Shown: positions 1 through 64,000, counted from the first letter of the stretch. The stretch: 64,000 bases of DNA from a virus (IMGVR_UViG_3300026522_000024:32001-96000); one strand, 5' to 3'. Notes: a model not told the origin generated them from the sequence alone. Numbers and translations are program-made.

Positions 1-2
1 GA

Positions 3-1904
3 ACTATAAGAGGGCTGAAGGGCGATGAAGTAGTCCATAAAATACCTAAAAAGAATACTAAGGTGTCCTTAGAGGTAATAGACGATGACGGCGTGAAGTA
101 TCTCATCACTAGGTATCGTAAGCACTCTACCAACAAAAATAAGTCAACTTTATTCAGGAATAAAATAGACATTACTCCTAAGTCTGAAGCTGACTTTAAT
201 GAATATGTTGTTCAGTTACTACAGGCTGATTATACTACATTTACTTCCAGCCTTTTGTATTCTGCTGAATCATTTAGGTTTACTATGGCTACTGATGCTG
301 AGATAAAGAAAACCTTTGATAATATGCTCAGTTTGGATACACTGACTAAGTGCTTAGAAATCACTAAGGAACGTATTAAGACAACTAATTGGAGTATACA
401 AAAGGTCAACGAATCCATTGGTTCATATAACAGCCAAATTACCAATATTGATTCTAGGATAGAAGAAGCAAAAGAATTGAGAATACAGTATGAGACTAAA
501 AGAAAAGAGAAAGAGAACACATATAAATCACAGATAAGTGAGTTAGAGTCAGAAATAACAGAGTTGAATGAAGAATCCAAGGAATTGTCTGTACTAGAGC
601 AGAGTTTACAGAAAAAATTGGATAAACACGAAAAGTCATTGGCTAGCCACAAGAAAAAATCAAAACAGCTTGTAGAATTAAAGCAGGAACTGTCTCTCAT
701 TTTACAGGATAAAAGAACAGTAGAAACACAGATTAAGTCAAGTGAGACCACTATAAAGGATAATATGAAACGTAAAGAACGTCTGGAGGAATCTGTAAAG
801 AAACAAGAGAGCAAGAAGTCAGTATTGCTAAACAAAATGGCAGAGTTAGACAACCAGATTGGTCAGCCTTGTCCTACTTGTGGTCAACCTCTTACTAAGG
901 AGAGTTTAGAGCCAGCCAAGGAAGAATATAAGGAACGTATCAAGGAACACGACGATAATATTGCTGAATTCGTAGCTTCTATACAGTCACTGTCTGATTC
1001 TACAGATAATCTTAATAAGTCTATTGAGTCTCACAAAAAGCAGCTGTCTGAATTGGAAGAATCTGAATCAGAGTTTTTGTCTTTATTAGACAAATTCAAG
1101 GGTATAGAATCAAAGTTGGAAGAATCCGAAAAGTTGGTTAAATCCGTACAATCAAAGCTGAATAAGTGTCAGTCAGACATAAAACTGGTAAATAACGATA
1201 TCAGTAACAAGAAAGATATGATTGTTAAGATACAACAGGATATAAAGGCTAATACTAAGGACAAAAATCCATATGATGCCACTATTAAGTCATTAGAGGA
1301 TGATAAGATAGAAGTGAAGCAACACATTGAAGAATGTAATAAGGAATTGATAAAGCACAATGAATCTATAGAGAAGTTGATGTTTTGGCAGCAGGCATAT
1401 TCCAATCAAGGTATTAAGTCTTTCATCTTAGATGATATTACCCCATTCCTGAATAGACGTGTAAATAAATACTTGTCTAAGCTATCTTCTGGAAGAATTG
1501 AAGTGGTATTTTCTACCAGAACAAAACTGAAGTCAGGAGAGGAAAGGGAAAAATTCTCCATAGATGTGTATAACTCTGATGGTGGAGAGCAATATATTGC
1601 TAATTCTGGTGGGGAGAAGAAACGTATTGATTTGGCTATAAACATGGCTTTACAAGACTTAGTAGCTTCCAGGAGTTCAAAGAAAATCAATATAGCAGTG
1701 TTTGATGAAGCATTTGACGCATTGGATGAATCTGGTGTAGAAGGAGTCATTGAGTTATTACAGGAGTTATCTAAAGATAAATCTACTATAATGGTGGTAT
1801 CACACAATGAACACCTGAAAAGCTATTTTACTAACACTATTACTGTAGTAAAACAAGATGGATATAGTAGCATATTAAATAATGACGAACAACTATCTAT
1901 GTAA
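3..1904 (+). CDS. SbcC/Rad50-like (gp46-like) recombination ATPase, 5'-truncated by window edge
   Basis: Frame open from position 3; long coiled coils, Zn-hook CPTCGQ, signature NSGGEKKR, Walker B IAVFDEAFDALD, H-loop VVSHN. Confidence 0.92.
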   Translation, partial: TIRGLKGDEVVHKIPKKNTKVSLEVIDDDGVKYLITRYRKHSTNKNKSTLFRNKIDITPKSEADFNEYVVQLLQADYTTFTSSLLYSAESFRFTMATDAEIKKTFDNMLSLDTLTKCLEITKERIKTTNWSIQKVNESIGSYNSQITNIDSRIEEAKELRIQYETKRKEKENTYKSQISELESEITELNEESKELSVLEQSLQKKLDKHEKSLASHKKKSKQLVELKQELSLILQDKRTVETQIKSSETTIKDNMKRKERLEESVKKQESKKSVLLNKMAELDNQIGQPCPTCGQPLTKESLEPAKEEYKERIKEHDDNIAEFVASIQSLSDSTDNLNKSIESHKKQLSELEESESEFLSLLDKFKGIESKLEESEKLVKSVQSKLNKCQSDIKLVNNDISNKKDMIVKIQQDIKANTKDKNPYDATIKSLEDDKIEVKQHIEECNKELIKHNESIEKLMFWQQAYSNQGIKSFILDDITPFLNRRVNKYLSKLSSGRIEVVFSTRTKLKSGEEREKFSIDVYNSDGGEQYIANSGGEKKRIDLAINMALQDLVASRSSKKINIAVFDEAFDALDESGVEGVIELLQELSKDKSTIMVVSHNEHLKSYFTNTITVVKQDGYSSILNNDEQLSM

Positions 1905-1958
1905 GATTTTTCTTCATCCTTACTTTATTATGTAAGGAGTATTCCGATATTCCTTTTT

Positions 1959-2110
1959 GTAGGGCATAGGCAGTGGAATCTTAGCTGTTAGCCGTTGTTG
2001 CCGTTTCCTAGATTCTTTGACGTTCCTAAAAATATTTTTGGAGCACACTATAAGAAACTTGGTTGGCGTTGTTGGGCGTATAAAGCATGATATGGCTGCT
2101 TATGTCTTAC
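1959..2110 (+). ncRNA. Candidate structured ncRNA upstream of tRNA-Thr
   Basis: 16-bp closing stem GTAGGGCATAGGCAGT / GCTGCTTATGTCTTAC with G-U pairs, internal hairpins, no ORF. Confidence 0.5.
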
Positions 2111-2114
2111 TTAT

Positions 2115-2190
2115 GCACTCATAGTTCAATTGGTAGAACAACTGACTTGTAATCAGTAGGTTAGGGGTTCAAGTCCCTTTGGGTGCTCCA
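2115..2190 (+). tRNA. tRNA-Thr(UGU)
   Basis: Cloverleaf; anticodon arm ACTGA-CT-TGT-AA-TCAGT; GTTCAA T-loop; encoded CCA. Confidence 0.95.
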
Positions 2191-2338
2191 ATAGTGTATC
2201 ACACCCTGGCAGACAAAACACCAAAGGATAAGGAATCTGCTGTTATCGACCACAGCCTTGGAGATTATTCCTGAAGGACACAGTAAATGCCATCATTGGG
2301 GTGCCATGAGTCATAAAGCTGGGAAAGACTCATATTCA

Positions 2339-2415
2339 GCTCCTCTAGCTCAGTTGGTTAGAGCCCCCGCCTCATAAGCGGTAAGTCCTCAGTTCAAGTC
2401 TGAGGGGGAGCACCA
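2339..2415 (+). tRNA. tRNA-Met/Ile2(CAU)
   Basis: GCTCCTC acceptor; CCGC-CT-CAT-AA-GCGG anticodon arm; CCA end; lacks the initiator 3 G-C pairs. Confidence 0.92.
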
Positions 2416-2416
2416 C

Positions 2417-2493
2417 AGGGGTATAGCCAAGTTGGTTAAGGCATGGGACTTTGACTCCCAGATTCGATGGTTCGAGCCCATCTACCTCTGCCA
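2417..2493 (+). tRNA. tRNA-Gln(UUG)
   Basis: TGGGA-CT-TTG-AC-TCCCA anticodon arm; GTTCGAG T-loop; CCA end. Confidence 0.95.
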
Positions 2494-2526
2494 ATAGAGT
2501 TCAAATTGTTGAAATAAGTGCCGTGT

Positions 2527-2710
2527 ATACTGACTGTAATCAGGAGCTACAGAAATGAGGCTTGGCAGACCTTAGTGCTGGTGGAAATAAGACGCATATA
2601 TAACTTGGGAAACCCAGGCTACACTTAGAAATGAGTAAAAGCTAGATGCGCAGGAAGGTTCACTATAATAGACCACCAAACCTGACTACTGTTACAGCGG
2701 TAGTCAGTAT
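2527..2710 (+). ncRNA. Candidate multi-stem ncRNA between tRNA-Gln and tRNA-Pro
   Basis: Closing stem ATACTGACTGT/GTAGTCAGTAT; nested TCAGG/CCTGA, TGGTGG/CCACCA, CGCAT/ATGCG; three GAAA tetraloop hairpins. Confidence 0.6.
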
Positions 2711-2713
2711 TAT

Positions 2714-2790
2714 CCAGATGTAGCTCAGTTTGGTAGAGCGCCTGCTTTGGGAGCAGGATGTCGCATGTTCAAATCGTGTCATCTGGACCA
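2714..2790 (+). tRNA. tRNA-Pro(UGG)
   Basis: CCTGC-TT-TGG-GA-GCAGG anticodon arm; CCA end. Confidence 0.95.
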
Positions 2791-2799
2791 TATTTATGT

Positions 2800-3194
2800 G
2801 GGGACGTAATGGTATCGACAGAGTATTGAAGTCATGAAATTCGCAGGTCATGAGTACAGACCTTAATTGGCTCAATAAATTGAACTGACGAATATGATGT
2901 TCGCATCGCTGCTTAATCTGTTTTTATAACAGGTTATTTAGCCCTTACTGTATCACTAGCTGTGAGCAGGGCAGTAAGTTTCAAATAAACACAGCAAACA
3001 TCAGGGTTGCCCATTCCGATGTAAACAAAATGGGGTTGTTTCCTGCTTTATCTTAAAAGCAGGTGGTGGAGGTGTGGACCATTGCACTTGTTCGCTGGTT
3101 GCACCCTAGAGTTGCCCTCTATAAAGGCTATTGCGATAATGTTTCATGAGTGAATGTATTTTGGACAGGGGTTCGATTCCCCTCGTCTCCACCA
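2800..3194 (+). ncRNA. ssrA: tmRNA; tag approx. (A)DEYDVRIAA*
   Basis: 5' GGGGACGTAATGGTATCGACA and 3' GGGGTTCGATTCCCCTCGTCTCCACCA form a tRNA-Ala-like domain with G3-U wobble; short tag frame 2887-2916 ending Ala-Ala-stop. Confidence 0.93.
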
Positions 3195-3241
3195 AAGCCA
3201 TCAATCCCAATGGGATAAAATAATATATAGGAGGAATTAAC

Positions 3242-3820
3242 ATGAGTAAACTTGGTGGTTGGATTATTGAACCTTCTTCAACGAAGATGCCTCAAAAAGT
3301 AGCTAGTTCCTTTGACAAGGTGGAAAAGGTTTTTGGCTGTACTTACAAGGCTATTTCTTATGTTGGTAAGCAAGAAGTAAATGGAATCAATTATGCCGTT
3401 TTGGCTGAGCAGACCGTCATCACTGGTGAAGACACGAAGAATGCTGTTATCATGATTTTCAATGAGAAGCCAGAGAGCAGTGATTTGGCTTGGGTCGGAA
3501 CCATTCCTGTTGTGGAAGGTGGCGGAAAGTTTGGTGGCACAGACGTTGAGATGATGAGTGCTGATTGTGTTGGCAATCCTGAGAAGGATGTGTTCAATAA
3601 AGCCATCGAAGGGTTTGTTGGTTCCAACATTGAGCTTGTAGCTACAGTTGGTACTAAGGTGACCAAAGGCATTGAGCACAAGTTCATTGTTACTATTGCT
3701 CCAGTGGTACCAGGGGCAGAGAAAAAGCTGGCTGTTATGTCTTACAATGACATGACTAAAGAAATGAATTTTGAGCCACTTTTGGCAGCTGCTAAGCTGG
3801 GATATTCTTTCACTTGGTAA
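3242..3820 (+). CDS. Tandem cystatin-like domain protein
   Basis: N-terminal LGGW; KQEVNGINY and TKVTKGIEH resemble cystatin QxVxG; two internal repeats. Confidence 0.5.
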   Translation: MSKLGGWIIEPSSTKMPQKVASSFDKVEKVFGCTYKAISYVGKQEVNGINYAVLAEQTVITGEDTKNAVIMIFNEKPESSDLAWVGTIPVVEGGGKFGGTDVEMMSADCVGNPEKDVFNKAIEGFVGSNIELVATVGTKVTKGIEHKFIVTIAPVVPGAEKKLAVMSYNDMTKEMNFEPLLAAAKLGYSFTW

Positions 3821-3823
3821 GGG

Positions 3824-4033
3824 GTGAGAAATATGTCTTCAATTCCACAGTATAACATCATTGACCCTAGTAAAGATGACTTGGGCGTGATTAAGGCAAA
3901 GATTGAGGCTATCTCAAAGCAAGTTGACGCAGGGGAAGTCAGCAAAGAGGATTTTGATAAGGAATTAGAAAAGCTGAGTAACAGTCAGAAAGACTCACTG
4001 GAACATGCCTTTGGTAAACCTATGGGAGAGTGA
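3824..4033 (+). CDS. Hypothetical protein
   Basis: ORF directly downstream of the previous gene. Confidence 0.6.
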   Translation: MRNMSSIPQYNIIDPSKDDLGVIKAKIEAISKQVDAGEVSKEDFDKELEKLSNSQKDSLEHAFGKPMGE

Positions 4034-4047
4034 CCATAATCAAATAG

Positions 4048-4135
4048 GGAGCAGTGTCCGAGTGGTTTAAGGTGGCAGTCTTGAAAACTGTTGTGCTTTA
4101 CAGCACCGTGGGTTCAAATCCTACCTGCTCCGCCA
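4048..4135 (+). tRNA. tRNA-Ser(UGA)
   Basis: GGAGCAG/CTGCTCC acceptor; GCAGT-CT-TGA-AA-ACTGT anticodon arm; long variable arm; CCA end. Confidence 0.95.
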
Positions 4136-4146
4136 TAGGACAATAC

Positions 4147-4175
4147 AAGGCTGGGATGTGTTCCCAGCCTTTTTT
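4147..4175 (+). terminator. Rho-independent terminator after the tRNA island
   Basis: AAGGCTGGGA-TGTGT-TCCCAGCCTT followed by a T-run. Confidence 0.85.
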
Positions 4176-4177
4176 AT

Positions 4178-4726
4178 TTGATTGAGGTGAAAGAAGTGTA
4201 TAAATCAATGATGGCTGGATTCCTTATTGCCTTAGGAGGTTATGTTAACCTGAAAGTTGGTGGAGTATTAGGTGCTTTTTTATTTTCTCTTGGTCTTTTA
4301 TCAGTTATAGCCTTCAAAACTCCATTGTATACAGGTATAGTATCAAACCTTGAAAGCTATAATTATCCACGTAATATGTGTAAAGTATTAGTATACAACT
4401 GTATAGGTGCTGCTATGTTAGGTCTACTGTTTTATGGTGGTAGCAGCGATTCAGCTATCAATGTTTTGGCTAAATTGGACAAAAATTTGTTTTCTATTAT
4501 GCTAGATTCATTTATTTGTGGGTCATGTGTATCTATAGCAGTTAAATCTCAGAGTAAACTTATGACTATAATGGCTGTAGCTGTGTTTATCCTAGCTGGA
4601 GGTGAACACTGTGTGGCTGATGTGTTTTATTTTATGTCTGTAGGCACGTTACCAATCACATTTATCCTAACAGTTGTAGTAGGAAATACTCTTGGTGGTA
4701 TTGTATTCAGTAACATAACCAAGTAG
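4178..4726 (+). CDS. Formate/nitrite transporter (FNT) family channel, short form
   Basis: Hydrophobic; LYTG motif, FILAGGEHCVADVFY (FNT EH-x-[VI]-A-[DN]) and GNTLGG. Confidence 0.8.
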   Translation: MIEVKEVYKSMMAGFLIALGGYVNLKVGGVLGAFLFSLGLLSVIAFKTPLYTGIVSNLESYNYPRNMCKVLVYNCIGAAMLGLLFYGGSSDSAINVLAKLDKNLFSIMLDSFICGSCVSIAVKSQSKLMTIMAVAVFILAGGEHCVADVFYFMSVGTLPITFILTVVVGNTLGGIVFSNITK

Positions 4727-4773
4727 AGAGTGACTTGGTTAGTTCTTATTTCATTAAGGAAGGAGGGATTAGT

Positions 4774-5028
4774 ATGAAATCAATACCAGTTTATATGGTA
4801 ACTATGGGTAATACAGATGGCTCTATAACTGCTGGAGACCACATTTTTTATGGTGAAGATGGAAGTCTAAATTTGGTAGAATCCAAAAGCTGGTTTGAGC
4901 AAGATGAGTTTACCAAGGAAATAACAGACTTCTCTTGTATACCAGTGGATGACATAACAGTTTTGAAACATCTGGGTAGGTATCTCATACTGTCCTATTC
5001 TGTAAGGAGTGAAGTAAGAGTTGGTTGA
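4774..5028 (+). CDS. Hypothetical protein
   Basis: RBS AGGAGG before ATG 4774. Confidence 0.6.
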   Translation: MKSIPVYMVTMGNTDGSITAGDHIFYGEDGSLNLVESKSWFEQDEFTKEITDFSCIPVDDITVLKHLGRYLILSYSVRSEVRVG

Positions 5029-6016
5029 AGACTGGGTTGCCGAGAATATTGATTCAGAGATAAAACATACTGGTAGTGGTAAGGAGATTCATGTTAATTG
5101 CCCAGTGTGTGGTGATTCTAGGTATAGACTATACATTAACTTAGATAAAGGCTTGGTTCACTGCCATAATTGCAAATTTAGTGGAAGTATAGTACACTTA
5201 ATACAATGGGTAGAGGGCACAAGTTATACTAAGGCAATGATGAAGTTTTCTACTATAAAGGGAAACTTGTCTATGCCTGATAAGATTGATGAGTCCATAG
5301 AGCATCAGCTATTTTTGTCTGGAGATTTACGTAAGGGATTGACTAAAAGAGCAATTCCACTTCCAGATGAATACAGAAAGATTAGTGGCTCAAATAATCT
5401 TGTAGCAATAAGAGCCAGGAAGTACCTAAAAAAACGTATGATAACCAGTAGTATGATAAAACAACATGACATAGGGTTTTGTGCTTCTGGGGAGTACGCT
5501 AACAGGATAATTCTACCCATTAAGGAAGAAGGAGAACTCAGATTTTGGGTAGCTAGAGCCATTGGTAACAATGCTAGGCTAAAGGAAAAGTCACCATCCA
5601 ATGAGGAATACCAGATAAGTAAATCAGAGGTAATTTTCAACATTGATAGAGCAGCCAGCCAGTATCATGCTGCTGTTATATCCGAAGGTATTTTTGATGC
5701 TTTGGCTTGGGGTGGAATAGGGGTATCCTTATTAGGTAAGGAACTATATGATGAACAGATGAACATATTATTGGACTACAGGGAATTACTTAGTGATGGA
5801 CTATACATAGCGATTGATTGGGATGCACGTCAGCAAGCTACAGAAATGGCTGAGAGGTTGTCTAGTTATTTTGACGTAAAAATAGTCAATATCCCAAAGA
5901 AATATGATGACCCAAATAAGTTTAGACAGACCCACAAGTACAAGGATATGCTTAAACTGTTAGAAGAAGCAGAGCCATATGGGGAATTTTCTTCAGTAAG
6001 AAGGAGATTTACATAG
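5021..6016 (+). CDS. DNA primase (Zn finger + TOPRIM)
   Basis: CPVCGD...HCHNC Zn finger; RIILP; SEGIFDAL; DWD; DDPN. Confidence 0.9.
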   Translation: MVEDWVAENIDSEIKHTGSGKEIHVNCPVCGDSRYRLYINLDKGLVHCHNCKFSGSIVHLIQWVEGTSYTKAMMKFSTIKGNLSMPDKIDESIEHQLFLSGDLRKGLTKRAIPLPDEYRKISGSNNLVAIRARKYLKKRMITSSMIKQHDIGFCASGEYANRIILPIKEEGELRFWVARAIGNNARLKEKSPSNEEYQISKSEVIFNIDRAASQYHAAVISEGIFDALAWGGIGVSLLGKELYDEQMNILLDYRELLSDGLYIAIDWDARQQATEMAERLSSYFDVKIVNIPKKYDDPNKFRQTHKYKDMLKLLEEAEPYGEFSSVRRRFT

Positions 6017-6079
6017 AAGTAGGACTAATTTATGTTTGTCCTTTATTTATCTCATAGTGTTTAGATTGGAGGAAGGTAC

Positions 6080-6541
6080 ATGTTAAAAATCAGGATTAAG
6101 TATTTACATGATGACTTGGACAGAATTCAGAAGATTTCTGTTGGTGACTGGATTGACCTTAGATGTGCTGAAGAAGTAACTTTGTCTAAGGGAGAACACG
6201 CTTATATTCCTTTGGGAGTATGTATGGAGATACCAGAGGGATATGAGGCTTGGCTTACAAGCCGTTCAAGCACGGCGAAAAAATTTGGTATTTTCCATGT
6301 AGATGATTTGGGAATAATAGATAATTCATATTGTGGTGACAATGATGAATGGAAACTTCCAGTGGTTGCGTTGAGAGATACTGTTCTTCACAAGAATGAC
6401 CGCATTTGCCAGTTTAGGCTGCATAAGGTTATGCCAGAAGTACAAATTGAAGAAGTAGAGGTGCTTGGTAATCCAGACAGAGGTGGGTTAGGTAGCACAG
6501 GTACTAATGATACTGTCAGGAGGGAAAATTTCCATGGGTAA
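6080..6541 (+). CDS. dut: dUTPase (trimeric)
   Basis: [22 protein letters not shown] and C-terminal RGGLGSTG motifs. Confidence 0.95.
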
Positions 6542-6917
6542 ACAAACAAAGAAGATTGAGGAACATATACAACAAGGTAATGATGCTTTGGATGCATCAA
6601 TTAAGGCTGCTCACCTTAGCAAAAAGGATGAAGCCTATTTGCGTGGTACACCAAGCCGTGCTGAGGTTGCTAACTATGTTACCTCCATTATAGAGCAACA
6701 TTATGCTCCTACTCTTCAGGCAGGTTTTCAGTTGGGTATAATGGTGATGCAGGCTATTCTTATTAAGAAGGGCATTTGCACTGGCGAAGAAATACAGGAG
6801 TTTACTAAGAGTTTTGTGGAAGAGCAAAAAGCTAGAGCCAAGGAGGCACAACAAGGTCAGACCGAACAGACCAATGACAAGCCACAAGAACCAGTAGACG
6901 AATCTAAAGTTGAATAA
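6534..6917 (+). CDS. Hypothetical protein
   Basis: RBS AGGAGG; overlaps the dut stop. Confidence 0.7.
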
Positions 6918-6943
6918 CACGTAAGCCCCATCCATTTAAGTGG

Positions 6944-7513
6944 TTGGGGCATTTGCTGTGGATAGGAGGGATTATCTTGGGTGTGAAAAATGTGAAAGAA
7001 AAAGGAAACAATTTTGAGCGTAAAGTTGCTAAGCTGTTATCTGAGTGGTCAGGCGTAAAATTTATGCGTACTCCTTCCTCTGGAGCCATACATAATTTTA
7101 AGGATAAAAGAGTTGTGTCAGATATTGTACCTCCACTGTCTCTTGGAGAGTTTCCATTCTCTATTGAATGTAAGTGTGTAGAGTGCTCATGGGAGTTTTC
7201 TGCTATAATTGAGAACACTTCACAGAATTTGAGAGACCATTGGAGTCAGGCAGTAGATGATGCTAGCAGAGAAAATCTGAGACCTATGCTCATTTTTTCT
7301 AAAAACTTTAGAGACATTTTTATAGCCATTAGAAAATGGGACTACGACATAATGCCCTTGAATATTATCAATTGTATCTTTTCTTATTCTGAAGACAGAG
7401 ATACCTTGGTGATTTTTAAGATGAAGGATTTATTTGATGGAATCAGTTGTGAAAATCTTATGGGTTCATTCTCTGTAAAAAATACAGACAAGGGTATAGT
7501 GGAAAAAAATTAA
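6944..7513 (+). CDS. Holliday junction resolvase (PD-(D/E)XK, Hjc-like); true start probably slightly downstream
   Basis: KGNNFERKVAKLLS, RTPSSGA, SDIV...SIECK, WSQA motifs. Confidence 0.85.
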   Translation: MGHLLWIGGIILGVKNVKEKGNNFERKVAKLLSEWSGVKFMRTPSSGAIHNFKDKRVVSDIVPPLSLGEFPFSIECKCVECSWEFSAIIENTSQNLRDHWSQAVDDASRENLRPMLIFSKNFRDIFIAIRKWDYDIMPLNIINCIFSYSEDRDTLVIFKMKDLFDGISCENLMGSFSVKNTDKGIVEKN

Positions 7514-7532
7514 AAATTTTTATAAAAACCGC

Positions 7533-7561
7533 TTTACTTTTAGAATGAGATAAGTTATAAT
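7533..7561 (+). promoter_or_regulatory. Host sigmaA-type (early) promoter
   Basis: TTTACT-17 bp-TATAAT with an AT-rich UP element; near-identical motifs at 51168 and 57021. Confidence 0.75.
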
Positions 7562-7567
7562 TAGCGT

Positions 7568-7775
7568 AGGCCGAAAGATTCTACAAGAATCTTGAGATAA
7601 AGTACAAATAGTAGGTTCGAGACCTATCAGTAGCTCCATTGTAAATAATAAGGTTAGTACGTTCGTGAGAGCGTTACGTGCCATGATGAATCCGTAGCTG
7701 AGTACAGAGTTGTAGTGCGGATAGGTAAAAGCCTTCTGGCTCTGAGAAGCAATCATGACCTTATTATCTTATCTA
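7568..7775 (+). ncRNA. Long structured leader / candidate ncRNA
   Basis: Nested helices ATAATAAGGT/ACCTTATTAT, CATGAT/ATCATG, ATCCG/CGGAT; GNRA hairpin CGTTC-GTGA-GAGCG; 5' hairpins. Confidence 0.55.
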
Positions 7776-7833
7776 AAATATAGTGTGTGCTAAGCTATCG
7801 TAAATCTGTCTGAGTGAAAAGGAGAGGACAAAA

Positions 7834-8601
7834 ATGAAAAAGACCTATGAAATGAACGGAAAGACTTATGCAACCCTGAGTGCTATTGCGAAGGAACTGG
7901 GAATTGCCCGCATTCGTTCCAATCAGCTGGACAAGTATGGCATCAAGAAAGTTACCTCTGATGACGTGAAGAAGGCTGACGACACTGTAGTTACCAATGA
8001 AGTTCCTGCTACTGTTGACGTTGCTGCAGACAAGGCAGACGACAAGGCAGACGACAAGGCAGACGACAAGGCAGACGACAAGGCAGACAAGAAGGTTGAT
8101 GCTCCTGCTACTACTGTTGACACCGCTACGGACAAGGCAGACGAAGCAGACAAGAAGGTTGATGCTCCTGCTAAGAAGGCTAAGACCACCAAGAAGGTTG
8201 TTAAGACTGGGACTGCTGAGGACATTGCTGAAGTCGAGAAAAACGTAGTTGACATGAACGCACGTGAGCTGGGCAAGGCAGTTACTAACTTTACGGTGGA
8301 TGCATTGGTAACCATGGTGAAGAATGTTGATGGCAACACCTGGGATTCCATCAAGAATGCTCCTATTCGTAAGATGCGTCTCATCATGGAACTCAAGAAG
8401 CAGTATTTCCCTGATGAAGTACGTCAGGCTGCTCCTGCTAAGGTGTCTCCTTGGAAGGCAATTACTACTGAGGTTTTGAAGAAGGCAGCTAAGAAGCAGA
8501 AGATTAGCTGGGCTGAGTGCGACAATGATAGCATTAACCGCATGCGTATTATCATGGCTCTGAAGAAGAAGGGAGTGCAGGCAGAGGATTTGAATAAGTA
8601 A
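7834..8601 (+). CDS. Lys/Ala-rich putative DNA-binding protein with DKAD repeats and two HeH-like C-terminal modules
   Basis: Strong RBS, strongly biased codons; IRKMRLIMELKK and INRMRIIMALKK modules. Confidence 0.75.
   Translation: MKKTYEMNGKTYATLSAIAKELGIARIRSNQLDKYGIKKVTSDDVKKADDTVVTNEVPATVDVAADKADDKADDKADDKADDKADKKVDAPATTVDTATDKADEADKKVDAPAKKAKTTKKVVKTGTAEDIAEVEKNVVDMNARELGKAVTNFTVDALVTMVKNVDGNTWDSIKNAPIRKMRLIMELKKQYFPDEVRQAAPAKVSPWKAITTEVLKKAAKKQKISWAECDNDSINRMRIIMALKKKGVQAEDLNK
8029..8088 (+). repeat. Tandem repeat (GACAAGGCAGAC)x5
   Basis: Five exact 12-bp units encoding DKAD. Confidence 0.95.
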
Positions 8602-8649
8602 ACAAAACATGGAAAGTAGTGGGGCAGCTATAGTTGCTGCCCCTGTGAG

Positions 8650-8961
8650 GTGATAAATATGAGCACTAAATACTTGATTCACGCTTTTAGCAGTACTCAG
8701 AGATTGGTAGCTACTAAGAAAAAGCCTGGTGATTGGCTTCTCACTAAAGAGTGGCGTTCAAATGCTAAAGAGGAATGGAGGGTTGGTAAAGGCATTTCCC
8801 TTCCAAGGGTAGCAGGCAAGAGTGTAGCTAATGACCTTGGATACCTTCTGGTGAATGATGGTTTAGTACAAGGTTTTGAGATTATTGACGAGAGAACAGG
8901 AGAGTCAAAACATGAAGAGAGTACCCATAGTAGGCATAAGAAGTCCAATTCAAGGAATTGA
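8650..8961 (+). CDS. Hypothetical protein
   Basis: ORF with RBS GAGGTG. Confidence 0.6.
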   Translation: MINMSTKYLIHAFSSTQRLVATKKKPGDWLLTKEWRSNAKEEWRVGKGISLPRVAGKSVANDLGYLLVNDGLVQGFEIIDERTGESKHEESTHSRHKKSNSRN

Positions 8962-9589
8962 GCGAACTCCAATACATATTGAGCGTATTCCTTGGGATGA
9001 TGTTTATAAGAAATACGTCAATTACATCAAATTCGCAGCAAAGTCTACTGCTCAGGATAATGAGGGCAATTCTGCTGAGGACTTGTTTCAGGAAGGTCAG
9101 TTGATTATGTATAACTGCTACCTTTTGTACGGAGATAAGCCTATTGAGGAATTTGGGGCTATCCTCAAAGCGTCAGTCTGGCGTAAGATGCGTGAAATCT
9201 GTAACAGGAAGCAGTTTATACAGGTTAACATTGAAGATGCTTATGACATCGGATATGATGAAGACACTGTAGAAAACATATATCAAGAGCAGAAACTTGC
9301 TCACCTGGCTAGTATGTTAGAGGATAACCCTATTGCTTTGACTATTCTCAAGGAGTTTGTTTCTCCATCTGCTAGAACCATATGGGAAGCAAAGATGGAT
9401 GTAGCCCGCAAAGAAATGTTGCGTTCTCAGGATTATAAGGTGAGCGTGCCCAAACAGGTTCAGCCTACTAAGGCATCTATCCAGAGAGCAATGGAGATAC
9501 CTAAGTCCAAATTTGAACAGCATTTCAAGGAACTGAAGGAAGCAATGCTAGTGGTATATCCAGAGCATCAGTTACAAATGTGCGTGTAA
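8912..9589 (+). CDS. Phage RNA polymerase sigma-factor-like protein
   Basis: Region-2-like YKKYVNYIK...AEDLFQEGQL and C-terminal HTH-like segment; RBS AGGAG before ATG 8912. Confidence 0.7.
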   Translation: MKRVPIVGIRSPIQGIERTPIHIERIPWDDVYKKYVNYIKFAAKSTAQDNEGNSAEDLFQEGQLIMYNCYLLYGDKPIEEFGAILKASVWRKMREICNRKQFIQVNIEDAYDIGYDEDTVENIYQEQKLAHLASMLEDNPIALTILKEFVSPSARTIWEAKMDVARKEMLRSQDYKVSVPKQVQPTKASIQRAMEIPKSKFEQHFKELKEAMLVVYPEHQLQMCV

Positions 9590-9641
9590 GTTTATTTGAG
9601 TTATCTTATTTTATGTTAGTTACAATAAGGAGGAATATGTT

Positions 9642-10049
9642 ATGGCAACTATTGAAGAAATGATTAAGAATTCCAGCTGCTTTGGTGTAGCTTTTGATGG
9701 TTCTGTACGTGAGTGCAAAATTTGCGAGGTTAAACTGAAGTGTGAGAGCAAGTGCCGTTTGGGTGGGGATTCTAAGCCTGCATCAGTTAATGTGGCTACT
9801 GCAGATGAAGTTACTCACAGCAACAACAAGAAGGCAACCAATAAGAAGTCTGTTCCTGTTAAGAAAGCAGCAAAGCCTAAAGCTGAATATGCTGATGATA
9901 TGCCTGACTTCAAGTCTATGTCTGCTGATGAGATTGAGCAACTGGCAGAGGAACGTGGCATTGACATGTCTCAGTTTGAGAAGTATAAGGCAGCAAACAT
10001 CAGACGCATGCGTGTCACAATGGCTCTGAAAAAGACTTACGAAAAGTAA
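9642..10049 (+). CDS. Cys-rich Zn-binding + HeH-like domain protein
   Basis: CFG...ECKIC...C...C cluster; C-terminal LAEERGID...NIRRMRVTMALKK. Confidence 0.7.
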   Translation: MATIEEMIKNSSCFGVAFDGSVRECKICEVKLKCESKCRLGGDSKPASVNVATADEVTHSNNKKATNKKSVPVKKAAKPKAEYADDMPDFKSMSADEIEQLAEERGIDMSQFEKYKAANIRRMRVTMALKKTYEK

Positions 10050-10115
10050 CAATTTGAAGGCGGTGGCGGTGGGATAACTCTCACCGCCATTTTGTTGTAT
10101 AGGAGGTAATAATCA

Positions 10116-10766
10116 ATGGCTACTATGGAAGAAAAAATCAGGAAAGCTATGGCTGAATTAGGACTTGACCCAGATGGTGGGGATGATAATGATAAGTCTA
10201 CAAAGGTTACAGTAAAGACAAAGCAATTAGAATCCACTAAAAAAGAGTCAGTTTCCAAACCAACACAAGCGGTTGTACCTAATAAGAAGGCTGATGTTTC
10301 GGAAAAATCAAAAAGGGCTGCAGTAGTGACAGAGAAGAAAGTAGAAACACAAACTGATGTGCAAGTGCCTCAGTCTATTTTCATGAAAATCAGTGGCAAT
10401 CACATGGTTCTCCTTATTCCAGAAGGGTTGGAATTGGATAAGCAGGTTATTGGAGGTAATACATATAACACTGTAGCTGTACAAGTGCCAGATTTTGGTG
10501 GTAAACTGTATGAAATGCCATTGATAAATACTGCTCACACTGTTTCTAAGTCCAATACTGTAGTTAGAGTGCCTATTATTATGCCTAAGACTGAGCCCAG
10601 TCAATTTTCTAACGATGAGTATCTGGAAAACTTATTGAAGGAGAAAAGTAGACTAGATGCTGAAATTAAGGCTGCTAGAGCAAGTCATGATGATAACCTT
10701 GTCAATGATTTAAGAAAGCAACGTAGAAGCATTAGAGCACGTATAAACCATATTGTGGAGGGTTGA
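10116..10766 (+). CDS. Hypothetical protein
   Basis: RBS AGGAGG; 216 aa. Confidence 0.75.
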   Translation: MATMEEKIRKAMAELGLDPDGGDDNDKSTKVTVKTKQLESTKKESVSKPTQAVVPNKKADVSEKSKRAAVVTEKKVETQTDVQVPQSIFMKISGNHMVLLIPEGLELDKQVIGGNTYNTVAVQVPDFGGKLYEMPLINTAHTVSKSNTVVRVPIIMPKTEPSQFSNDEYLENLLKEKSRLDAEIKAARASHDDNLVNDLRKQRRSIRARINHIVEG

Positions 10767-10767
10767 C

Positions 10768-11493
10768 ATGAACAGAGTGCCTATAATACATAGGGTGTCT
10801 ATTTATCGTAGGCACTCTATTTATCGTAGAACATCAGTATACCGCAGAAAGCCATTATACCCAGAGTTGTCTAAGTTTAGGACTTGTGAGTTATTGTATA
10901 ATAACAGTAATTGGTGTAAAAATAATGGCAAATACATCATTAGATGTATGGAAGCAGGTTTTGATTTCAATAAGGTAGCTAATGCTATTTCTTACGGAAG
11001 AGAACACAATAAAACTGCTAGACTTATAGTGGATTTTGAGGTAGATGAAAGAATACTGTGGGCTGCTTCTTATGCTGACCATAATATATTACAGATAAAT
11101 GTATTTTTGTGTAAAAAAGACCTGTCATGGGTAGGAAGATTATCCCATATTGCTAATAAGTGTGGAATGATTGTAGTATTATTCTTGTTTCCGATTGTAC
11201 CTAACAGGATAATGCCACATCACGTGCTTAGAGTCATTGATATGGTAAAGAATCTGCCCTCTCAGTATATAATGCTTAGGTTTGCTGAGTCTAAATCAAG
11301 ATTACTAGAACACGGTAATTGGATGAATATCAATGGAAAAGCTGTAGATAAGAGATTTATACAAGTAAATAATGAAAACTGGGGTTGTTCTCCTTTATTT
11401 AAGGAGAGATTTATGAAACTAATCATGGAGTATACAGAACCAAGGGGAATTAAAATTGGAGTTTGCGGAGATAGCGAAAACTGCATCATGTAA
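10768..11493 (+). CDS. Hypothetical protein, possibly a degenerate radical-SAM/SPL-like barrel
   Basis: LFPIVP and GIKIGVC resemble SPL-like C-terminal segments, but there is no CxxxCxxC motif; Arg-rich N-terminal repeats. Confidence 0.4.
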   Translation: MNRVPIIHRVSIYRRHSIYRRTSVYRRKPLYPELSKFRTCELLYNNSNWCKNNGKYIIRCMEAGFDFNKVANAISYGREHNKTARLIVDFEVDERILWAASYADHNILQINVFLCKKDLSWVGRLSHIANKCGMIVVLFLFPIVPNRIMPHHVLRVIDMVKNLPSQYIMLRFAESKSRLLEHGNWMNINGKAVDKRFIQVNNENWGCSPLFKERFMKLIMEYTEPRGIKIGVCGDSENCIM

Positions 11494-11515
11494 TAGGATT
11501 GTGAGGTGAGTACAT

Positions 11516-13327
11516 TTGGCTTTGAGACAAGTAGAACTAGATAAATTTTTATCAGTATCATTTCCTTGTAGATTAAATAAGCCTTTGTTGGTAAACATCA
11601 GAGGTTGTAATGGTTCTGGAAAATCCACAATACCTATTATGATGATGAATACTGACCCTTATGCCTTTGAGGTAGTTTGGTATAGAAATAACAAAAAACG
11701 TGTAATCTGTACAGTATTCCCATCATATGAATTCTTGGCTGTAGGTCATTATCACTCTAAGTGTGGAGGAATGGATTCAATAAAGGACACTCAGGAGGTC
11801 AAAGACTCAGTACAAGCATTGTGGAACTGTAAAATGAACATACTTATGGAAGGAATCATGGCGTCTACAGTATATAAGACTTACGCTGACTTGTTTTCTG
11901 AATTAAATAGTGATAACTCCAGAAAAGTATTGGTGTTTAATTTAGTACCTCCACTAAGCACATGCTTAGATAGGATACAGTCTAGGAATGGTGGTAAACC
12001 TATTAAGAGTGAATTGGTAGAGGGAAAATGGAAAACTGTATGTAGAAACCATGAAAAGTTTTCTGACGCAGGTTTTACTAGCATAAAGGCTGATAACTCT
12101 GAGATTTCTATAGGTGACACATTAAGTTGGTTCTTTGAAAAAATCAATTTTCGTACAGATACCTTTACAGATAAAATGATAAGTGCTTCTACTGCGGTAG
12201 AGTCAATTGAATATACAGATAAAAATGGAAAAATGAAAAGAATCAGGTCACTGCCAAAGTTTACTGGTACTCCAGAGCCAATTTATATACCTACTAAAGA
12301 GGATACAGAAGGGTATGAGTGGTCTAAATATTACAAAAAGCCCAATAAAAATATGGTTATAAATTGGGATAACATGAGGCTATATTGGTACTGGATAACT
12401 GAGAGAATGAGGATTTGGCACAGGAGAACAATTCTTAGAGAGCCATTCCCTTGGACTGAAGACAAGATTCTACAGGATAACAAATTCACTAATTGCTTCA
12501 GGGATTTGGATAGAGGTACACTTGTATACATCAGGGAGATTCTAAGGAAATTAGATGAACCTTGTGAAGATTTAACAAAGCGTATTAAGGAAGTCATACT
12601 AAACACACAAGTATATAGAATGTTTCTAAAGTATTCTACTTGGAAAAAGATAGGATTCTTGTATCTGGATACCTATGAGGAACAATGGGAGCAAGCCAAG
12701 GAAAAACTAAGAACTGCTAAGGCTAATGGTGAGGTTATATGGCACGCAGCTTATTTTGTTACAGACTTAAAAGCTGCCAATCCTAACCCTAAGACCAATC
12801 ATGACAAGCTGGAAAATGCTTTATGCTTATGTGAAATGTTTTATGAGTACTTAGACGACACCTATGAATATGTCATAAGTCATGATATGAAGGATTGTTT
12901 AGAGCATCTTGGACATTTTCCAGAGATAAAAGGATTCTCAGTATATGAATGGCTGTGTGATTGGGGGATGGCTTATAGATACGTGAAGAACTATTTTGTA
13001 AACTGGACAGACGACAGTTATGTAAATGTTGGTCCAGGCAATAGAATGGGGATGGATTTAATCTTTGAGGACAAAGGAGGTTTGGACTACCCAGAGTTGA
13101 ATTTCTATCTCAGAGCCTCATGGAAACACTACATGAAAAGGTATGGGTACTATGATGAGTTCATTTCTTTAATTCCGAAATGGATGAATGGTAGTGTAAC
13201 TGTTAGAACCATAGAGCATGATATATGTGAGACCCAGAAATACCTGAATATATACTATGGTATAGGCAGGACTAAAAGCAAGTTCAAGAATGAATCCAGA
13301 AATAACCTAGATTCACTAGTACTGTAG
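11516..13327 (+). CDS. 5-hydroxymethyluracil DNA kinase (P-loop kinase fused to aGPT-Pplase1/helical domain)
   Basis: NIRGCNGSGKST P-loop; ERMRIW..R....PWTEDKILQDNKFTNCFRDLDR signature; GPG and EHDICE motifs. Confidence 0.85.
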   Translation: MALRQVELDKFLSVSFPCRLNKPLLVNIRGCNGSGKSTIPIMMMNTDPYAFEVVWYRNNKKRVICTVFPSYEFLAVGHYHSKCGGMDSIKDTQEVKDSVQALWNCKMNILMEGIMASTVYKTYADLFSELNSDNSRKVLVFNLVPPLSTCLDRIQSRNGGKPIKSELVEGKWKTVCRNHEKFSDAGFTSIKADNSEISIGDTLSWFFEKINFRTDTFTDKMISASTAVESIEYTDKNGKMKRIRSLPKFTGTPEPIYIPTKEDTEGYEWSKYYKKPNKNMVINWDNMRLYWYWITERMRIWHRRTILREPFPWTEDKILQDNKFTNCFRDLDRGTLVYIREILRKLDEPCEDLTKRIKEVILNTQVYRMFLKYSTWKKIGFLYLDTYEEQWEQAKEKLRTAKANGEVIWHAAYFVTDLKAANPNPKTNHDKLENALCLCEMFYEYLDDTYEYVISHDMKDCLEHLGHFPEIKGFSVYEWLCDWGMAYRYVKNYFVNWTDDSYVNVGPGNRMGMDLIFEDKGGLDYPELNFYLRASWKHYMKRYGYYDEFISLIPKWMNGSVTVRTIEHDICETQKYLNIYYGIGRTKSKFKNESRNNLDSLVL

Positions 13328-13339
13328 GAGGTATCAATC

Positions 13340-13600
13340 ATGGCATACAAGAAGTCAGAAGAATTTTCCTATGAAATCACTAAGCATTTGTGTGACTTGT
13401 CCGAGAAGAACAAGGGATGGGTGAAGCAGCTGAATACCGTAAAATGGAATAACTCTAAGGAAGAAGTGTACGACATACGCAGCTGGCATTATCCTGATGG
13501 TTCTGATACTCCTGATAGGATGTCTAAAGGAATTTCACTTTCTTATGAAGAATTTGCGATTTTGTGTCAATCTGCTTATGATGAAGGCATTGTCAGCTAA
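13340..13600 (+). CDS. YdbC/PC4-family ssDNA-binding protein
   Basis: KGWVKQLNTVKWN, YDIRSW, RMSKGISLS. Confidence 0.85.
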   Translation: MAYKKSEEFSYEITKHLCDLSEKNKGWVKQLNTVKWNNSKEEVYDIRSWHYPDGSDTPDRMSKGISLSYEEFAILCQSAYDEGIVS

Positions 13601-13636
13601 ACAGATATTATTACTCATGTGAAGGGAGTGATAAAC

Positions 13637-14239
13637 ATGGTTGATAAGGACTTTTATGACTTGGTAAATAATGGAGTCAAGAGGTCAAGTGACAACTGGG
13701 GTACTGGAGTAATTCTTCAGCACCCTGTTACCAATAAAATCCTTCTAGCCAGAAGAACAGATGGAGATAAGCAGTATGCCTCACCTGGTGGTAAAGTAGA
13801 GTACCAGGAGAGTCCAAAAGAAGGAATACTGAGGGAGTGCAGAGAGGAAAGTAACGTAACCATAAAGGATATGTGTTGTTATGATTTCCGTACTCACTCT
13901 AGCCCTAATGGTAAGAATTGGGTTGACTTCCTGTTTTACTCTAATAACTTTGATGACTCTGACATACGGAATCAGCCATCAGAAATGGAAGAATTTTCTT
14001 GGTTCACAGTAGAGGATGCCTTGAATTTGGACTTGTTCCCACCAACCAAGGCAGCATTAAAGAGAGCAGTAGAGTTGGGACTCACAGCAGGTAGTTGTGA
14101 TGAACAGAATTACATTCCATTTGTAGACTGCCCATCTACTCCTTCTGCTGTACAGGATAGCTGCTGCTGTGCTTATTCTTTTGTAGAACCAGAGAAGATT
14201 TTTGATAAGGGTGATGCTCCTTATTTACCTTGGGACTAA
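13637..14239 (+). CDS. Nudix hydrolase
   Basis: Nudix box GGKVEYQESPKEGILRECREES. Confidence 0.9.
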   Translation: MVDKDFYDLVNNGVKRSSDNWGTGVILQHPVTNKILLARRTDGDKQYASPGGKVEYQESPKEGILRECREESNVTIKDMCCYDFRTHSSPNGKNWVDFLFYSNNFDDSDIRNQPSEMEEFSWFTVEDALNLDLFPPTKAALKRAVELGLTAGSCDEQNYIPFVDCPSTPSAVQDSCCCAYSFVEPEKIFDKGDAPYLPWD

Positions 14240-14269
14240 GCACACCAAATAATCTATGATTGATTGTAG

Positions 14270-14325
14270 ATACCTCTTTATTTAGTTAGGTGTAGTTTTA
14301 TAGCATCTACTAAATAAGGAGGTAT
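14270..14325 (+). promoter_or_regulatory. RBS-sequestering hairpin upstream of the hydroxymethylase
   Basis: ATACCTCTTTATTTAGTTAGGTGT pairs with GCATCTACTAAATAAGGAGGTAT, covering AGGAGG. Confidence 0.8.
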
Positions 14326-14329
14326 TTTT

Positions 14330-15616
14330 ATGTATTGTTTACAAGGAGAAAATCCTACTAAGATGTATTTACAGTCTATTAAGGACTTGATGGCTAATGG
14401 TGATGAAGTATCCCCCAGAGGTAAGTTGGTAAAGGAACTGCGTCCAGCTTGTATTGAGTTTCTTAATCCTTATAGCAGGGTAACATTCTTGGGGGGCAGA
14501 CGAATCAATCCATTCTTTCAGGTAGCAGAAAGCCTTTGGATTCTTAGTGGTAAGGCTGACGTGGAGTGGCTGACTAAGTTTAATGCCAATATGTCCATGT
14601 TCTCTGATGATGGAAAGTGGTTTAATGCTCCTTATGGAGAGCGAATCAGAACTTGGAACAAGAATGCTCTTCACAATGTAGTTATCAATCCTATTGACCA
14701 GTTGGCTGATGCATATAGAAAGCTGGTAAACGATAAGGATACACGTCAAGCAGTTATTGTGATTAGCAATCCTATGTTCGATAACTCTAAATATACGATT
14801 GATGAAAAAGGCAAGGATATTGCGTGTAATCTTGTGATTACTTTTAAGATTCGTCATGATGCTCTCAATATGACTGTATTTAATCGTAGTAACGATACTC
14901 ACTGGGGTGTATTTGGTGCTAATCTTTGTCAGTTTTCTACTATACAGGAAACACTGTTGAACTGGCTGCGTAAGTCTGGCAATCCAGAATTGTCTAGCCT
15001 GAAGATGGGTACTTATAACCAGATTACGGATTCACTTCATATTTACATGGATTCTTATGGCTCTAAGTGTACTGATGACGTAATGGATTACTATAAGGAA
15101 AATCCAGAGGAAGAACTGGAAGTTGATTTCCTTCTTGATTCTGATAAGGGTAATTTTGAGCCTAGAATGAGGTTGTCTGCTGAAGAGTTTGATGCCTTTA
15201 TCTCAGTATTCTGGAGCGTTATCAATCCTTATCTTATGGACGATGAAACACTGGTAGACGATGAGCGTTGTGAAGAAGTATTCGGAAAAGTAGGCTTAGT
15301 AGATGGCATGTACCGCAGAGGTGTAATAGATGACTACTGGCTTATGGTAATTCAGGCAATGCTGTCTTATAGGCTGGTTAAGATGGGCATGCTGTCTAAG
15401 GCACTCAACTACATGAGTGTAATGGCAGATTGCCAGTGGAAAGTTTCTATGATGTTTTTCCTCAAGACCTTTATTTATAAGCAAGAAGGTGATATGAAGG
15501 AAGAATGCTATAACAAATTTAATGAAATTGTGAACAACATGAAACTTAGCTACTCCAACGCATTTGGAGAAGATAGCAAGGAAGTAAAAATGTTAATGAA
15601 GTACTTGGCACTATAA
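14330..15616 (+). CDS. Thymidylate-synthase-superfamily dUMP hydroxymethylase
   Basis: YGERI, DTRQAVI, DIACN (catalytic Cys), RSNDTHWG...AN, SLHIY; next to the 5hmdU kinase. Confidence 0.85.
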   Translation: MYCLQGENPTKMYLQSIKDLMANGDEVSPRGKLVKELRPACIEFLNPYSRVTFLGGRRINPFFQVAESLWILSGKADVEWLTKFNANMSMFSDDGKWFNAPYGERIRTWNKNALHNVVINPIDQLADAYRKLVNDKDTRQAVIVISNPMFDNSKYTIDEKGKDIACNLVITFKIRHDALNMTVFNRSNDTHWGVFGANLCQFSTIQETLLNWLRKSGNPELSSLKMGTYNQITDSLHIYMDSYGSKCTDDVMDYYKENPEEELEVDFLLDSDKGNFEPRMRLSAEEFDAFISVFWSVINPYLMDDETLVDDERCEEVFGKVGLVDGMYRRGVIDDYWLMVIQAMLSYRLVKMGMLSKALNYMSVMADCQWKVSMMFFLKTFIYKQEGDMKEECYNKFNEIVNNMKLSYSNAFGEDSKEVKMLMKYLAL

Positions 15617-15628
15617 GGAGGACTTTAG

Positions 15629-16330
15629 ATGAATAATGATGTAACTCAGGTGATTTCTGATACCACCAATAAGAATGACCTTTTGATGATGCTAAATTAT
15701 CGGAGGTTGAAGAACATTAGACGTTGCAATAACCTGCCTACTATCAACACAGTAGACGTAGCTCAACATAGCTTTTATACTGCTCTTTTGGCAGTTACGT
15801 TGGCTTCAGACTATAATGTGTGGGCTACCAAGAACAATCTTCAGTATCACCCTTTGGACTTTGATAATCATGTACCTACCATTGATGGCGATAAGGCTAT
15901 GAAGAAGGCATTGTTCCATGATTTAGAAGAGTCATTTACTTCTGATATTCCTTGGAACGTAAAGCACCATGATGAGAAAGCACATGAGGCAATTACTGAA
16001 TGTATTCATTCTAAGCTGAACAAAGTGTATGATGGATGTAGTCCTGTTATTATGGAGCACAAGCACTTCATTGAGACCTGTAAGGACAAAACTATTGAAG
16101 GACAGCTGGTAGATTTAGTAGATTCTCTGGAGTGTGCTTGGTACTGCTATCAAGAAGTGAGCATGGGTAATAAATACCTTGGGAATATGTTAAATAAGTG
16201 CGTAAAGCTCATTGAGGCTATGCCTTTGTACGAAAAGTTGTATAAGGCAAGCCCCATATTCAAGAGCATGATAAAGCTGTTCGATAATTTGGCTAAGTCC
16301 AACTGTGATAAGACTATGAATATTGATTAG
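15629..16330 (+). CDS. HD-domain 5'-deoxynucleotidase (YfbR-like)
   Basis: VAQHSF, ALFHDLEESFTSDIP, VDSLE. Confidence 0.85.
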   Translation: MNNDVTQVISDTTNKNDLLMMLNYRRLKNIRRCNNLPTINTVDVAQHSFYTALLAVTLASDYNVWATKNNLQYHPLDFDNHVPTIDGDKAMKKALFHDLEESFTSDIPWNVKHHDEKAHEAITECIHSKLNKVYDGCSPVIMEHKHFIETCKDKTIEGQLVDLVDSLECAWYCYQEVSMGNKYLGNMLNKCVKLIEAMPLYEKLYKASPIFKSMIKLFDNLAKSNCDKTMNID

Positions 16331-16340
16331 GAGGAAAATT

Positions 16341-16751
16341 ATGAGTAATCAGCAGGAACTGAAGGAAGAACTCTTGCGTAAGTTTAAGGAGTATCTTGAT
16401 AGTCAGGAGGAATTGAGTCCAGACAACATTAATATGATGAAGTTTCTTCCGTACCTTTTGAAGCTACAGAATCAGAAGTCACTCATATATGGACGTAGCT
16501 ACTGTAGACATGGCGATTTGTCCATCTTCTTGAATACAGAGAGAAAGTGGGATAGAATTTCCAACATAATGGACAACGCTATGAAGTCAGGGATGAATAC
16601 ACTTTATAGTGATAAATCAGCCACTCCTACAGAGACTTTTGTGGATACAGTAGTAGACCTAGCCAGCTATGGGATGCTGTGGGCAGCGTACATTATGGAA
16701 ACTCATCCAGAGGACTTCCAAAGATTTATTGAGAATAATGAGATAGAGTAA
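16341..16751 (+). CDS. Nucleotide-modification-associated all-alpha (MazG-like) protein
   Basis: K...YGRSY...IFLNTERKWDRI...ETFVDTVVDLASY. Confidence 0.6.
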   Translation: MSNQQELKEELLRKFKEYLDSQEELSPDNINMMKFLPYLLKLQNQKSLIYGRSYCRHGDLSIFLNTERKWDRISNIMDNAMKSGMNTLYSDKSATPTETFVDTVVDLASYGMLWAAYIMETHPEDFQRFIENNEIE

Positions 16752-16867
16752 CAGGAAAATTTTACAGCAATTCTAAATTGACGTGTAAAATTAAGGTACA
16801 TCCGTTATATTTATGATAGAACCCATTTGAGGGAGAAATAAAAACATACAAGAAGGAGAGATTAACC

Positions 16868-17296
16868 ATGGCAGACAAGAAAAAAGACGCAAAGGCAACC
16901 AACAAGAAGGCAGCAACTGCTGTTAAGAAGGATGCTAAGGCAAAAGTTGAGGTAGGTACTGTAGCTAACACTGGTGACATTGTGAAGGGTATTGCTGATT
17001 TGAGCAAGGACACTGACCGCAAGATTTCACAGGCTGATGCAGCTCATGTGATTCGTCTGATGGCTCAGGCAGTTGGCAATGAGATTGCTAAGGGCAAGCG
17101 TGTACAGCTCACTGGATTTGTTACATTCTATCCGTCTTACCGTGGTCCACGTAAGGGCAATAACGTACTGACTGGGGAGTCCATGGACATTCCTGCTGGA
17201 GTTGCTCTGATGGCTAAGGCTGCTGGTCCATTGAAGGACATCACCCATAACATGGATGAGAAGATGGTCAATGCCATTAAGGCTATCAACGAATAA
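16868..17296 (+). CDS. HU/IHF-like DNA-binding protein
   Basis: GKRVQLTGFVTF...RKGNNVLTGESMDIPA; Lys/Ala-rich N-tail. Confidence 0.85.
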   Translation: MADKKKDAKATNKKAATAVKKDAKAKVEVGTVANTGDIVKGIADLSKDTDRKISQADAAHVIRLMAQAVGNEIAKGKRVQLTGFVTFYPSYRGPRKGNNVLTGESMDIPAGVALMAKAAGPLKDITHNMDEKMVNAIKAINE

Positions 17297-17325
17297 TTAC
17301 GACATCAATTCCATAAAGAAATAGC

Positions 17326-17360
17326 AAAGCCGTGTTGTGTAAGAGCAACACGGCTTTTCT
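17326..17360 (+). terminator. Rho-independent terminator
   Basis: AAAGCCGTGTTG...CAACACGGCTTTTCT. Confidence 0.85.
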
Positions 17361-17433
17361 GTTCACTAACTAATGTAATACCATGGTATATCCCTTTATT
17401 TAGGGTAGACTTATTAAGAAGGGAGTTGAGTAT

Positions 17434-19170
17434 GTGAACTGCGATAAATGCGAACTCTGTAAGGGAGTTTCTAACCCACTAATAATGGGAGAGGGCAGTG
17501 GAAAATCCAGGGTTATGTTTATACAGGACTGTCCAGGAGAATTAGACGATAAGCACGGACAACCATTTTATGGTAAGTCATGTAATGCCGTGAGAACTGC
17601 GATGGAAAATCGTGGGATAAGCGATGTCTATTTCACCTCCTTGGTAAAATGTTTAGCACCTAACGAAGAACCAAAACCTGCTCATATAGAGCAGTGCTTA
17701 GAGTACCTAGAATCAGAGATAGAGGTGGTTGACCCAGACATTATAATTCCTACTGGGAATAAATCACTGAAATACTGTATAGGTAGGGTTGGAATAACCA
17801 AGGTAAGAGGCAATGCTCAGGAAGTAGAAATTTGTGGTAGAACTAGAATTGTACTGCCTACAATGCATCCACGTTCAGTACTGAAAAAGCCAGCCTATAA
17901 AGAGTATATCCTAAAAGACATGGATACTCTAAAGGATTTGTACGACAATGGAATGACAGAGGTTTCAGGGGTAGACTACAAGTATTTGGAAACTGTTGAG
18001 GATTGCGTAAAAGAAATAGTACGTATGAAGAATGAGGCTAAAATACTTAGCTTTGACTTGGAGACAACAGGAAAGTCTGCTTATATGGATTACTCTAAGA
18101 TTGTTTGTATAAGTCTTACGGATAAGACTCATTATGGAGTAGTAATACCTCTGTATAAACATGATTCCCCAATGAGCACTCAGGAAACTGGATTCATAGT
18201 AAAGCTGTTGAGGTGGTTACTGGAAGATGAATCCATACCTAAAGTAGCACATAACGGTAAATTCGATATTGAGTGGCTAAGAGATTGGTTAGGAATTGAT
18301 GTAAAGAACTTCTCATTTGACACCCTGTTGGGTCACTACTTAGCTGTATCAGAAGAGCAAGGTACTCAAGGATTGAAGAGTCAGGCTTGGGAGTTTACTG
18401 ATATGGGTGGGTATGACAATGAATTGGATGAGTACAGGGGTAAGCTATCTGATGGAGAAGGAGTAAATTCCAGATACAACTATGATAGAATACCTTGGGA
18501 TATATTGAAGACATACGCTGCTGCTGATGTAGACTGCTGCTTGAGATTGTATGAAATATATAAGCCTATGATTGAAGAGAATGACAAGTGGAGTATTGTT
18601 ATGAATGATATAATGATGCCAGTAAGTTATGCTCTGAGAGATATAGAGTCCAATGGAATGAAGATGGATGTTGATATTTCCAAAAAGTATAAGAACAGCT
18701 ATGCTGAGGAAATAACCAGAATAACAGATAGGCTAGAAAGCTATCCAGAGGTATTGGACATTGAACGTGAAAAGCGTCAGCTGTTTCAGGAGAGAGAACT
18801 GATAAAGTCAATACCTAAGAAGGACAGAACAGATGAAGAGCAAAAGAAATTCACGGAGTACAAAAAGTATGAGAATTTCAAGTTTAACTGGAATAGTGTT
18901 AATCAGCTGCGTGAATTGCTGTATGATAAGCTAGGGCTGGTGACGTCAGTACTCACAAATAAAGGTGAATTAAGTACCAGTGAGGAAGCAATGAATGAGA
19001 TAAGAGAGCAGCATGAGATACCAGACCTGCTCTTAGAACTCAGGAAAATTAGCACTCTGAATAATATGTTCATACAAAAGCTGCCTGAAATGGTGGATTC
19101 TCAAGGGATAATACATCCTAGTTTTAATTTGTCTGGAACGGTTACAGGACGTTTGAGTAGCGAGAACCCT
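17434..19170 (+). CDS. polA: DNA polymerase family A, exon 1 (UDG-like + 3'-5' exonuclease + start of the pol domain)
   Basis: CDKCELC/UDG-4-like N-terminus; DLETTG, HNGKFD, YAAAD exo motifs; TVTGRLSSENP. Confidence 0.93.
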
Positions 19171-20120
19171 AGAATTGCGTGATGTTGGGGTTGTAAAATA
19201 GGGTGAACCCAAGTACTGGGGTGTGCACTACACGTTTAGTAACTACAGGAAATGGTAGCTAAGTAGTGTGCTAACAGGGAACTCTGAAATGAAAATCCTG
19301 TGCCAAGCTAGTGAAAGCCATAAAAGTAGCTAGAAGGTCAAACGACTAACAGGTGAGCAGGCAAGCAATACTCCTGACACGAGTGCCCTATAAGGTTGAG
19401 TATATATAGGTAGATGCTGGAATATAATTTTGGTAACTGTTGGATATTACCCTTTGAGGTGATATTTATGAGATACACAAGACTAGAGTTTATTCCAGGT
19501 TATGAAGGTTTGTATTCTATAACAGATACAGGAGAGGTATATAGCTGGAAATCTAATAGGTTTATTAAACACTACGTAAGACCTACTAGGGAAAACCATG
19601 ATAAGAAACATAATTATAGGTGGATAAAACTAAGTGGAACTTCTTATCCAGTTCATAGGTTAGTGGCTATGACTTATATACCTAATCCTGAAAACAAGCC
19701 TGAAGTGAATCACAAAAATTTTATAAGAGACGATAACAGGGTAGAAAATCTGGAATGGGTCACCAAAAAAGAGAATGAAGAACATAAAAGAATGAACAAT
19801 CCAGAGTTTTATGCTAAGCAATTAAGAGAAGCACAAAAGGTAGCTTGGAAAGTGTGTAGCAAAAAAGTTACTATAATAGAAAAGGATGGGACTACACATA
19901 ACTTTGAGATGCAAAAACAAGCTGTAGCTTGGCTAGGAATAACACTTAGAGTATTTGAGGCTTGGCTTAGCAATCCTGTTAGAATACCAAAAGGGTATAA
20001 AATTATCAAGGAAAATCATACTTATAAAAACCCGTACTCAACTGAATGATATAGTCTGACCTTACAAGAATAGAAATTGTAAGAATTTTAGGATAAAGAG
20101 CCTAAAAGATAACATAAGTG
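19171..20120 (+). mobile_element. Group I intron in the DNA polymerase gene
   Basis: P1 AACCCT/GGGGTT with U-G at the 5' splice site; AATCCTGTGCCAAGC, AACGACTA and GATATAGTCTGA core elements; terminal G; splicing restores SSENP-NAQQFPR in frame. Confidence 0.92.
19468..20049 (+). CDS. Intron-encoded NUMOD4-HNH homing endonuclease
   Basis: [16 protein letters not shown] (NUMOD4); VHRLVA...[21 protein letters not shown]. Confidence 0.93.
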
Positions 20121-21182
20121 AACGCACAACAATTCCCAAGAAAATCAGAGAATCCGTTATCTTTTCAATACCACAATGAACCTAAAGCACTATTTGGTTC
20201 TAGGTTTGGGAGTAATGGGTGTGTAATGAATGCTGACTATTCTGCTCTGGAAATGAGAATTGCTTGTATTATAAGTGGTGATGAAGCACTTACTAAAGCG
20301 TTGTTATCTGGTAAAGACCTTCATAAATCAACTGCTTCATTAGTATGGGGAGTACCAGTTGATGAAGTACCCAAGGATATGAGAACACGTGCAAAGTCTG
20401 TGAATTTTGGCATCATCTATGGAAAATCTGGCGTAACATTCGCTAAAGACCTTTATTATGACCCTTCAGGTGAAAATCCTAAGAAAACTGATGATTGGGA
20501 TAAAGCCAAGGAGGAAGGACTAAAGCTGGTAAATGACTACCTGAATACCTTTAGTGGACTGAAGCGTTGGTTGGAAAGAACCAAAAAATTTGCTTATAAG
20601 TATGGGTACGTTGAGACTATGTTTGGTAGACGCAGAAGGCTTCCAGATTTACATTCTAAAGTGCCTACACTGAAGAGCAATGCTGAGAGACAAGCAATCA
20701 ATGCTCCTATACAGGGTACAGGTTCAGATTTGACAATGCTTTCTATAATCAATATCAATCGTTGGCTAAAGGAAAACAACAAAAAGTCAATGATTATAGC
20801 TACAGTACACGATAGTATTGTATTTGATGTGTATATACCAGAACTTCCTGAGCTGTCTAAGAAGGTTAAGGAAATAATGGAGAGCGTTCATGAGCCTTAT
20901 ATTGATACTGTCGTACCCATTATTTCAGATTTAGAGTTGGGAGTTAACTATGGAGCCACTTTTGAAGTTACTTTGGATGAGTGTATGAATATACATAATT
21001 CTCAAGAGTTTAAGGAGTGGAACCATGAAAAGTGCTTATCTAAATACAGGAAGGAAATCAAGGAATTACATGGAAAGGGATGGGAATACAAAGAAGTGAT
21101 TGATTTCCTGTCTAAGCACAACAGACCCATCAAGGAATTGTTTAATGATATTGTGGAGGAATACTCTCAAGAATCAAGTTAG
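20121..21182 (+). CDS. polA: DNA polymerase family A, exon 2
   Basis: Motif A ADYSALEMR, motif B RAKSVNFGIIYG, motif C TVHDS. Confidence 0.93.
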   Translation, partial: NAQQFPRKSENPLSFQYHNEPKALFGSRFGSNGCVMNADYSALEMRIACIISGDEALTKALLSGKDLHKSTASLVWGVPVDEVPKDMRTRAKSVNFGIIYGKSGVTFAKDLYYDPSGENPKKTDDWDKAKEEGLKLVNDYLNTFSGLKRWLERTKKFAYKYGYVETMFGRRRRLPDLHSKVPTLKSNAERQAINAPIQGTGSDLTMLSIININRWLKENNKKSMIIATVHDSIVFDVYIPELPELSKKVKEIMESVHEPYIDTVVPIISDLELGVNYGATFEVTLDECMNIHNSQEFKEWNHEKCLSKYRKEIKELHGKGWEYKEVIDFLSKHNRPIKELFNDIVEEYSQESS

Positions 21183-21348
21183 GAGGAATTGGATGCATGA
21201 AAAGTATAAGATGTACAACCATACCACTGGTGCTGTTATTTATACAACAGAGCAGTTCATACAGCAGTGGGTAAATTTGGGATTTGAGGTTATACCTAAT
21301 AACCTAGTGATTTTTCCTATTAGGAAGATAGCATAAGGAGGAACAAGT

Positions 21349-21936
21349 ATGAAAACTACAGATAAGTTAACTATGGATGAACGATTCTCAGTGCTTAACA
21401 TTGAAGTCAAGACTCAATCTTCTACTCATCAGGTAAATTTGGGGGATGACCTATTGATTGAGCCAGAGCATCTAAATGATGCTTTTATTGAGCAGCCAGC
21501 TAAATTTGCATACTGGGCAACGGTAGCACTTCAGGCTAAGTCTTTGGTAGATAAGAAAAAGCTGGAAGTAGACAAACAGGAGGACTACCTGAAGAAAAAC
21601 CTTATTGGTGAATTAGACAGAGAAGTCAGGAAGGAAATGGAACTCAATGGTGAGAAAATCACTGAAGCTAAAGTTACCAATGGTATATATACTCATGAAA
21701 GGTATCAAGAGGAACAGGCTAAATACTACCAATTAAAGGAAGAACTACTGGAACTCCAAAATAAATTTGCTGTTCTGGATATGGCTAAAGAGTCTATGAA
21801 TCAGCGTAAAGATATGTTGATATCACTGGGTGCTCAGCTTAGAATGGAAGGAAACAACGCAGACCTTACAATTAAGGCAGAGGCAGCAAAGAAGGTGATT
21901 GGTGCTAACAAGAGAACAGCAATTAAAAGCAAGTAA
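21349..21936 (+). CDS. UvsY-like recombination mediator (coiled coil)
   Basis: KITEAKV...Y segment, helical, upstream of SSB and RecA. Confidence 0.55.
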   Translation: MKTTDKLTMDERFSVLNIEVKTQSSTHQVNLGDDLLIEPEHLNDAFIEQPAKFAYWATVALQAKSLVDKKKLEVDKQEDYLKKNLIGELDREVRKEMELNGEKITEAKVTNGIYTHERYQEEQAKYYQLKEELLELQNKFAVLDMAKESMNQRKDMLISLGAQLRMEGNNADLTIKAEAAKKVIGANKRTAIKSK

Positions 21937-22009
21937 TCATGAGATTTCTAGGGTAAACCTTTATTCATTGTAGGTTGTTTATTTTTGATAAAAATAGGAG
22001 GAACACAAT

Positions 22010-22948
22010 ATGGGAAAACTTAACATGAAAGCTATGAATGCAGCTCAGGCTAGAGAGGCAGAACGTGGTAGAGGTAATGCGCAATATGATAAGCTGGTTC
22101 AAGGTAAGAATGTACGCAGACTGCTGTGGCCAAAGGGTGATAAGGAGTCATTCTACAGTGAGGGGTATGTACATTTTGGCTTAGGTGAAGATGGTAAGAC
22201 AATGGTCACCTGCCCTAAGACATTTGATAGCCATAATCGTTGCCCTGTGTGCGAATATGTAGAGCAGCTTCAGAAGTCTAAGGACAAAGATGACAAGAAG
22301 ATGGCTAACGACATCAAGGCAAGACGTAGAATTTATGTTAATGTGATTAACAGAGATTCTGATGATGAGGAAGATACACCTAAAGTGCTTCCTATTGGTG
22401 TTACAATCCTGAAAGGGCTGTTGGACATCATTTGTGACCCAGACTATGGTGACATCACTGATTACAACGAAGGCAGAGACATTACTATCAAGCGTACAGG
22501 TCAAGGACTCAAGACTGAGTACTCTGTAATTGCTAAGCCTAATGCTAGTGTTGCTTCTGAGTCAATGTCTGAGGAAGAACTGGAAGAAAAGATGCCTGAT
22601 TTGGATTCTATGTTCCATGAAAAGACCTATGAGGAACTTGAAGACATTCTTAATGGCGGTGATGGTTCTACTGAAGAGGATGACGATGAGGAAGAATCCG
22701 ATGAGGATGAAGAACTGGAATATGATGACATGGAACTGTCTGAGTTGAAGGCACTCTGTAAAGAACGTGGTATTTCACTGCCTGCTAAGGTGTCTAAAAT
22801 CAAGCTCATTACTCTTCTCACGAAGTATGATGAAGAAGCTGAAAGTGAGGCTGAATCTGAAGAGGATGACGATGAGGAAGAATCCGATGATGCCGATGAA
22901 GTAAAGGATGCCATTGCTAAGGCTATTGCTAAAAGACGTAAGAAGTAA
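22010..22948 (+). CDS. gp32-like ssDNA-binding protein with acidic tail and HeH/Rho-N-like insert
   Basis: H...C...CPVC Zn site; DITD..EGRDITIKRTG; D/E-rich tail. Confidence 0.8.
   Translation: MGKLNMKAMNAAQAREAERGRGNAQYDKLVQGKNVRRLLWPKGDKESFYSEGYVHFGLGEDGKTMVTCPKTFDSHNRCPVCEYVEQLQKSKDKDDKKMANDIKARRRIYVNVINRDSDDEEDTPKVLPIGVTILKGLLDIICDPDYGDITDYNEGRDITIKRTGQGLKTEYSVIAKPNASVASESMSEEELEEKMPDLDSMFHEKTYEELEDILNGGDGSTEEDDDEEESDEDEELEYDDMELSELKALCKERGISLPAKVSKIKLITLLTKYDEEAESEAESEEDDDEEESDDADEVKDAIAKAIAKRRKK
22671..22890 (+). repeat. 34-bp direct repeat (22671-22704 and 22857-22890) flanking the HeH-like module
   Basis: CTGAAGAGGATGACGATGAGGAAGAATCCGATGA occurs twice. Confidence 0.9.
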
Positions 22949-23022
22949 GCCTAGTATAGATTACACATAAATTATAGGGTGAGGTGTATTCCTCACCCTA
23001 ATTTGTAGGAGGGATAGCAAAT

Positions 23023-24120
23023 ATGGCTAAAAATGTGAAGCGTAAGCCAGTAATAACTCCAGAGGAAACAGATGAAGATGTGCAGTTTCTTCAGGAATTA
23101 GCTGATAAAGTCAATAAAACCTTAGAGCGTGATACCATTATGGTAGGTGACAACGTAGGTGACTCTAATGTACCATATTGGATATTGACTGGTATTCCAG
23201 CATTGGATTTTGCTATTGGTGGCAAGTGTCATCCAGGCATTCCAGGTGCTAGAATTACAGAGATATTTGGTCCAGAGGCAGTTGGTAAATCTACGCTCAC
23301 ACTGTGGATAATGAAGCAAGCTATAGAGCAGCAGAAGGCTATTGCTTATCATCAGGACGCAGAGAGGGTGCTTACTCCAGAAATCATTAAGGGTACTGGT
23401 ATTAACATGAATAGAGTTATGCGTGACCAACCAGATACCTTAGAGGAAGCATTTGACGCACAGGAAGCAATGCTAGAGGAATTGCAAGGCAGAAAGAGTG
23501 CTGTAGTAACCATACTGGATTCAATTGCTGCTTGCTCTACAATGGCTGAGATTGAAGGGGACATGGGAGACCAACAGGTTGGTAGCCATGCTAGGGTAAT
23601 GAGTAAGGGGTTGCGTAAGATTAAGTCAGCAATTCTTGAGTCTTATGTCCTTTCACTTTGGGTTAACCAGACTAGAGAGAAGATTGGTGGAACTTCTTGG
23701 GGAGATAATACTACTACATTTGGTGGTAAGGCAATGTCCTTCTATGCTTCTGTACGTATAAAGCTGTCTAAGATTAAGACGCTGAAAAAGAACAAGGACA
23801 GTGATGCCTATGGTTGTACTATTGAGGCTACTGTTGTAAAAGATAAGGTAGCACCACCACTGCGTAAGGCTCACTATGATATTCTCTTTATTCAAGATAA
23901 AGATGGAAGCTATCCAAAGTTGGATATTGAGGGTGCTTTGCTTGATTGGTGTAGAGATAATGATTTAATTGGTGGTAATAAGTCATCTGGTAGATACGAA
24001 CTCAATGGCAAGAATTTGTATAGAGACCAAGCCAGGCGGATGCTTATGGATGACCCAGAATTGTTTAGAGAAATTTGGGACTTGGCGTATTCATTGGCTA
24101 CTCCATTGGAATCTGAATAA
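23023..24120 (+). CDS. recA: RecA/UvsX recombinase
   Basis: EIFGPEAVGKST, LDSIAA, ARVMSKGLRK, NQTREKIG, GGKAMSFYASVRI. Confidence 0.95.
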   Translation: MAKNVKRKPVITPEETDEDVQFLQELADKVNKTLERDTIMVGDNVGDSNVPYWILTGIPALDFAIGGKCHPGIPGARITEIFGPEAVGKSTLTLWIMKQAIEQQKAIAYHQDAERVLTPEIIKGTGINMNRVMRDQPDTLEEAFDAQEAMLEELQGRKSAVVTILDSIAACSTMAEIEGDMGDQQVGSHARVMSKGLRKIKSAILESYVLSLWVNQTREKIGGTSWGDNTTTFGGKAMSFYASVRIKLSKIKTLKKNKDSDAYGCTIEATVVKDKVAPPLRKAHYDILFIQDKDGSYPKLDIEGALLDWCRDNDLIGGNKSSGRYELNGKNLYRDQARRMLMDDPELFREIWDLAYSLATPLESE

Positions 24121-24200
24121 TACAGATAAGCAATAAACTAGAGCAGCCTATACCACATGGGCTGCTCTATTGATAATAGTACTATTTATAGGAGGATAAC

Positions 24201-25160
24201 ATGAGAGGGCTACACTTAATTTTTGATGGTAATAATACCAGTTATAGAGCCAATGCCGTTACTGAATTGTACACTAAGCAGGGTGAACGTACTTCAGCTA
24301 TCATAGGCACTTTGAATATAACTCATGCAACAATGGAAAACCTCACTAAAGAACTCAAGATGCCTATTAAGGAAGTCATTTATGCTTGGGATATGGGGCA
24401 TTCTCCACGTAGAACTTCTGTATTTCCAGAGTATAAAGGAAACAGGAAAAAGACCTTCACTCCAGAGGACTCAGAATGGATGGAGGAATTTATACATCAG
24501 GCTAATGTATTACATGAAAACCTTCCTATGCTGGGAATTAAATCCTATCGAAAAAAGGGCTGGGAGGGTGACGATATAGTGCTAGGCATAGTGGAAGAAA
24601 TTGACCGAAAATCCCCAGAAGACATCTCAGTGATTATTTCTACTGATGAGGACTTTCACCAGCTTATTTCGCCATCTACGCACGTTTATTCACCAATTAA
24701 GAAAATACTGTTTACTTTAGACAATTATAAGGAACTTACTGGCATAGACCATGAGAACTTTTTGACGTATAAAATACTTAAAGGTGACTCCTCTGATGGT
24801 ATTCCAGGTATCCCAGGCATTGGAGAAAAGACAGCTAAAACACTTGTTAACACATATGGTTCTCTTGATACCTTGCTAGAAGCAGGAGAAGAACTGAGAA
24901 AATCCAAAAGAACAGCAAAGATTTTTACACACGAAGGGCTGTCTATTTTGGATAGAAACAATAAGCTGATAAACCTAAGAGATTATGTTGATTTGTCAGA
25001 GATACAAGATGATATATCAGAACTCTTGGAAGATGAGCCTGTGGTTGATGAAAAAGCCACTAAAGCCTTTCTCATGAGATACCAGCTTACATCTATTTTG
25101 GTGAAATTCAAAAGTTGGATAGAAGTTTTCTCTGAGGCTGTTGATAATTTTTACGAATAG
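24201..25160 (+). CDS. 5'-3' exonuclease / RNase H (FEN-like)
   Basis: FDGNN, YKGNR, EGDD, STDEDFHQL, GDSSDGIPGIPGIGEKTA. Confidence 0.92.
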   Translation: MRGLHLIFDGNNTSYRANAVTELYTKQGERTSAIIGTLNITHATMENLTKELKMPIKEVIYAWDMGHSPRRTSVFPEYKGNRKKTFTPEDSEWMEEFIHQANVLHENLPMLGIKSYRKKGWEGDDIVLGIVEEIDRKSPEDISVIISTDEDFHQLISPSTHVYSPIKKILFTLDNYKELTGIDHENFLTYKILKGDSSDGIPGIPGIGEKTAKTLVNTYGSLDTLLEAGEELRKSKRTAKIFTHEGLSILDRNNKLINLRDYVDLSEIQDDISELLEDEPVVDEKATKAFLMRYQLTSILVKFKSWIEVFSEAVDNFYE

Positions 25161-25188
25161 AATATTATGTAAATACAGGAGATTATTC

Positions 25189-25662
25189 ATGGAAAACATA
25201 GACAAATGGCTAAATAAATTAGCCAACAATAAAGTGAGGGCAGATAACTCAGTAGATAAAGACGGTGTAATCATGGTTTGTAATTTTAGGGAAGTACCAG
25301 ATACTAACACCATGATTTTTATGATAACTATGGTGAAAAATCATACAAAAACAAATACTGCTTTACCTCCACAGTTGTTCAGGAATATGATGAACATAGT
25401 GGATAATTCCATAGGCTCAGAGGCATATAACTGCCCTGAAAGTATCAAGGAATCTGGACACTTTGAATCTTGTAACACAATACCTAAAGCTAATGACTGG
25501 CAGAAAAAGCTGAACTGCCATAGATTCTTTTTTATACCATACTTACATGTACTGTATATGGAAAATGCTTTATTTAGTGAAAACCACAAAAAACTCTTAA
25601 AAAGCTATGGGATTTCTGGTATACAGATAAAATCCTCATATAGCTTTTGTATTTCTTTGTAG
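25189..25662 (+). CDS. Hypothetical protein
   Basis: RBS AGGAG; 157 aa. Confidence 0.6.
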   Translation: MENIDKWLNKLANNKVRADNSVDKDGVIMVCNFREVPDTNTMIFMITMVKNHTKTNTALPPQLFRNMMNIVDNSIGSEAYNCPESIKESGHFESCNTIPKANDWQKKLNCHRFFFIPYLHVLYMENALFSENHKKLLKSYGISGIQIKSSYSFCISL

Positions 25663-25690
25663 GCTTTTGTTTAGTTATGAGGTGATTCAG

Positions 25691-27016
25691 ATGATAGTAG
25701 TAAAACGTGATGGAAACAAGGCAGAGTTTAATGGACAGAAGATTGTGGACGCAATTTCTAAGGCAGGATTTGTAGATGATGCAGTCAAGCGTCAAATTGC
25801 TGAAGAGATAGCAATGGAAGCAAGTGAATTCGGAGATAGCATTACTGTAGAGCAGATTCAGGATTCAGTAGAGAGGAAATTGATGGCTTCCAACTATAAG
25901 AGTGTAGCAAGAGAGTATATTCGCTACAGATATAAGAGAGAAATCATCAGGAAGAATAACCAGCTTCAGCGTAATATACTGGAGATTGTTTCCGCTAAGA
26001 ATGAGTACGTAAATGGTGAGAACTCTAACAAGAACCCACAGATACTTTCTACTCAGCGTGATTACATGGCTGGTGAAGTATCTAAGGATTTGACTATGAA
26101 GATGCTTCTTCCTGACGATATAGTAGAAGCACACAAGAAGGGCATTATTCATTTTCATGATTCAGATTACTTTGCTCAAACCATGCACAACTGCTGCTTG
26201 GTTAATCTGGAGGATATGCTTCAGAATGGTACGGTTATCAGCAAGACACTCATTGAGAAGCCACACTCATTCGCTACAGCCTGTAACGTAGCAACCCAGA
26301 TTATGGCTCAGGTAGCATCTAACCAGTATGGTGGTCAGAGTGTTACTTTGTCTCATTTAGCACCATTCGTAGACGTATCTAGGCAGAAGATTCGTGCTGA
26401 GGTCAAGGCAGAGTATGAGAGAATGGTTGCTGATGGTGATATTCCTGCTATGCCCAGTGAGGAAAGCATATTCAAGATTGCTGAAGGCAGACTGAAGACT
26501 GAGGTTAAGAGAGGTGTTCAGACCATACAGTATCAGGTTAATACTCTTATGACCACTAATGGGCAAACTCCATTTGTTACGGTATTCATGTATATCAATG
26601 AAGTGCCTGATGGAACTATTCGTGATGACTTGGCAATGATTATCGAGGAAGTATTGAAACAGCGTTATCAAGGCACTAAGAACGAAAAAGGTGTGTGGGT
26701 AACACCTGCCTTCCCTAAGCTGGTATATGTTACTACAGAAAACAACATCAAGGAAGGCACTAAATATTGGTATCTGACTGAGTTGGCTGCTAAGTGTACT
26801 GCTAGAAGGCTTGTACCTGACTATGTTTCTGAAAAGATGCTTATAAGATACAAGTATCCAGATGAAAATTTACAAACTATTAAATACCGTAGAGACCATT
26901 GGGGTGATGAGTATATGTATGGTAAAAACCCATTTAAGGAGTTGACTGACGATGAGTGTGAAATCCTTGAAAAGTATGCCAAAGAGTTACGTAAAGAACA
27001 GAATTTTATGGTATAG
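25691..27016 (+). CDS. nrdD: Anaerobic ribonucleotide reductase NrdD, N-terminal half (ATP-cone to PDYVSEK, plus non-homologous tail)
   Basis: VVKRDG ATP-cone, ENSNK, HFHDSD, MHNCCL, QYGGQ, GQTPFVT, FPKL, PDYVSEK. Confidence 0.9.
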   Translation: MIVVKRDGNKAEFNGQKIVDAISKAGFVDDAVKRQIAEEIAMEASEFGDSITVEQIQDSVERKLMASNYKSVAREYIRYRYKREIIRKNNQLQRNILEIVSAKNEYVNGENSNKNPQILSTQRDYMAGEVSKDLTMKMLLPDDIVEAHKKGIIHFHDSDYFAQTMHNCCLVNLEDMLQNGTVISKTLIEKPHSFATACNVATQIMAQVASNQYGGQSVTLSHLAPFVDVSRQKIRAEVKAEYERMVADGDIPAMPSEESIFKIAEGRLKTEVKRGVQTIQYQVNTLMTTNGQTPFVTVFMYINEVPDGTIRDDLAMIIEEVLKQRYQGTKNEKGVWVTPAFPKLVYVTTENNIKEGTKYWYLTELAAKCTARRLVPDYVSEKMLIRYKYPDENLQTIKYRRDHWGDEYMYGKNPFKELTDDECEILEKYAKELRKEQNFMV

Positions 27017-27194
27017 TCCGAGGTATCTGGAATTTTGTTTTTTAATAATGGCTCTGGTAATGGTACTCACCAAAAATAGCTTTTTACTGACACTTACTCT
27101 TTTAGTAGATACTGAATTTTGGTTTGACAATAAATGCATTAAAGATGTGTATAAGGTAACAAAAATAAGCTAATTGCAGACAGGAGGTCTAAAG

Positions 27195-27956
27195 ATGAAC
27201 AAGAAAATTATCAATAAACGTCATAGTTTGTGGTATAATAAGCGCCGTCCCTATAACCTTTTTGTTGACCTCTCAAATTACATTAAAGTTGCCCTTCGTT
27301 CTTACATCTTATGGATTGAAAAATATATTAAGGAAGATGAGTTACAAGAAGTATTGAAGAACTTTAATAAAGCTATGGGAAGTCAAGATAAAAATAAACA
27401 AGACTTGCTTGATGTTCTAAAAAAGATATACTTTTCTTTTGAAGAAGCATCTCTTAATTTTCCTAATTCCCCTTGGTACATTTGGTGGAAGAACGAGAAT
27501 TATAATGATTGCTTAATTCCATATAATGCAAAAGAAGCCGAAAAGAACTATAGGTATGATATTAATAGTGGGATTAGACTATATGCTAATCTTATAGAAT
27601 TTATTTCTAGTACATGGGTGAGCTATAGTTATGTTATAACTGATAAAGCACGTATTTGTCAACTAGAAAGAATTGACAAAAATCTAAATAGAGTATATGC
27701 TTTTGATGATGACCAAGTATGGTATATTTATGAAGGTCTCATTGCTTTTAAGAACGCAAAAAGATATAGCGTTCCTTGCGATACGTCAGAAGATGGTTGG
27801 GAGAAACATCTTGATGATATGATTTTCACATTTCACGAGATTACTCATTGCCATGAATTTTCTGATAAATATGATGCTAAAGAGTACGAAAAGAAATACA
27901 ATCGTGGAAAAGAGCTTTTTGGAAAGTGTTTTCTTGATTTGTGGGATTGTAAATAA
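27195..27956 (+). CDS. Hypothetical phage protein inserted between the nrdD halves
   Basis: RBS AGGAGG; C-terminal WEKHLDDMIF...GKELFGKCFLDLWD; no HNH, GIY-YIG or LAGLIDADG motif seen. Confidence 0.7.
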   Translation: MNKKIINKRHSLWYNKRRPYNLFVDLSNYIKVALRSYILWIEKYIKEDELQEVLKNFNKAMGSQDKNKQDLLDVLKKIYFSFEEASLNFPNSPWYIWWKNENYNDCLIPYNAKEAEKNYRYDINSGIRLYANLIEFISSTWVSYSYVITDKARICQLERIDKNLNRVYAFDDDQVWYIYEGLIAFKNAKRYSVPCDTSEDGWEKHLDDMIFTFHEITHCHEFSDKYDAKEYEKKYNRGKELFGKCFLDLWDCK

Positions 27957-27969
27957 TGAGGTGATTATC

Positions 27970-29073
27970 TTGAATACTTTGAAAAATGCTGCTCAAGAAA
28001 TAATGGAAAAACATGGAATATCAGAGAATCAAATTTGTCCCAAGGCTTATCCTCCTATGGGCTGTAGAAGTTTTTTGACTCCTGACTATGTACACTATAA
28101 GACATATGGAAGAATGAATCAGGGTGTTGTAACAATCAACCTTCCTGATGTAGCACTCACAGCAGTCCGTGAGGCTAAGTCTAAGAATACTGATGTATAT
28201 GATGAATTCTGGAGCATCTTTGAAGAAAGATTGGAATTGTGTCACAGAGGACTTCAGCAGCGTCATCAACGTCTTAAAGGTACTATTTCCGATGTGAGCC
28301 CAATTCACTGGCAATATGGTGCTTTGGCTAGATTGAAAAAGGGCGAAAAGATTGATAAGCTGCTGTATGGTGGGTATTCAACTATTTCTCTGGGATATGC
28401 TGGTCTTTATGAGTGCGTAAAAGCTATCACTGGTAAATCTCATACGGATGATTCAGCTAAACCATTTGCTATGGCTATTATGCGTAAGTTAAATGATAAG
28501 TGTGCTGAATGGAGAAAGGCTGAGAATATAGCATACAGTCTGTATGGTACTCCTATTGAGAGCACTACAGGGAAGTTTGCTAGGTGTTTACAGAAGAGGT
28601 TTGGTATCATTAAGGACATCACAGACCACGATTACATCACCAATAGCTACCATGTAAATGTTAGAGAAGAAATTGACCCATTTAAGAAGCTCAATTTTGA
28701 GGCTGAATTCCAGCAGCTCAGTCCAGGCGGTGCTATTAGCTACATTGAGACTGGTCACCTTGAAGATAACATTCCAGCAGTATTGGAAGTTATAAAGTAC
28801 ATGTATGACCACATTTTGTATGCTGAGTTGAATACTAAATCTGACTACTGCCATGAGTGTGGATATACTGGGGATATTGCTATTTATACTGATGAACATG
28901 GTAAGTTAGGTTGGAAGTGCCCCCAGTGTGGAAATACCAATCAGAACAAGATGAATGTAGCAAGACGTACATGCGGTTATATAGGAGCAAATTTCTGGTC
29001 TCAAGGAAGAACTGCAGAAATCAAGGATAGATTCGTTCACTTAGGAGGAAATGGCATAACAACTAAGGAGTGA
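27970..29073 (+). CDS. nrdD: NrdD C-terminal half (finger-loop Cys, Zn ribbon, glycyl-radical site)
   Basis: Own RBS GAGGTG + TTG; PPMGCRSFL, GRMNQGVVTINL, YGTPIES, TNSYH, CHECG...CPQCG, RRTCGYI. Confidence 0.9.
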   Translation: MNTLKNAAQEIMEKHGISENQICPKAYPPMGCRSFLTPDYVHYKTYGRMNQGVVTINLPDVALTAVREAKSKNTDVYDEFWSIFEERLELCHRGLQQRHQRLKGTISDVSPIHWQYGALARLKKGEKIDKLLYGGYSTISLGYAGLYECVKAITGKSHTDDSAKPFAMAIMRKLNDKCAEWRKAENIAYSLYGTPIESTTGKFARCLQKRFGIIKDITDHDYITNSYHVNVREEIDPFKKLNFEAEFQQLSPGGAISYIETGHLEDNIPAVLEVIKYMYDHILYAELNTKSDYCHECGYTGDIAIYTDEHGKLGWKCPQCGNTNQNKMNVARRTCGYIGANFWSQGRTAEIKDRFVHLGGNGITTKE

Positions 29074-29570
29074 AACTTATGAATATACATGGAATAACTC
29101 AGTTTGACACAGCTAATGGGTTAGGAATTGGTACAGTACTTTGGGTAAGCGGTTGCGAGCACCATTGTTTGAATTGTCATAATCCTCAGACTTGGGATAG
29201 AAAATCTGGTAGGTACTTTGACCATACTGGTAAGGATTTGGATTTTCTGTTGAAAACTTTAGAGCCAGACTATATATCTCGACTGACCATATCTGGTGGT
29301 GACCCACTTCACCCATTCAACAGGTGGACAGTAGGATTTATACTGAATGCTGTAAAGCAGGTTCATCCAGAAGTAAAGACTTGGTTGTATACTGGATATG
29401 AGTGGGAGCAAGCCAAGGACATCATAAAGCCTTTTGCGTATGCTTTGGATTATCTGGTAGATGGGAGATTCATTGAATCCTTGAAAGATTTGAACCTTCC
29501 ATATAGAGGAAGCAGTAACCAACATATAATAGATGTGAAAACTGGAAATATTGTTGATTTTTCCAAGTAA
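29070..29570 (+). CDS. nrdG: Anaerobic RNR activase (radical SAM)
   Basis: GCEHHCLNCHN, SGGDPL, WLYTGY, DGRF, RGSSNQ. Confidence 0.95.
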   Translation: MKLMNIHGITQFDTANGLGIGTVLWVSGCEHHCLNCHNPQTWDRKSGRYFDHTGKDLDFLLKTLEPDYISRLTISGGDPLHPFNRWTVGFILNAVKQVHPEVKTWLYTGYEWEQAKDIIKPFAYALDYLVDGRFIESLKDLNLPYRGSSNQHIIDVKTGNIVDFSK

Positions 29571-29574
29571 GAGA

Positions 29575-29608
29575 AAAGCACTATCCTATAAAATGGGTAG
29601 TGCTTTTC
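29575..29608 (+). terminator. Rho-independent terminator
   Basis: AAAGCACTATCC...GGGTAGTGCTTTT. Confidence 0.75.
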
Positions 29609-29675
29609 ATATTTAGCTGAGATTTACTATGTGGTTTCTTTACTTATATAAATGTGTTTTATAGGGGGTATCACA

Positions 29676-31034
29676 ATGGTAGATGAAATTAAGGCAGCAT
29701 TTAATGCATTGGATTCAATCGAGGAAGTATCTTCATTGAATTCAAAGCAGGAAATTTTACAGGAAAATGCAGATAATAAGGTGCTAAAGAACCTACTGTA
29801 TTTAGCATACAATCCTTATCTTCAGTTTTATATCAAGAAAATCCCTGTTTCTATTGACTCTTGCACTAATAATGAAGTGCTTCCTGTAAGATACCAAGAA
29901 TTTTTGGATATGCTAGTAGACTTTAGCAAGCGTAGAGTAACTGGTAATGAAGCTATCAATGAATTGTCTGTATTCCTGTCTGGATGTAATCCTGAAGAAT
30001 ACAAGTGGTATACCAGAGTTATCGGTAAGGACTTGTGTATAGGTTTGGCTGATAAGGGTATCAATAAGGCATTCAAAGGACTCATTCCTACGTATGAAGT
30101 ACTATTAGCTGACAAGATAGCACCTGAAGACCTGGGACTTAATACACCTAAAGCATTGAAGCAGCTGCCAGACAATATAGTCACTCAGTACAAAATAGAT
30201 GGATATAGACTTAACATACACCACTTGGAGTCTGGTGAGGTTATTATCCGTACTAGGAATGGTAAGTATGTTAAGGGGTACAAAGACCTTGAAAAATCTG
30301 CTACTAAGCTACCTAGAGGATTTGTGTATGATGGAGAAATAGTAGCACCTGAGTTGTTTGATTGGATTCAGAGTAATGTGAAGTCTCACTCTAATGAGGT
30401 TATAGCCAATAGAGATTTGTTCTCTGAGGTAATGAGTCATGCCTTCTCTAAGGAGGACAACAAGAAGGGAATTTTCAATGTCTTTGATATGATTCCTATT
30501 GACGAGTGGGTTGTTAGGAAGTCTACCCAGACCTATGAAGAAAGACTGAATAACCTCAATAAAATGGTAAAGCCATTAGAACTGAAAGACATAATGGTAG
30601 TGCCTACTTCCAGAGTGTATCATAAGTCTAATCCAGATGACCTGAAGGAAATAGTAGAACAATTCCATCAGTTTGTAAACATTGGCTGGGAAGGACTTAT
30701 GGTAAAAGATGCTGACTCCTACTATGAGTGGAAGCGTAGCAAAAGCCTGTTAAAGATGAAACTCATGGACACTATAGATTTAGTAGTTACTGATGTCTAT
30801 GAGGGTACGGGAAAGTATGAAGGAATGATGGGTGGTGTATACTGCGATTATAAAGGCTATCAGCTGGGTGTTGGCAGTGGTTGGAATGACTCAGACAGAA
30901 AGACTTACTGGGACAATAAGAATAACATTGTAGGTAAGACTATAGAGGTAGCATACCAGGCTGAGACTAAGAATAAAAATGGTGGCTTATCACTGAGTTT
31001 TCCAGTATTTAAGTCTATCCGTATAGACAAATGA
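29676..31034 (+). CDS. ATP-dependent DNA ligase
   Basis: KIDGYR adenylation motif, DGEI, FDMI, EGLMVK, LKMK, VGSG, SFPVF. Confidence 0.93.
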   Translation: MVDEIKAAFNALDSIEEVSSLNSKQEILQENADNKVLKNLLYLAYNPYLQFYIKKIPVSIDSCTNNEVLPVRYQEFLDMLVDFSKRRVTGNEAINELSVFLSGCNPEEYKWYTRVIGKDLCIGLADKGINKAFKGLIPTYEVLLADKIAPEDLGLNTPKALKQLPDNIVTQYKIDGYRLNIHHLESGEVIIRTRNGKYVKGYKDLEKSATKLPRGFVYDGEIVAPELFDWIQSNVKSHSNEVIANRDLFSEVMSHAFSKEDNKKGIFNVFDMIPIDEWVVRKSTQTYEERLNNLNKMVKPLELKDIMVVPTSRVYHKSNPDDLKEIVEQFHQFVNIGWEGLMVKDADSYYEWKRSKSLLKMKLMDTIDLVVTDVYEGTGKYEGMMGGVYCDYKGYQLGVGSGWNDSDRKTYWDNKNNIVGKTIEVAYQAETKNKNGGLSLSFPVFKSIRIDK

Positions 31035-31047
31035 TGAGGATAGAACA

Positions 31048-31341
31048 ATGGAAAATGTAGTGAAAAAACGCAAGAGAAGTGTAAAACTAACTAAGGAAAA
31101 ATCTTTAGAGTTACAGAACAACATAAAAAGTCAAATAACTGAACACATGGGAAAATACGCTATTCTCTTAGAAAAGACTAGCAGAAATGTATTTTCCCAT
31201 TTCGTACTGATAACACACAGTGGAGGTAAGGAAGCATTTTATGACGAGAATGGCAATTTTAGATGCTATCTTACCAGACCTATTGACCCTATTAGAATAA
31301 TGACAGGTGAACAGTCTATTGTTTACCTAGACCAGATATAA
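31048..31341 (+). CDS. Hypothetical protein
   Basis: ORF with RBS. Confidence 0.6.
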   Translation: MENVVKKRKRSVKLTKEKSLELQNNIKSQITEHMGKYAILLEKTSRNVFSHFVLITHSGGKEAFYDENGNFRCYLTRPIDPIRIMTGEQSIVYLDQI

Positions 31342-31345
31342 AGGG

Positions 31346-32026
31346 GTGAATCCTTTGAGAAAATCCATAACTAAGATTAAGAGACACCCTATAACCACCA
31401 AAGTCATCCGAAAACCCATACTAGCATTCAATAGACGCAATGCTGAGATGAATCCTAAATTTCTTGATAAGGAAGTACTGTTAGAGAGATTTTCCCCATT
31501 AATACAATCTATGTACAGATACTTCTGTTCCTATGATGGAATGTTTAATCAGCAAATGGATTCTCAGGACTTGTATAGTCAGATTCAGTCAGAATTCATA
31601 GAACTTACACATAAGTATGACCCACGTAGGGGTGTAGATTTTACAGGGTATATCAAGTTTCACCTAAGACAAAGAGTATACCACTGGGTGATGAAAACCC
31701 AAAAAGTACAAAATACTGAACAAGTGCTTGTTCAATACGATAGTGATGATACTATGGATATGGATGACCTAGTATCATATGAGGACAAGAAAGATACCTA
31801 TACGGAACACGAATTAGTTAGGGCTGAAGGAATAGCCAGTATACCATGGGATAAAATCCAGGATAAAGAACACATAGAACTCATAAATGAAATTCTTATA
31901 AAACGTCATTCTATAGAGGATATAGCAAAGAGCAGGAAAACATCTGTAAGGGCAGTTACTACTCAGTTTGAGGAATTATGTCAGTTGATATATAACATAC
32001 AGGTTAATGGTGATAAAGTTGATTAA
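31346..32026 (+). CDS. Second phage sigma-factor-like protein
   Basis: LLERFSPLI, QDLYSQ, KYDPRRGVDFTGYIK (region 2); SIEDIAK...SVRAV HTH. Confidence 0.8.
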   Translation: MNPLRKSITKIKRHPITTKVIRKPILAFNRRNAEMNPKFLDKEVLLERFSPLIQSMYRYFCSYDGMFNQQMDSQDLYSQIQSEFIELTHKYDPRRGVDFTGYIKFHLRQRVYHWVMKTQKVQNTEQVLVQYDSDDTMDMDDLVSYEDKKDTYTEHELVRAEGIASIPWDKIQDKEHIELINEILIKRHSIEDIAKSRKTSVRAVTTQFEELCQLIYNIQVNGDKVD

Positions 32027-34836
32027 GGATTTGGAAGAAGCAAATAATTTGATAGAGAAATACTGTACGGTATGCGATTCCACTAATGTTTCAGTTAGAT
32101 TTGCTAAGTATAAATGGTATTATGTAGGCTGCTTAGACTGCTGGAACAAGATGGAGTGCGATGAGGCTAATTTGGAGTACGCCATAGAATTATGGAATGA
32201 GATGGTTATAAAATGCAAAAAGCTGAAAAATATGATGTAGTTACTACGTTGGCTGCTAAATATCACTTTTCCAAGGAAGATTATCAGATGCTGAATGATG
32301 CTATTGATAACGAAATCAAGGAAGCACTCACCAATCAGCGTAAAGAAATCATAAGTATTCTTGAGGACTTGGCTAAGAAGGAGAAAAAGTGATGAATGCC
32401 CCCATAGTATTTAAGTGGGATAAACACAAGAAACTATGGAACCATATGAAGAAAAATTATGACCTAACAAGGAGGGTTGGTCTTGTTCAAGCTAAAGAGA
32501 TTATTCGCAGTAAGTATCTTGGTGATAATAGGACTATACCTAATAGCTGTTACGCTTGTGAGTACGCATTTCTTTATTCTGAGCACCATTCTGATGCTCA
32601 CAAGTGTTTCTACTGTCCAGTAAAGGTTGATAAATGTAGTAGAATGGATAGTTGGATGGCTCAACTAACATATGCAATTCAGGAGGATAATAAGCAGGAA
32701 TATGTAAGGCTGTGTGAGTACATGGAAAACATAGAGGTGAAGGAGGGTGTTCCTTGTGGAGAGTAGATTGAATAGGTGGATGAGAAATAACAGGGAAATA
32801 ATGACTTGGATAAAAGTCATATTCGTAATAGCGATTTCAATATTGATGTGTGGGTGATATAAATGGAAAGAGAGCAAAAAGACCTACTGATTAAGGTAGA
32901 TAATGCCATAACATTTTTAGACAGTTTAGTATTTCTACATAAGTCTAAAGAACAGGATGACTTGTCTGAAATGACTAAGATGATAGATGGAGCAGCAGAG
33001 GTAGTGAAAGAGTTAAGGCAGTCTTGGCTTATATCTATAGGAGAGCCACAAGAGATAAGTAAAGAAACCATGGAAAAGATAATGACTGCTGTAGCTGGAG
33101 AGTAATACATCAGCAAATTGATAACAACAATTTATAGGAGGTAAAACATGGATATAGTGAAAACTGCTATAGCTAAGCTGAGTGAGGGTGATGTCAGAAT
33201 TGCTCATCATCATGATGTACTGTTGGAGAACTGTGAAAAATTAGTAGAGCATCAGGCAGAGATTATCAGTGTCTACAATCAGAAGGTTGGACGCACCACT
33301 TATGATAGAGTACATGGCAAACCAGATAGAGATTAACAAGAGCCTACTTATAATGCTCAAGAATTACCGTAATAGGGACATGAATGGAGTGAGGTAAATG
33401 CAGCTATTCAAGGTAGACCATGTAGCCTGTTACATCTGTGGTAAGACAGGTCAGGACTCAGACGTAAAGATGCTGGACTGGCAACCCAAAAATAATGGTG
33501 ATAGATTTGGTCCATACAGAACTCCACTTTTACAGGTTGCCTTATGTAAGGATTGCAGAAAAGAGTTATCTCAGACTATTTCAGAGGGGCGAGCATAAAT
33601 GTGTTACGGTATGAACTGCCTATTTGAAGCAACCTCTGGATGTAACATAGGAACTTGTACAGCAGACTTTGACTTAGTAGACAAGTTTATTAAGGATAAA
33701 AACCTAACTAATATCACTAAGTGCTTCATAGGTGGTGGAGAGTTAGTCACTTATGAGGCTACTGATGACGACTGTAAGAAGTCCATGAGCTTGTGGAACC
33801 AGCTAAAGGAATACGGAAAACACCATTATGGAGGAACAATATCAAAGATATAGCCAACAGGAGGTCTGAGTAATGGCAAAATGCATAGAATGTGAAAACG
33901 CATTAATTGGTAGAAGCCATATTGTAAAGCCGATTAGCTCAACGCAGAGAATGGTTTCAGATTGGACTATTGATGCAGGTGTAATCGAAAGACCAGTATT
34001 TACAGTGAAATAGATTGCTCAGATTATAGGAGGATTGACGATGAAACTGGAAGAAGCAATTAAGCATTGCGAAGAAGTCGCAGATTCAAAATGTGACGCT
34101 TGCGGAGCAGAACATAGACAACTTGCAGAATGGCTAAAAGAACTGAAAGAGCGCAGAAATGGTGGCTCGTACAATTCTAACGCGAGAAAAGATTTCATGG
34201 GCATTGTTTATGACGAATTAAGTGATGATGCAGATAATCACAGAGCGAACAGAATCATAGACGCAGCAGATGCGTATGCATACAGTTTCAAGGACACTAT
34301 GGAGGAACAGTAAATGGATAGACATCCAATTATAACAGAGAATCTAAATGTAGTAATGGTACAGAATGCTACAACATTTACTGACCTTATTCCAGACTAC
34401 CAGTTTCAATTTCAGAACGTACCTCCATCAGAGGAAGCAGAGAGCATGTTCTCTTCACTGGTAGATTTTATACAGACAAATGAGGAAATGGCAGTAATGA
34501 ACATAGAAACTAAGGACGAATATGTAAAGGGATTCAAGCGTGCCTTAGCACTAACTAGACTGTGGATGAACAGTTTATACTTGGAAGGAGATAAAACTAA
34601 TGATAATCTTGGCTCATGATACTATTGTTAACTTTGATGATATATCTACTATTTATGTTTCCTACAAGAAAACTCACTACATGATTATAGCTAGGCTGAA
34701 AGACGGAACAGAGTGGACGCTGCTAGACTCAGACTGGATAAGCACAATTGTAGAACCAAATAAGCTGCTGAACGATATAGCCAGTGCTTACAGTAAGAAA
34801 ATGGAAGTATATAACCTGTCAGCCAGAGAAATATAA
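32007..34836 (+). other. Belt of about 12 small hypothetical ORFs, several with CxxC Zn ribbons
   Basis: Closely packed ORFs with RBSs (e.g. 32007, 32389, 32863, 33148, 33398, 33599, 34035, 34314, 34600). Confidence 0.65.
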
Positions 34837-35100
34837 TCCTGTCTCCTTCTGTTTAATCCCTAAAACTGACGACAATTTGTTCCAGTTTAGATATTACATA
34901 AGTAACGTGGGTACAATGGAAGTGGAAGATAATAAAAATAAATTTATCTTCTACTAGTTTATTTACAGTTAAAATAGGGGTATTTGCTTCCAAATTTTCC
35001 TTGGTAAAACCTGATTGTAAATTTCCCATTGAACACTTGAATATAAAAATCCCACTGAGGTAATAAGTAAACTGGTATAAAAGTATAGGCAGGGATAAGC

Positions 35101-35826
35101 ATGGCAGAAATAGAAAGAACACCAATACGTAAAAATAACAAGGTGGTACTTCCTAGAGTATCACCCAAACTTATTGAACTATGTAAATGGAAAAAGATAG
35201 ACCAAGTAAACCAGATGTTGGACGAAGGAGAATCACCAGGTCAGGTACACAAGTGGATAGTAAAACATGGCTTCAAGATAAGCCATCCGCTGATATATGA
35301 ATACGCTAAAATGCGTAGGAAGTGCCTTGTGGACGGCATATCAATTGACCACATGGTAGGAATAGCAGGAAAACCTCTATTCAATAAGAATGATGTCCTG
35401 ACTCAGTCTTCACACGATAAACTTAAATCAGAAATTGATGCCCTAGATTTACTGATTCAGGGAGGATATAAAACCCTACAGGAGTGGGCAGACCGACCAA
35501 TCACACCAGCCGTAATGATGGCTGCTATAAAGCTAAAGAATGACCTGACAGATGGAAATCATGGATTCCTCACTAACTTTGGTATGGAACACCTCAGAGA
35601 CATTGAGAACACTAAATACAGTCTTATAATTGACCACCTGATTTCTTATATTCCAGAAGATAAACGCAAGGAAGCAGTGTCTAAGATAGCTCAGATTGAG
35701 GATTCTTACTACCAGACCACTGAGTACTATGAAGAGTATCTAAGGGCTTCAGGTGAGTACTCAGAGGAAGAAATACAGAAGAAAGTGGAAAAGTGGTTGA
35801 AGGAACGCCACACTACAGCTGTGTAA
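35101..35826 (+). CDS. Hypothetical protein with N-terminal HTH-like segment
   Basis: 241 aa; QMLDEGESPGQVHKWI. Confidence 0.7.
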   Translation: MAEIERTPIRKNNKVVLPRVSPKLIELCKWKKIDQVNQMLDEGESPGQVHKWIVKHGFKISHPLIYEYAKMRRKCLVDGISIDHMVGIAGKPLFNKNDVLTQSSHDKLKSEIDALDLLIQGGYKTLQEWADRPITPAVMMAAIKLKNDLTDGNHGFLTNFGMEHLRDIENTKYSLIIDHLISYIPEDKRKEAVSKIAQIEDSYYQTTEYYEEYLRASGEYSEEEIQKKVEKWLKERHTTAV

Positions 35827-35848
35827 TTCTAGGGAGGGCAAAAATAAA

Positions 35849-36172
35849 ATGGAGAACAACAATATGATAGACGATAGAGTACTGGACAATGGAAGGCTCA
35901 GAGTGGGAGATATAGTACAACACTTCAAGCGTGAATTCCTCTCACCAGATGAACATGGAACACCCAAGTACTTGTATGTAATTGTAGCTATAGCGTACCA
36001 CAGTGAAAGTGGTGAGCCTTTGGTAGTTTATAAAGCCTTGTACGGAAACCATAAAATCTGTGCTAGACCTTTGGAAATGTTCATATCAGAGGTAGACCAC
36101 GACAAGTATCCAGGAGTTAAGCAGCTTCACCGCTTTGAACGGTTGTCTGTAAACTATGGTAAGGAGATATAA
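35849..36172 (+). CDS. DUF1653-family protein
   Basis: QHFK...AYHSESGEPLVVYKALY...ARPLEMFISEVD..KYP. Confidence 0.85.
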   Translation: MENNNMIDDRVLDNGRLRVGDIVQHFKREFLSPDEHGTPKYLYVIVAIAYHSESGEPLVVYKALYGNHKICARPLEMFISEVDHDKYPGVKQLHRFERLSVNYGKEI

Positions 36173-36561
36173 GATGAACAAAGTACAAATAACTCTGCCT
36201 GGTGTAATAAACCATATGGAGAACAACCTAAAACAGCCTAACGTGATTCCTGCCAATGTAAGAGAACAGTACATTCAGATAAAGGAATGGCTGAAAGAAC
36301 TTCACCAGCGTAGAGAGGTAGACCGTGCTAACGCACAACTGGCTAAGATACAGGGAAGGGATATGTAATATGAAACACCCTAAAAGACAACCACCAGCAC
36401 ACCGTAAAAGACCGATAGGTAAAAATGAAGGGCAATCAATTTCCCACACTCCTAAAGGAGAAAAGGAATATCAGTCTTACCTAGATGAACTAATAGAAAA
36501 ACCTACAAAGGAACATAAAGGAAGCAAATAATCACCCTACCATACAGGAGGGTAATCAATT

Positions 36562-36936
36562 ATGAGCACAGAATCAGTAATTCAAGAAATCTTACAGGAA
36601 AGACAAAATCAGATTGAACGTGGGTATGATACTCAGTTCAATAGCCAGTGGAACATGGAGCAGCTAACTATGGCAGCTGCCTACTACTCTATTCCTTCTA
36701 AGATGAGAGGTAACTACGAAGGACTGTGGCCATGGAATAAGGAAAAGTTTACCCCAGAGATAGGTTGCTCAGGCAGGAGACATGAATTAGTAAAGGCTGC
36801 TGCTCTGTTGATAGCTGAACTGGAACGTACAGATAAGAAAATAGCATATGAAATAACAGAAATGCATCCAGACAATAAGGAGGAACGTACAGATGAGAGT
36901 ATTGGTAAAGACCGTGAATGCGTTGACTGTTTCTGA
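36562..36936 (+). CDS. Conserved phage hypothetical protein
   Basis: ERQNQI...WPW...RRHELVKAAALLIAELER. Confidence 0.7.
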   Translation: MSTESVIQEILQERQNQIERGYDTQFNSQWNMEQLTMAAAYYSIPSKMRGNYEGLWPWNKEKFTPEIGCSGRRHELVKAAALLIAELERTDKKIAYEITEMHPDNKEERTDESIGKDRECVDCF

Positions 36937-37422
36937 GTTGAAAAAGGTTAGAGACATAATGAGGAACTCTAAGTCACCTAACCAAGAACTCAAAGCTGTA
37001 TTCCCAAACAGATACGTAGGAATGGAAAAGACCAATAAGAAGCAAGAGACAGTATGGATGGATAACAGAGTAGGCATCCAGCACTCCTATACTGTAGAAG
37101 CATAAGGAGAAAACCATGGATAAAAATACCTATGATAACATACAGAACGAAATAAGTACCCTGCAACATAGGCTGCTGTTTTCTCGATAGTACAGACCTT
37201 TATAACTGATGATAAAGACACAGTTATAGCAGGTAAGATTGCTGGCAGTATCATCTGCTGCTTGGAGCAGTATAAGGAAGAACTGAAAAAGCAGTACAAT
37301 CAGATATAACACCAGCCGCATATATAACCTACATAGGATTGCTGTAAAAAATCCTATGTAGGTTATTTTATTATGTAAGCTGAATTAGTATGACACCCAG
37401 GAGGTGATGTAGCATTGAGCTG

Positions 37423-37470
37423 TATGAGCCATATGAGCCGTATGAGCCGTATGAGCCGTATGAGCCGTAT
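37423..37470 (+). repeat. 9-bp tandem repeat (TATGAGCCR)x5
   Basis: Encodes MSH-MSR-MSR-MSR-MSR at the start of ORF 37415-37603. Confidence 0.9.
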
Positions 37471-37708
37471 GGGTGGTGAAGTAGACATAAGGAAGGTAAG
37501 AGAGCACTATGAGGTTTACATAGGTGGAAATTTTATTTTCTCAGCAGACACCTATTTAGAAGCTCAACATGAGCTAAAGGAATACACAAAGGAGGAGTCC
37601 TAAATGATTTGGGTAGCAAGAAAATTCATCGAAGTGTAAAAGCACGGGCAAGGCAAAACAAAATGCCTTGCCTTTGCTATTACTATATTGATGAAAGGAG
37701 ATTCCAAA

Positions 37709-38503
37709 ATGAAGTATGAAAACATCACTTGTGAAGTAATGATGAGTGCAGTAGAAATGACTAAGCACATGGCTTTTATTATGAAAGGAGCAAATGACGT
37801 GAATAAGTATAGCGAGCATCAGCGCATAATTGTATTGGATGGCGAACACAAAGGTAAGTTGGGTAACGTAGTAACCTGCCTCCATTTGGGACTGCCTACC
37901 ATCTACATCGTAAGAGTAGATGGAGTTGGTAGCATCCAGTTTAGTGATAAGCAGATTCGTCCTGTTAAGGCTAAAGACTTCCAGGTAGGTGATAAGGTAG
38001 TAGCTGAACGCCTTGGACATGTAGTTGTAAAAGAAATTTATGAGGATTTTGTAAGAGTACAAGAATCTGACGGCAGGTTCTTTGATGTTCTTCCTACGGC
38101 ATTGTGCTTTGATGCAGGATACAAGAGGCAGAATACAGAACATAAGGACAAAAATAGTGGATTCCAGCCTAGGATTGTTGTAAGTACTAATAGCGATGGC
38201 AAAATGATAGTCTGCCGTCTGGACACTAATCCAGATGATTTTGTACTGGTAGACTACACTGAGGAAACTTTTAAGGAGGACATCATCAAGGCAGTAGACC
38301 AGCTGCTTAGCGTATGGCCAACTAATGGTGATACTTTCTACTTTGTAAAGCTGCACGATGGTGATGTGAAAGTAGTAAAGGGAGTTTTCAACCCAGAAGG
38401 AAAGATGTCTCAGTCCTGCGTTGCTATGGGTAACATCTATCGTACTGAGGAAGAAGCCAAGGCAGCAGCAATCAGAGTACAAGCAGCAATCTGCGGTGAG
38501 TAA
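37709..38503 (+). CDS. Hypothetical protein with SH3/KOW-like segments
   Basis: RBS AAGGAG; IVLDGEHKGKLGNV and FQVGDKV. Confidence 0.65.
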   Translation: MKYENITCEVMMSAVEMTKHMAFIMKGANDVNKYSEHQRIIVLDGEHKGKLGNVVTCLHLGLPTIYIVRVDGVGSIQFSDKQIRPVKAKDFQVGDKVVAERLGHVVVKEIYEDFVRVQESDGRFFDVLPTALCFDAGYKRQNTEHKDKNSGFQPRIVVSTNSDGKMIVCRLDTNPDDFVLVDYTEETFKEDIIKAVDQLLSVWPTNGDTFYFVKLHDGDVKVVKGVFNPEGKMSQSCVAMGNIYRTEEEAKAAAIRVQAAICGE

Positions 38504-39849
38504 CAGTTAAGGAAGCAAGGGCAGGTGACGTACTACCTGCCCTTGTATTATATAGGAAGGTAGCATATGGAACTTGAAGGAAAGCTAATGACTGATAACT
38601 TAGCTCATTTAGAATCAGGTCATTATACAGCTAGAAATGAAGATGGAAAGCTCATAAGGATAGAGCGTACAAAAGGTAAAGGCTGGATAGTTAAAACACC
38701 TACTCATCATGGCTGGTGGGAAGTAGTGTTCTATACTGAAGAAGGAGACCAAGAAGGAGTAACATATGAGAAAGAAACCAAGATAACAGAAAAGGAAGTA
38801 GAGGCAGCAGTACATACTATAAAAAGATTCTGCACTCAGCAGACCCAGTGTAAAGGGTGCTATTTTACTAAAAATCTACTTAAAAATTGTTCAGCAAAAG
38901 AACTTATGTACAATGAGTAGGAGGTTAAATATGACTGCACTAGCTAAAACAATAAAAACTCACTTAAATCTATCTATCTTACAGGAATTCAGAATTAGTG
39001 GTTTACAAGAGCACTTTAGATTCTCTGAAGAAGGACTACAGGTATACTATAAGAACAATGGAATCTATGACTGGTGGTTAGTATCTAAGGAAACATCAGT
39101 AGGCAACTTGGGTATTGCGAAAGACTACCAGCTAATAAGCCTAGAAGCACTTTTGATACACCCAGAATGGGTGCTGCCTATAACCTATAAGCCTTCCAAT
39201 GACCAGATTTACTACTGTTGGGGAGATAACCACCAGCTGTACGAATATCCTTGGAGTGGAAGCATGGAAGATTTAGAGCACTATGCTACTGGTAATTGCT
39301 TTTCTTCTAGGGAAGAAGCAGAGGAACAGCTGACTAGCTTAGAGAGCAGGTTGACCAGTATCTATTACACAGAAAAGTACAAGTAGTACTGTACTTATAT
39401 TATATAGTATAACGACAACTTAAGAGGTTATGCTATATGATAGTAAGAGAATTTATAGAGGAAGATGATTTCATCCAGTATCCTTGGTGGGTGAATCTTA
39501 TTCCTATAAGGTGACTGAGAGATAAGGCTAAAGACTGGTGCTGGATTTATAGGAGGTGAATAAGGTGTTGCCTATAGGTTCAGTTAGTAGTTATAACATA
39601 GAACCAGTAGATGCTATTACTAAGACTTCTGATAGGAAACCACACCAGCAGTACTCCCATAGGAAGCAGGATGAGACTGAATCCTTTCAGCAGATGCTCA
39701 ATGAAGCCATGAAGGAAAATAGCCTGAAGACAAATAGATACTATACCAAGTTTCTCAAGGATTTTACAAATAAATAGTGAGTAAAATACATCAGCCCTTC
39801 TTTTATGTTAGAAGGGTTGATTTGTTATTTATAAGGAGGTAAAACCTAT

Positions 39850-40362
39850 ATGGATGCGTTACAACAGAGTTTAGCTGGCATAATTCCCAGTTATTATAAC
39901 AAGAATACCAATACTTATTCGTATTCCACGAATTATGGTACTATTGAGATTGATGGTACTACTAAGCAGGTGAAAAGCTGCTGCATTGGGTTCAGTGATT
40001 ACTCTGTACAGCATGCCAATAAGCGTGTTGTTATCCGTATACTGGGAGACGAATTCTCCATACGTACTGGTACTATTTTTAAGGAAAACACTGAAATGGC
40101 ATCTAAAGGCTATCCATATAAGCTGTCACATTCTGATACTCCTAAAGTAACAGAGGTATTCGATGTACTGTCTAACATCAAGGAAATGACTCAGGGTATA
40201 ATGGCTGTTTTTATTAAGTTGATTCACCTTATGGAAGTCAACGGAAAAGTGACTGAGAACAGCTACGCAATAAAGGAACTGAGACGTAACATGATGCTGT
40301 ATTCTAGGCACATTCTCAGGCATCCAGTAGTTACTCGTAAGCCTATTGTTACTAAATCATAG
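39850..40362 (+). CDS. Hypothetical protein
   Basis: RBS AAGGAGG; C-terminal RHPVV/RKPIV. Confidence 0.7.
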   Translation: MDALQQSLAGIIPSYYNKNTNTYSYSTNYGTIEIDGTTKQVKSCCIGFSDYSVQHANKRVVIRILGDEFSIRTGTIFKENTEMASKGYPYKLSHSDTPKVTEVFDVLSNIKEMTQGIMAVFIKLIHLMEVNGKVTENSYAIKELRRNMMLYSRHILRHPVVTRKPIVTKS

Positions 40363-41133
40363 GGAGGGGGCATATAGGTTAGACATCTGTATTACATGAA
40401 AGGAGAATAACCATGAAATTTGATGTAAAGTTAGACGTAACCATGAGTGGTACGATTGAGGTTGAGGCTAATAGCCCGCAGGAGGCAATGGTAATAGCCT
40501 ACAGCAAGCAGTTTGTACCTAGTGATTTGAGAAATTTCTACTGGGTAGGCAATGATGTAGAGGAAGCAGTACCAACTGAAGAATAAGGAGGAAATCATGG
40601 AAAAGGTAGTAGACATTAATGATAGCCGTAGAAAGAATGTTGCTCTGTTCCTGACTGCTTCGGACATTGTAGAGAGCAGGACTCAGAAGGAACATCAAGA
40701 AGACAAAGAGAAGAAGTATGGACTGCCAGACGGATTCAAATTGATTGGATTCGATGTTGTGAACTAAAGGAAGGTGTAGACATGAGTACAGGAATAAATA
40801 GACTGGATTTTGCTTCACTACTAGAGCAGCTGAATAAAGACGGAATACTGACTGCTTACATCAGCACTTACAATGAGAAGGTATATGCTAGGGGTGTATC
40901 GTTTAATAGCGAGAATAACACTATTGAAATTGAGTTTTCTAGCAGTAAAGAAGAAGCCACCACTGTACAGAGAATTATGGACACCTGTAATGTCATTAAC
41001 GGCAACATCCAGGTCAGGCTTCAGGGATTTGATATGGACTGGGATATAGACCAGCTGGAAGATAAGGTGTATTCTTTTTACAGAAGAGGTAAATTCCATC
41101 TATAATATGAGGTAGACAGAGTAGGAGACATAT

Positions 41134-41427
41134 ATGATATACACCAGCTATTTTGCAAAAATGCGAAAATTCACTAAGGAGCAGCTTGACGCTTGCATTT
41201 GTATCGCTAGATACCAGCCACGTGGCGTTAATTTGCTTAATTACATGGACGTAGCACCTAAAGACCAGATTCTATGGAAGTACAAGCGTGATAAAGACCA
41301 AGAAGCATATACAAAAGCATATAAGAACCAGCTTTTACGCTTGGATGTGCAGATGAAAATTCTCCCATACACAAAGATGGAATATAAAAAAGTGTTGACT
41401 AAATTATTTATCTATGGTAATATATAA
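41134..41427 (+). pseudogene. DUF488-like gene apparently truncated by a downstream insertion
   Basis: MIYTSYFAK...IAR...VAP...Y..QL..LD is DUF488-like but the C-terminal Cys/His motif is missing; the tail reads through a promoter. Confidence 0.5.
41395..41423 (+). promoter_or_regulatory. sigmaA-type promoter
   Basis: TTGACT-17 bp-TAATAT with extended TG. Confidence 0.7.
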
Positions 41428-41470
41428 GCAGAGATAAGGAAATGAATTAAACCAAATGGAGGTAATTATC

Positions 41471-41977
41471 ATGGAAAGCGAAATGAAAGAAATGTACAAC
41501 AAGAGCATGGAAGAACTTTGCAAACTTGCAGATGATTATCGTGTAAAACTTGATACGGTGTCGGACGTGTTTGAAGAACTTTCCGATGATGACAAAATCG
41601 AAATTATCTTCGATTATCTTGATGAACAGGGAGAAAAACGTCCGTTCTCAATGGACAAATTTGATGATGAAATGAGAGGATTTACGCCTAGTGCTATTGC
41701 GATGCGTATCACAGAAGATTTTAATATTCAGGATGAATATTTTTGGTTCAATGGTTATGGGGATGTTGAAAGCGGCGATGCGTATGATGTTATCGACAAA
41801 TTCGCAGATGATGTTTCAATTGATTGGCTGAAAGAGAATTTCAATCGTTATACCGCTTTCAATGATTTTGCAGATGAACTTGATGATATACACGATGTTT
41901 ATGATGATATTGTAATCGATATGGAAGAAGAAGGTATTGACGTTTCAGACATCCCTTCCATTGAAGAAGAAGAGTAA
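41471..41977 (+). CDS. Highly acidic protein, candidate DNA mimic / anti-defence protein
   Basis: About 54 D+E vs about 14 K+R in 168 aa (manual count); DEYFWFNGYG motif. Confidence 0.6.
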   Translation: MESEMKEMYNKSMEELCKLADDYRVKLDTVSDVFEELSDDDKIEIIFDYLDEQGEKRPFSMDKFDDEMRGFTPSAIAMRITEDFNIQDEYFWFNGYGDVESGDAYDVIDKFADDVSIDWLKENFNRYTAFNDFADELDDIHDVYDDIVIDMEEEGIDVSDIPSIEEEE

Positions 41978-42629
41978 AATAGAAAGGAAGATATGAAAGT
42001 ATTTTCCTTTACTTTGGTGCATTGGTTCATCGTGATGGATTCGTCTGGAAAATGGTACGTACCAGAGTGGGCAGTCATTGCATTACATAAGGAGCAGCTG
42101 AAGTATAAGGACGCAGGAGAGTTGTACTGCTATCTTCCAGACGGCAGAAGTGTTCATGTACAGACTGGAGATTACATTGCTAGAAACCGTAAAGGCACAA
42201 TCTTCCCTATTCCTAAGTATGTAGCAGATAACATGTATATACCACAGATGAAGGAGGAATAGACATGACAGAGCGAGAACTGAATGAAAAGGTAATAGAC
42301 ATTGTAAGCTGTAGTGTATTCGACCCAAATAAGATGAGTCAGAAACTCAGGGAACTGTATCAGGAGGTAGCAGCTGAACTGTCCATGCGTGCCCTGAAGG
42401 AGTTTTCAGAGCACTTGGAAAATGACGGCAACAAGGTCATTGATGAGGCAATCCGTACTCTAAAGCATGGATACAAAGAGGAAAACAAAACAAATGGATT
42501 TATAGATAGACTCAGGAACTCCATCATTATGTATGTACTGAGCGATAAGACATTTATAGAGCCATTGAAGGCTACCATACTGATTAAATTACACGGAGAA
42601 CTAGAGAAACTCATAAAGGAGAAGTTGTA

Positions 42630-43103
42630 ATGGATTATAAAGAAGTAAAGATGAACCTGTTCAGTATCAATAAGACTGCTGATACTCCATACTGCCTGGC
42701 TCACTGTATATCTGCTGACTTTGCTATGGCTGGTGGGATAGCAGTAGACTTTGTTAACAGGTGGAATATGAGGAATAGACTGAGAGCCCAATATGGAAAT
42801 CAAGTAGACGGATTTGAGAGGTGTCGTGGGAAGGTGCTTCCAGTAGAGGTTAAGGACTACGGAAAAGACATTGTAGTGTACAACCTACTCACTAAAAAGT
42901 ATGTATACCAGAAGCCTGAATATGCCAATATTTCAGCAGTCCTAAAGCTCATGCGTGAAGACATGATAAGCAGAGGAATTACCAGAGTAGCAATGCCTAA
43001 GATTGGTTGTGGTATAGACTGCCTGTTATGGCGCAATGTAAGTGAGATAGTGAAGTATGTATTCAGCCAGACGGACATTGAGGTACGAGTGTGTTACCTG
43101 TAA
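42630..43103 (+). CDS. Macro domain protein (TARG1/DarG/Poa1p-like ADP-ribosyl hydrolase)
   Basis: LAHCISADFAMAGGIA, YNLLTK, AMPKIGCGID. Confidence 0.88.
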   Translation: MDYKEVKMNLFSINKTADTPYCLAHCISADFAMAGGIAVDFVNRWNMRNRLRAQYGNQVDGFERCRGKVLPVEVKDYGKDIVVYNLLTKKYVYQKPEYANISAVLKLMREDMISRGITRVAMPKIGCGIDCLLWRNVSEIVKYVFSQTDIEVRVCYL

Positions 43104-43213
43104 TAACTGAAGTAAATACAGAAATAGATTATGGGAGCAGCCAATTTGCTCCCATATTTCAATATTATAAGTTATTGAGTCATATAACTATACCATTACA
43201 GGAGGCATAAAAC

Positions 43214-43900
43214 ATGAATACCTTTGAGAAAGTCAATACCAATATTAGTGTACTTGGTAAAGAACTTGTAGAGTGGATAAAGGCTCCAAAAGACACCAAA
43301 ACTGAACAGGAGTTTGAAATCACCAATAAGCTGTATCATAAGTACATGATAGACCATGATGGTAAACCCAAGAACAAAATCTATCCTGATGTGTGGTACT
43401 TCATCAATTACAACAACCAGTTTAATCCTAATGTGTATTTGGCTTATATTGTTCGGGATAAGCTGAAGTCACCTAGGAAGATACCAGAGCATCTTGCTGG
43501 TATGACGATTGTTGGGACTAATGAATCATACAAGGGTAGTCTTATATGTGAGTGGGCTTACTACCAGAACGGCAGCAGTGAGAATCCATACTACATTGAG
43601 GGTTGCGACATCGCCACTAAGTATCTGGAGAGCAAGTACCCACTGAAGAAGGATGTATTCTACTATGTAGTCAATACTTCCAAAGGAATACGCATTTTCC
43701 GTGATGAAAACAAGTCACCAAGGCGTCAATACACCCCAGAGGAAGTAACAGAGCAACCATCTGAGACAACACCTACTCAGCCAGCTGAAGCAGAGAAGGT
43801 TGAGCAGGAGAATGCTGTAGATAAGGCTCAGGAACAACCTACAGAAGATACTGCTAACCAGACAGTTGAACAGCCAGAGCAGGAAACTGCTTCAGAATAA
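43214..43900 (+). CDS. Hypothetical protein with internal duplication and acidic tail
   Basis: IYPDVWYF...KSPRK and LKKDVFYY...KSPRR repeats. Confidence 0.7.
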   Translation: MNTFEKVNTNISVLGKELVEWIKAPKDTKTEQEFEITNKLYHKYMIDHDGKPKNKIYPDVWYFINYNNQFNPNVYLAYIVRDKLKSPRKIPEHLAGMTIVGTNESYKGSLICEWAYYQNGSSENPYYIEGCDIATKYLESKYPLKKDVFYYVVNTSKGIRIFRDENKSPRRQYTPEEVTEQPSETTPTQPAEAEKVEQENAVDKAQEQPTEDTANQTVEQPEQETASE

Positions 43901-44108
43901 TAACACCACAGAAGGGAATGAAATTATACTTGTAAATTGAGGGGTGCTATACACTTAGCACTCCTTGTTTATTGTAAGGAGGTAACTGCTATGGTAGAAG
44001 TAGAAAAGACACAGGAACAAGTACAGCAGCAGCCTAAAGAGGAAACCTTGAAGAAAGTGTTAGAGGTAGAGCAATTGGACGATGTCATGAAAGATTGGGC
44101 AAAGGAAG

Positions 44109-44507
44109 GTGAGTAACATGCCTTCTCCATTGGTATCTTCAGTATCTTCCCAAATGAAGAAGTATACAAGCTCAACACAAGTAGTAACTCCAGAGGAAAT
44201 CAAGAAGAATAAGCGTGGTATGCTAGATGTAGTAAATAGTGCTTTAGAACAGTTTAAGTCTAATCTGGAAAGTGGTAAGATAGACTTGGATTCATCTTTA
44301 GACTTAGACAGGTTAGTAAAACTCAATCTGCTGCTGTCTGGTGAAGCTAATTCTATAAGTGGTAGCCCAGCCAGTCAGGTTGAGCAGGTAGAGACCACTG
44401 AGCTGTCTAACACTTCTAGCATACTAGACGAGAATGACCCAACTGTTAAGGAACTCTGGAAAAAGTTGTATGATGGGTACAACCAGAAGAATGATATTCA
44501 AGAATAA
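44109..44507 (+). CDS. Hypothetical protein (possible terminase small-subunit-like)
   Basis: Helical LDLDRLVKLNLLLSGEA; functional assignment is weak. Confidence 0.4.
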   Translation: MSNMPSPLVSSVSSQMKKYTSSTQVVTPEEIKKNKRGMLDVVNSALEQFKSNLESGKIDLDSSLDLDRLVKLNLLLSGEANSISGSPASQVEQVETTELSNTSSILDENDPTVKELWKKLYDGYNQKNDIQE

Positions 44508-44523
44508 GTAAGGAGGAATTACA

Positions 44524-45126
44524 GTGAAAGGTGTAGACGTAAGCGTATGGAATGATGACGTGGACTGGCAACTGTTGAAAGAGCACGGAATTGAGTTTGC
44601 TATTGTTCGCTGTTCCTACGGACTGAACTATGCAGATGAGAATTTTCTCCAGAATGTAAATGGTGCTCATGAAGTGGGCATGCGAGTAGGGGCATATCAC
44701 TACAGTACTGCTCTTACACCAAGCCAAGCAGCACAAGAAGCAGTAATGGTGAAGAAACTCATTGAGAACGCAGGAGTACTGCTTGAAATGCCAGTGTTTT
44801 TTGATATGGAAGATGCTGACGGATACAAAGCAAAGCACTCTTTTGACTTCAGTCGTAGAAACATCACTAACATATGCCGTGCTTGGTTAGACTATATAAA
44901 ACCATTGAACTCTGGTATATACGCCAGCTACTCTTGGTTGGAAGATTACATTGACTGGAGAGCACTTGGATGTCCTGTATGGAATGCACAGTGGAGTAAG
45001 TATGATGACCTCCAGGGGTATCTGTGGCAGTTCACAGATTCACTGGTAATAGGTGGAAAGACTTTTGATGGAAACATCATGTACGATGATAAGCACAAGG
45101 CTGGACTGAACCCTTGGGAAGCATAA
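44524..45126 (+). CDS. GH25 muramidase (endolysin), catalytic domain only
   Basis: GVDVSVWN, VGAYHY, FFDME (DxE), WQFT, FDGN. Confidence 0.9.
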   Translation: MKGVDVSVWNDDVDWQLLKEHGIEFAIVRCSYGLNYADENFLQNVNGAHEVGMRVGAYHYSTALTPSQAAQEAVMVKKLIENAGVLLEMPVFFDMEDADGYKAKHSFDFSRRNITNICRAWLDYIKPLNSGIYASYSWLEDYIDWRALGCPVWNAQWSKYDDLQGYLWQFTDSLVIGGKTFDGNIMYDDKHKAGLNPWEA

Positions 45127-45237
45127 TAACCTGTTCGGAGGATTACAACATGAACTGGAATACCACAACTTCTAGCCAAAGAAAATACACTAAAGAGGGC
45201 ATACTGCTGCCCTCTTTTGTTATGTAAGGAGTAAAAC

Positions 45238-45702
45238 ATGAATAAGATACCATTTAATCAACTCACTACGTGTCTGCTGCCAGATAGTATGATTACATTT
45301 ACAGAGTTTACCTTAGATAGACACGAGAAAAAGCGGATGACCCTGCAGATAAAAGATGCCATAGTACATGAAATAATACCGAGTAATCAGAAACTTAGCA
45401 GAGAAGAACTGGAACTATACTATGGAGAAGGATTGGAAGATATTGATTACCTTCAGCTATCCTCTATGAACTGCCTGAGAATTGTTTTGAGAGTAGGCAT
45501 AAACGAATTGGAGCAACCTGTATTTAAGGTTATTTCAATTAGTAGGGATTTTTATGATGAAGGGCTTCAGGAGTTAGAGATTATGGGTGCTGAGATTAAG
45601 ACTGAGCCAAATTACTTCCTTAGTATGGCTCAATTTGCCACGGAGCCAGTCACCGTAACCCAGCTTGAACAACCTATCAGAGTACCGATTATCACTCACT
45701 AA
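45238..45702 (+). CDS. Hypothetical protein
   Basis: RBS AAGGAG; C-terminal RVPII. Confidence 0.7.
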   Translation: MNKIPFNQLTTCLLPDSMITFTEFTLDRHEKKRMTLQIKDAIVHEIIPSNQKLSREELELYYGEGLEDIDYLQLSSMNCLRIVLRVGINELEQPVFKVISISRDFYDEGLQELEIMGAEIKTEPNYFLSMAQFATEPVTVTQLEQPIRVPIITH

Positions 45703-45716
45703 GAAGGGAGAAAAAC

Positions 45717-46760
45717 ATGGAAAAGCGAGTATACATCTTTCATCACACAGACCTAGACGGCATTGGAGTAAAAATTTTGGGTATTCTCTATGCTCAACAG
45801 CAGGGATTGCCTTATAAGAGCATTAGCTGTGGGTACAGCACAGTTAACGGTAACGTGATGAATATGATAAATGAAGCTAAAGACGTGGCTGAGGTTATCA
45901 TTGGGGACATATCAGTAGATGAAGAAACTGCTGCTAAGCTGAATAAGTGGATGCGTAAGACAGGAGTACCTGTTAGACTGAGAGACCATCATGAGACTGC
46001 TCATGCTCTTAACAGGTATGCTTGGGCAATCGTACACGAGTGCGATGAATACAAGGTTGATAGGTGTGGTACTTGGATGCTTTCTCAGGATGAGGACTTC
46101 CAAGAGATTACTGCTAGGAATAAGGTACTGATTGAGGCAATTGATGCTTGGGATACTTGGAAGTGGAAACGTGCAAATAATTTACATGCTAAGAATCTCA
46201 ATGCTCTGCTGTCTATTATAGGAGAGGCAGATTTCACGGAATACTGCATTAGCCTAGACGGAAAACTGAAAGAACCATCAGACCTGTTCGATACAGAGAA
46301 GTCTGCTATGATTAAGGCTTTTAGGCTGTTCATAAAGAAGCAGCTGGACAGCTATGACAAGTATATGTACACCATGAACTTGTGGGTACTGAATAGGAGT
46401 CATAGCAAGAAGCAGATAAAACTAAAGACTGGTGTAATTTTCTGTAATGCTAATCTGTCTGAGATTGGTGATGGCATGTTAGATAGGCATCCAGAGTTAG
46501 ACCTGCTCATGATGATTTCCTTCCCAGGCAGCATCAGCTGGAGAACACAAAAGCAGTTAGACATTCCTCTAGGGAAAATTGCTAAGATGGCTACTGGTAA
46601 TGGCGGAGGTCACCCCATGGCAGCAGGCAGTACTGTGAGTTTTAATCAGTTTAAGGACAGCCTAATCAGGTTTATGGATAAGAACTTTGCTGCTAAAATG
46701 GATTATTCTGACCTGTTAAGTCCATACGAAATCAAAAAACTGAAGGAATCTAAAGAGTAA
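45717..46760 (+). CDS. DHH/DHHA1 phosphoesterase
   Basis: HTDLDG, GDIS, DHH, GGGHPMAAG. Confidence 0.9.
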   Translation: MEKRVYIFHHTDLDGIGVKILGILYAQQQGLPYKSISCGYSTVNGNVMNMINEAKDVAEVIIGDISVDEETAAKLNKWMRKTGVPVRLRDHHETAHALNRYAWAIVHECDEYKVDRCGTWMLSQDEDFQEITARNKVLIEAIDAWDTWKWKRANNLHAKNLNALLSIIGEADFTEYCISLDGKLKEPSDLFDTEKSAMIKAFRLFIKKQLDSYDKYMYTMNLWVLNRSHSKKQIKLKTGVIFCNANLSEIGDGMLDRHPELDLLMMISFPGSISWRTQKQLDIPLGKIAKMATGNGGGHPMAAGSTVSFNQFKDSLIRFMDKNFAAKMDYSDLLSPYEIKKLKESKE

Positions 46761-46994
46761 TTTGTATGAATCCATGACAAAATACAATGAGGTGAGCTCA
46801 ATTGAAGCTGAAAAGCAATCAAAAGAACATGAGCTATACCAAAAACTGTTGTAAAACATGTAGGCATATCATTCTACGTAAGGGTAAGGTGTCTTTCTGC
46901 ATGGAGAGAGGCATCTATCTCAACCCAAAGAGTACTTGTGGGGAATACAATAACGTAAATGATGTGCCTACTGTTACATAAAGGAGAAAGAACC

Positions 46995-47531
46995 ATGATT
47001 ATAACAATTACTGGACCAAGCGGTAGTGGTAAAACAACACTAGTTAGGCAGTTGAAGATGAGAATGAACACTTCACCAGGATTCAGGATTGACGATATAG
47101 TCAGTACTACTACTAGACCTAAAAGAAGACAGGAAATTGATGGAATGGACTACTACTTTAGGGATGAAAAATACGTAGAAACCCATGATTTCATAGAGTT
47201 AGTGAAGTTTAATGGGTATTATTACGGCATAGAAAAGAAGGAAGTACTCAGTAAAATGTCTAAGAATGACAGAGTACTGGCTGTAGTAGACCAGCACGGC
47301 ATGAAGGCACTCAAAGCAGCAGGATTAAGAACAGTATCAAGCGTATATTTATCTGTACCTCCAGAGACAGCTTTAATAAGGCTTATACGTAGGGATGGAG
47401 CAGACAGTGCTGTGGCTAGATATATGTATGATAAGTCTCATGGGTTGTATAATTCAGAGGGATATGACCACATTGTTGCTAATAACCATATGGAGAGGGC
47501 ATTAGCAGAAATGGCACGTATAATACTATGA
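46995..47531 (+). CDS. Guanylate-kinase-like dNMP kinase
   Basis: GPSGSGKT, STTTRPKR..EIDGMDYYF, GYYYG. Confidence 0.88.
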   Translation: MIITITGPSGSGKTTLVRQLKMRMNTSPGFRIDDIVSTTTRPKRRQEIDGMDYYFRDEKYVETHDFIELVKFNGYYYGIEKKEVLSKMSKNDRVLAVVDQHGMKALKAAGLRTVSSVYLSVPPETALIRLIRRDGADSAVARYMYDKSHGLYNSEGYDHIVANNHMERALAEMARIIL

Positions 47532-47554
47532 TGAAAAATACTACAATAAACATG

Positions 47555-47588
47555 AATTCCTCTTTATTTATTGGGATAAGGAGGGATT
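47555..47588 (+). promoter_or_regulatory. RBS-sequestering hairpin upstream of the GATase-AADT genes
   Basis: AATTCCTCTTTATTT-ATTG-GGATAAGGAGGGATT. Confidence 0.75.
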
Positions 47589-47592
47589 AACT

Positions 47593-48252
47593 ATGTGTGG
47601 AATCATTGGATTTATTAGTGATAAAGTAACAGAAAATCAGATGCACTGCCTAAAAACTGTAATGATTGAGAGCCGTATTCGTGGTATGCATGCCTCTGGA
47701 GTTGTGTATTACATAAACAATAAAAAGAAAAGCATGGTGATTCCAGAGCCCATAGATGTATTAGTGAAAAAGCTAGACTGGACATCCATGATAGGTTGTA
47801 AAGTGTCACTGATAGCTCATGCTAGATATAGCACCAGCGACATTAAGTACAATCAACCTATTATAGACAAAGATACTGGCATTGCCATAGTACATAACGG
47901 AGTGGTGTCTCAGTCACCACCAGAGCAGTGGGAGCAGCAATTTGGGTATAAGACTCAGACTAAGAATGACAGTGAACTGTTGTTGAGGTGTATAATAGAT
48001 GGCAAAGACCCATTAAAGGTATTTCCTGAATCTAGCATTGCTGCCTTGGTGCTGAATAAAGACCATTCCATAAGAGTTATCCGAAATGGATTGAGACCTC
48101 TGTGGACTGGAGAGGTAGAAGGTGCTAGAGTGTACGCCAGTACATTCGACATTCTCAGTAGAGCGAATATAGAGCCTCACAAGGTAGATTGCTCAGGAGT
48201 AGAGAAGCAGGTGTATTCTAACCACAATATAAGGACTCCAATTTTGATTTGA
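47593..48252 (+). CDS. Class II (Ntn) glutamine amidotransferase
   Basis: MCGIIG N-terminal Cys, RGMHASG, HARYST, NQP, HNG, DSE, RPL. Confidence 0.9.
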   Translation: MCGIIGFISDKVTENQMHCLKTVMIESRIRGMHASGVVYYINNKKKSMVIPEPIDVLVKKLDWTSMIGCKVSLIAHARYSTSDIKYNQPIIDKDTGIAIVHNGVVSQSPPEQWEQQFGYKTQTKNDSELLLRCIIDGKDPLKVFPESSIAALVLNKDHSIRVIRNGLRPLWTGEVEGARVYASTFDILSRANIEPHKVDCSGVEKQVYSNHNIRTPILI

Positions 48253-48263
48253 GGTGAAAACAC

Positions 48264-49229
48264 ATGGAAACAACAAGGGACAGGGTTTCACTGTTCATTG
48301 ATTTTTGTAGAAATAGCATCTATGCTCACGATGTAGACCCAGCAATCAACTACATGAACTATATAATCAGACGAATGGAATTGAATGAAGAGCAGGTCAT
48401 ATGGTTGTGCTTTCTATATGGTATAACGTATCAGCTGCCTACTGCTTGGGTTATTTGGAACGAAATGCCAGACCTAGAACTGGTAAATAAGGAAAGACTA
48501 ACGAAGTGGTTAACACCTGAAGTGCTCCATAGACTTCCATTCCAACAGGACAAAATAAAGTGTAGACCTAAGATGGCTGAGACGATACTCTCATATCAGT
48601 CCATAGTGGGTAAGTCTCAGGCAGAATACTTTGATAATCTGTTAGACAGTGATGACCCTCATGAGAATTTCTGGAGAATGTGGTCACCATTGAAGTCTAT
48701 ATACTGCTTTGGTAGGTTTTCCACATGGAATTTTTGTCAGGCTTTGAAGCATGTAGCAGGATATAATGTAGAGCCTACCATACTTATGATTGGTGAACCA
48801 GATAGTGTTTCCTTTACTGATGGGTTGGCTTATGCTTTCAATCAGGATGACAAGCTAACTAAGAAGGAAACCATAGGCAAGAAGAAGGTAAAGGTGTACT
48901 ACAAGTGGAGTGACCAAGAGAAAGATGACATGGAGCGTTCAGCACTCATACTGAAGAAGTCACTGAACCTAGATAACTTCCAGTTGGAGACATTGGCGTG
49001 TGCTTTCAAGAAGATATGGAGAACAGCAGACAGCAGGTACGTAGGATACTATAATGATAGAGCAGCAGACGACATCAAGAAAACTGCTTCTATGGGATGG
49101 AACGGAATAGACTGGAAACTGCTCTGGGATGCTAGACAAGCTACAATTCCACAGGAGTATATTCATGATAACAAGGGAGTCAATACCATGAACTTCAAGC
49201 TGGAACCATATCAGAAGGTATACACATAA
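48264..49229 (+). CDS. Amino-acid:DNA transferase (aGPT-Pplase2/AADT family)
   Basis: DVDP...WLCFLYG, FGRFSTW, LETLACAFKK, RYVGYYNDR motifs. Confidence 0.8.
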   Translation: METTRDRVSLFIDFCRNSIYAHDVDPAINYMNYIIRRMELNEEQVIWLCFLYGITYQLPTAWVIWNEMPDLELVNKERLTKWLTPEVLHRLPFQQDKIKCRPKMAETILSYQSIVGKSQAEYFDNLLDSDDPHENFWRMWSPLKSIYCFGRFSTWNFCQALKHVAGYNVEPTILMIGEPDSVSFTDGLAYAFNQDDKLTKKETIGKKKVKVYYKWSDQEKDDMERSALILKKSLNLDNFQLETLACAFKKIWRTADSRYVGYYNDRAADDIKKTASMGWNGIDWKLLWDARQATIPQEYIHDNKGVNTMNFKLEPYQKVYT

Positions 49230-49241
49230 GAGGTGTTATAA

Positions 49242-50909
49242 ATGAGCATTGAGCGTGTGCCCATAATCACTAGAATTAACACATCTGAAATAGAGGAACA
49301 GATGTGTAATAAATTCGCTGACCTATGGGCATTAAAATACAAGACAATTAAGGGCAAGCCTACTACATTTATTAGTAGTAATCCATTCAAGCATAGACCG
49401 TGGCAGTCAGCTATACTTAGGGATACTCACCCAAATAAAGTCATAGAGAAGTCAAGGCAGCTTGGTATGTCTGAAGTAGGACTATCAGAGGTTTTACACT
49501 TCCTTACTACTAAGGAAAATGTAAAGGCTATGTACATATTTCCTAGGAATCAACAGATGGTAGACTTTTCCAAGTCCAGAATAAAGCCAGTGTTACAAAC
49601 TCCATACTTTTTGGACAAAGTAGATAAAACTATGGACAGTGTCACTACCAAAAAGATATTGGATAATTGGTTATTCATGCGTTCTGGCTGGGAAGGTGCT
49701 ACTGGTGAGGGTGTTGATACTGATTTCTTAGCTATAGATGAGTATGACCGCATGAAGGATGGAGTGGAATTATCCTTCCAAGAAGGATTATCAGCCAGCA
49801 AGTACGGATACATGCGTAGGTGGAGTACTCCTTCCATTCCAGGTAGAGGTGTAAACGGTGCTATAAGTAAGTCTGACCAGATGAAGTATATTTGGACTTG
49901 TGAACACTGTGGTACTAAACAATTCCTTACGTTTGATGATAATCTCATTCAGGTCAATCCTAATGGTGTAAACTCTGCTACTCAGGAGATAGCTGATGGC
50001 ACTTTCATTATAGGATGTAAGAAGTGTAAAAAACCTATCAATAGAATGGGAATAGGAGAATGGGTGCCAATGTACCCATCTATTCATGAGGTTAGAGGGT
50101 ATCATATCAGCCAGCTTGATGCTGCTTGGATAAGTGCTGATAACATCATGAGACGTAGATTCAGCTACTCATCGAAGCAGTTGTTCTACAATTACGTTAT
50201 AGGAGAGCCATTTGCTTCAGAAGGAATCAAGATAACAGAAGCTGATATCAAGGCATCCATCCGCTTGGGACGTGAGCAAGTGGCTAGGACTTCAGCATAT
50301 GCTGCCATAGTAGCAGGTATAGACTGGGGTGACGTCAGCTACATGTGTATCCTAGGAGTAAAGAGCAACGGCGTAGTAGACTTGCTCAATCTTCATAGCG
50401 TACATGATGACAGTAAAGTACCTCTGAAAGCAGTTGCATACTTCTGTGCCATTCTTAGGTCATACCAACCTAACATAGTGGTAGCAGATGCTGGGTACGG
50501 TGCTGATAAAAATAGCTATGGGTATACACAATTCCCTGCTGCTTGGTATTCCTGCTACTGGACTACAAATAAAGACGCACACAGCAAAACCAGATTCATT
50601 GACCAATGGAATGAATCTTCCAGAGAGGTAACTGTAGATAAGACCTTATCTATACAGAGAGTGCTTCACTCTATAAAGGGGCATCTTATAGGGCTGTTCC
50701 CGTGGTGTGAGAAGATTGCTATGTTTACTCAGCACCTCAAAAATACGGTTATCATGGATGAAGAAAGTGATGGACTAGTATATAGCAGGGCAACTAGAGT
50801 TGGTCCAGACCACTACTGCTGTGCTTTAGCATATGGACTTATAGGTGTAAACAAGCTGACTAATTACAATATTAATGTCAATAACTCCACATCTGTAGAG
50901 TTTATCTAA
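49242..50909 (+). CDS. Terminase large subunit
   Basis: KSRQLGMSE, IDEYD, STP, CEHC/CKKC Zn site, GYHISQL, GIDWG, PDHY. Confidence 0.92.
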   Translation: MSIERVPIITRINTSEIEEQMCNKFADLWALKYKTIKGKPTTFISSNPFKHRPWQSAILRDTHPNKVIEKSRQLGMSEVGLSEVLHFLTTKENVKAMYIFPRNQQMVDFSKSRIKPVLQTPYFLDKVDKTMDSVTTKKILDNWLFMRSGWEGATGEGVDTDFLAIDEYDRMKDGVELSFQEGLSASKYGYMRRWSTPSIPGRGVNGAISKSDQMKYIWTCEHCGTKQFLTFDDNLIQVNPNGVNSATQEIADGTFIIGCKKCKKPINRMGIGEWVPMYPSIHEVRGYHISQLDAAWISADNIMRRRFSYSSKQLFYNYVIGEPFASEGIKITEADIKASIRLGREQVARTSAYAAIVAGIDWGDVSYMCILGVKSNGVVDLLNLHSVHDDSKVPLKAVAYFCAILRSYQPNIVVADAGYGADKNSYGYTQFPAAWYSCYWTTNKDAHSKTRFIDQWNESSREVTVDKTLSIQRVLHSIKGHLIGLFPWCEKIAMFTQHLKNTVIMDEESDGLVYSRATRVGPDHYCCALAYGLIGVNKLTNYNINVNNSTSVEFI

Positions 50910-50924
50910 CGTAGGAGAGATAAA

Positions 50925-51158
50925 ATGCTGTATGGAGACCAGATTTATTTTTCTTTATTCACAATAGACTTGTTCATTCTCATTGTTTCCCTGTGGATAA
51001 TCAATAGGATTGAATCCAAAATATGGACTAACGACATACAGCTGCAGCACCTGCTAGAGTTAGTAGGAATTCTGAAGCTCATAATGTACAGTTCACTGAT
51101 AGTTACTATACTCATTATCCTTGTGAAATGTTTTCTAAAAATTTTTTACAAAATATGA
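50925..51158 (+). CDS. Small two-TM membrane protein
   Basis: Two hydrophobic segments; RBS AGGAG. Confidence 0.6.
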   Translation: MLYGDQIYFSLFTIDLFILIVSLWIINRIESKIWTNDIQLQHLLELVGILKLIMYSSLIVTILIILVKCFLKIFYKI

Positions 51159-51167
51159 TTTGCCCAC

Positions 51168-51196
51168 TTTATTTTTGTTATGAAATAAGTTATAAT
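51168..51196 (+). promoter_or_regulatory. sigmaA-type (early) promoter
   Basis: TTTATT-17 bp-TATAAT; shares ATGARATAAGTTATAATTAG with the promoter at 7533. Confidence 0.75.
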
Positions 51197-51253
51197 TAGG
51201 TTGAGGGGAAACCTCACACAAAAATCCTCATAGTTGAAAAAGGAGAGAGGACA

Positions 51254-53389
51254 ATGGCAATCTTAACAAAACATCAAATCAGCGAACTTAATGACAGAAT
51301 GTTGGGTCTTGGTGCTCCTGTACAGTTTGACGGCATCGGCTACAACAAGGTTGACTTCTCCAAGATGGAGAATCTTGGTGGGAATTACCACCTCACTGAC
51401 CGCCAAGCATGGTTCGTCTGCTTGACTCTGCGTAAGTACAAGAAAACTCAGCTGACCCAGTGGGCAGACGATATTGAGGAAAGCATTACTGCTTACGAAG
51501 GTGCTAAGACTGTTAAGGTCAACCCAGTAGAGGTAGTAGGTGTAAGTGATACTCAGGTTAGCTTGACTTGGGCATTTGACCGTAAGGTGAGTGACCAGCT
51601 GAAAGGTAAGCTGGACAACACTCAGTACAAATGGACTAAGCCTAATGGGACTTGGGTACTGAACGTGAACTGGGGATATGCTGAGACCATCAATCAGTCT
51701 TTTGTATCCTTGGGGCTGGATACCACTGCTCTGGTAAAGGCTATCCAGCAGTACAACAGCCAGCCTCACCCTGTTAAGGTACAGAGCAAGCCCCATACTG
51801 CTCACCAGATTGTTTTGGAAGTTAGCAGACTTCCTAAATCAGTGGACACCATTCAGATTAAGAGTGATTACGACAAAGCATTGGTATCTGCTTTCAAGTC
51901 TATTCCTAACATGTTCTGGGATAACAAGAAGAAGGTGTGGAACTGCTACATTGAAAATGCTGCTAAGTTGTATGATGCACTGCCTGATGGAGTAGTTGCT
52001 GACCAGTTGAAGCCTTGGGCAGACCTCACTAGGAACTGGAACAAGAAATACAACCTCTTAGACCTCAGCAAGCTCAACCTGAAATTCCAGCCATACTCCT
52101 TCCAGCCTGAAGATGCTCAGAGACTGATGAACCTCCAGACTGGTCTGAACGGAAATGAAGTAGGTTGCGGAAAGACTTTTGAGCAGGTTATCATTGGTGA
52201 ATCCATTCCTATGAAGAAACTGGTTATCTGCCCACCCACTCTTAGAGTAAACTGGGAAAGAGAAATCCACATGGTGAACGCAGATGCTGAAGTACATATT
52301 CAGTATTCCAATAAGCCTTACAAGTCCGTTGATGGCTGGAATATCATTGGTTATCATAGCCTTGATAAATTTCAGAAGCAACTGGAGAAAGAGCAGTATC
52401 AGGTTATCATGATTGATGAGGCTCACTTCATCCAGGCAGTTAACAATTATGGTAATCCTGACAGCAAGAGAGCACTCGCAGTCCTGCGGTTGGCTGCTAC
52501 TAGCCAGTATGTATTTCCTATTACTGGTACTCCTAAGACCAACAGAAACATCAATCTGTACAATATTCTCCGTGTTATCCGTCATCCACTTACCCGTGGG
52601 AACTGGGCATTTCAGAATTATGGTAAACACTTCTGCGATGGACAGAAAACTCAGTGGGGTTGGGACTACACTGGTAACAGCAATGACTCCGAACTCAATG
52701 AGCAGCTGAAGCCTGTTATGGTTAGACATCTGAAGAAGGATGTATTGCCTCACCTGAAGAAACAGCGTCAGGCTATCCCTGTAAGCGTAAACCTGTCTGA
52801 ATACCACTATCTCATCAGTGAGTATCTCAGGACTAGGAAGAACAAGAACAGTGAGTCCTTGGTACAGCTCAACAGAGCAAAGCAGGTTGTAGCTATTCAG
52901 AAGGCTCAGGAGTCCATAGCATTCGCTCAGGACATCATTTCTCAGGGTAAGAAGGTTGTTATTGTAACAGCATTCACTGAGGTAGTTGCTCAGGTTGAGA
53001 AGGCAATCAAGGGTTGCCTGAAGATTGTTGGAGGTATGAGCGATAAGGCTAAAAATGCAGCCATCGATGAATTCCAACATGGTACGGCTCAGGCTATTGT
53101 AATCAATATTGTAGCTGGTGGTACTGGTGTAACTTTGACTGCTGCTAGCACAATGATTGTAAACGATATACCCTGGACAACGGGAGAGTTAGAACAAGCA
53201 GAAGGACGCATCTGGCGTGGTGGTCAGAAGGAAACTGCTATGATTTACTACATTATGGCAGCTGGCTGTGAAATGGATGAAAAGTTGATTGACACTATTG
53301 TTTACAAGTCTCAGACTATTAATGCAGCTGTGGACGGTGGTGTTGGTGAAGAGTTAGACCTCAGAGCAATTCTGGAGGCAGAACTATGA
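51254..53389 (+). CDS. SNF2/HARP-like helicase
   Basis: GNEVGCGKT, DEAH, TGTP, GTGVTLT, QAEGRIWRGGQ; HARP-like N-terminal repeats. Confidence 0.9.
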   Translation: MAILTKHQISELNDRMLGLGAPVQFDGIGYNKVDFSKMENLGGNYHLTDRQAWFVCLTLRKYKKTQLTQWADDIEESITAYEGAKTVKVNPVEVVGVSDTQVSLTWAFDRKVSDQLKGKLDNTQYKWTKPNGTWVLNVNWGYAETINQSFVSLGLDTTALVKAIQQYNSQPHPVKVQSKPHTAHQIVLEVSRLPKSVDTIQIKSDYDKALVSAFKSIPNMFWDNKKKVWNCYIENAAKLYDALPDGVVADQLKPWADLTRNWNKKYNLLDLSKLNLKFQPYSFQPEDAQRLMNLQTGLNGNEVGCGKTFEQVIIGESIPMKKLVICPPTLRVNWEREIHMVNADAEVHIQYSNKPYKSVDGWNIIGYHSLDKFQKQLEKEQYQVIMIDEAHFIQAVNNYGNPDSKRALAVLRLAATSQYVFPITGTPKTNRNINLYNILRVIRHPLTRGNWAFQNYGKHFCDGQKTQWGWDYTGNSNDSELNEQLKPVMVRHLKKDVLPHLKKQRQAIPVSVNLSEYHYLISEYLRTRKNKNSESLVQLNRAKQVVAIQKAQESIAFAQDIISQGKKVVIVTAFTEVVAQVEKAIKGCLKIVGGMSDKAKNAAIDEFQHGTAQAIVINIVAGGTGVTLTAASTMIVNDIPWTTGELEQAEGRIWRGGQKETAMIYYIMAAGCEMDEKLIDTIVYKSQTINAAVDGGVGEELDLRAILEAEL

Positions 53390-53395
53390 TAAACT

Positions 53396-53430
53396 AAGGA
53401 CTGAGCAATGAGCCTCAGTCCTTTTCTTTT
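53396..53430 (+). terminator. Rho-independent terminator
   Basis: AAGGACTGAG...CTCAGTCCTTTTCTTTT. Confidence 0.85.
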
Positions 53431-53567
53431 GGAAAACAGAGTAAGTTTACACATAAACTGATATGTACTTTTGTTAATTTAAGGAGGTAGGTAAGCAATA
53501 CCATACTAAGCATATATTATTACAGAGACATGTATCCAAATTCATTCATAATAGGAGGGTAATAATT

Positions 53568-54524
53568 ATGATAACACAGTTTGTAAACAAGGGTACAGAC
53601 TTAGAGGTGCTGAATAAGTCCTATGAATCTATGCCTCTGGAACAAGAAGAACTTGCTAAGGCACTAAAGAAAGATGGTCTTGTACTGGTTGATGTACAGG
53701 TAAATGGTAAGCATGGTACGTACACTCGTAAGCAGTGGAAGAAAGCTAGTGATGTAAAGAAGAATGAAGGAAAATCCTCTAAGGGTGCTCCAGATGCTGA
53801 TAAGCAGAAGGCTATTCCACAGGTTATTAAGGGTAAGCACATGAGTGACCTGAAGGATAATCTGAGGGAACATGGTCTTGTTTTGGACGGTGCATATGGC
53901 AGAAAGATACGTGATGACGAAGAAGTTATTATGTATGATAAAGATAAGAATACTTACACTGCTAAAGCTAATGTATACTCAGATGGTGGTGTAGAACTGC
54001 GTAAAATTACCAAAGAAAAGAAGGAAAAAACAGCAACTGATAATGGTAATGGCAAGCAACAGGATAGCGGCAGCCCATATCCAGACTACGTGAACAAGAC
54101 TAATGTTGGAGTACCTAAAGCACATAGTTCCTCCTATTTCTCTGAGAAGAAGGCAATTGAGTTTGCTAAGCAATTGCATGATAATGGTGCTACTAATATT
54201 GAGATTAGTAGTGCTGAAGATGCATTCAATCAGACTCAGTACCGTGTTGCTTGGGATAAGGAAGAAAAGAAACAGAGTGACACAAAGGCAGGTAATAAGC
54301 CTACCAAGAAAGCAGCTGCTACTTCAAAAGTTAAACAGGATTCTTCATCTAATGTAAGTGTTCCTAAGACCAAAGCAGACATTCAAAGCATGCTTGCTTC
54401 TGGTAAATCCAGAAATGATATTATTGAGCTGGCTAAGAAGTCAGGCATCAGCTGGAAGGAAAATGGCCACGAAGGCATCAACTGGATGAGGTGCTGCATG
54501 GCTTTGACTAAGGCATCTAAATAA
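53568..54524 (+). CDS. Leader-bearing Lys-rich protein with C-terminal HeH-like module (putative virion-internal protein)
   Basis: FVNKGTD...LAKALKKDGLV..VQVNGKHGTYTRKQW leader; GINWMRCCMAL. Confidence 0.65.
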   Translation: MITQFVNKGTDLEVLNKSYESMPLEQEELAKALKKDGLVLVDVQVNGKHGTYTRKQWKKASDVKKNEGKSSKGAPDADKQKAIPQVIKGKHMSDLKDNLREHGLVLDGAYGRKIRDDEEVIMYDKDKNTYTAKANVYSDGGVELRKITKEKKEKTATDNGNGKQQDSGSPYPDYVNKTNVGVPKAHSSSYFSEKKAIEFAKQLHDNGATNIEISSAEDAFNQTQYRVAWDKEEKKQSDTKAGNKPTKKAAATSKVKQDSSSNVSVPKTKADIQSMLASGKSRNDIIELAKKSGISWKENGHEGINWMRCCMALTKASK

Positions 54525-54543
54525 AGAGAAGGAGTGAGTAATA

Positions 54544-55047
54544 ATGGAACTGCATCCATTCACCAGAGCAGCAGCCTTGGCTGTTCTTATAGGAAACGAT
54601 TTTTGGTACATGCATCTGTATGCTAAGGATGAAGACTTTGATAAATCACATCAGCTTACTGGTAATTACTATGACAGGTTAGGCTGGGAAAGTGATGAAC
54701 TTATGGAACTGTCCATAGAGGTCGGTGCTGAAGTATTCAATCCCTCTGAGGTAGGTAAGTGGTTGCCTGAGTACACTCCAGAGAGTGATAAGGCTTACAG
54801 CTATGGAACAATTGTAACCAAAGCACAGGAAAAGCTCAGATTGTACCTTACAGCACTCAAAGCAATGAGAGATTCTACCAGCCGTACAGATATACAGTCT
54901 AGGCTGGATGAGTGCCTGCGTTACTGGGAGAAGGAACTCAACTACAAGTTGGCAGCCAGAGCAGGTCAGGCTGGTGTACCTTCTATGCTAGTTGGCTTTG
55001 TTAACTCAGGTTTGGATAACGAACTTGCGTACAAATTTGCTGAATAA
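54544..55047 (+). CDS. Dps/ferritin-like protein
   Basis: MHLYAKDEDFDKSHQL...YYD...SDELME follows the Dps H-x-F-x-H...D...E pattern. Confidence 0.7.
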   Translation: MELHPFTRAAALAVLIGNDFWYMHLYAKDEDFDKSHQLTGNYYDRLGWESDELMELSIEVGAEVFNPSEVGKWLPEYTPESDKAYSYGTIVTKAQEKLRLYLTALKAMRDSTSRTDIQSRLDECLRYWEKELNYKLAARAGQAGVPSMLVGFVNSGLDNELAYKFAE

Positions 55048-55090
55048 CCAGATATTATCATACAGAAGTACACCAGACTCAATCATATAA

Positions 55091-55318
55091 TTGGAGGTAA
55101 GAGAAATGTTTAAGATAAAGCGTTGGAATAACAAGTACGGAAACGCAGCTAAGTTTGTTGTTTTCGATGAGAAAGCTGACAAGTATGCTGAGTTTTCACC
55201 ATCCAATCCCAAGGATATTGCTTGGGTGTCCAGTGATATCACTAAGAATCCAGAGTACAAGTCCTGGGATGACTGGAAGGACGAACCAGTAGATAATCTT
55301 GGTGATATCATCATGTAA
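55091..55318 (+). CDS. Hypothetical protein (probable start 55106)
   Basis: RBS GGAGGT. Confidence 0.6.
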   Translation: MEVREMFKIKRWNNKYGNAAKFVVFDEKADKYAEFSPSNPKDIAWVSSDITKNPEYKSWDDWKDEPVDNLGDIIM

Positions 55319-55332
55319 AGGACTGATAGGTA

Positions 55333-56421
55333 ATGCATTTTATAAACAACCAATCAGACATCAATACTATCAATTTCCTGTCTAAGTCTATACCAATGGA
55401 AACCATGGAAAAGGCACTAGATAGAACTGGTCTTGTACAGAAAGAGGTACAGTACAAGACCAGTACAGGAAAGATAGCTACTAGGAAGCAGTGGGTAAGA
55501 GAAGGAGAGGAACAGACTGCTGTTAAACCTCCTAAAAAGCAACCTAGACCGCAAGTTGAGGCTACTGACCACAACATAACGGAAAAGACTGCTCACCTGA
55601 AACCTCTTCAGGAAGGAGAAAAGCTGCCTGATTACTTTACTGGAGAGCATGCAGTACCTCCTAACTGGAGGAAGGTTATGTACAGTCCAGACCCAAATGC
55701 TAATCTGTTAGCTATAGGTAAGGATGGACAGAACAGAACTGTATACTTGTACCATAAGGACTTTGTAGCTAGCAAGTCCAACGAGAAGTTTAGCAGAGTC
55801 AGAAACTTGATGAAAAACCGTGACAATATCCTTAATTCAATTAAGGAGTTGAAAGAATCCAACCCAGAGGTGTCTGACTGCCTTAATCTTATATTCCATA
55901 TGGGTACTAGACCTGGCAGCACAGCAGACACCAAGTCAGTGAAGGAAGCACGTGGGGCTACAACACTGAAGGGTGAGAACGTGGTTGTGGAAGGTGACAA
56001 TGTATACCTAGATTTCACAGGAAAGAAGGGTGTAGCACAGCGTCACAAGGTTACTGATTCCTACCTGAAGACTATGCTAGTACAGCGTAAAAAGAAGGCA
56101 GGAGACAATGGTGACCTGTTCAATACCACGGATGACCAGCTTAGAAAAGCACTGAAACCTCTTGGACTTCACCCAAAAGATTTACGTACTATGTTAGCCA
56201 CTCATATGGCTAAGCAGATGCTCAAAGACCTTCCTGTAGCGAATAACGCAAAGGAAATGACTAAACTGCGTAACCAAGTAGGTGACAAAGTCTGCTCTGT
56301 ACTAGGTAATCAGCGTACAATGGCTTTGAATAGCTACATAGACCCAGAAGTATTCATAGCTCATAGCCCAGACGGCATGAGTGACTGGAAGTCAAATCAA
56401 TCCAAGAAGAAGGTGAAATAA
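55333..56421 (+). CDS. DNA topoisomerase IB with N-terminal leader
   Basis: PPNW...GKDGQNR..YLYH, RPGS, GATTL, FTGKKG, KDLRT, LGN.....NSYIDP (catalytic Tyr). Confidence 0.9.
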   Translation: MHFINNQSDINTINFLSKSIPMETMEKALDRTGLVQKEVQYKTSTGKIATRKQWVREGEEQTAVKPPKKQPRPQVEATDHNITEKTAHLKPLQEGEKLPDYFTGEHAVPPNWRKVMYSPDPNANLLAIGKDGQNRTVYLYHKDFVASKSNEKFSRVRNLMKNRDNILNSIKELKESNPEVSDCLNLIFHMGTRPGSTADTKSVKEARGATTLKGENVVVEGDNVYLDFTGKKGVAQRHKVTDSYLKTMLVQRKKKAGDNGDLFNTTDDQLRKALKPLGLHPKDLRTMLATHMAKQMLKDLPVANNAKEMTKLRNQVGDKVCSVLGNQRTMALNSYIDPEVFIAHSPDGMSDWKSNQSKKKVK

Positions 56422-56422
56422 C

Positions 56423-56566
56423 ATGAACTTAGACAACCTTACACCTGAGCAAATGACTCAAATGATGAAAGATTCTCTAAAACAACCTACAAAACCTATG
56501 ACACAGGAAGAGAAAGAGCAGGATGACGCAGAGCATGGTTATTTCCAAGAACCAGAACAGGAGTAA
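56423..56566 (+). CDS. Small acidic hypothetical protein (47 aa)
   Basis: ATG 2 nt after the Topo IB stop; RBS AAGGTG. Confidence 0.55.
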   Translation: MNLDNLTPEQMTQMMKDSLKQPTKPMTQEEKEQDDAEHGYFQEPEQE

Positions 56567-56578
56567 CGTAACATTGCG

Positions 56579-56898
56579 ACATGTGAATCCTTGAAAACTT
56601 TACATAAGTCAAAAATTGAAGGCATAGCTTTACATACAGCTGTGCCCTCTACTTTTATCTACTGGAACTGTAGATATGTGGTAAAATCACATCATGAAAT
56701 ACTTGACCGAAAATTTTTTTCGGTTGCCTTTTTTAACGTAAAAGAGTAAAAAAGTAAATAACCTTAATTTAATAAAAATACTAAGTTTCTTGTAAAATAA
56801 AAAGAATTAACCTTCTTTTTTACTAACGTAAAAAAGAACAGCACTTGCTGTTTTTACATGTGAATACTTGAATCTTTTTCATAAGCCAGAAAACTGAT
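56579..56898. repeat. Imperfect ~42-bp direct repeats in an AT-rich gene-free region (possible ori)
   Basis: ACATGTGAATCCTTGAAAACTTTACATAAGTCAAAAATTGA vs ACATGTGAATACTTGAATCTTTTTCATAAGCCAGAAAACTGA. Confidence 0.6.
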
Positions 56899-57020
56899 AT
56901 GTAAACCTCAAAAAATTCTATGAATAGATGATACACATTATGCAGGGTTCTGATTCACTATCCTTTGTAAAATGTACAGTTTTTACTTGAAAAATTTTAT
57001 ATGAACTTTATTTTTTCTAC

Positions 57021-57049
57021 TTTACTCTTGGGATGAAAAGAGATATAAT
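57021..57049 (+). promoter_or_regulatory. sigmaA-type (early) promoter
   Basis: TTTACT-17 bp-TATAAT with ATGAAA in the spacer. Confidence 0.72.
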
Positions 57050-57107
57050 GTTTTTAGGAACACCTTATGTAAACCACAAAGCAGTTGAGTGAAAAGGAGA
57101 GATTGCT

Positions 57108-57836
57108 ATGAAGAGTACAGAATTGAAAGAAAAGCTAGACAAAGCTATTGAAAGAGTCCACAAGATTGAGGGTACTATTGAGAGGCATAAGAAGCAGGCA
57201 GACAAAAAGCTCACGGAACTGAAGAAACATAACTGGTCTGATAATCCTATGGACCACTCAGGTACTGGAAACCACGAAGCATACTGGTTAGCTTGTGAAT
57301 ATCAGGATAAGCTGAGTGACATGAAGAATTCACAGAAAAATCTGATTAAGGCTCAAGAAATAGCTAAAAACTGGGAGGACAAGTACAACAAGCAGCTGGA
57401 ACTAGAAAGACATTATCAGTTTGAGATACCTGAAGCCTTTAAGACATTGAAGGATATACTTGTAGAGAACTGGACTAAATTCGACTTAGAAGAACAGAAA
57501 CACTACTATAAGAAATACAAAGAGTTAGGGTACAAAACCTTCATCCAGCGTTATAGCAGGAGCAGATGGGACTACCTCAGAAGCCATAATGAACAAGATT
57601 TCAGAGAAGAAAATGAGAAAGCTGCAGAAAACTGGATTTTAGACCTGTATAATAGAATCAAGAGAGAAACAGGAGAGATTGTTACTTGGGATAACATCAC
57701 AGCAACTCCTAAAGGATTGAACGGATACATAAAAGGAAAGTTGGGAGCAGTCAACGTAGAGACCATTATGGCTGGTGGATATAACATCCAGAGACTTCAT
57801 TACAGAGTAATTCTTCATAAGGTAAAGGAGGCATAA
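57108..57836 (+). CDS. Conserved phage hypothetical protein
   Basis: Coiled coil plus GLNG...VETIMAGGYNIQRLHYR. Confidence 0.75.
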   Translation: MKSTELKEKLDKAIERVHKIEGTIERHKKQADKKLTELKKHNWSDNPMDHSGTGNHEAYWLACEYQDKLSDMKNSQKNLIKAQEIAKNWEDKYNKQLELERHYQFEIPEAFKTLKDILVENWTKFDLEEQKHYYKKYKELGYKTFIQRYSRSRWDYLRSHNEQDFREENEKAAENWILDLYNRIKRETGEIVTWDNITATPKGLNGYIKGKLGAVNVETIMAGGYNIQRLHYRVILHKVKEA

Positions 57837-58179
57837 CTCAGATGAAAAATAACTGGAGAGTAGTTATCTATGATGACTCTATGAACACAGGTTGTACAGC
57901 AACTAAGGTATTCATGGATAACCTTAACAAAACCACCGCTAAGAAGATTGAGCGTTACATGAATCACAAGATGGAAGAGACAGAAATGTTTGATATCAGC
58001 TATGTAGCTGAAGAAGTGGCGTAATAACCTGCTGAGGTGAACCTTCAGACGGTTGATACTGGAAGGCAGCTGGGTGGTTTAGACATGTGGGCTGACCCAC
58101 CCAGTTGATGATAACCAGATTGATACTGAATGTTTGGAACCATATAGCAGAGATTCCTCACACTAAGGGGGTAACAACA

Positions 58180-60036
58180 ATGAAAGACTATAAAAATCAG
58201 ATAGCTGAATTGAAAGCAGACGTACACACCATCTGGAAACTGCAATGTCAGAACCTTTACAACAGCAAAAACCTTGGAGCATTGGCTGTACGTGAGTGCC
58301 TTCAGAATAGCATTGACGCTATAAGGACTGCTGAGAAGAACGGTGACATCGCTCAGGGTGAAGGATACATCAATATCAGCTGGGAGGGCAGCAACCTTAT
58401 TATTGAGGATAATGGAGTAGGGATGAACCTTCAGACCTTACATGACAAGTTTCTAACCCTTGGTGGGACTACTAAGGGTGATGAGAGTAATGTAGGCGGA
58501 TTTGGATTAGCTAAATCAGTTATCCTTGGATGCGGCAGTGGATTTAAGGTAGAAACCCAGGATAATGTGTTTACCAATGAAGACCTTGGTGTTAATCCTA
58601 TACAGAAACAGGATTACAGACAAGGCACACGCATTACCTTGAAGAACGTACAAGTTGGTAAGGGTAAGAGCATAGAAGATGATTCCGATAGATTTAAATA
58701 CGCTGTATACGATTATGTATTCACCAGCCAGATTCCTGAAGACATTAAGGTTACTGTAAATCATAAGGACTATGACTCCTATAAGAGATTTGTTCAGACT
58801 TCTTCTACTAGACGTGCACCTGCTGTATTTAACATTGGTAAAGACATCATACCAAAGAACACTAAAATCAGAGTAAATGTGTATAAGACCGCCAAGAATG
58901 ATTTCTCTGGATACCTGTATGTTAGACTGAGAGGACTGACCCAATTCAAGCAATACCTTAGCTGGAATGCTACTTTTCATGTAGTGCTTGATATAGACAC
59001 TAAGTTAGACCCACGTGACGTAGACTATCCATTCAGCACTAATAGAGAAGGACTGAAAGCACAGTATCAGGGTATTCTCTCAGCTATATCAGATAAGGTT
59101 AGTCAGTCACCAATTGCTATCTCAGACCACTCTAACTACAAGGAAACCTTCTATGATAACAAGACCAGCAATGCTGAGCGTAATAGAGTAATTGTTTCTC
59201 AGTTGATTTCTAAGGACTTGATGAAGGCTGCTAATACCGTATCTAAGGCAGTAGCTGGTATGATACCACAAGGAGGTTACACTGTTCCTTCTGTAGCTGA
59301 GAAAATTCAGCAACTAAATGAAGTAGTAGAGAAGGTAGCACACGAATGTGGTAGGACTAAAGATGAAGTGGTCAATGGTTTGAGCACCGAAAATCTTCAG
59401 TCTTTGAACAATCCGTTGGATTACTCTTGGATTGTATGGCAGGATAAGGATACTCATGTTAAGAGGATAAACAGCAGCACTCAGGTCAGCTTTATATTGG
59501 CTTGGGACAGCATCCTGAGATTGATGGCTAGCCATTCTCCTGAGTTGAATGGAAAAACCTTCTACCCTGGTATCATCGTTAGGAAAGATTACATGGGATT
59601 GTGCTTAGAAAAGAACATAGCTTCTTGTGGCACTAGACACTACATTATGATGAATCCATATTTGATTCCTAATGACGATGACCTGTCTATAGCCTTATAT
59701 TTGATGAACTTGGCATCACACGAACTTGCTCATTTAGCTTGCGGAACATATGAGGCTCACGGTGAGACATTCTCCTATACTAGAGAATCCATCATGAATC
59801 ACAATTTGGTTAACGTGAATGCTGTAATGAAGATGCTGCGTAGCATGGGATTTAAGAAACTTCTCAATAAAGTAGAGCAGAAGAAGCAGTCTGAGGATTA
59901 TTCTTATTTTACTTTGGACGACATTGTTGATATGGCAGAGAATAAGGGAATTGATGTACAGCAACTACAGGATAAGTATAGCAATCAACAGATTCTTAGG
60001 ATGAGACTCATAATGGCTATCAAAAAAGCAGGTTAA
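58180..60036 (+). CDS. GHKL (MORC/Hsp90-like) ATPase with HExxH zincin-like and HeH-like domains
   Basis: RECLQNSIDA, EDNGVGM, GGFGLAK, GTRI; HELAH...EAH; ILRMRLIMAIKK. Confidence 0.8.
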   Translation: MKDYKNQIAELKADVHTIWKLQCQNLYNSKNLGALAVRECLQNSIDAIRTAEKNGDIAQGEGYINISWEGSNLIIEDNGVGMNLQTLHDKFLTLGGTTKGDESNVGGFGLAKSVILGCGSGFKVETQDNVFTNEDLGVNPIQKQDYRQGTRITLKNVQVGKGKSIEDDSDRFKYAVYDYVFTSQIPEDIKVTVNHKDYDSYKRFVQTSSTRRAPAVFNIGKDIIPKNTKIRVNVYKTAKNDFSGYLYVRLRGLTQFKQYLSWNATFHVVLDIDTKLDPRDVDYPFSTNREGLKAQYQGILSAISDKVSQSPIAISDHSNYKETFYDNKTSNAERNRVIVSQLISKDLMKAANTVSKAVAGMIPQGGYTVPSVAEKIQQLNEVVEKVAHECGRTKDEVVNGLSTENLQSLNNPLDYSWIVWQDKDTHVKRINSSTQVSFILAWDSILRLMASHSPELNGKTFYPGIIVRKDYMGLCLEKNIASCGTRHYIMMNPYLIPNDDDLSIALYLMNLASHELAHLACGTYEAHGETFSYTRESIMNHNLVNVNAVMKMLRSMGFKKLLNKVEQKKQSEDYSYFTLDDIVDMAENKGIDVQQLQDKYSNQQILRMRLIMAIKKAG

Positions 60037-60112
60037 CACGGATTTGGCGGCAGTACATACTGCCGCCTTTATTTATATTATTTACTATATGTGTTTGAAA
60101 GGTGTGTGGAAT

Positions 60113-60328
60113 ATGCCTAAGATTATAATTGAATCCTCTGATAAGAGAGATACACAAGTAGATATAGAGGAAAAGCTAGAAAAGGCAGTGTCTGCCATTA
60201 GAGAACAACGTGAAGGAAAGCAATTTACAGACAATTTTCTTAGGGAAACTAAGGAAAAAGCTGATGTAGTAGTCAATAAGTTGTTTTCTAACATGGTCAA
60301 GGAAATCAATGAAGTATTAGCGAAATGA
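60113..60328 (+). CDS. Hypothetical protein
   Basis: ORF containing LEKA. Confidence 0.6.
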   Translation: MPKIIIESSDKRDTQVDIEEKLEKAVSAIREQREGKQFTDNFLRETKEKADVVVNKLFSNMVKEINEVLAK

Positions 60329-60337
60329 GGGAAAACC

Positions 60338-61462
60338 ATGGGAATCAACTTTGTAGATAAAGGCTCAGACTCAGCTCTAGTCAATCTTCTTCATGAAGAC
60401 TACTTGAAAAAGTCATTTCATCGTGAAGGATTGACTCCAGTTAGAGTGTCTGTTAATGGAAAACATGGTAATTACACTACTACTGTGTATAAGAATCTAA
60501 ATGAACACGGAAAGCAGGTCAGTAAAAACAAGCCTAGATTCAATCCTGATAAGGGTAAGAACACAGCTAGTAAGCTACAGAATAAGGACTTTATGTACAT
60601 GAATACAGCTACTGGTGATATATTATCACTGGATGAGGTAAAACGTGAGTACAATCAACTTCCTGAAAAGGAAAAGAAATCACATAAAACTCTTGATAGT
60701 TACCTAAAATCCACTTATTTTATTTCAAATGGAACTAACAAGACTTGTGATATGTACAGGATTGCTCCTGGCAAGTACACTAAGGAAAGAACACAGGCAG
60801 TCCATGAACCCATAGTACAAGATTATCTATCTAAAGCACAGGATGCTCCAGAAGATACCCCACCAATACTTTTCTTGTATGGCGGTGGAAGCGGCGTAGG
60901 CAAGTCCACAATAGTCAACTCTATAGTGAAGCCTATGTCTGATGAGTTAGGAGTAAACCTACTCAAAGTAGACTGTGATGACATTAAGGAGTTGCTTCCA
61001 GAGCATGAAATGTTTATGGCTCAAGATGAGCGTACTGCTGCTGGTAGGTTACACAGAGAATCTTCAGATATTACCAATAAGGTAATAGATGAGCTCACTA
61101 AGGCTAAAAAGTGCTTTGCATATGATGGTTGCATGGGAGACACTTCTAAGTACCAGAAAATTATCAATAAAGCTAGAGATAATGGATATTACGTACATAT
61201 CATAGCAGCAGATATTCCAGTAGATATGGCTATTGCTCGTGCTAAATCAAGGAGCAGAAAGATTGATGACGCTATATTCCATAAGACTCATACTGCTTTT
61301 GGAAATAATTTTTTGGATATAGCAGGGATGGCTGATTCGTTTGCGCTGTATGACAATTCTCAGGATAGTAATTTGCCACCTACATTAATTGTAGATGATA
61401 CTGGAATACGCAATGAAGAACTTTATGAGCGTTTTCTTATGAAAACAGATGGGGAGGCATAA
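60338..61462 (+). CDS. Zeta-toxin-like P-loop kinase with N-terminal leader
   Basis: YGGGSGVGKST, VDCDDIKELLPE, HRESS, YDG, RAKSR, LYDN. Confidence 0.8.
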   Translation: MGINFVDKGSDSALVNLLHEDYLKKSFHREGLTPVRVSVNGKHGNYTTTVYKNLNEHGKQVSKNKPRFNPDKGKNTASKLQNKDFMYMNTATGDILSLDEVKREYNQLPEKEKKSHKTLDSYLKSTYFISNGTNKTCDMYRIAPGKYTKERTQAVHEPIVQDYLSKAQDAPEDTPPILFLYGGGSGVGKSTIVNSIVKPMSDELGVNLLKVDCDDIKELLPEHEMFMAQDERTAAGRLHRESSDITNKVIDELTKAKKCFAYDGCMGDTSKYQKIINKARDNGYYVHIIAADIPVDMAIARAKSRSRKIDDAIFHKTHTAFGNNFLDIAGMADSFALYDNSQDSNLPPTLIVDDTGIRNEELYERFLMKTDGEA

Positions 61463-61464
61463 AT

Positions 61465-61629
61465 ATGAGCACTAAGACCTTTAATAAAGAAAACATTGTA
61501 GCCTTGCGTAAGAAATATGAGAAAAACCCTGTTCAGCAAGATTTTGCTAACGACAAGTCAGTGTTTGAGTTTCCAGATGACATAACTGATGAGGAACTGG
61601 ATAAACACATTGAGAGAATGAAATCATAA
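61465..61629 (+). CDS. Small hypothetical protein (54 aa), candidate antitoxin
   Basis: ATG 3 nt after the kinase stop; RBS GGGGAGG; acidic C-terminal half. Confidence 0.6.
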   Translation: MSTKTFNKENIVALRKKYEKNPVQQDFANDKSVFEFPDDITDEELDKHIERMKS

Positions 61630-61648
61630 TAATTGGAGGAGATAAATC

Positions 61649-64000
61649 ATGATAAGGACTACAGATATTGCTTCCTATCTTGTAGACAAGGCTAAGTTAG
61701 ACCTAATGGGTGGTAGCTCCAATCTGGAAAAAGCACAGAGAGATTATTCTAAGCTGGTAAAGGTGCGTAGACCAGTAACACGTAAGGGTAAGACCTTTAT
61801 GCAAGACATATGGGTGCTGCCAGGTCAGGTTAAGTCATCAGATGTGGTTCTTCAGAACAAGCATAATGTCATTCCTTCTCTTAGTAGCCTCACTAAGCCA
61901 TCTGCTGGTATTTTGGATATGAAGTATTTTGCTGCTTTGGAGAACACTGATAGAACTAAAGCAATGGATTACTTGAAAGACCTTGGATTTACATGGAAGG
62001 TAAATAGCAATCCTAGTATAAACTGGATGTGGGCTAAGAGTGCTCTTAATAAATTCCTGAATGCTAATCCTTCTTTTAAGACCACCGCAGGTTCAATTTC
62101 TGGGTTGGTAGGTGGTCAGACTCAGGTTACTTCTCAGGCAACCAACGTAACAACGCAAATTGCTCAGAATAAGACACCTTCTACGGTGAATACGGCAACC
62201 ATGATGTCTTCTTTTACGCCTCAGCAGCAAGCAGAGATTAATGCTTGTGCTAATGGTAAAGAAAAATTCTCTAAGATTCGTGAAATTCTTGGTAAAGATG
62301 GAGTGATATCTTGGGCGAAGGCTAATGGTATTACTTGGAATGAGCATGCTCATAATGCTATTAATCTTATGAGACTTGGTATGGCTGTTAGGGAATGCTT
62401 TGATGCTATAAATGGGACAGTGTCTCCTGGTCCAATATCTAAGACTCCTACTAAGAAACAGCCTGCACCTGCTGCTCCTAAAATAGACCCAGATGAACTG
62501 CCTGTGCCTGCTAATGCTACAGAGCGTACTAAGAATTTGATTAAACACATAAATAACATGACAAGTGTAGCTGAGATTACTGATTGTACTAAGATGGGTA
62601 TGGTTCCAGAAGATGATGTAGCTAAGTCGTTTATTCTTGAGAAATTCCTTCCTTCATTTAAGTTATGGGTAGGTGGTGGTGCTCCTAAATCTGTTAAGGA
62701 TAAATGGGCAAAAGATACTGGTTCTAGTGCTTCTTCTATAAATACTTATGCTAAGACTCCATGTGATTGGGGTGAGAGAGCAGTAGATACTATGAAGTTG
62801 GCTGGGTATAAAAAAGATATGGCTTCACATAATATTAGTATCTCTTTTTCTGGATTTACTATGGGTAAAATGCTTTCTCCTAGACAATACATGGTATTTA
62901 AAGACCACAATAAAATGCTGCATTTTGGTAAATCATCAGAAAAGCCATTTGATATTATCAACAGCTTGAATGATACTTATTCTGACTATACAACCGATGA
63001 TTACAAAACTACTGACTCTTGGGGTACTACCATTAACCTCTACCCAACTAATCTTGGATATACTGGTTTAGACCCAGCTGAATACAGGAAAAAGTACAAT
63101 ATAGAAAAAGAAGGTTTTGTTAGATACCTCAGAAGAGTGCAAAAATCTAATCCAGGTTTGAGTTCTACAGTTCAGGAAATGATAACTACGTATGATGAGA
63201 CTATGAAATTGGCTGGATATAATCCTAATTTGCTTTCATATGTTCAGAAAAATGATTGGGATGATACAGCTCAACCTACATACTGGTCTTCAAGATTTGA
63301 TAGTAGTTTAAGGTTAAATAATTTTTCTCCAGCTGATGCAAAAAAAGCTGTAGAAATCATAGAATTACAGTATAACACAGTTATTTCTGAATTAGAAAAA
63401 GCTGGTTATTCACAACAGGTTATTGCTGATACCTTGGGTTACAAATGGGGTTCAGGCTATCTTGATAACTTTAAGGTAGTTGATAGAAGTTCAGGTTCTA
63501 CCTCCACTCTTGCTACTCTAAATATAGCTAATTTGTTACCAGATGAAGCTAAAAGATGGAATTACGCAGCAGCTTCATATGCTTATTGCAGATACTGCAA
63601 GGAAAACGGTATAGAAAATAAATCTGGTAATGGGACAAAAGAGTATGCTTGGTTGGAGCAGGTAAAGCAATTATCTCAGATGGATAAAGTTACATATGAA
63701 AAGATTAACTCTAATTTAGAGAAACTGTATGGCTTTAGCAATAATAATGGCGTAATACAACCTACAGATAACAAGGACTATGACTCAATTTGGAGTAACC
63801 TTATTTTAACAAGTAATATGGTTGATATGCACCACAAAATGGCAGTTTCAGCTAGAAGTAATACTGCTAGTCCCTTGAATAAAAGGGGAACAGAATATCA
63901 AGGTAATTATGATTATTATAGTGGTATGGCTATGAAAGATGATGCTAAAATGCGTATAAAGCAGTATGGTAACTATACTGGGAGTACTGCTTCTACGTAT
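61649..64000 (+). CDS. Large leader-bearing protein with two HeH-like modules, runs off the window
   Basis: RBS GGAGGAG; MIRTTDIASYLVDKAKLDLMGGSSNLEKAQRDYSKLVKVRRPVTRKGKTFMQDIW; no stop seen to the window end, hence absent from the ORF track. Confidence 0.85.
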   Translation, partial: MIRTTDIASYLVDKAKLDLMGGSSNLEKAQRDYSKLVKVRRPVTRKGKTFMQDIWVLPGQVKSSDVVLQNKHNVIPSLSSLTKPSAGILDMKYFAALENTDRTKAMDYLKDLGFTWKVNSNPSINWMWAKSALNKFLNANPSFKTTAGSISGLVGGQTQVTSQATNVTTQIAQNKTPSTVNTATMMSSFTPQQQAEINACANGKEKFSKIREILGKDGVISWAKANGITWNEHAHNAINLMRLGMAVRECFDAINGTVSPGPISKTPTKKQPAPAAPKIDPDELPVPANATERTKNLIKHINNMTSVAEITDCTKMGMVPEDDVAKSFILEKFLPSFKLWVGGGAPKSVKDKWAKDTGSSASSINTYAKTPCDWGERAVDTMKLAGYKKDMASHNISISFSGFTMGKMLSPRQYMVFKDHNKMLHFGKSSEKPFDIINSLNDTYSDYTTDDYKTTDSWGTTINLYPTNLGYTGLDPAEYRKKYNIEKEGFVRYLRRVQKSNPGLSSTVQEMITTYDETMKLAGYNPNLLSYVQKNDWDDTAQPTYWSSRFDSSLRLNNFSPADAKKAVEIIELQYNTVISELEKAGYSQQVIADTLGYKWGSGYLDNFKVVDRSSGSTSTLATLNIANLLPDEAKRWNYAAASYAYCRYCKENGIENKSGNGTKEYAWLEQVKQLSQMDKVTYEKINSNLEKLYGFSNNNGVIQPTDNKDYDSIWSNLILTSNMVDMHHKMAVSARSNTASPLNKRGTEYQGNYDYYSGMAMKDDAKMRIKQYGNYTGSTASTY

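Follow-up and report, generated by a model that had tools for sequence, protein, structure and literature searches.

Four genes in the window, the 64,000-nucleotide stretch of viral DNA analysed here, encode proteins that begin with related N-terminal leaders of approximately 65 residues joined to otherwise largely unrelated bodies. We propose that this leader is probably a handle for loading injected effectors into the capsid and for processing them there, an analogue although not a homologue of the capsid-targeting sequence (CTS) of phage T4. The features on which the argument rests are listed below, with an arrow at the position of each putative or known cut.

49242–50909, plus strand: large terminase subunit (GpA_ATPase in its orthologs), marking the upstream edge of the cargo cluster
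51254–53389, plus strand: SNF2/HARP helicase of the cluster, without a leader
53568–54524, plus strand: protein A, 318 aa, in which a low-complexity middle rich in K, S and D separates the leader from a C-terminal SPO1-gp51-like module (aa 280–317, nt 54405–54518)
53568–53765, plus strand: leader of protein A, aa 1–66 (BLASTP, HMM, AlphaFold2), with a helix at 10–20, a helix at 26–33 containing LAK31↓A32L, a beta-hairpin at aa 38–59 (nt 53679–53744) and a second motif, VLNK17↓S18, upstream of LAK31↓A32L
55333–56421, plus strand: type IB topoisomerase (TopoIB, protein B), 362 aa, with leader (Topoisom_I 3e-15, Top1B_N_bact 3e-6) and the active-site tyrosine context SYIDP near the C-terminus, as in type IB topoisomerases
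55333–55518, plus strand: leader of TopoIB, aa 1–62, in which LSK18↓S19 and MEK27↓A28L precede the hairpin
58105–60036, plus strand: GHKL-type ATPase of the cluster, without a leader and with a weakly gp51-like C-terminus
60338–61462, plus strand: predicted Zeta-toxin-family P-loop kinase (protein C), 374 aa, with leader (Zeta_toxin PF06414, 8.4e-22, aa 165–325) and an intact Walker A motif, GGGSGVGKST
60338–60535, plus strand: leader of the Zeta-toxin-like kinase, aa 1–66, in which LKK25↓S26F precedes the hairpin
61465–61629, plus strand: 54-aa ORF that begins 3 nt downstream of the Zeta gene
61649–64000, plus strand: protein D, which runs 1248 nt past the window end to a full length of 1199 aa, with two SPO1-gp51-like modules (aa 100–137, nt 61946–62059; aa 216–251, nt 62294–62401) and a large body that matched no family
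61649–61849, plus strand: divergent leader of protein D, aa 1–67, with LEK28↓A29Q and then the hairpin KLVKVRRPVTRKGKTFMQDIWV

The N-termini of protein A (53568), TopoIB (55333) and the Zeta kinase (60338) resemble one another over only their first 65 or so residues, with BLASTP E-values of 1e-7 for A against B and 2e-9 for A against C. The N-terminus of D gave no BLASTP match to the other leaders and was missed by an HMM built from A, B and C only; comparison of D-type with A/B/C-type N-termini as profiles using hhalign aligned 40 co-linear columns at E=1.7e-5 (probability 78%), identifying D as a divergent member. Two orthologs bridge the groups in searches with a 53-sequence HMM, a PARP protein of locus L001 (E=6e-8) and a 1164-aa protein of L003 (E=4.6e-3), and it is on these orthologs, the profile–profile match and the N-terminal position that we count D in the family. 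The presence of four ORFs with related leaders, which a sequence-only reading of this DNA had proposed, is thereby confirmed, and the alignment on whose significance that reading had staked itself is significant for all four. No copy beyond these four was found when the 116-kb genome was scanned with leader HMMs. The leader DNA has diverged among the genes with synonymous changes, so that it is the protein sequence that is conserved, and recent gene conversion is not the cause.

The same reading had suggested searching related phages with a leader HMM. This retrieved 484 protein clusters at E<=1e-3 from 1.84 billion proteins (best E=1.9e-24), and in 187 of the 187 members fetched the leader was N-terminal, within the first 45 residues. 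One could suppose that the N-termini resemble each other by chance or composition without sharing a function, and the escape of the fourth member from direct pairwise searching would fit this; the pairwise E-values, the number of clusters and the hhalign match together rule it out, leaving it a negligible probability. The leader matched no Pfam model and, apart from one weak PHROG of unknown function, nothing in PHROGs. It is absent from the best-studied relatives, namely SPO1, the kayviruses and the A511-like Listeria phages.

Leader-bearing proteins range from 110 to 1500 aa, and the bodies fused to the leader include TopoIB, Zeta toxin, PARP, ART-PolyVal, InPase, Gln_amidase (glutamine deamidase), RadC, DUF6582, DUF3626 and SPO1-gp51-like domains, so that the modular fusion to different enzymes envisaged from the sequence is borne out across hundreds of clusters. 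As assigned by family, these bodies are of the kinds typical of injected or 'polyvalent' effectors. Single phages bear the same N-terminal tag on several unrelated proteins, four here and 4–5 per genome in L001, L003 and L010. The C-terminal parts had been described as unrelated, which holds in general but not completely, since A and D also share a small SPO1-gp51-like module (PF26856). The Pfam family Phage_SPO1_gp51 is given for A and its relatives in the precomputed annotation, and an HMM of the module matched A at 9e-23, D twice (3e-12 and 3e-13) and the protein encoded at 7834–8601 (8e-9). The last of these is a non-head gene. The L003 ortholog of the SNF2/HARP helicase also has a C-terminal gp51-like module.

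AlphaFold2 predicts the leader to be a helix-helix-hairpin in which helix 2 ends at the motif site and the hairpin has a pLDDT of ~90, which agrees with the earlier suggestion of a beta-hairpin following L-x-K-[A/S]; a fold search returned no match. Long two-stranded ribbons often bind nucleic acids or add to the sheet of a partner, and the hairpin here is basic (TRKQWVK) and the best-conserved part of the leader. It might be argued from this that the leader is a functional domain and not an address, a helix-plus-beta-ribbon that takes enzymes to one target in the producing cell, such as DNA (perhaps hypermodified phage DNA), RNA polymerase or the ribosome, and that is never packaged. That TopoIB and its neighbours SNF2 and GHKL are DNA enzymes would accord with such a role, as would the occurrence of the accompanying gp51-like module in the gene at 7834–8601. 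However, target binding gives no reason for the N-terminal placement seen in every fetched member, for restriction of the genes to the terminase–portal interval or for the near-invariant match to a head protease site that always precedes the hairpin, and the Zeta kinase, PARP/ART, pyrophosphatase and glutamine deamidase bodies have no common DNA target. We therefore regard a domain of this kind as unlikely.

The gene context points to the head. In this genome, in L001, L003, L010, L011 and L012, and in the cultured Bacillus phage CP-51 (leader proteins gp27, gp28 and gp30), the leader genes share one orientation and lie between TerL/SNF2 and the portal-protease-scaffold-MCP genes; indeed, at every locus with context they were found between the terminase and the portal-protease-scaffold-capsid genes, and in Exiguobacterium phage vB_EalM-132 a leader gene immediately follows the terminase. 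Judged by its genes, the phage is distantly related to SPO1 (Herelleviridae) and has an S78/U35-type prohead protease (phrog_1028 / Peptidase_S78-type), a separate scaffold and a SPO1-type capsid protein that is 59% identical to SPO1 gp6.1 (PDB 9vel, E=3e-169), with the order portal-protease-scaffold-MCP as in SPO1. A MuF-like candidate gene (281 aa) adjoins the portal; its product gave no MuF match in a Pfam search.

N-terminal packing domains are known on the payloads of extracellular contractile injection systems (eCIS), and this phage has a contractile tail, with sheath and tube genes downstream. The leader could on this basis be a comparable packing signal for loading proteins into or onto the tail or neck, but its genes lie upstream of the portal and outside the tail module, the lumen of a phage tail is taken up by the tape-measure protein, and the protease-site match indicates the interior of the prohead, where the protease acts. 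We judge tail loading to be very unlikely.

It was suggested from the sequence that L-x-K-[A/S] is a maturation cleavage site. The motif is the most conserved position of the leader and is near-invariant across 184 distinct leaders (L 94%, K 99%, A/S 96%), although in a high-GC soil variant (L022) A replaces K. In its form the putative leader site matches the trimming site of SPO1/Twort-type capsid proteins: the kayvirus capsid precursor reads VVK24↓S25FQTG and its mature chain in PDB 9row begins at S25, while the aligned capsid site is AELNK↓ALNTG in this phage and DALNK↓ALEAG in SPO1. In the scaffold, [LIVMF]xK[SA][LIVMFYQ] occurs 8 times against 0.39 expected, a 20-fold excess. For this pattern, head proteins have an observed/expected ratio of 6.8, the remainder of the genome 1.39 and the cargo cluster 4.4, the last an enrichment that was defined after the leaders had been seen and that falls to ~3-fold when the 6 leader sites are subtracted. 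On its own, however, the motif is weak, being short and carrying little information: with a PSSM made from the scaffold sites the leader sites rank only 30th and 54th among 33,584 windows scored, and there are ~30 equally good matches in non-head proteins of the genome. A cleavage site would fit both the conservation of the motif and its likeness to the sites in capsid protein and scaffold, but the motif by itself does not carry this suggestion.

Taken with the context, this leads us to favour capsid loading and processing, by a route whose steps of cargo incorporation, cleavage, retention and injection we infer. Late in infection protein A, TopoIB, the Zeta kinase and D would be made alongside the head genes, and the leader would mediate their entry into the assembling prohead; its address may reside in either the peptide upstream of the site or the hairpin. 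The prohead protease would degrade the scaffold at many [L/I/V]-x-K↓S sites, trim the capsid protein at LNK↓A and also cleave the leader at L-x-K↓[A/S]. The processed enzymes would remain in the filled head, exit through the tail with the DNA and work immediately in the new cell, in host takeover or counter-defence. Six giant relatives (1043–1502 aa) have extra internal copies of the leader core, each after D-L-x-K-[A/G], and as the site-plus-hairpin unit is thus repeated at internal module borders, such proteins would be cut into several cargo units. A counterpoint to the handle is that the SNF2 helicase and GHKL ATPase of the same cluster lack it.

Many of the bodies are toxins and the protease-site match would suit activation by cleavage. 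The leader might accordingly be an inhibitory or chaperone-binding propeptide that silences toxic enzymes (the Zeta kinase, ARTs, the topoisomerase), or holds them on a small partner protein, in the producing cell until it is removed, with any head loading due to another element such as the gp51-like module or the MuF-like neighbour of the portal. Several cargo genes have tightly coupled small ORFs, one being the 54-aa ORF after Zeta, which has equivalents at the same position in L001 and L003 and for which antitoxin or chaperone would be guesses. Yet the leader is also present on protein A, which has no enzyme domain and does not look toxic, and on proteins across the full range of sizes, and the bodies differ so much in fold that inhibition by one propeptide is improbable. 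We consider this explanation quite unlikely to replace the capsid-loading handle; as the prohead protease cuts inside proheads, it is compatible with packaging and complements the loading reading more than it competes with it.

Constant N-terminal head-association modules with variable C-terminal toxins are found in MuF polymorphic toxins and SPP1 gp7-type minor head proteins, where the module is a portal-binding domain of ~250 aa. The leader resembles these in being a constant N-terminal module on variable C-terminal domains within head gene clusters, but differs in being only 40–65 aa long and in having a putative protease site. MuF fusions are mentioned in the survey of polyvalent proteins from phages and conjugative elements (Iyer et al., 2017; PMC5512222). 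Those proteins share with the present set ART-PolyVal (PF18760), InPase (PF18823), SNF2 and peptidase/deamidase-type toxins, have genes beside portal and terminase and are predicted to be packaged and injected; here too ART-PolyVal, InPase, PARP and SNF2 occur among leader proteins or their neighbours in a portal/terminase/head context. Polyvalent proteins combine 2–15 unrelated effector domains in one polypeptide, whereas the domains in the window are mostly distributed over individual genes that each bear a leader: A, B and C have one body each and D has no recognised enzyme. The giant proteins, with 2–3 leader copies, come closer. The available text of that survey mentions neither Zeta toxin nor SPO1, and relative to it the tie of effector proteins to a specific protease site appears to be new.

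In T4 the CTS is present on internal proteins IPI-III and Alt, from which gp21, the prohead protease, removes it at L/I-x-E (Mullaney & Black, 1996, cited by PMC9024508 and PMC12991175). In both cases unrelated proteins carry an N-terminal tag, which in T4 ends in a site for the phage's own protease and here bears a putative one, and there are ADP-ribosyltransferase cargoes, Alt in T4 and PARP and ART-PolyVal bodies here; the outcome in T4, that proteins are packaged, trimmed and injected, is for the leader a proposal by analogy. The two tags show no sequence homology, the protease is gp21 in one case and S78/U35 HK97-like in the other, and the cut is after Glu as opposed to putatively after Lys. 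Moreover, the T4 tag of ~10 aa lies wholly upstream of the cut, while the leader of ~65 aa has a predicted folded hairpin downstream. The analogy is therefore imperfect, as the T4 address lies upstream of the cut and is removed, while conservation of the leader is strongest downstream of the putative cut.

In the P1 Dar system, the first 30 N-terminal residues of DarB suffice for capsid targeting (PMC9024508). Large anti-defence enzymes encoded beside portal/protease genes likewise enter the head by means of an N-terminal signal and reach the cell along with the DNA, as we propose for the leader, but in P1 the signal has been described for a single protein and depends on Dar helper proteins in a set order; the leader is a recognisable domain common to hundreds of proteins, with no homology to it. 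Propeptide-bearing ejection or inner-body proteins of SPN3US and phiKZ are cut by the prohead protease (abstracts of PMC10052503 and PMC7411985). In these phages the protease acts on many proteins inside the head, at a short consensus, and they are then ejected into the host, much as predicted here, with a different protease and motif and with N-terminal propeptides that are not one homologous domain. Their cleavages were measured by mass spectrometry, whereas leader cleavage is a prediction.

More tentatively, and with the balance tipping slightly against it, the site-plus-hairpin may be a general 'cut-and-load' handle in a large SPO1-like clade of phages of Gram-positive bacteria, whose carriers would be built into the head, cut and injected. 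If so, the handle alone would suffice to load foreign proteins into capsids, and a changeable arsenal (topoisomerase, Zeta kinase, ADP-ribosyltransferases, deamidases) would be delivered ahead of gene expression. To our knowledge, experiments have established capsid-targeting signals for only a few phages, namely T4 and, with one protein, P1, and we know of none that forms a searchable sequence family. If our proposal is true, the leader would allow sequence alone to reveal which proteins the whole SPO1-like clade carries into the cell, including DNA topoisomerase IB, Zeta-type kinases and ADP-ribosyltransferases, and the idea of the 'polyvalent protein' would gain a concrete loading and cutting mechanism. 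The leader is a directly testable handle on protein delivery by phages of Gram-positive bacteria.

The window covers bases 32001-96000 of one 116,104-bp contig, on which the large ORFs are all on one strand. The capsid protein (MCP) shares 59% identity with SPO1 gp6.1 and matches PDB 9vel at E=3e-169, and the portal, head-maturation protease (phrog_1028, with orthologues annotated as Peptidase_S78), scaffold and MCP follow one another in the same order as in SPO1. From this identity and gene order we conclude that, at the sequence level, the phage is an uncultured, distant one of the SPO1/Herelleviridae kind; megablast of the region found no similar phage record. The cargo cluster, which lies between the large terminase and the portal, and the adjoining head genes are listed below.

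Putative cargo cluster and head genes (positions in the window; L005, positions past the window end)
49242-50909, large terminase, upstream limit of the cargo cluster
51254-53389, SNF2/HARP helicase, first after the terminase, without leader
53568-54524, A, leader protein, after the SNF2/HARP helicase
54544-55047, 167-aa protein directly after A, without leader, weak match to PHROG 3636 'DNA binding protein' (E=2e-4)
55333-56421, TopoIB, leader protein, after the 167-aa protein
between TopoIB and the GHKL ATPase, 242-aa protein
between the 242-aa protein and Zeta, GHKL ATPase, without leader
60338-61462, Zeta-toxin-like kinase (Zeta), leader protein, after the GHKL ATPase
61465-61629, 54-aa ORF, 3 nt past the Zeta gene
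61649 onwards, D, leader protein, 1199 aa in the genome
after D, in this order, 103-aa protein, 281-aa protein, portal (just past the window end), protease, scaffold, MCP
L005:4580-5425, 281-aa protein, immediately before the portal, past the window end
L005:7140-7910, protease
L005:8925-10367, MCP

Just upstream of the terminase are DNA hypermodification genes (ADDT/aGPT-Pplase-type, with a glutamine amidotransferase; window 47593-49229, and L001:2300-3259 in a related locus). Small ORFs at 61465-61629, 60110-60328 and L005:4262-4573 stand in close coupling with cargo genes; the first of these, the 54-aa ORF after Zeta, has the same place in the related loci L001 and L003, and its product could be a candidate antitoxin or chaperone. 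The 281-aa protein is kept beside the portal in L001, L003, L011 and L012. It has a C-terminal CPKC...HPNCMC, a pattern typical of minor head proteins of the MuF/SPP1-gp7 type; a MuF-like identity was not supported by Pfam, in which no MuF family was matched with the threshold relaxed to E<=5.

The sequence-only reading had claimed that related leaders begin four ORFs and are fused to unrelated bodies, and both claims held, save for a small module that A and D share. BLASTP matched A, TopoIB and Zeta over their first ~65 residues (E=1e-7 and 2e-9), and no similarity could be aligned outside this stretch. The leader of D was detected neither by BLASTP nor by an HMM of A, TopoIB and Zeta alone. 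A 53-sequence HMM matched the N-termini of D-like orthologues (a 1067-aa PARP protein of L001, E=6e-8; a 1164-aa protein of L003, 4.6e-3), and hhalign of four D-type N-termini against sixteen A-, TopoIB- and Zeta-type leaders gave E=1.7e-5 over 40 co-linear columns. On these wider-HMM and hhalign matches we accept that all four leaders form one sequence family, in which D is divergent; the idea that they resemble one another by chance is refuted. Recent gene conversion as the source of the likeness was also rejected, as the leader DNA has diverged. Since it has done so with many synonymous differences, selection acts on the leader at the level of the peptide.

The leader HMM search proposed in the same reading was carried out, and profile searches of the whole genome found no ORF with a leader beyond the four. 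When a leader profile (alignment A3) was run against 1.84 billion representative proteins, it hit 484 clusters at E<=1e-3, of which 194 reached E<=1e-10. Matching proteins were fetched, 187 in number, and not one has its first leader copy starting further than 45 residues from the N-terminus. Six of the 187 are large (1043-1502 aa) and repeat the core once or twice internally, with D-L-x-K-[A/G] standing before every internal copy just as before the N-terminal one. The bodies that follow the leader are highly varied and include TopoIB, Zeta toxin, the SPO1-gp51-like module PF26856 and a PARP domain, along with ART-PolyVal, InPase, glutamine deamidase, RadC/JAB, DUF6582, DUF3626, DUF5661 and CBM_4_9; many bodies match no family. 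The large leader protein at L001:15555-18758, in a 135-kb relative, bears an ADP-ribosyltransferase domain of PARP type, which parallels T4 Alt. No Pfam model covers the leader, and no description of it was found in the literature searched.

Besides the leader, another small helical module recurs, with the pattern G-I-[ST]-W...I-N-x-M-R..M-A; precomputed annotation names it Phage_SPO1_gp51 (PF26856). There are 127 copies of it among the 187 leader proteins, and the SNF2 helicase of L003 carries a fused copy. Its positions in the window are as follows.

gp51-like modules
54405-54518, in A
61946-62059, in D, first copy
62294-62401, in D, second copy
7834-8601, non-head 255-aa protein, module at aa 217-245 (E=8e-9)
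59986-60030, weak, GHKL C-terminus
9642-10049, weak

Scans for related loci drew on viral_contigs (1 locus) and metagenomes (13). In every locus with enough flank (L001, L003, L010, L011 and L012), the leader genes all point the same way, flanked on one side by TerL/SNF2 and on the other by the 281-aa protein followed by portal, protease, scaffold and MCP. A tblastn search of phage records with the A leader gave no match; with a consensus-like query only the core was matched, in CP-51, JL, Shanette, vB_EalM-132 and Bacillus phage S4-1, all cultured Spounavirinae. CP-51 has the core in gp27, gp28 and gp30, which immediately precede the portal (counterparts in JL: gp86, gp87 and gp89), and in Exiguobacterium phage vB_EalM-132 the terminase is followed directly by a leader gene. 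The SPO1 genome has no such leader-gene cluster. The GenBank notes of JL hold no proteomic flags, and the accessible literature yielded nothing usable on virion proteomes of carriers or on the cleavage specificity of SPO1-type prohead proteases. That the leader proteins are loaded into the tail is, we consider, very improbable.

The scaffold of the present phage has eight matches to [LIVMF]-x-K-[SA]-[LIVMFYQ] against 0.39 expected from composition; the same pattern is seen in the scaffolds of SPO1, L003, CP-51 and a kayvirus, and the motif also occurs in the protease itself and in the portal N-terminus. At the corresponding site the MCPs align as AELNK-ALNTG (present phage), DALNK-ALEAG (SPO1), EDVVK-SFQTG (kayvirus) and EDALK-SFTTG (Listeria phage). 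The kayvirus capsid precursor chain has 463 residues (PDB 5lii), and the mature chain in 9row/9rox/9roz has 439, its first residue being S25, right after VVK24. Given the aligned sites and this mature start, cleavage by the head protease of SPO1-type phages is very probably C-terminal to Lys, in hydrophobic-x-K|[S/A]. Towards its C-terminus the protease repeats the N-terminal arm of the MCP together with the K|[A/S] site (L005, also L006 and L007; protease DIEKALEAGH..ESLESAFKTLSY, MCP ELNKALNTGA..ESLENSLKVLTF). In the present phage this likeness has a BLASTP E=0.02, and by eye it is far clearer in kayvirus and SPO1; the repeat may be a route by which the protease enters the prohead.

The leaders read ELAK|AL (A), MEK|AL (TopoIB), LKK|SF (Zeta) and LEK|AQ (D) at this motif, and over 184 distinct leaders L is conserved at 94%, K at 99% and A/S at 96%, the K to the same degree as the G and W of the hairpin. 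Measured as observed over expected, motif density reaches 6.8 for head proteins, against 4.4 for the cargo cluster and 1.39 for the remaining genome, with a motif that was defined after the leaders had been seen; minus its six leader sites the cargo cluster is still enriched about 3-fold. In the leaderless SNF2 helicase (51254-53389) the K|[S/A] motif is enriched 5-fold (5 observed, 0.78 expected). As stand-alone evidence the motif proved too unspecific: a PSSM built from scaffold K[SA] sites only, applied to 33,584 windows, gave leader sites ranks 30 and 54 and the MCP site rank 51, and about 30 sites in other proteins are as good. The motif is meaningful only in combination with its conservation and position. 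In high-GC soil-metagenome leaders (L022:2652-2840 and L023) A-A-L replaces x-K-A ahead of a hairpin that is otherwise typical, which suggests another protease specificity, or no cleavage, in those phages. A leader that served as a shared target- or DNA-binding domain would leave its strict N-terminal position, its head-gene context and its match to the protease site unexplained, and we regard this as unlikely.

AlphaFold2, given a 25-sequence leader alignment, predicted short helices at 10-20 and 26-33, the second bearing the site, then a beta-hairpin of 10+10 residues (38-59, pLDDT about 90) and a short helix, with a mean pLDDT of 69 over the model. A fold search of this model against PDB returned nothing below E=1.9, and an ESM Atlas search gave no usable match and no similar cluster. 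The long isolated hairpin of the model suggests pairing with a partner sheet or oligomerisation. Either half of the leader is possible as the address: the peptide upstream of the site shows conservation (F at 84% and D at 88% among A-, TopoIB- and Zeta-type leaders, FYIDL in D-type), and conservation of the hairpin exceeds it. Since a second K-A pair (W-V-K-A) stands right behind the hairpin, excision of the whole leader is a possibility.

The leader system would be analogous in function to the T4 CTS. By homology it does not belong there: its protease is of another family, the predicted cut is after Lys whereas T4 cuts after Glu, and the leader is a 65-aa element with a predicted fold. The N-terminal signal of P1 DarB appears to be a further analogue (PMC9024508). 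Polyvalent proteins, which Iyer et al. (PMC5512222) predicted to be packaged and injected, overlap with leader proteins in domain repertoire and context, and several of the signature domains named there recur among the leader-protein bodies; in the window, by contrast, the effectors are separate genes with one handle each.

The most economical interpretation is that the leader is a handle for head loading and cutting. It would carry its own protein into the assembling prohead and be cut by the head protease at L-x-K|[A/S]. An inhibitory or chaperone-binding propeptide of toxic enzymes, a role we think quite unlikely for the leader, would agree with packaging and not compete with it. The leaderless SNF2 and GHKL proteins may not be packaged, or may be loaded by another route. 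For proteins with the head-loading handle, the enzyme would be retained in the head and then ejected together with the DNA.
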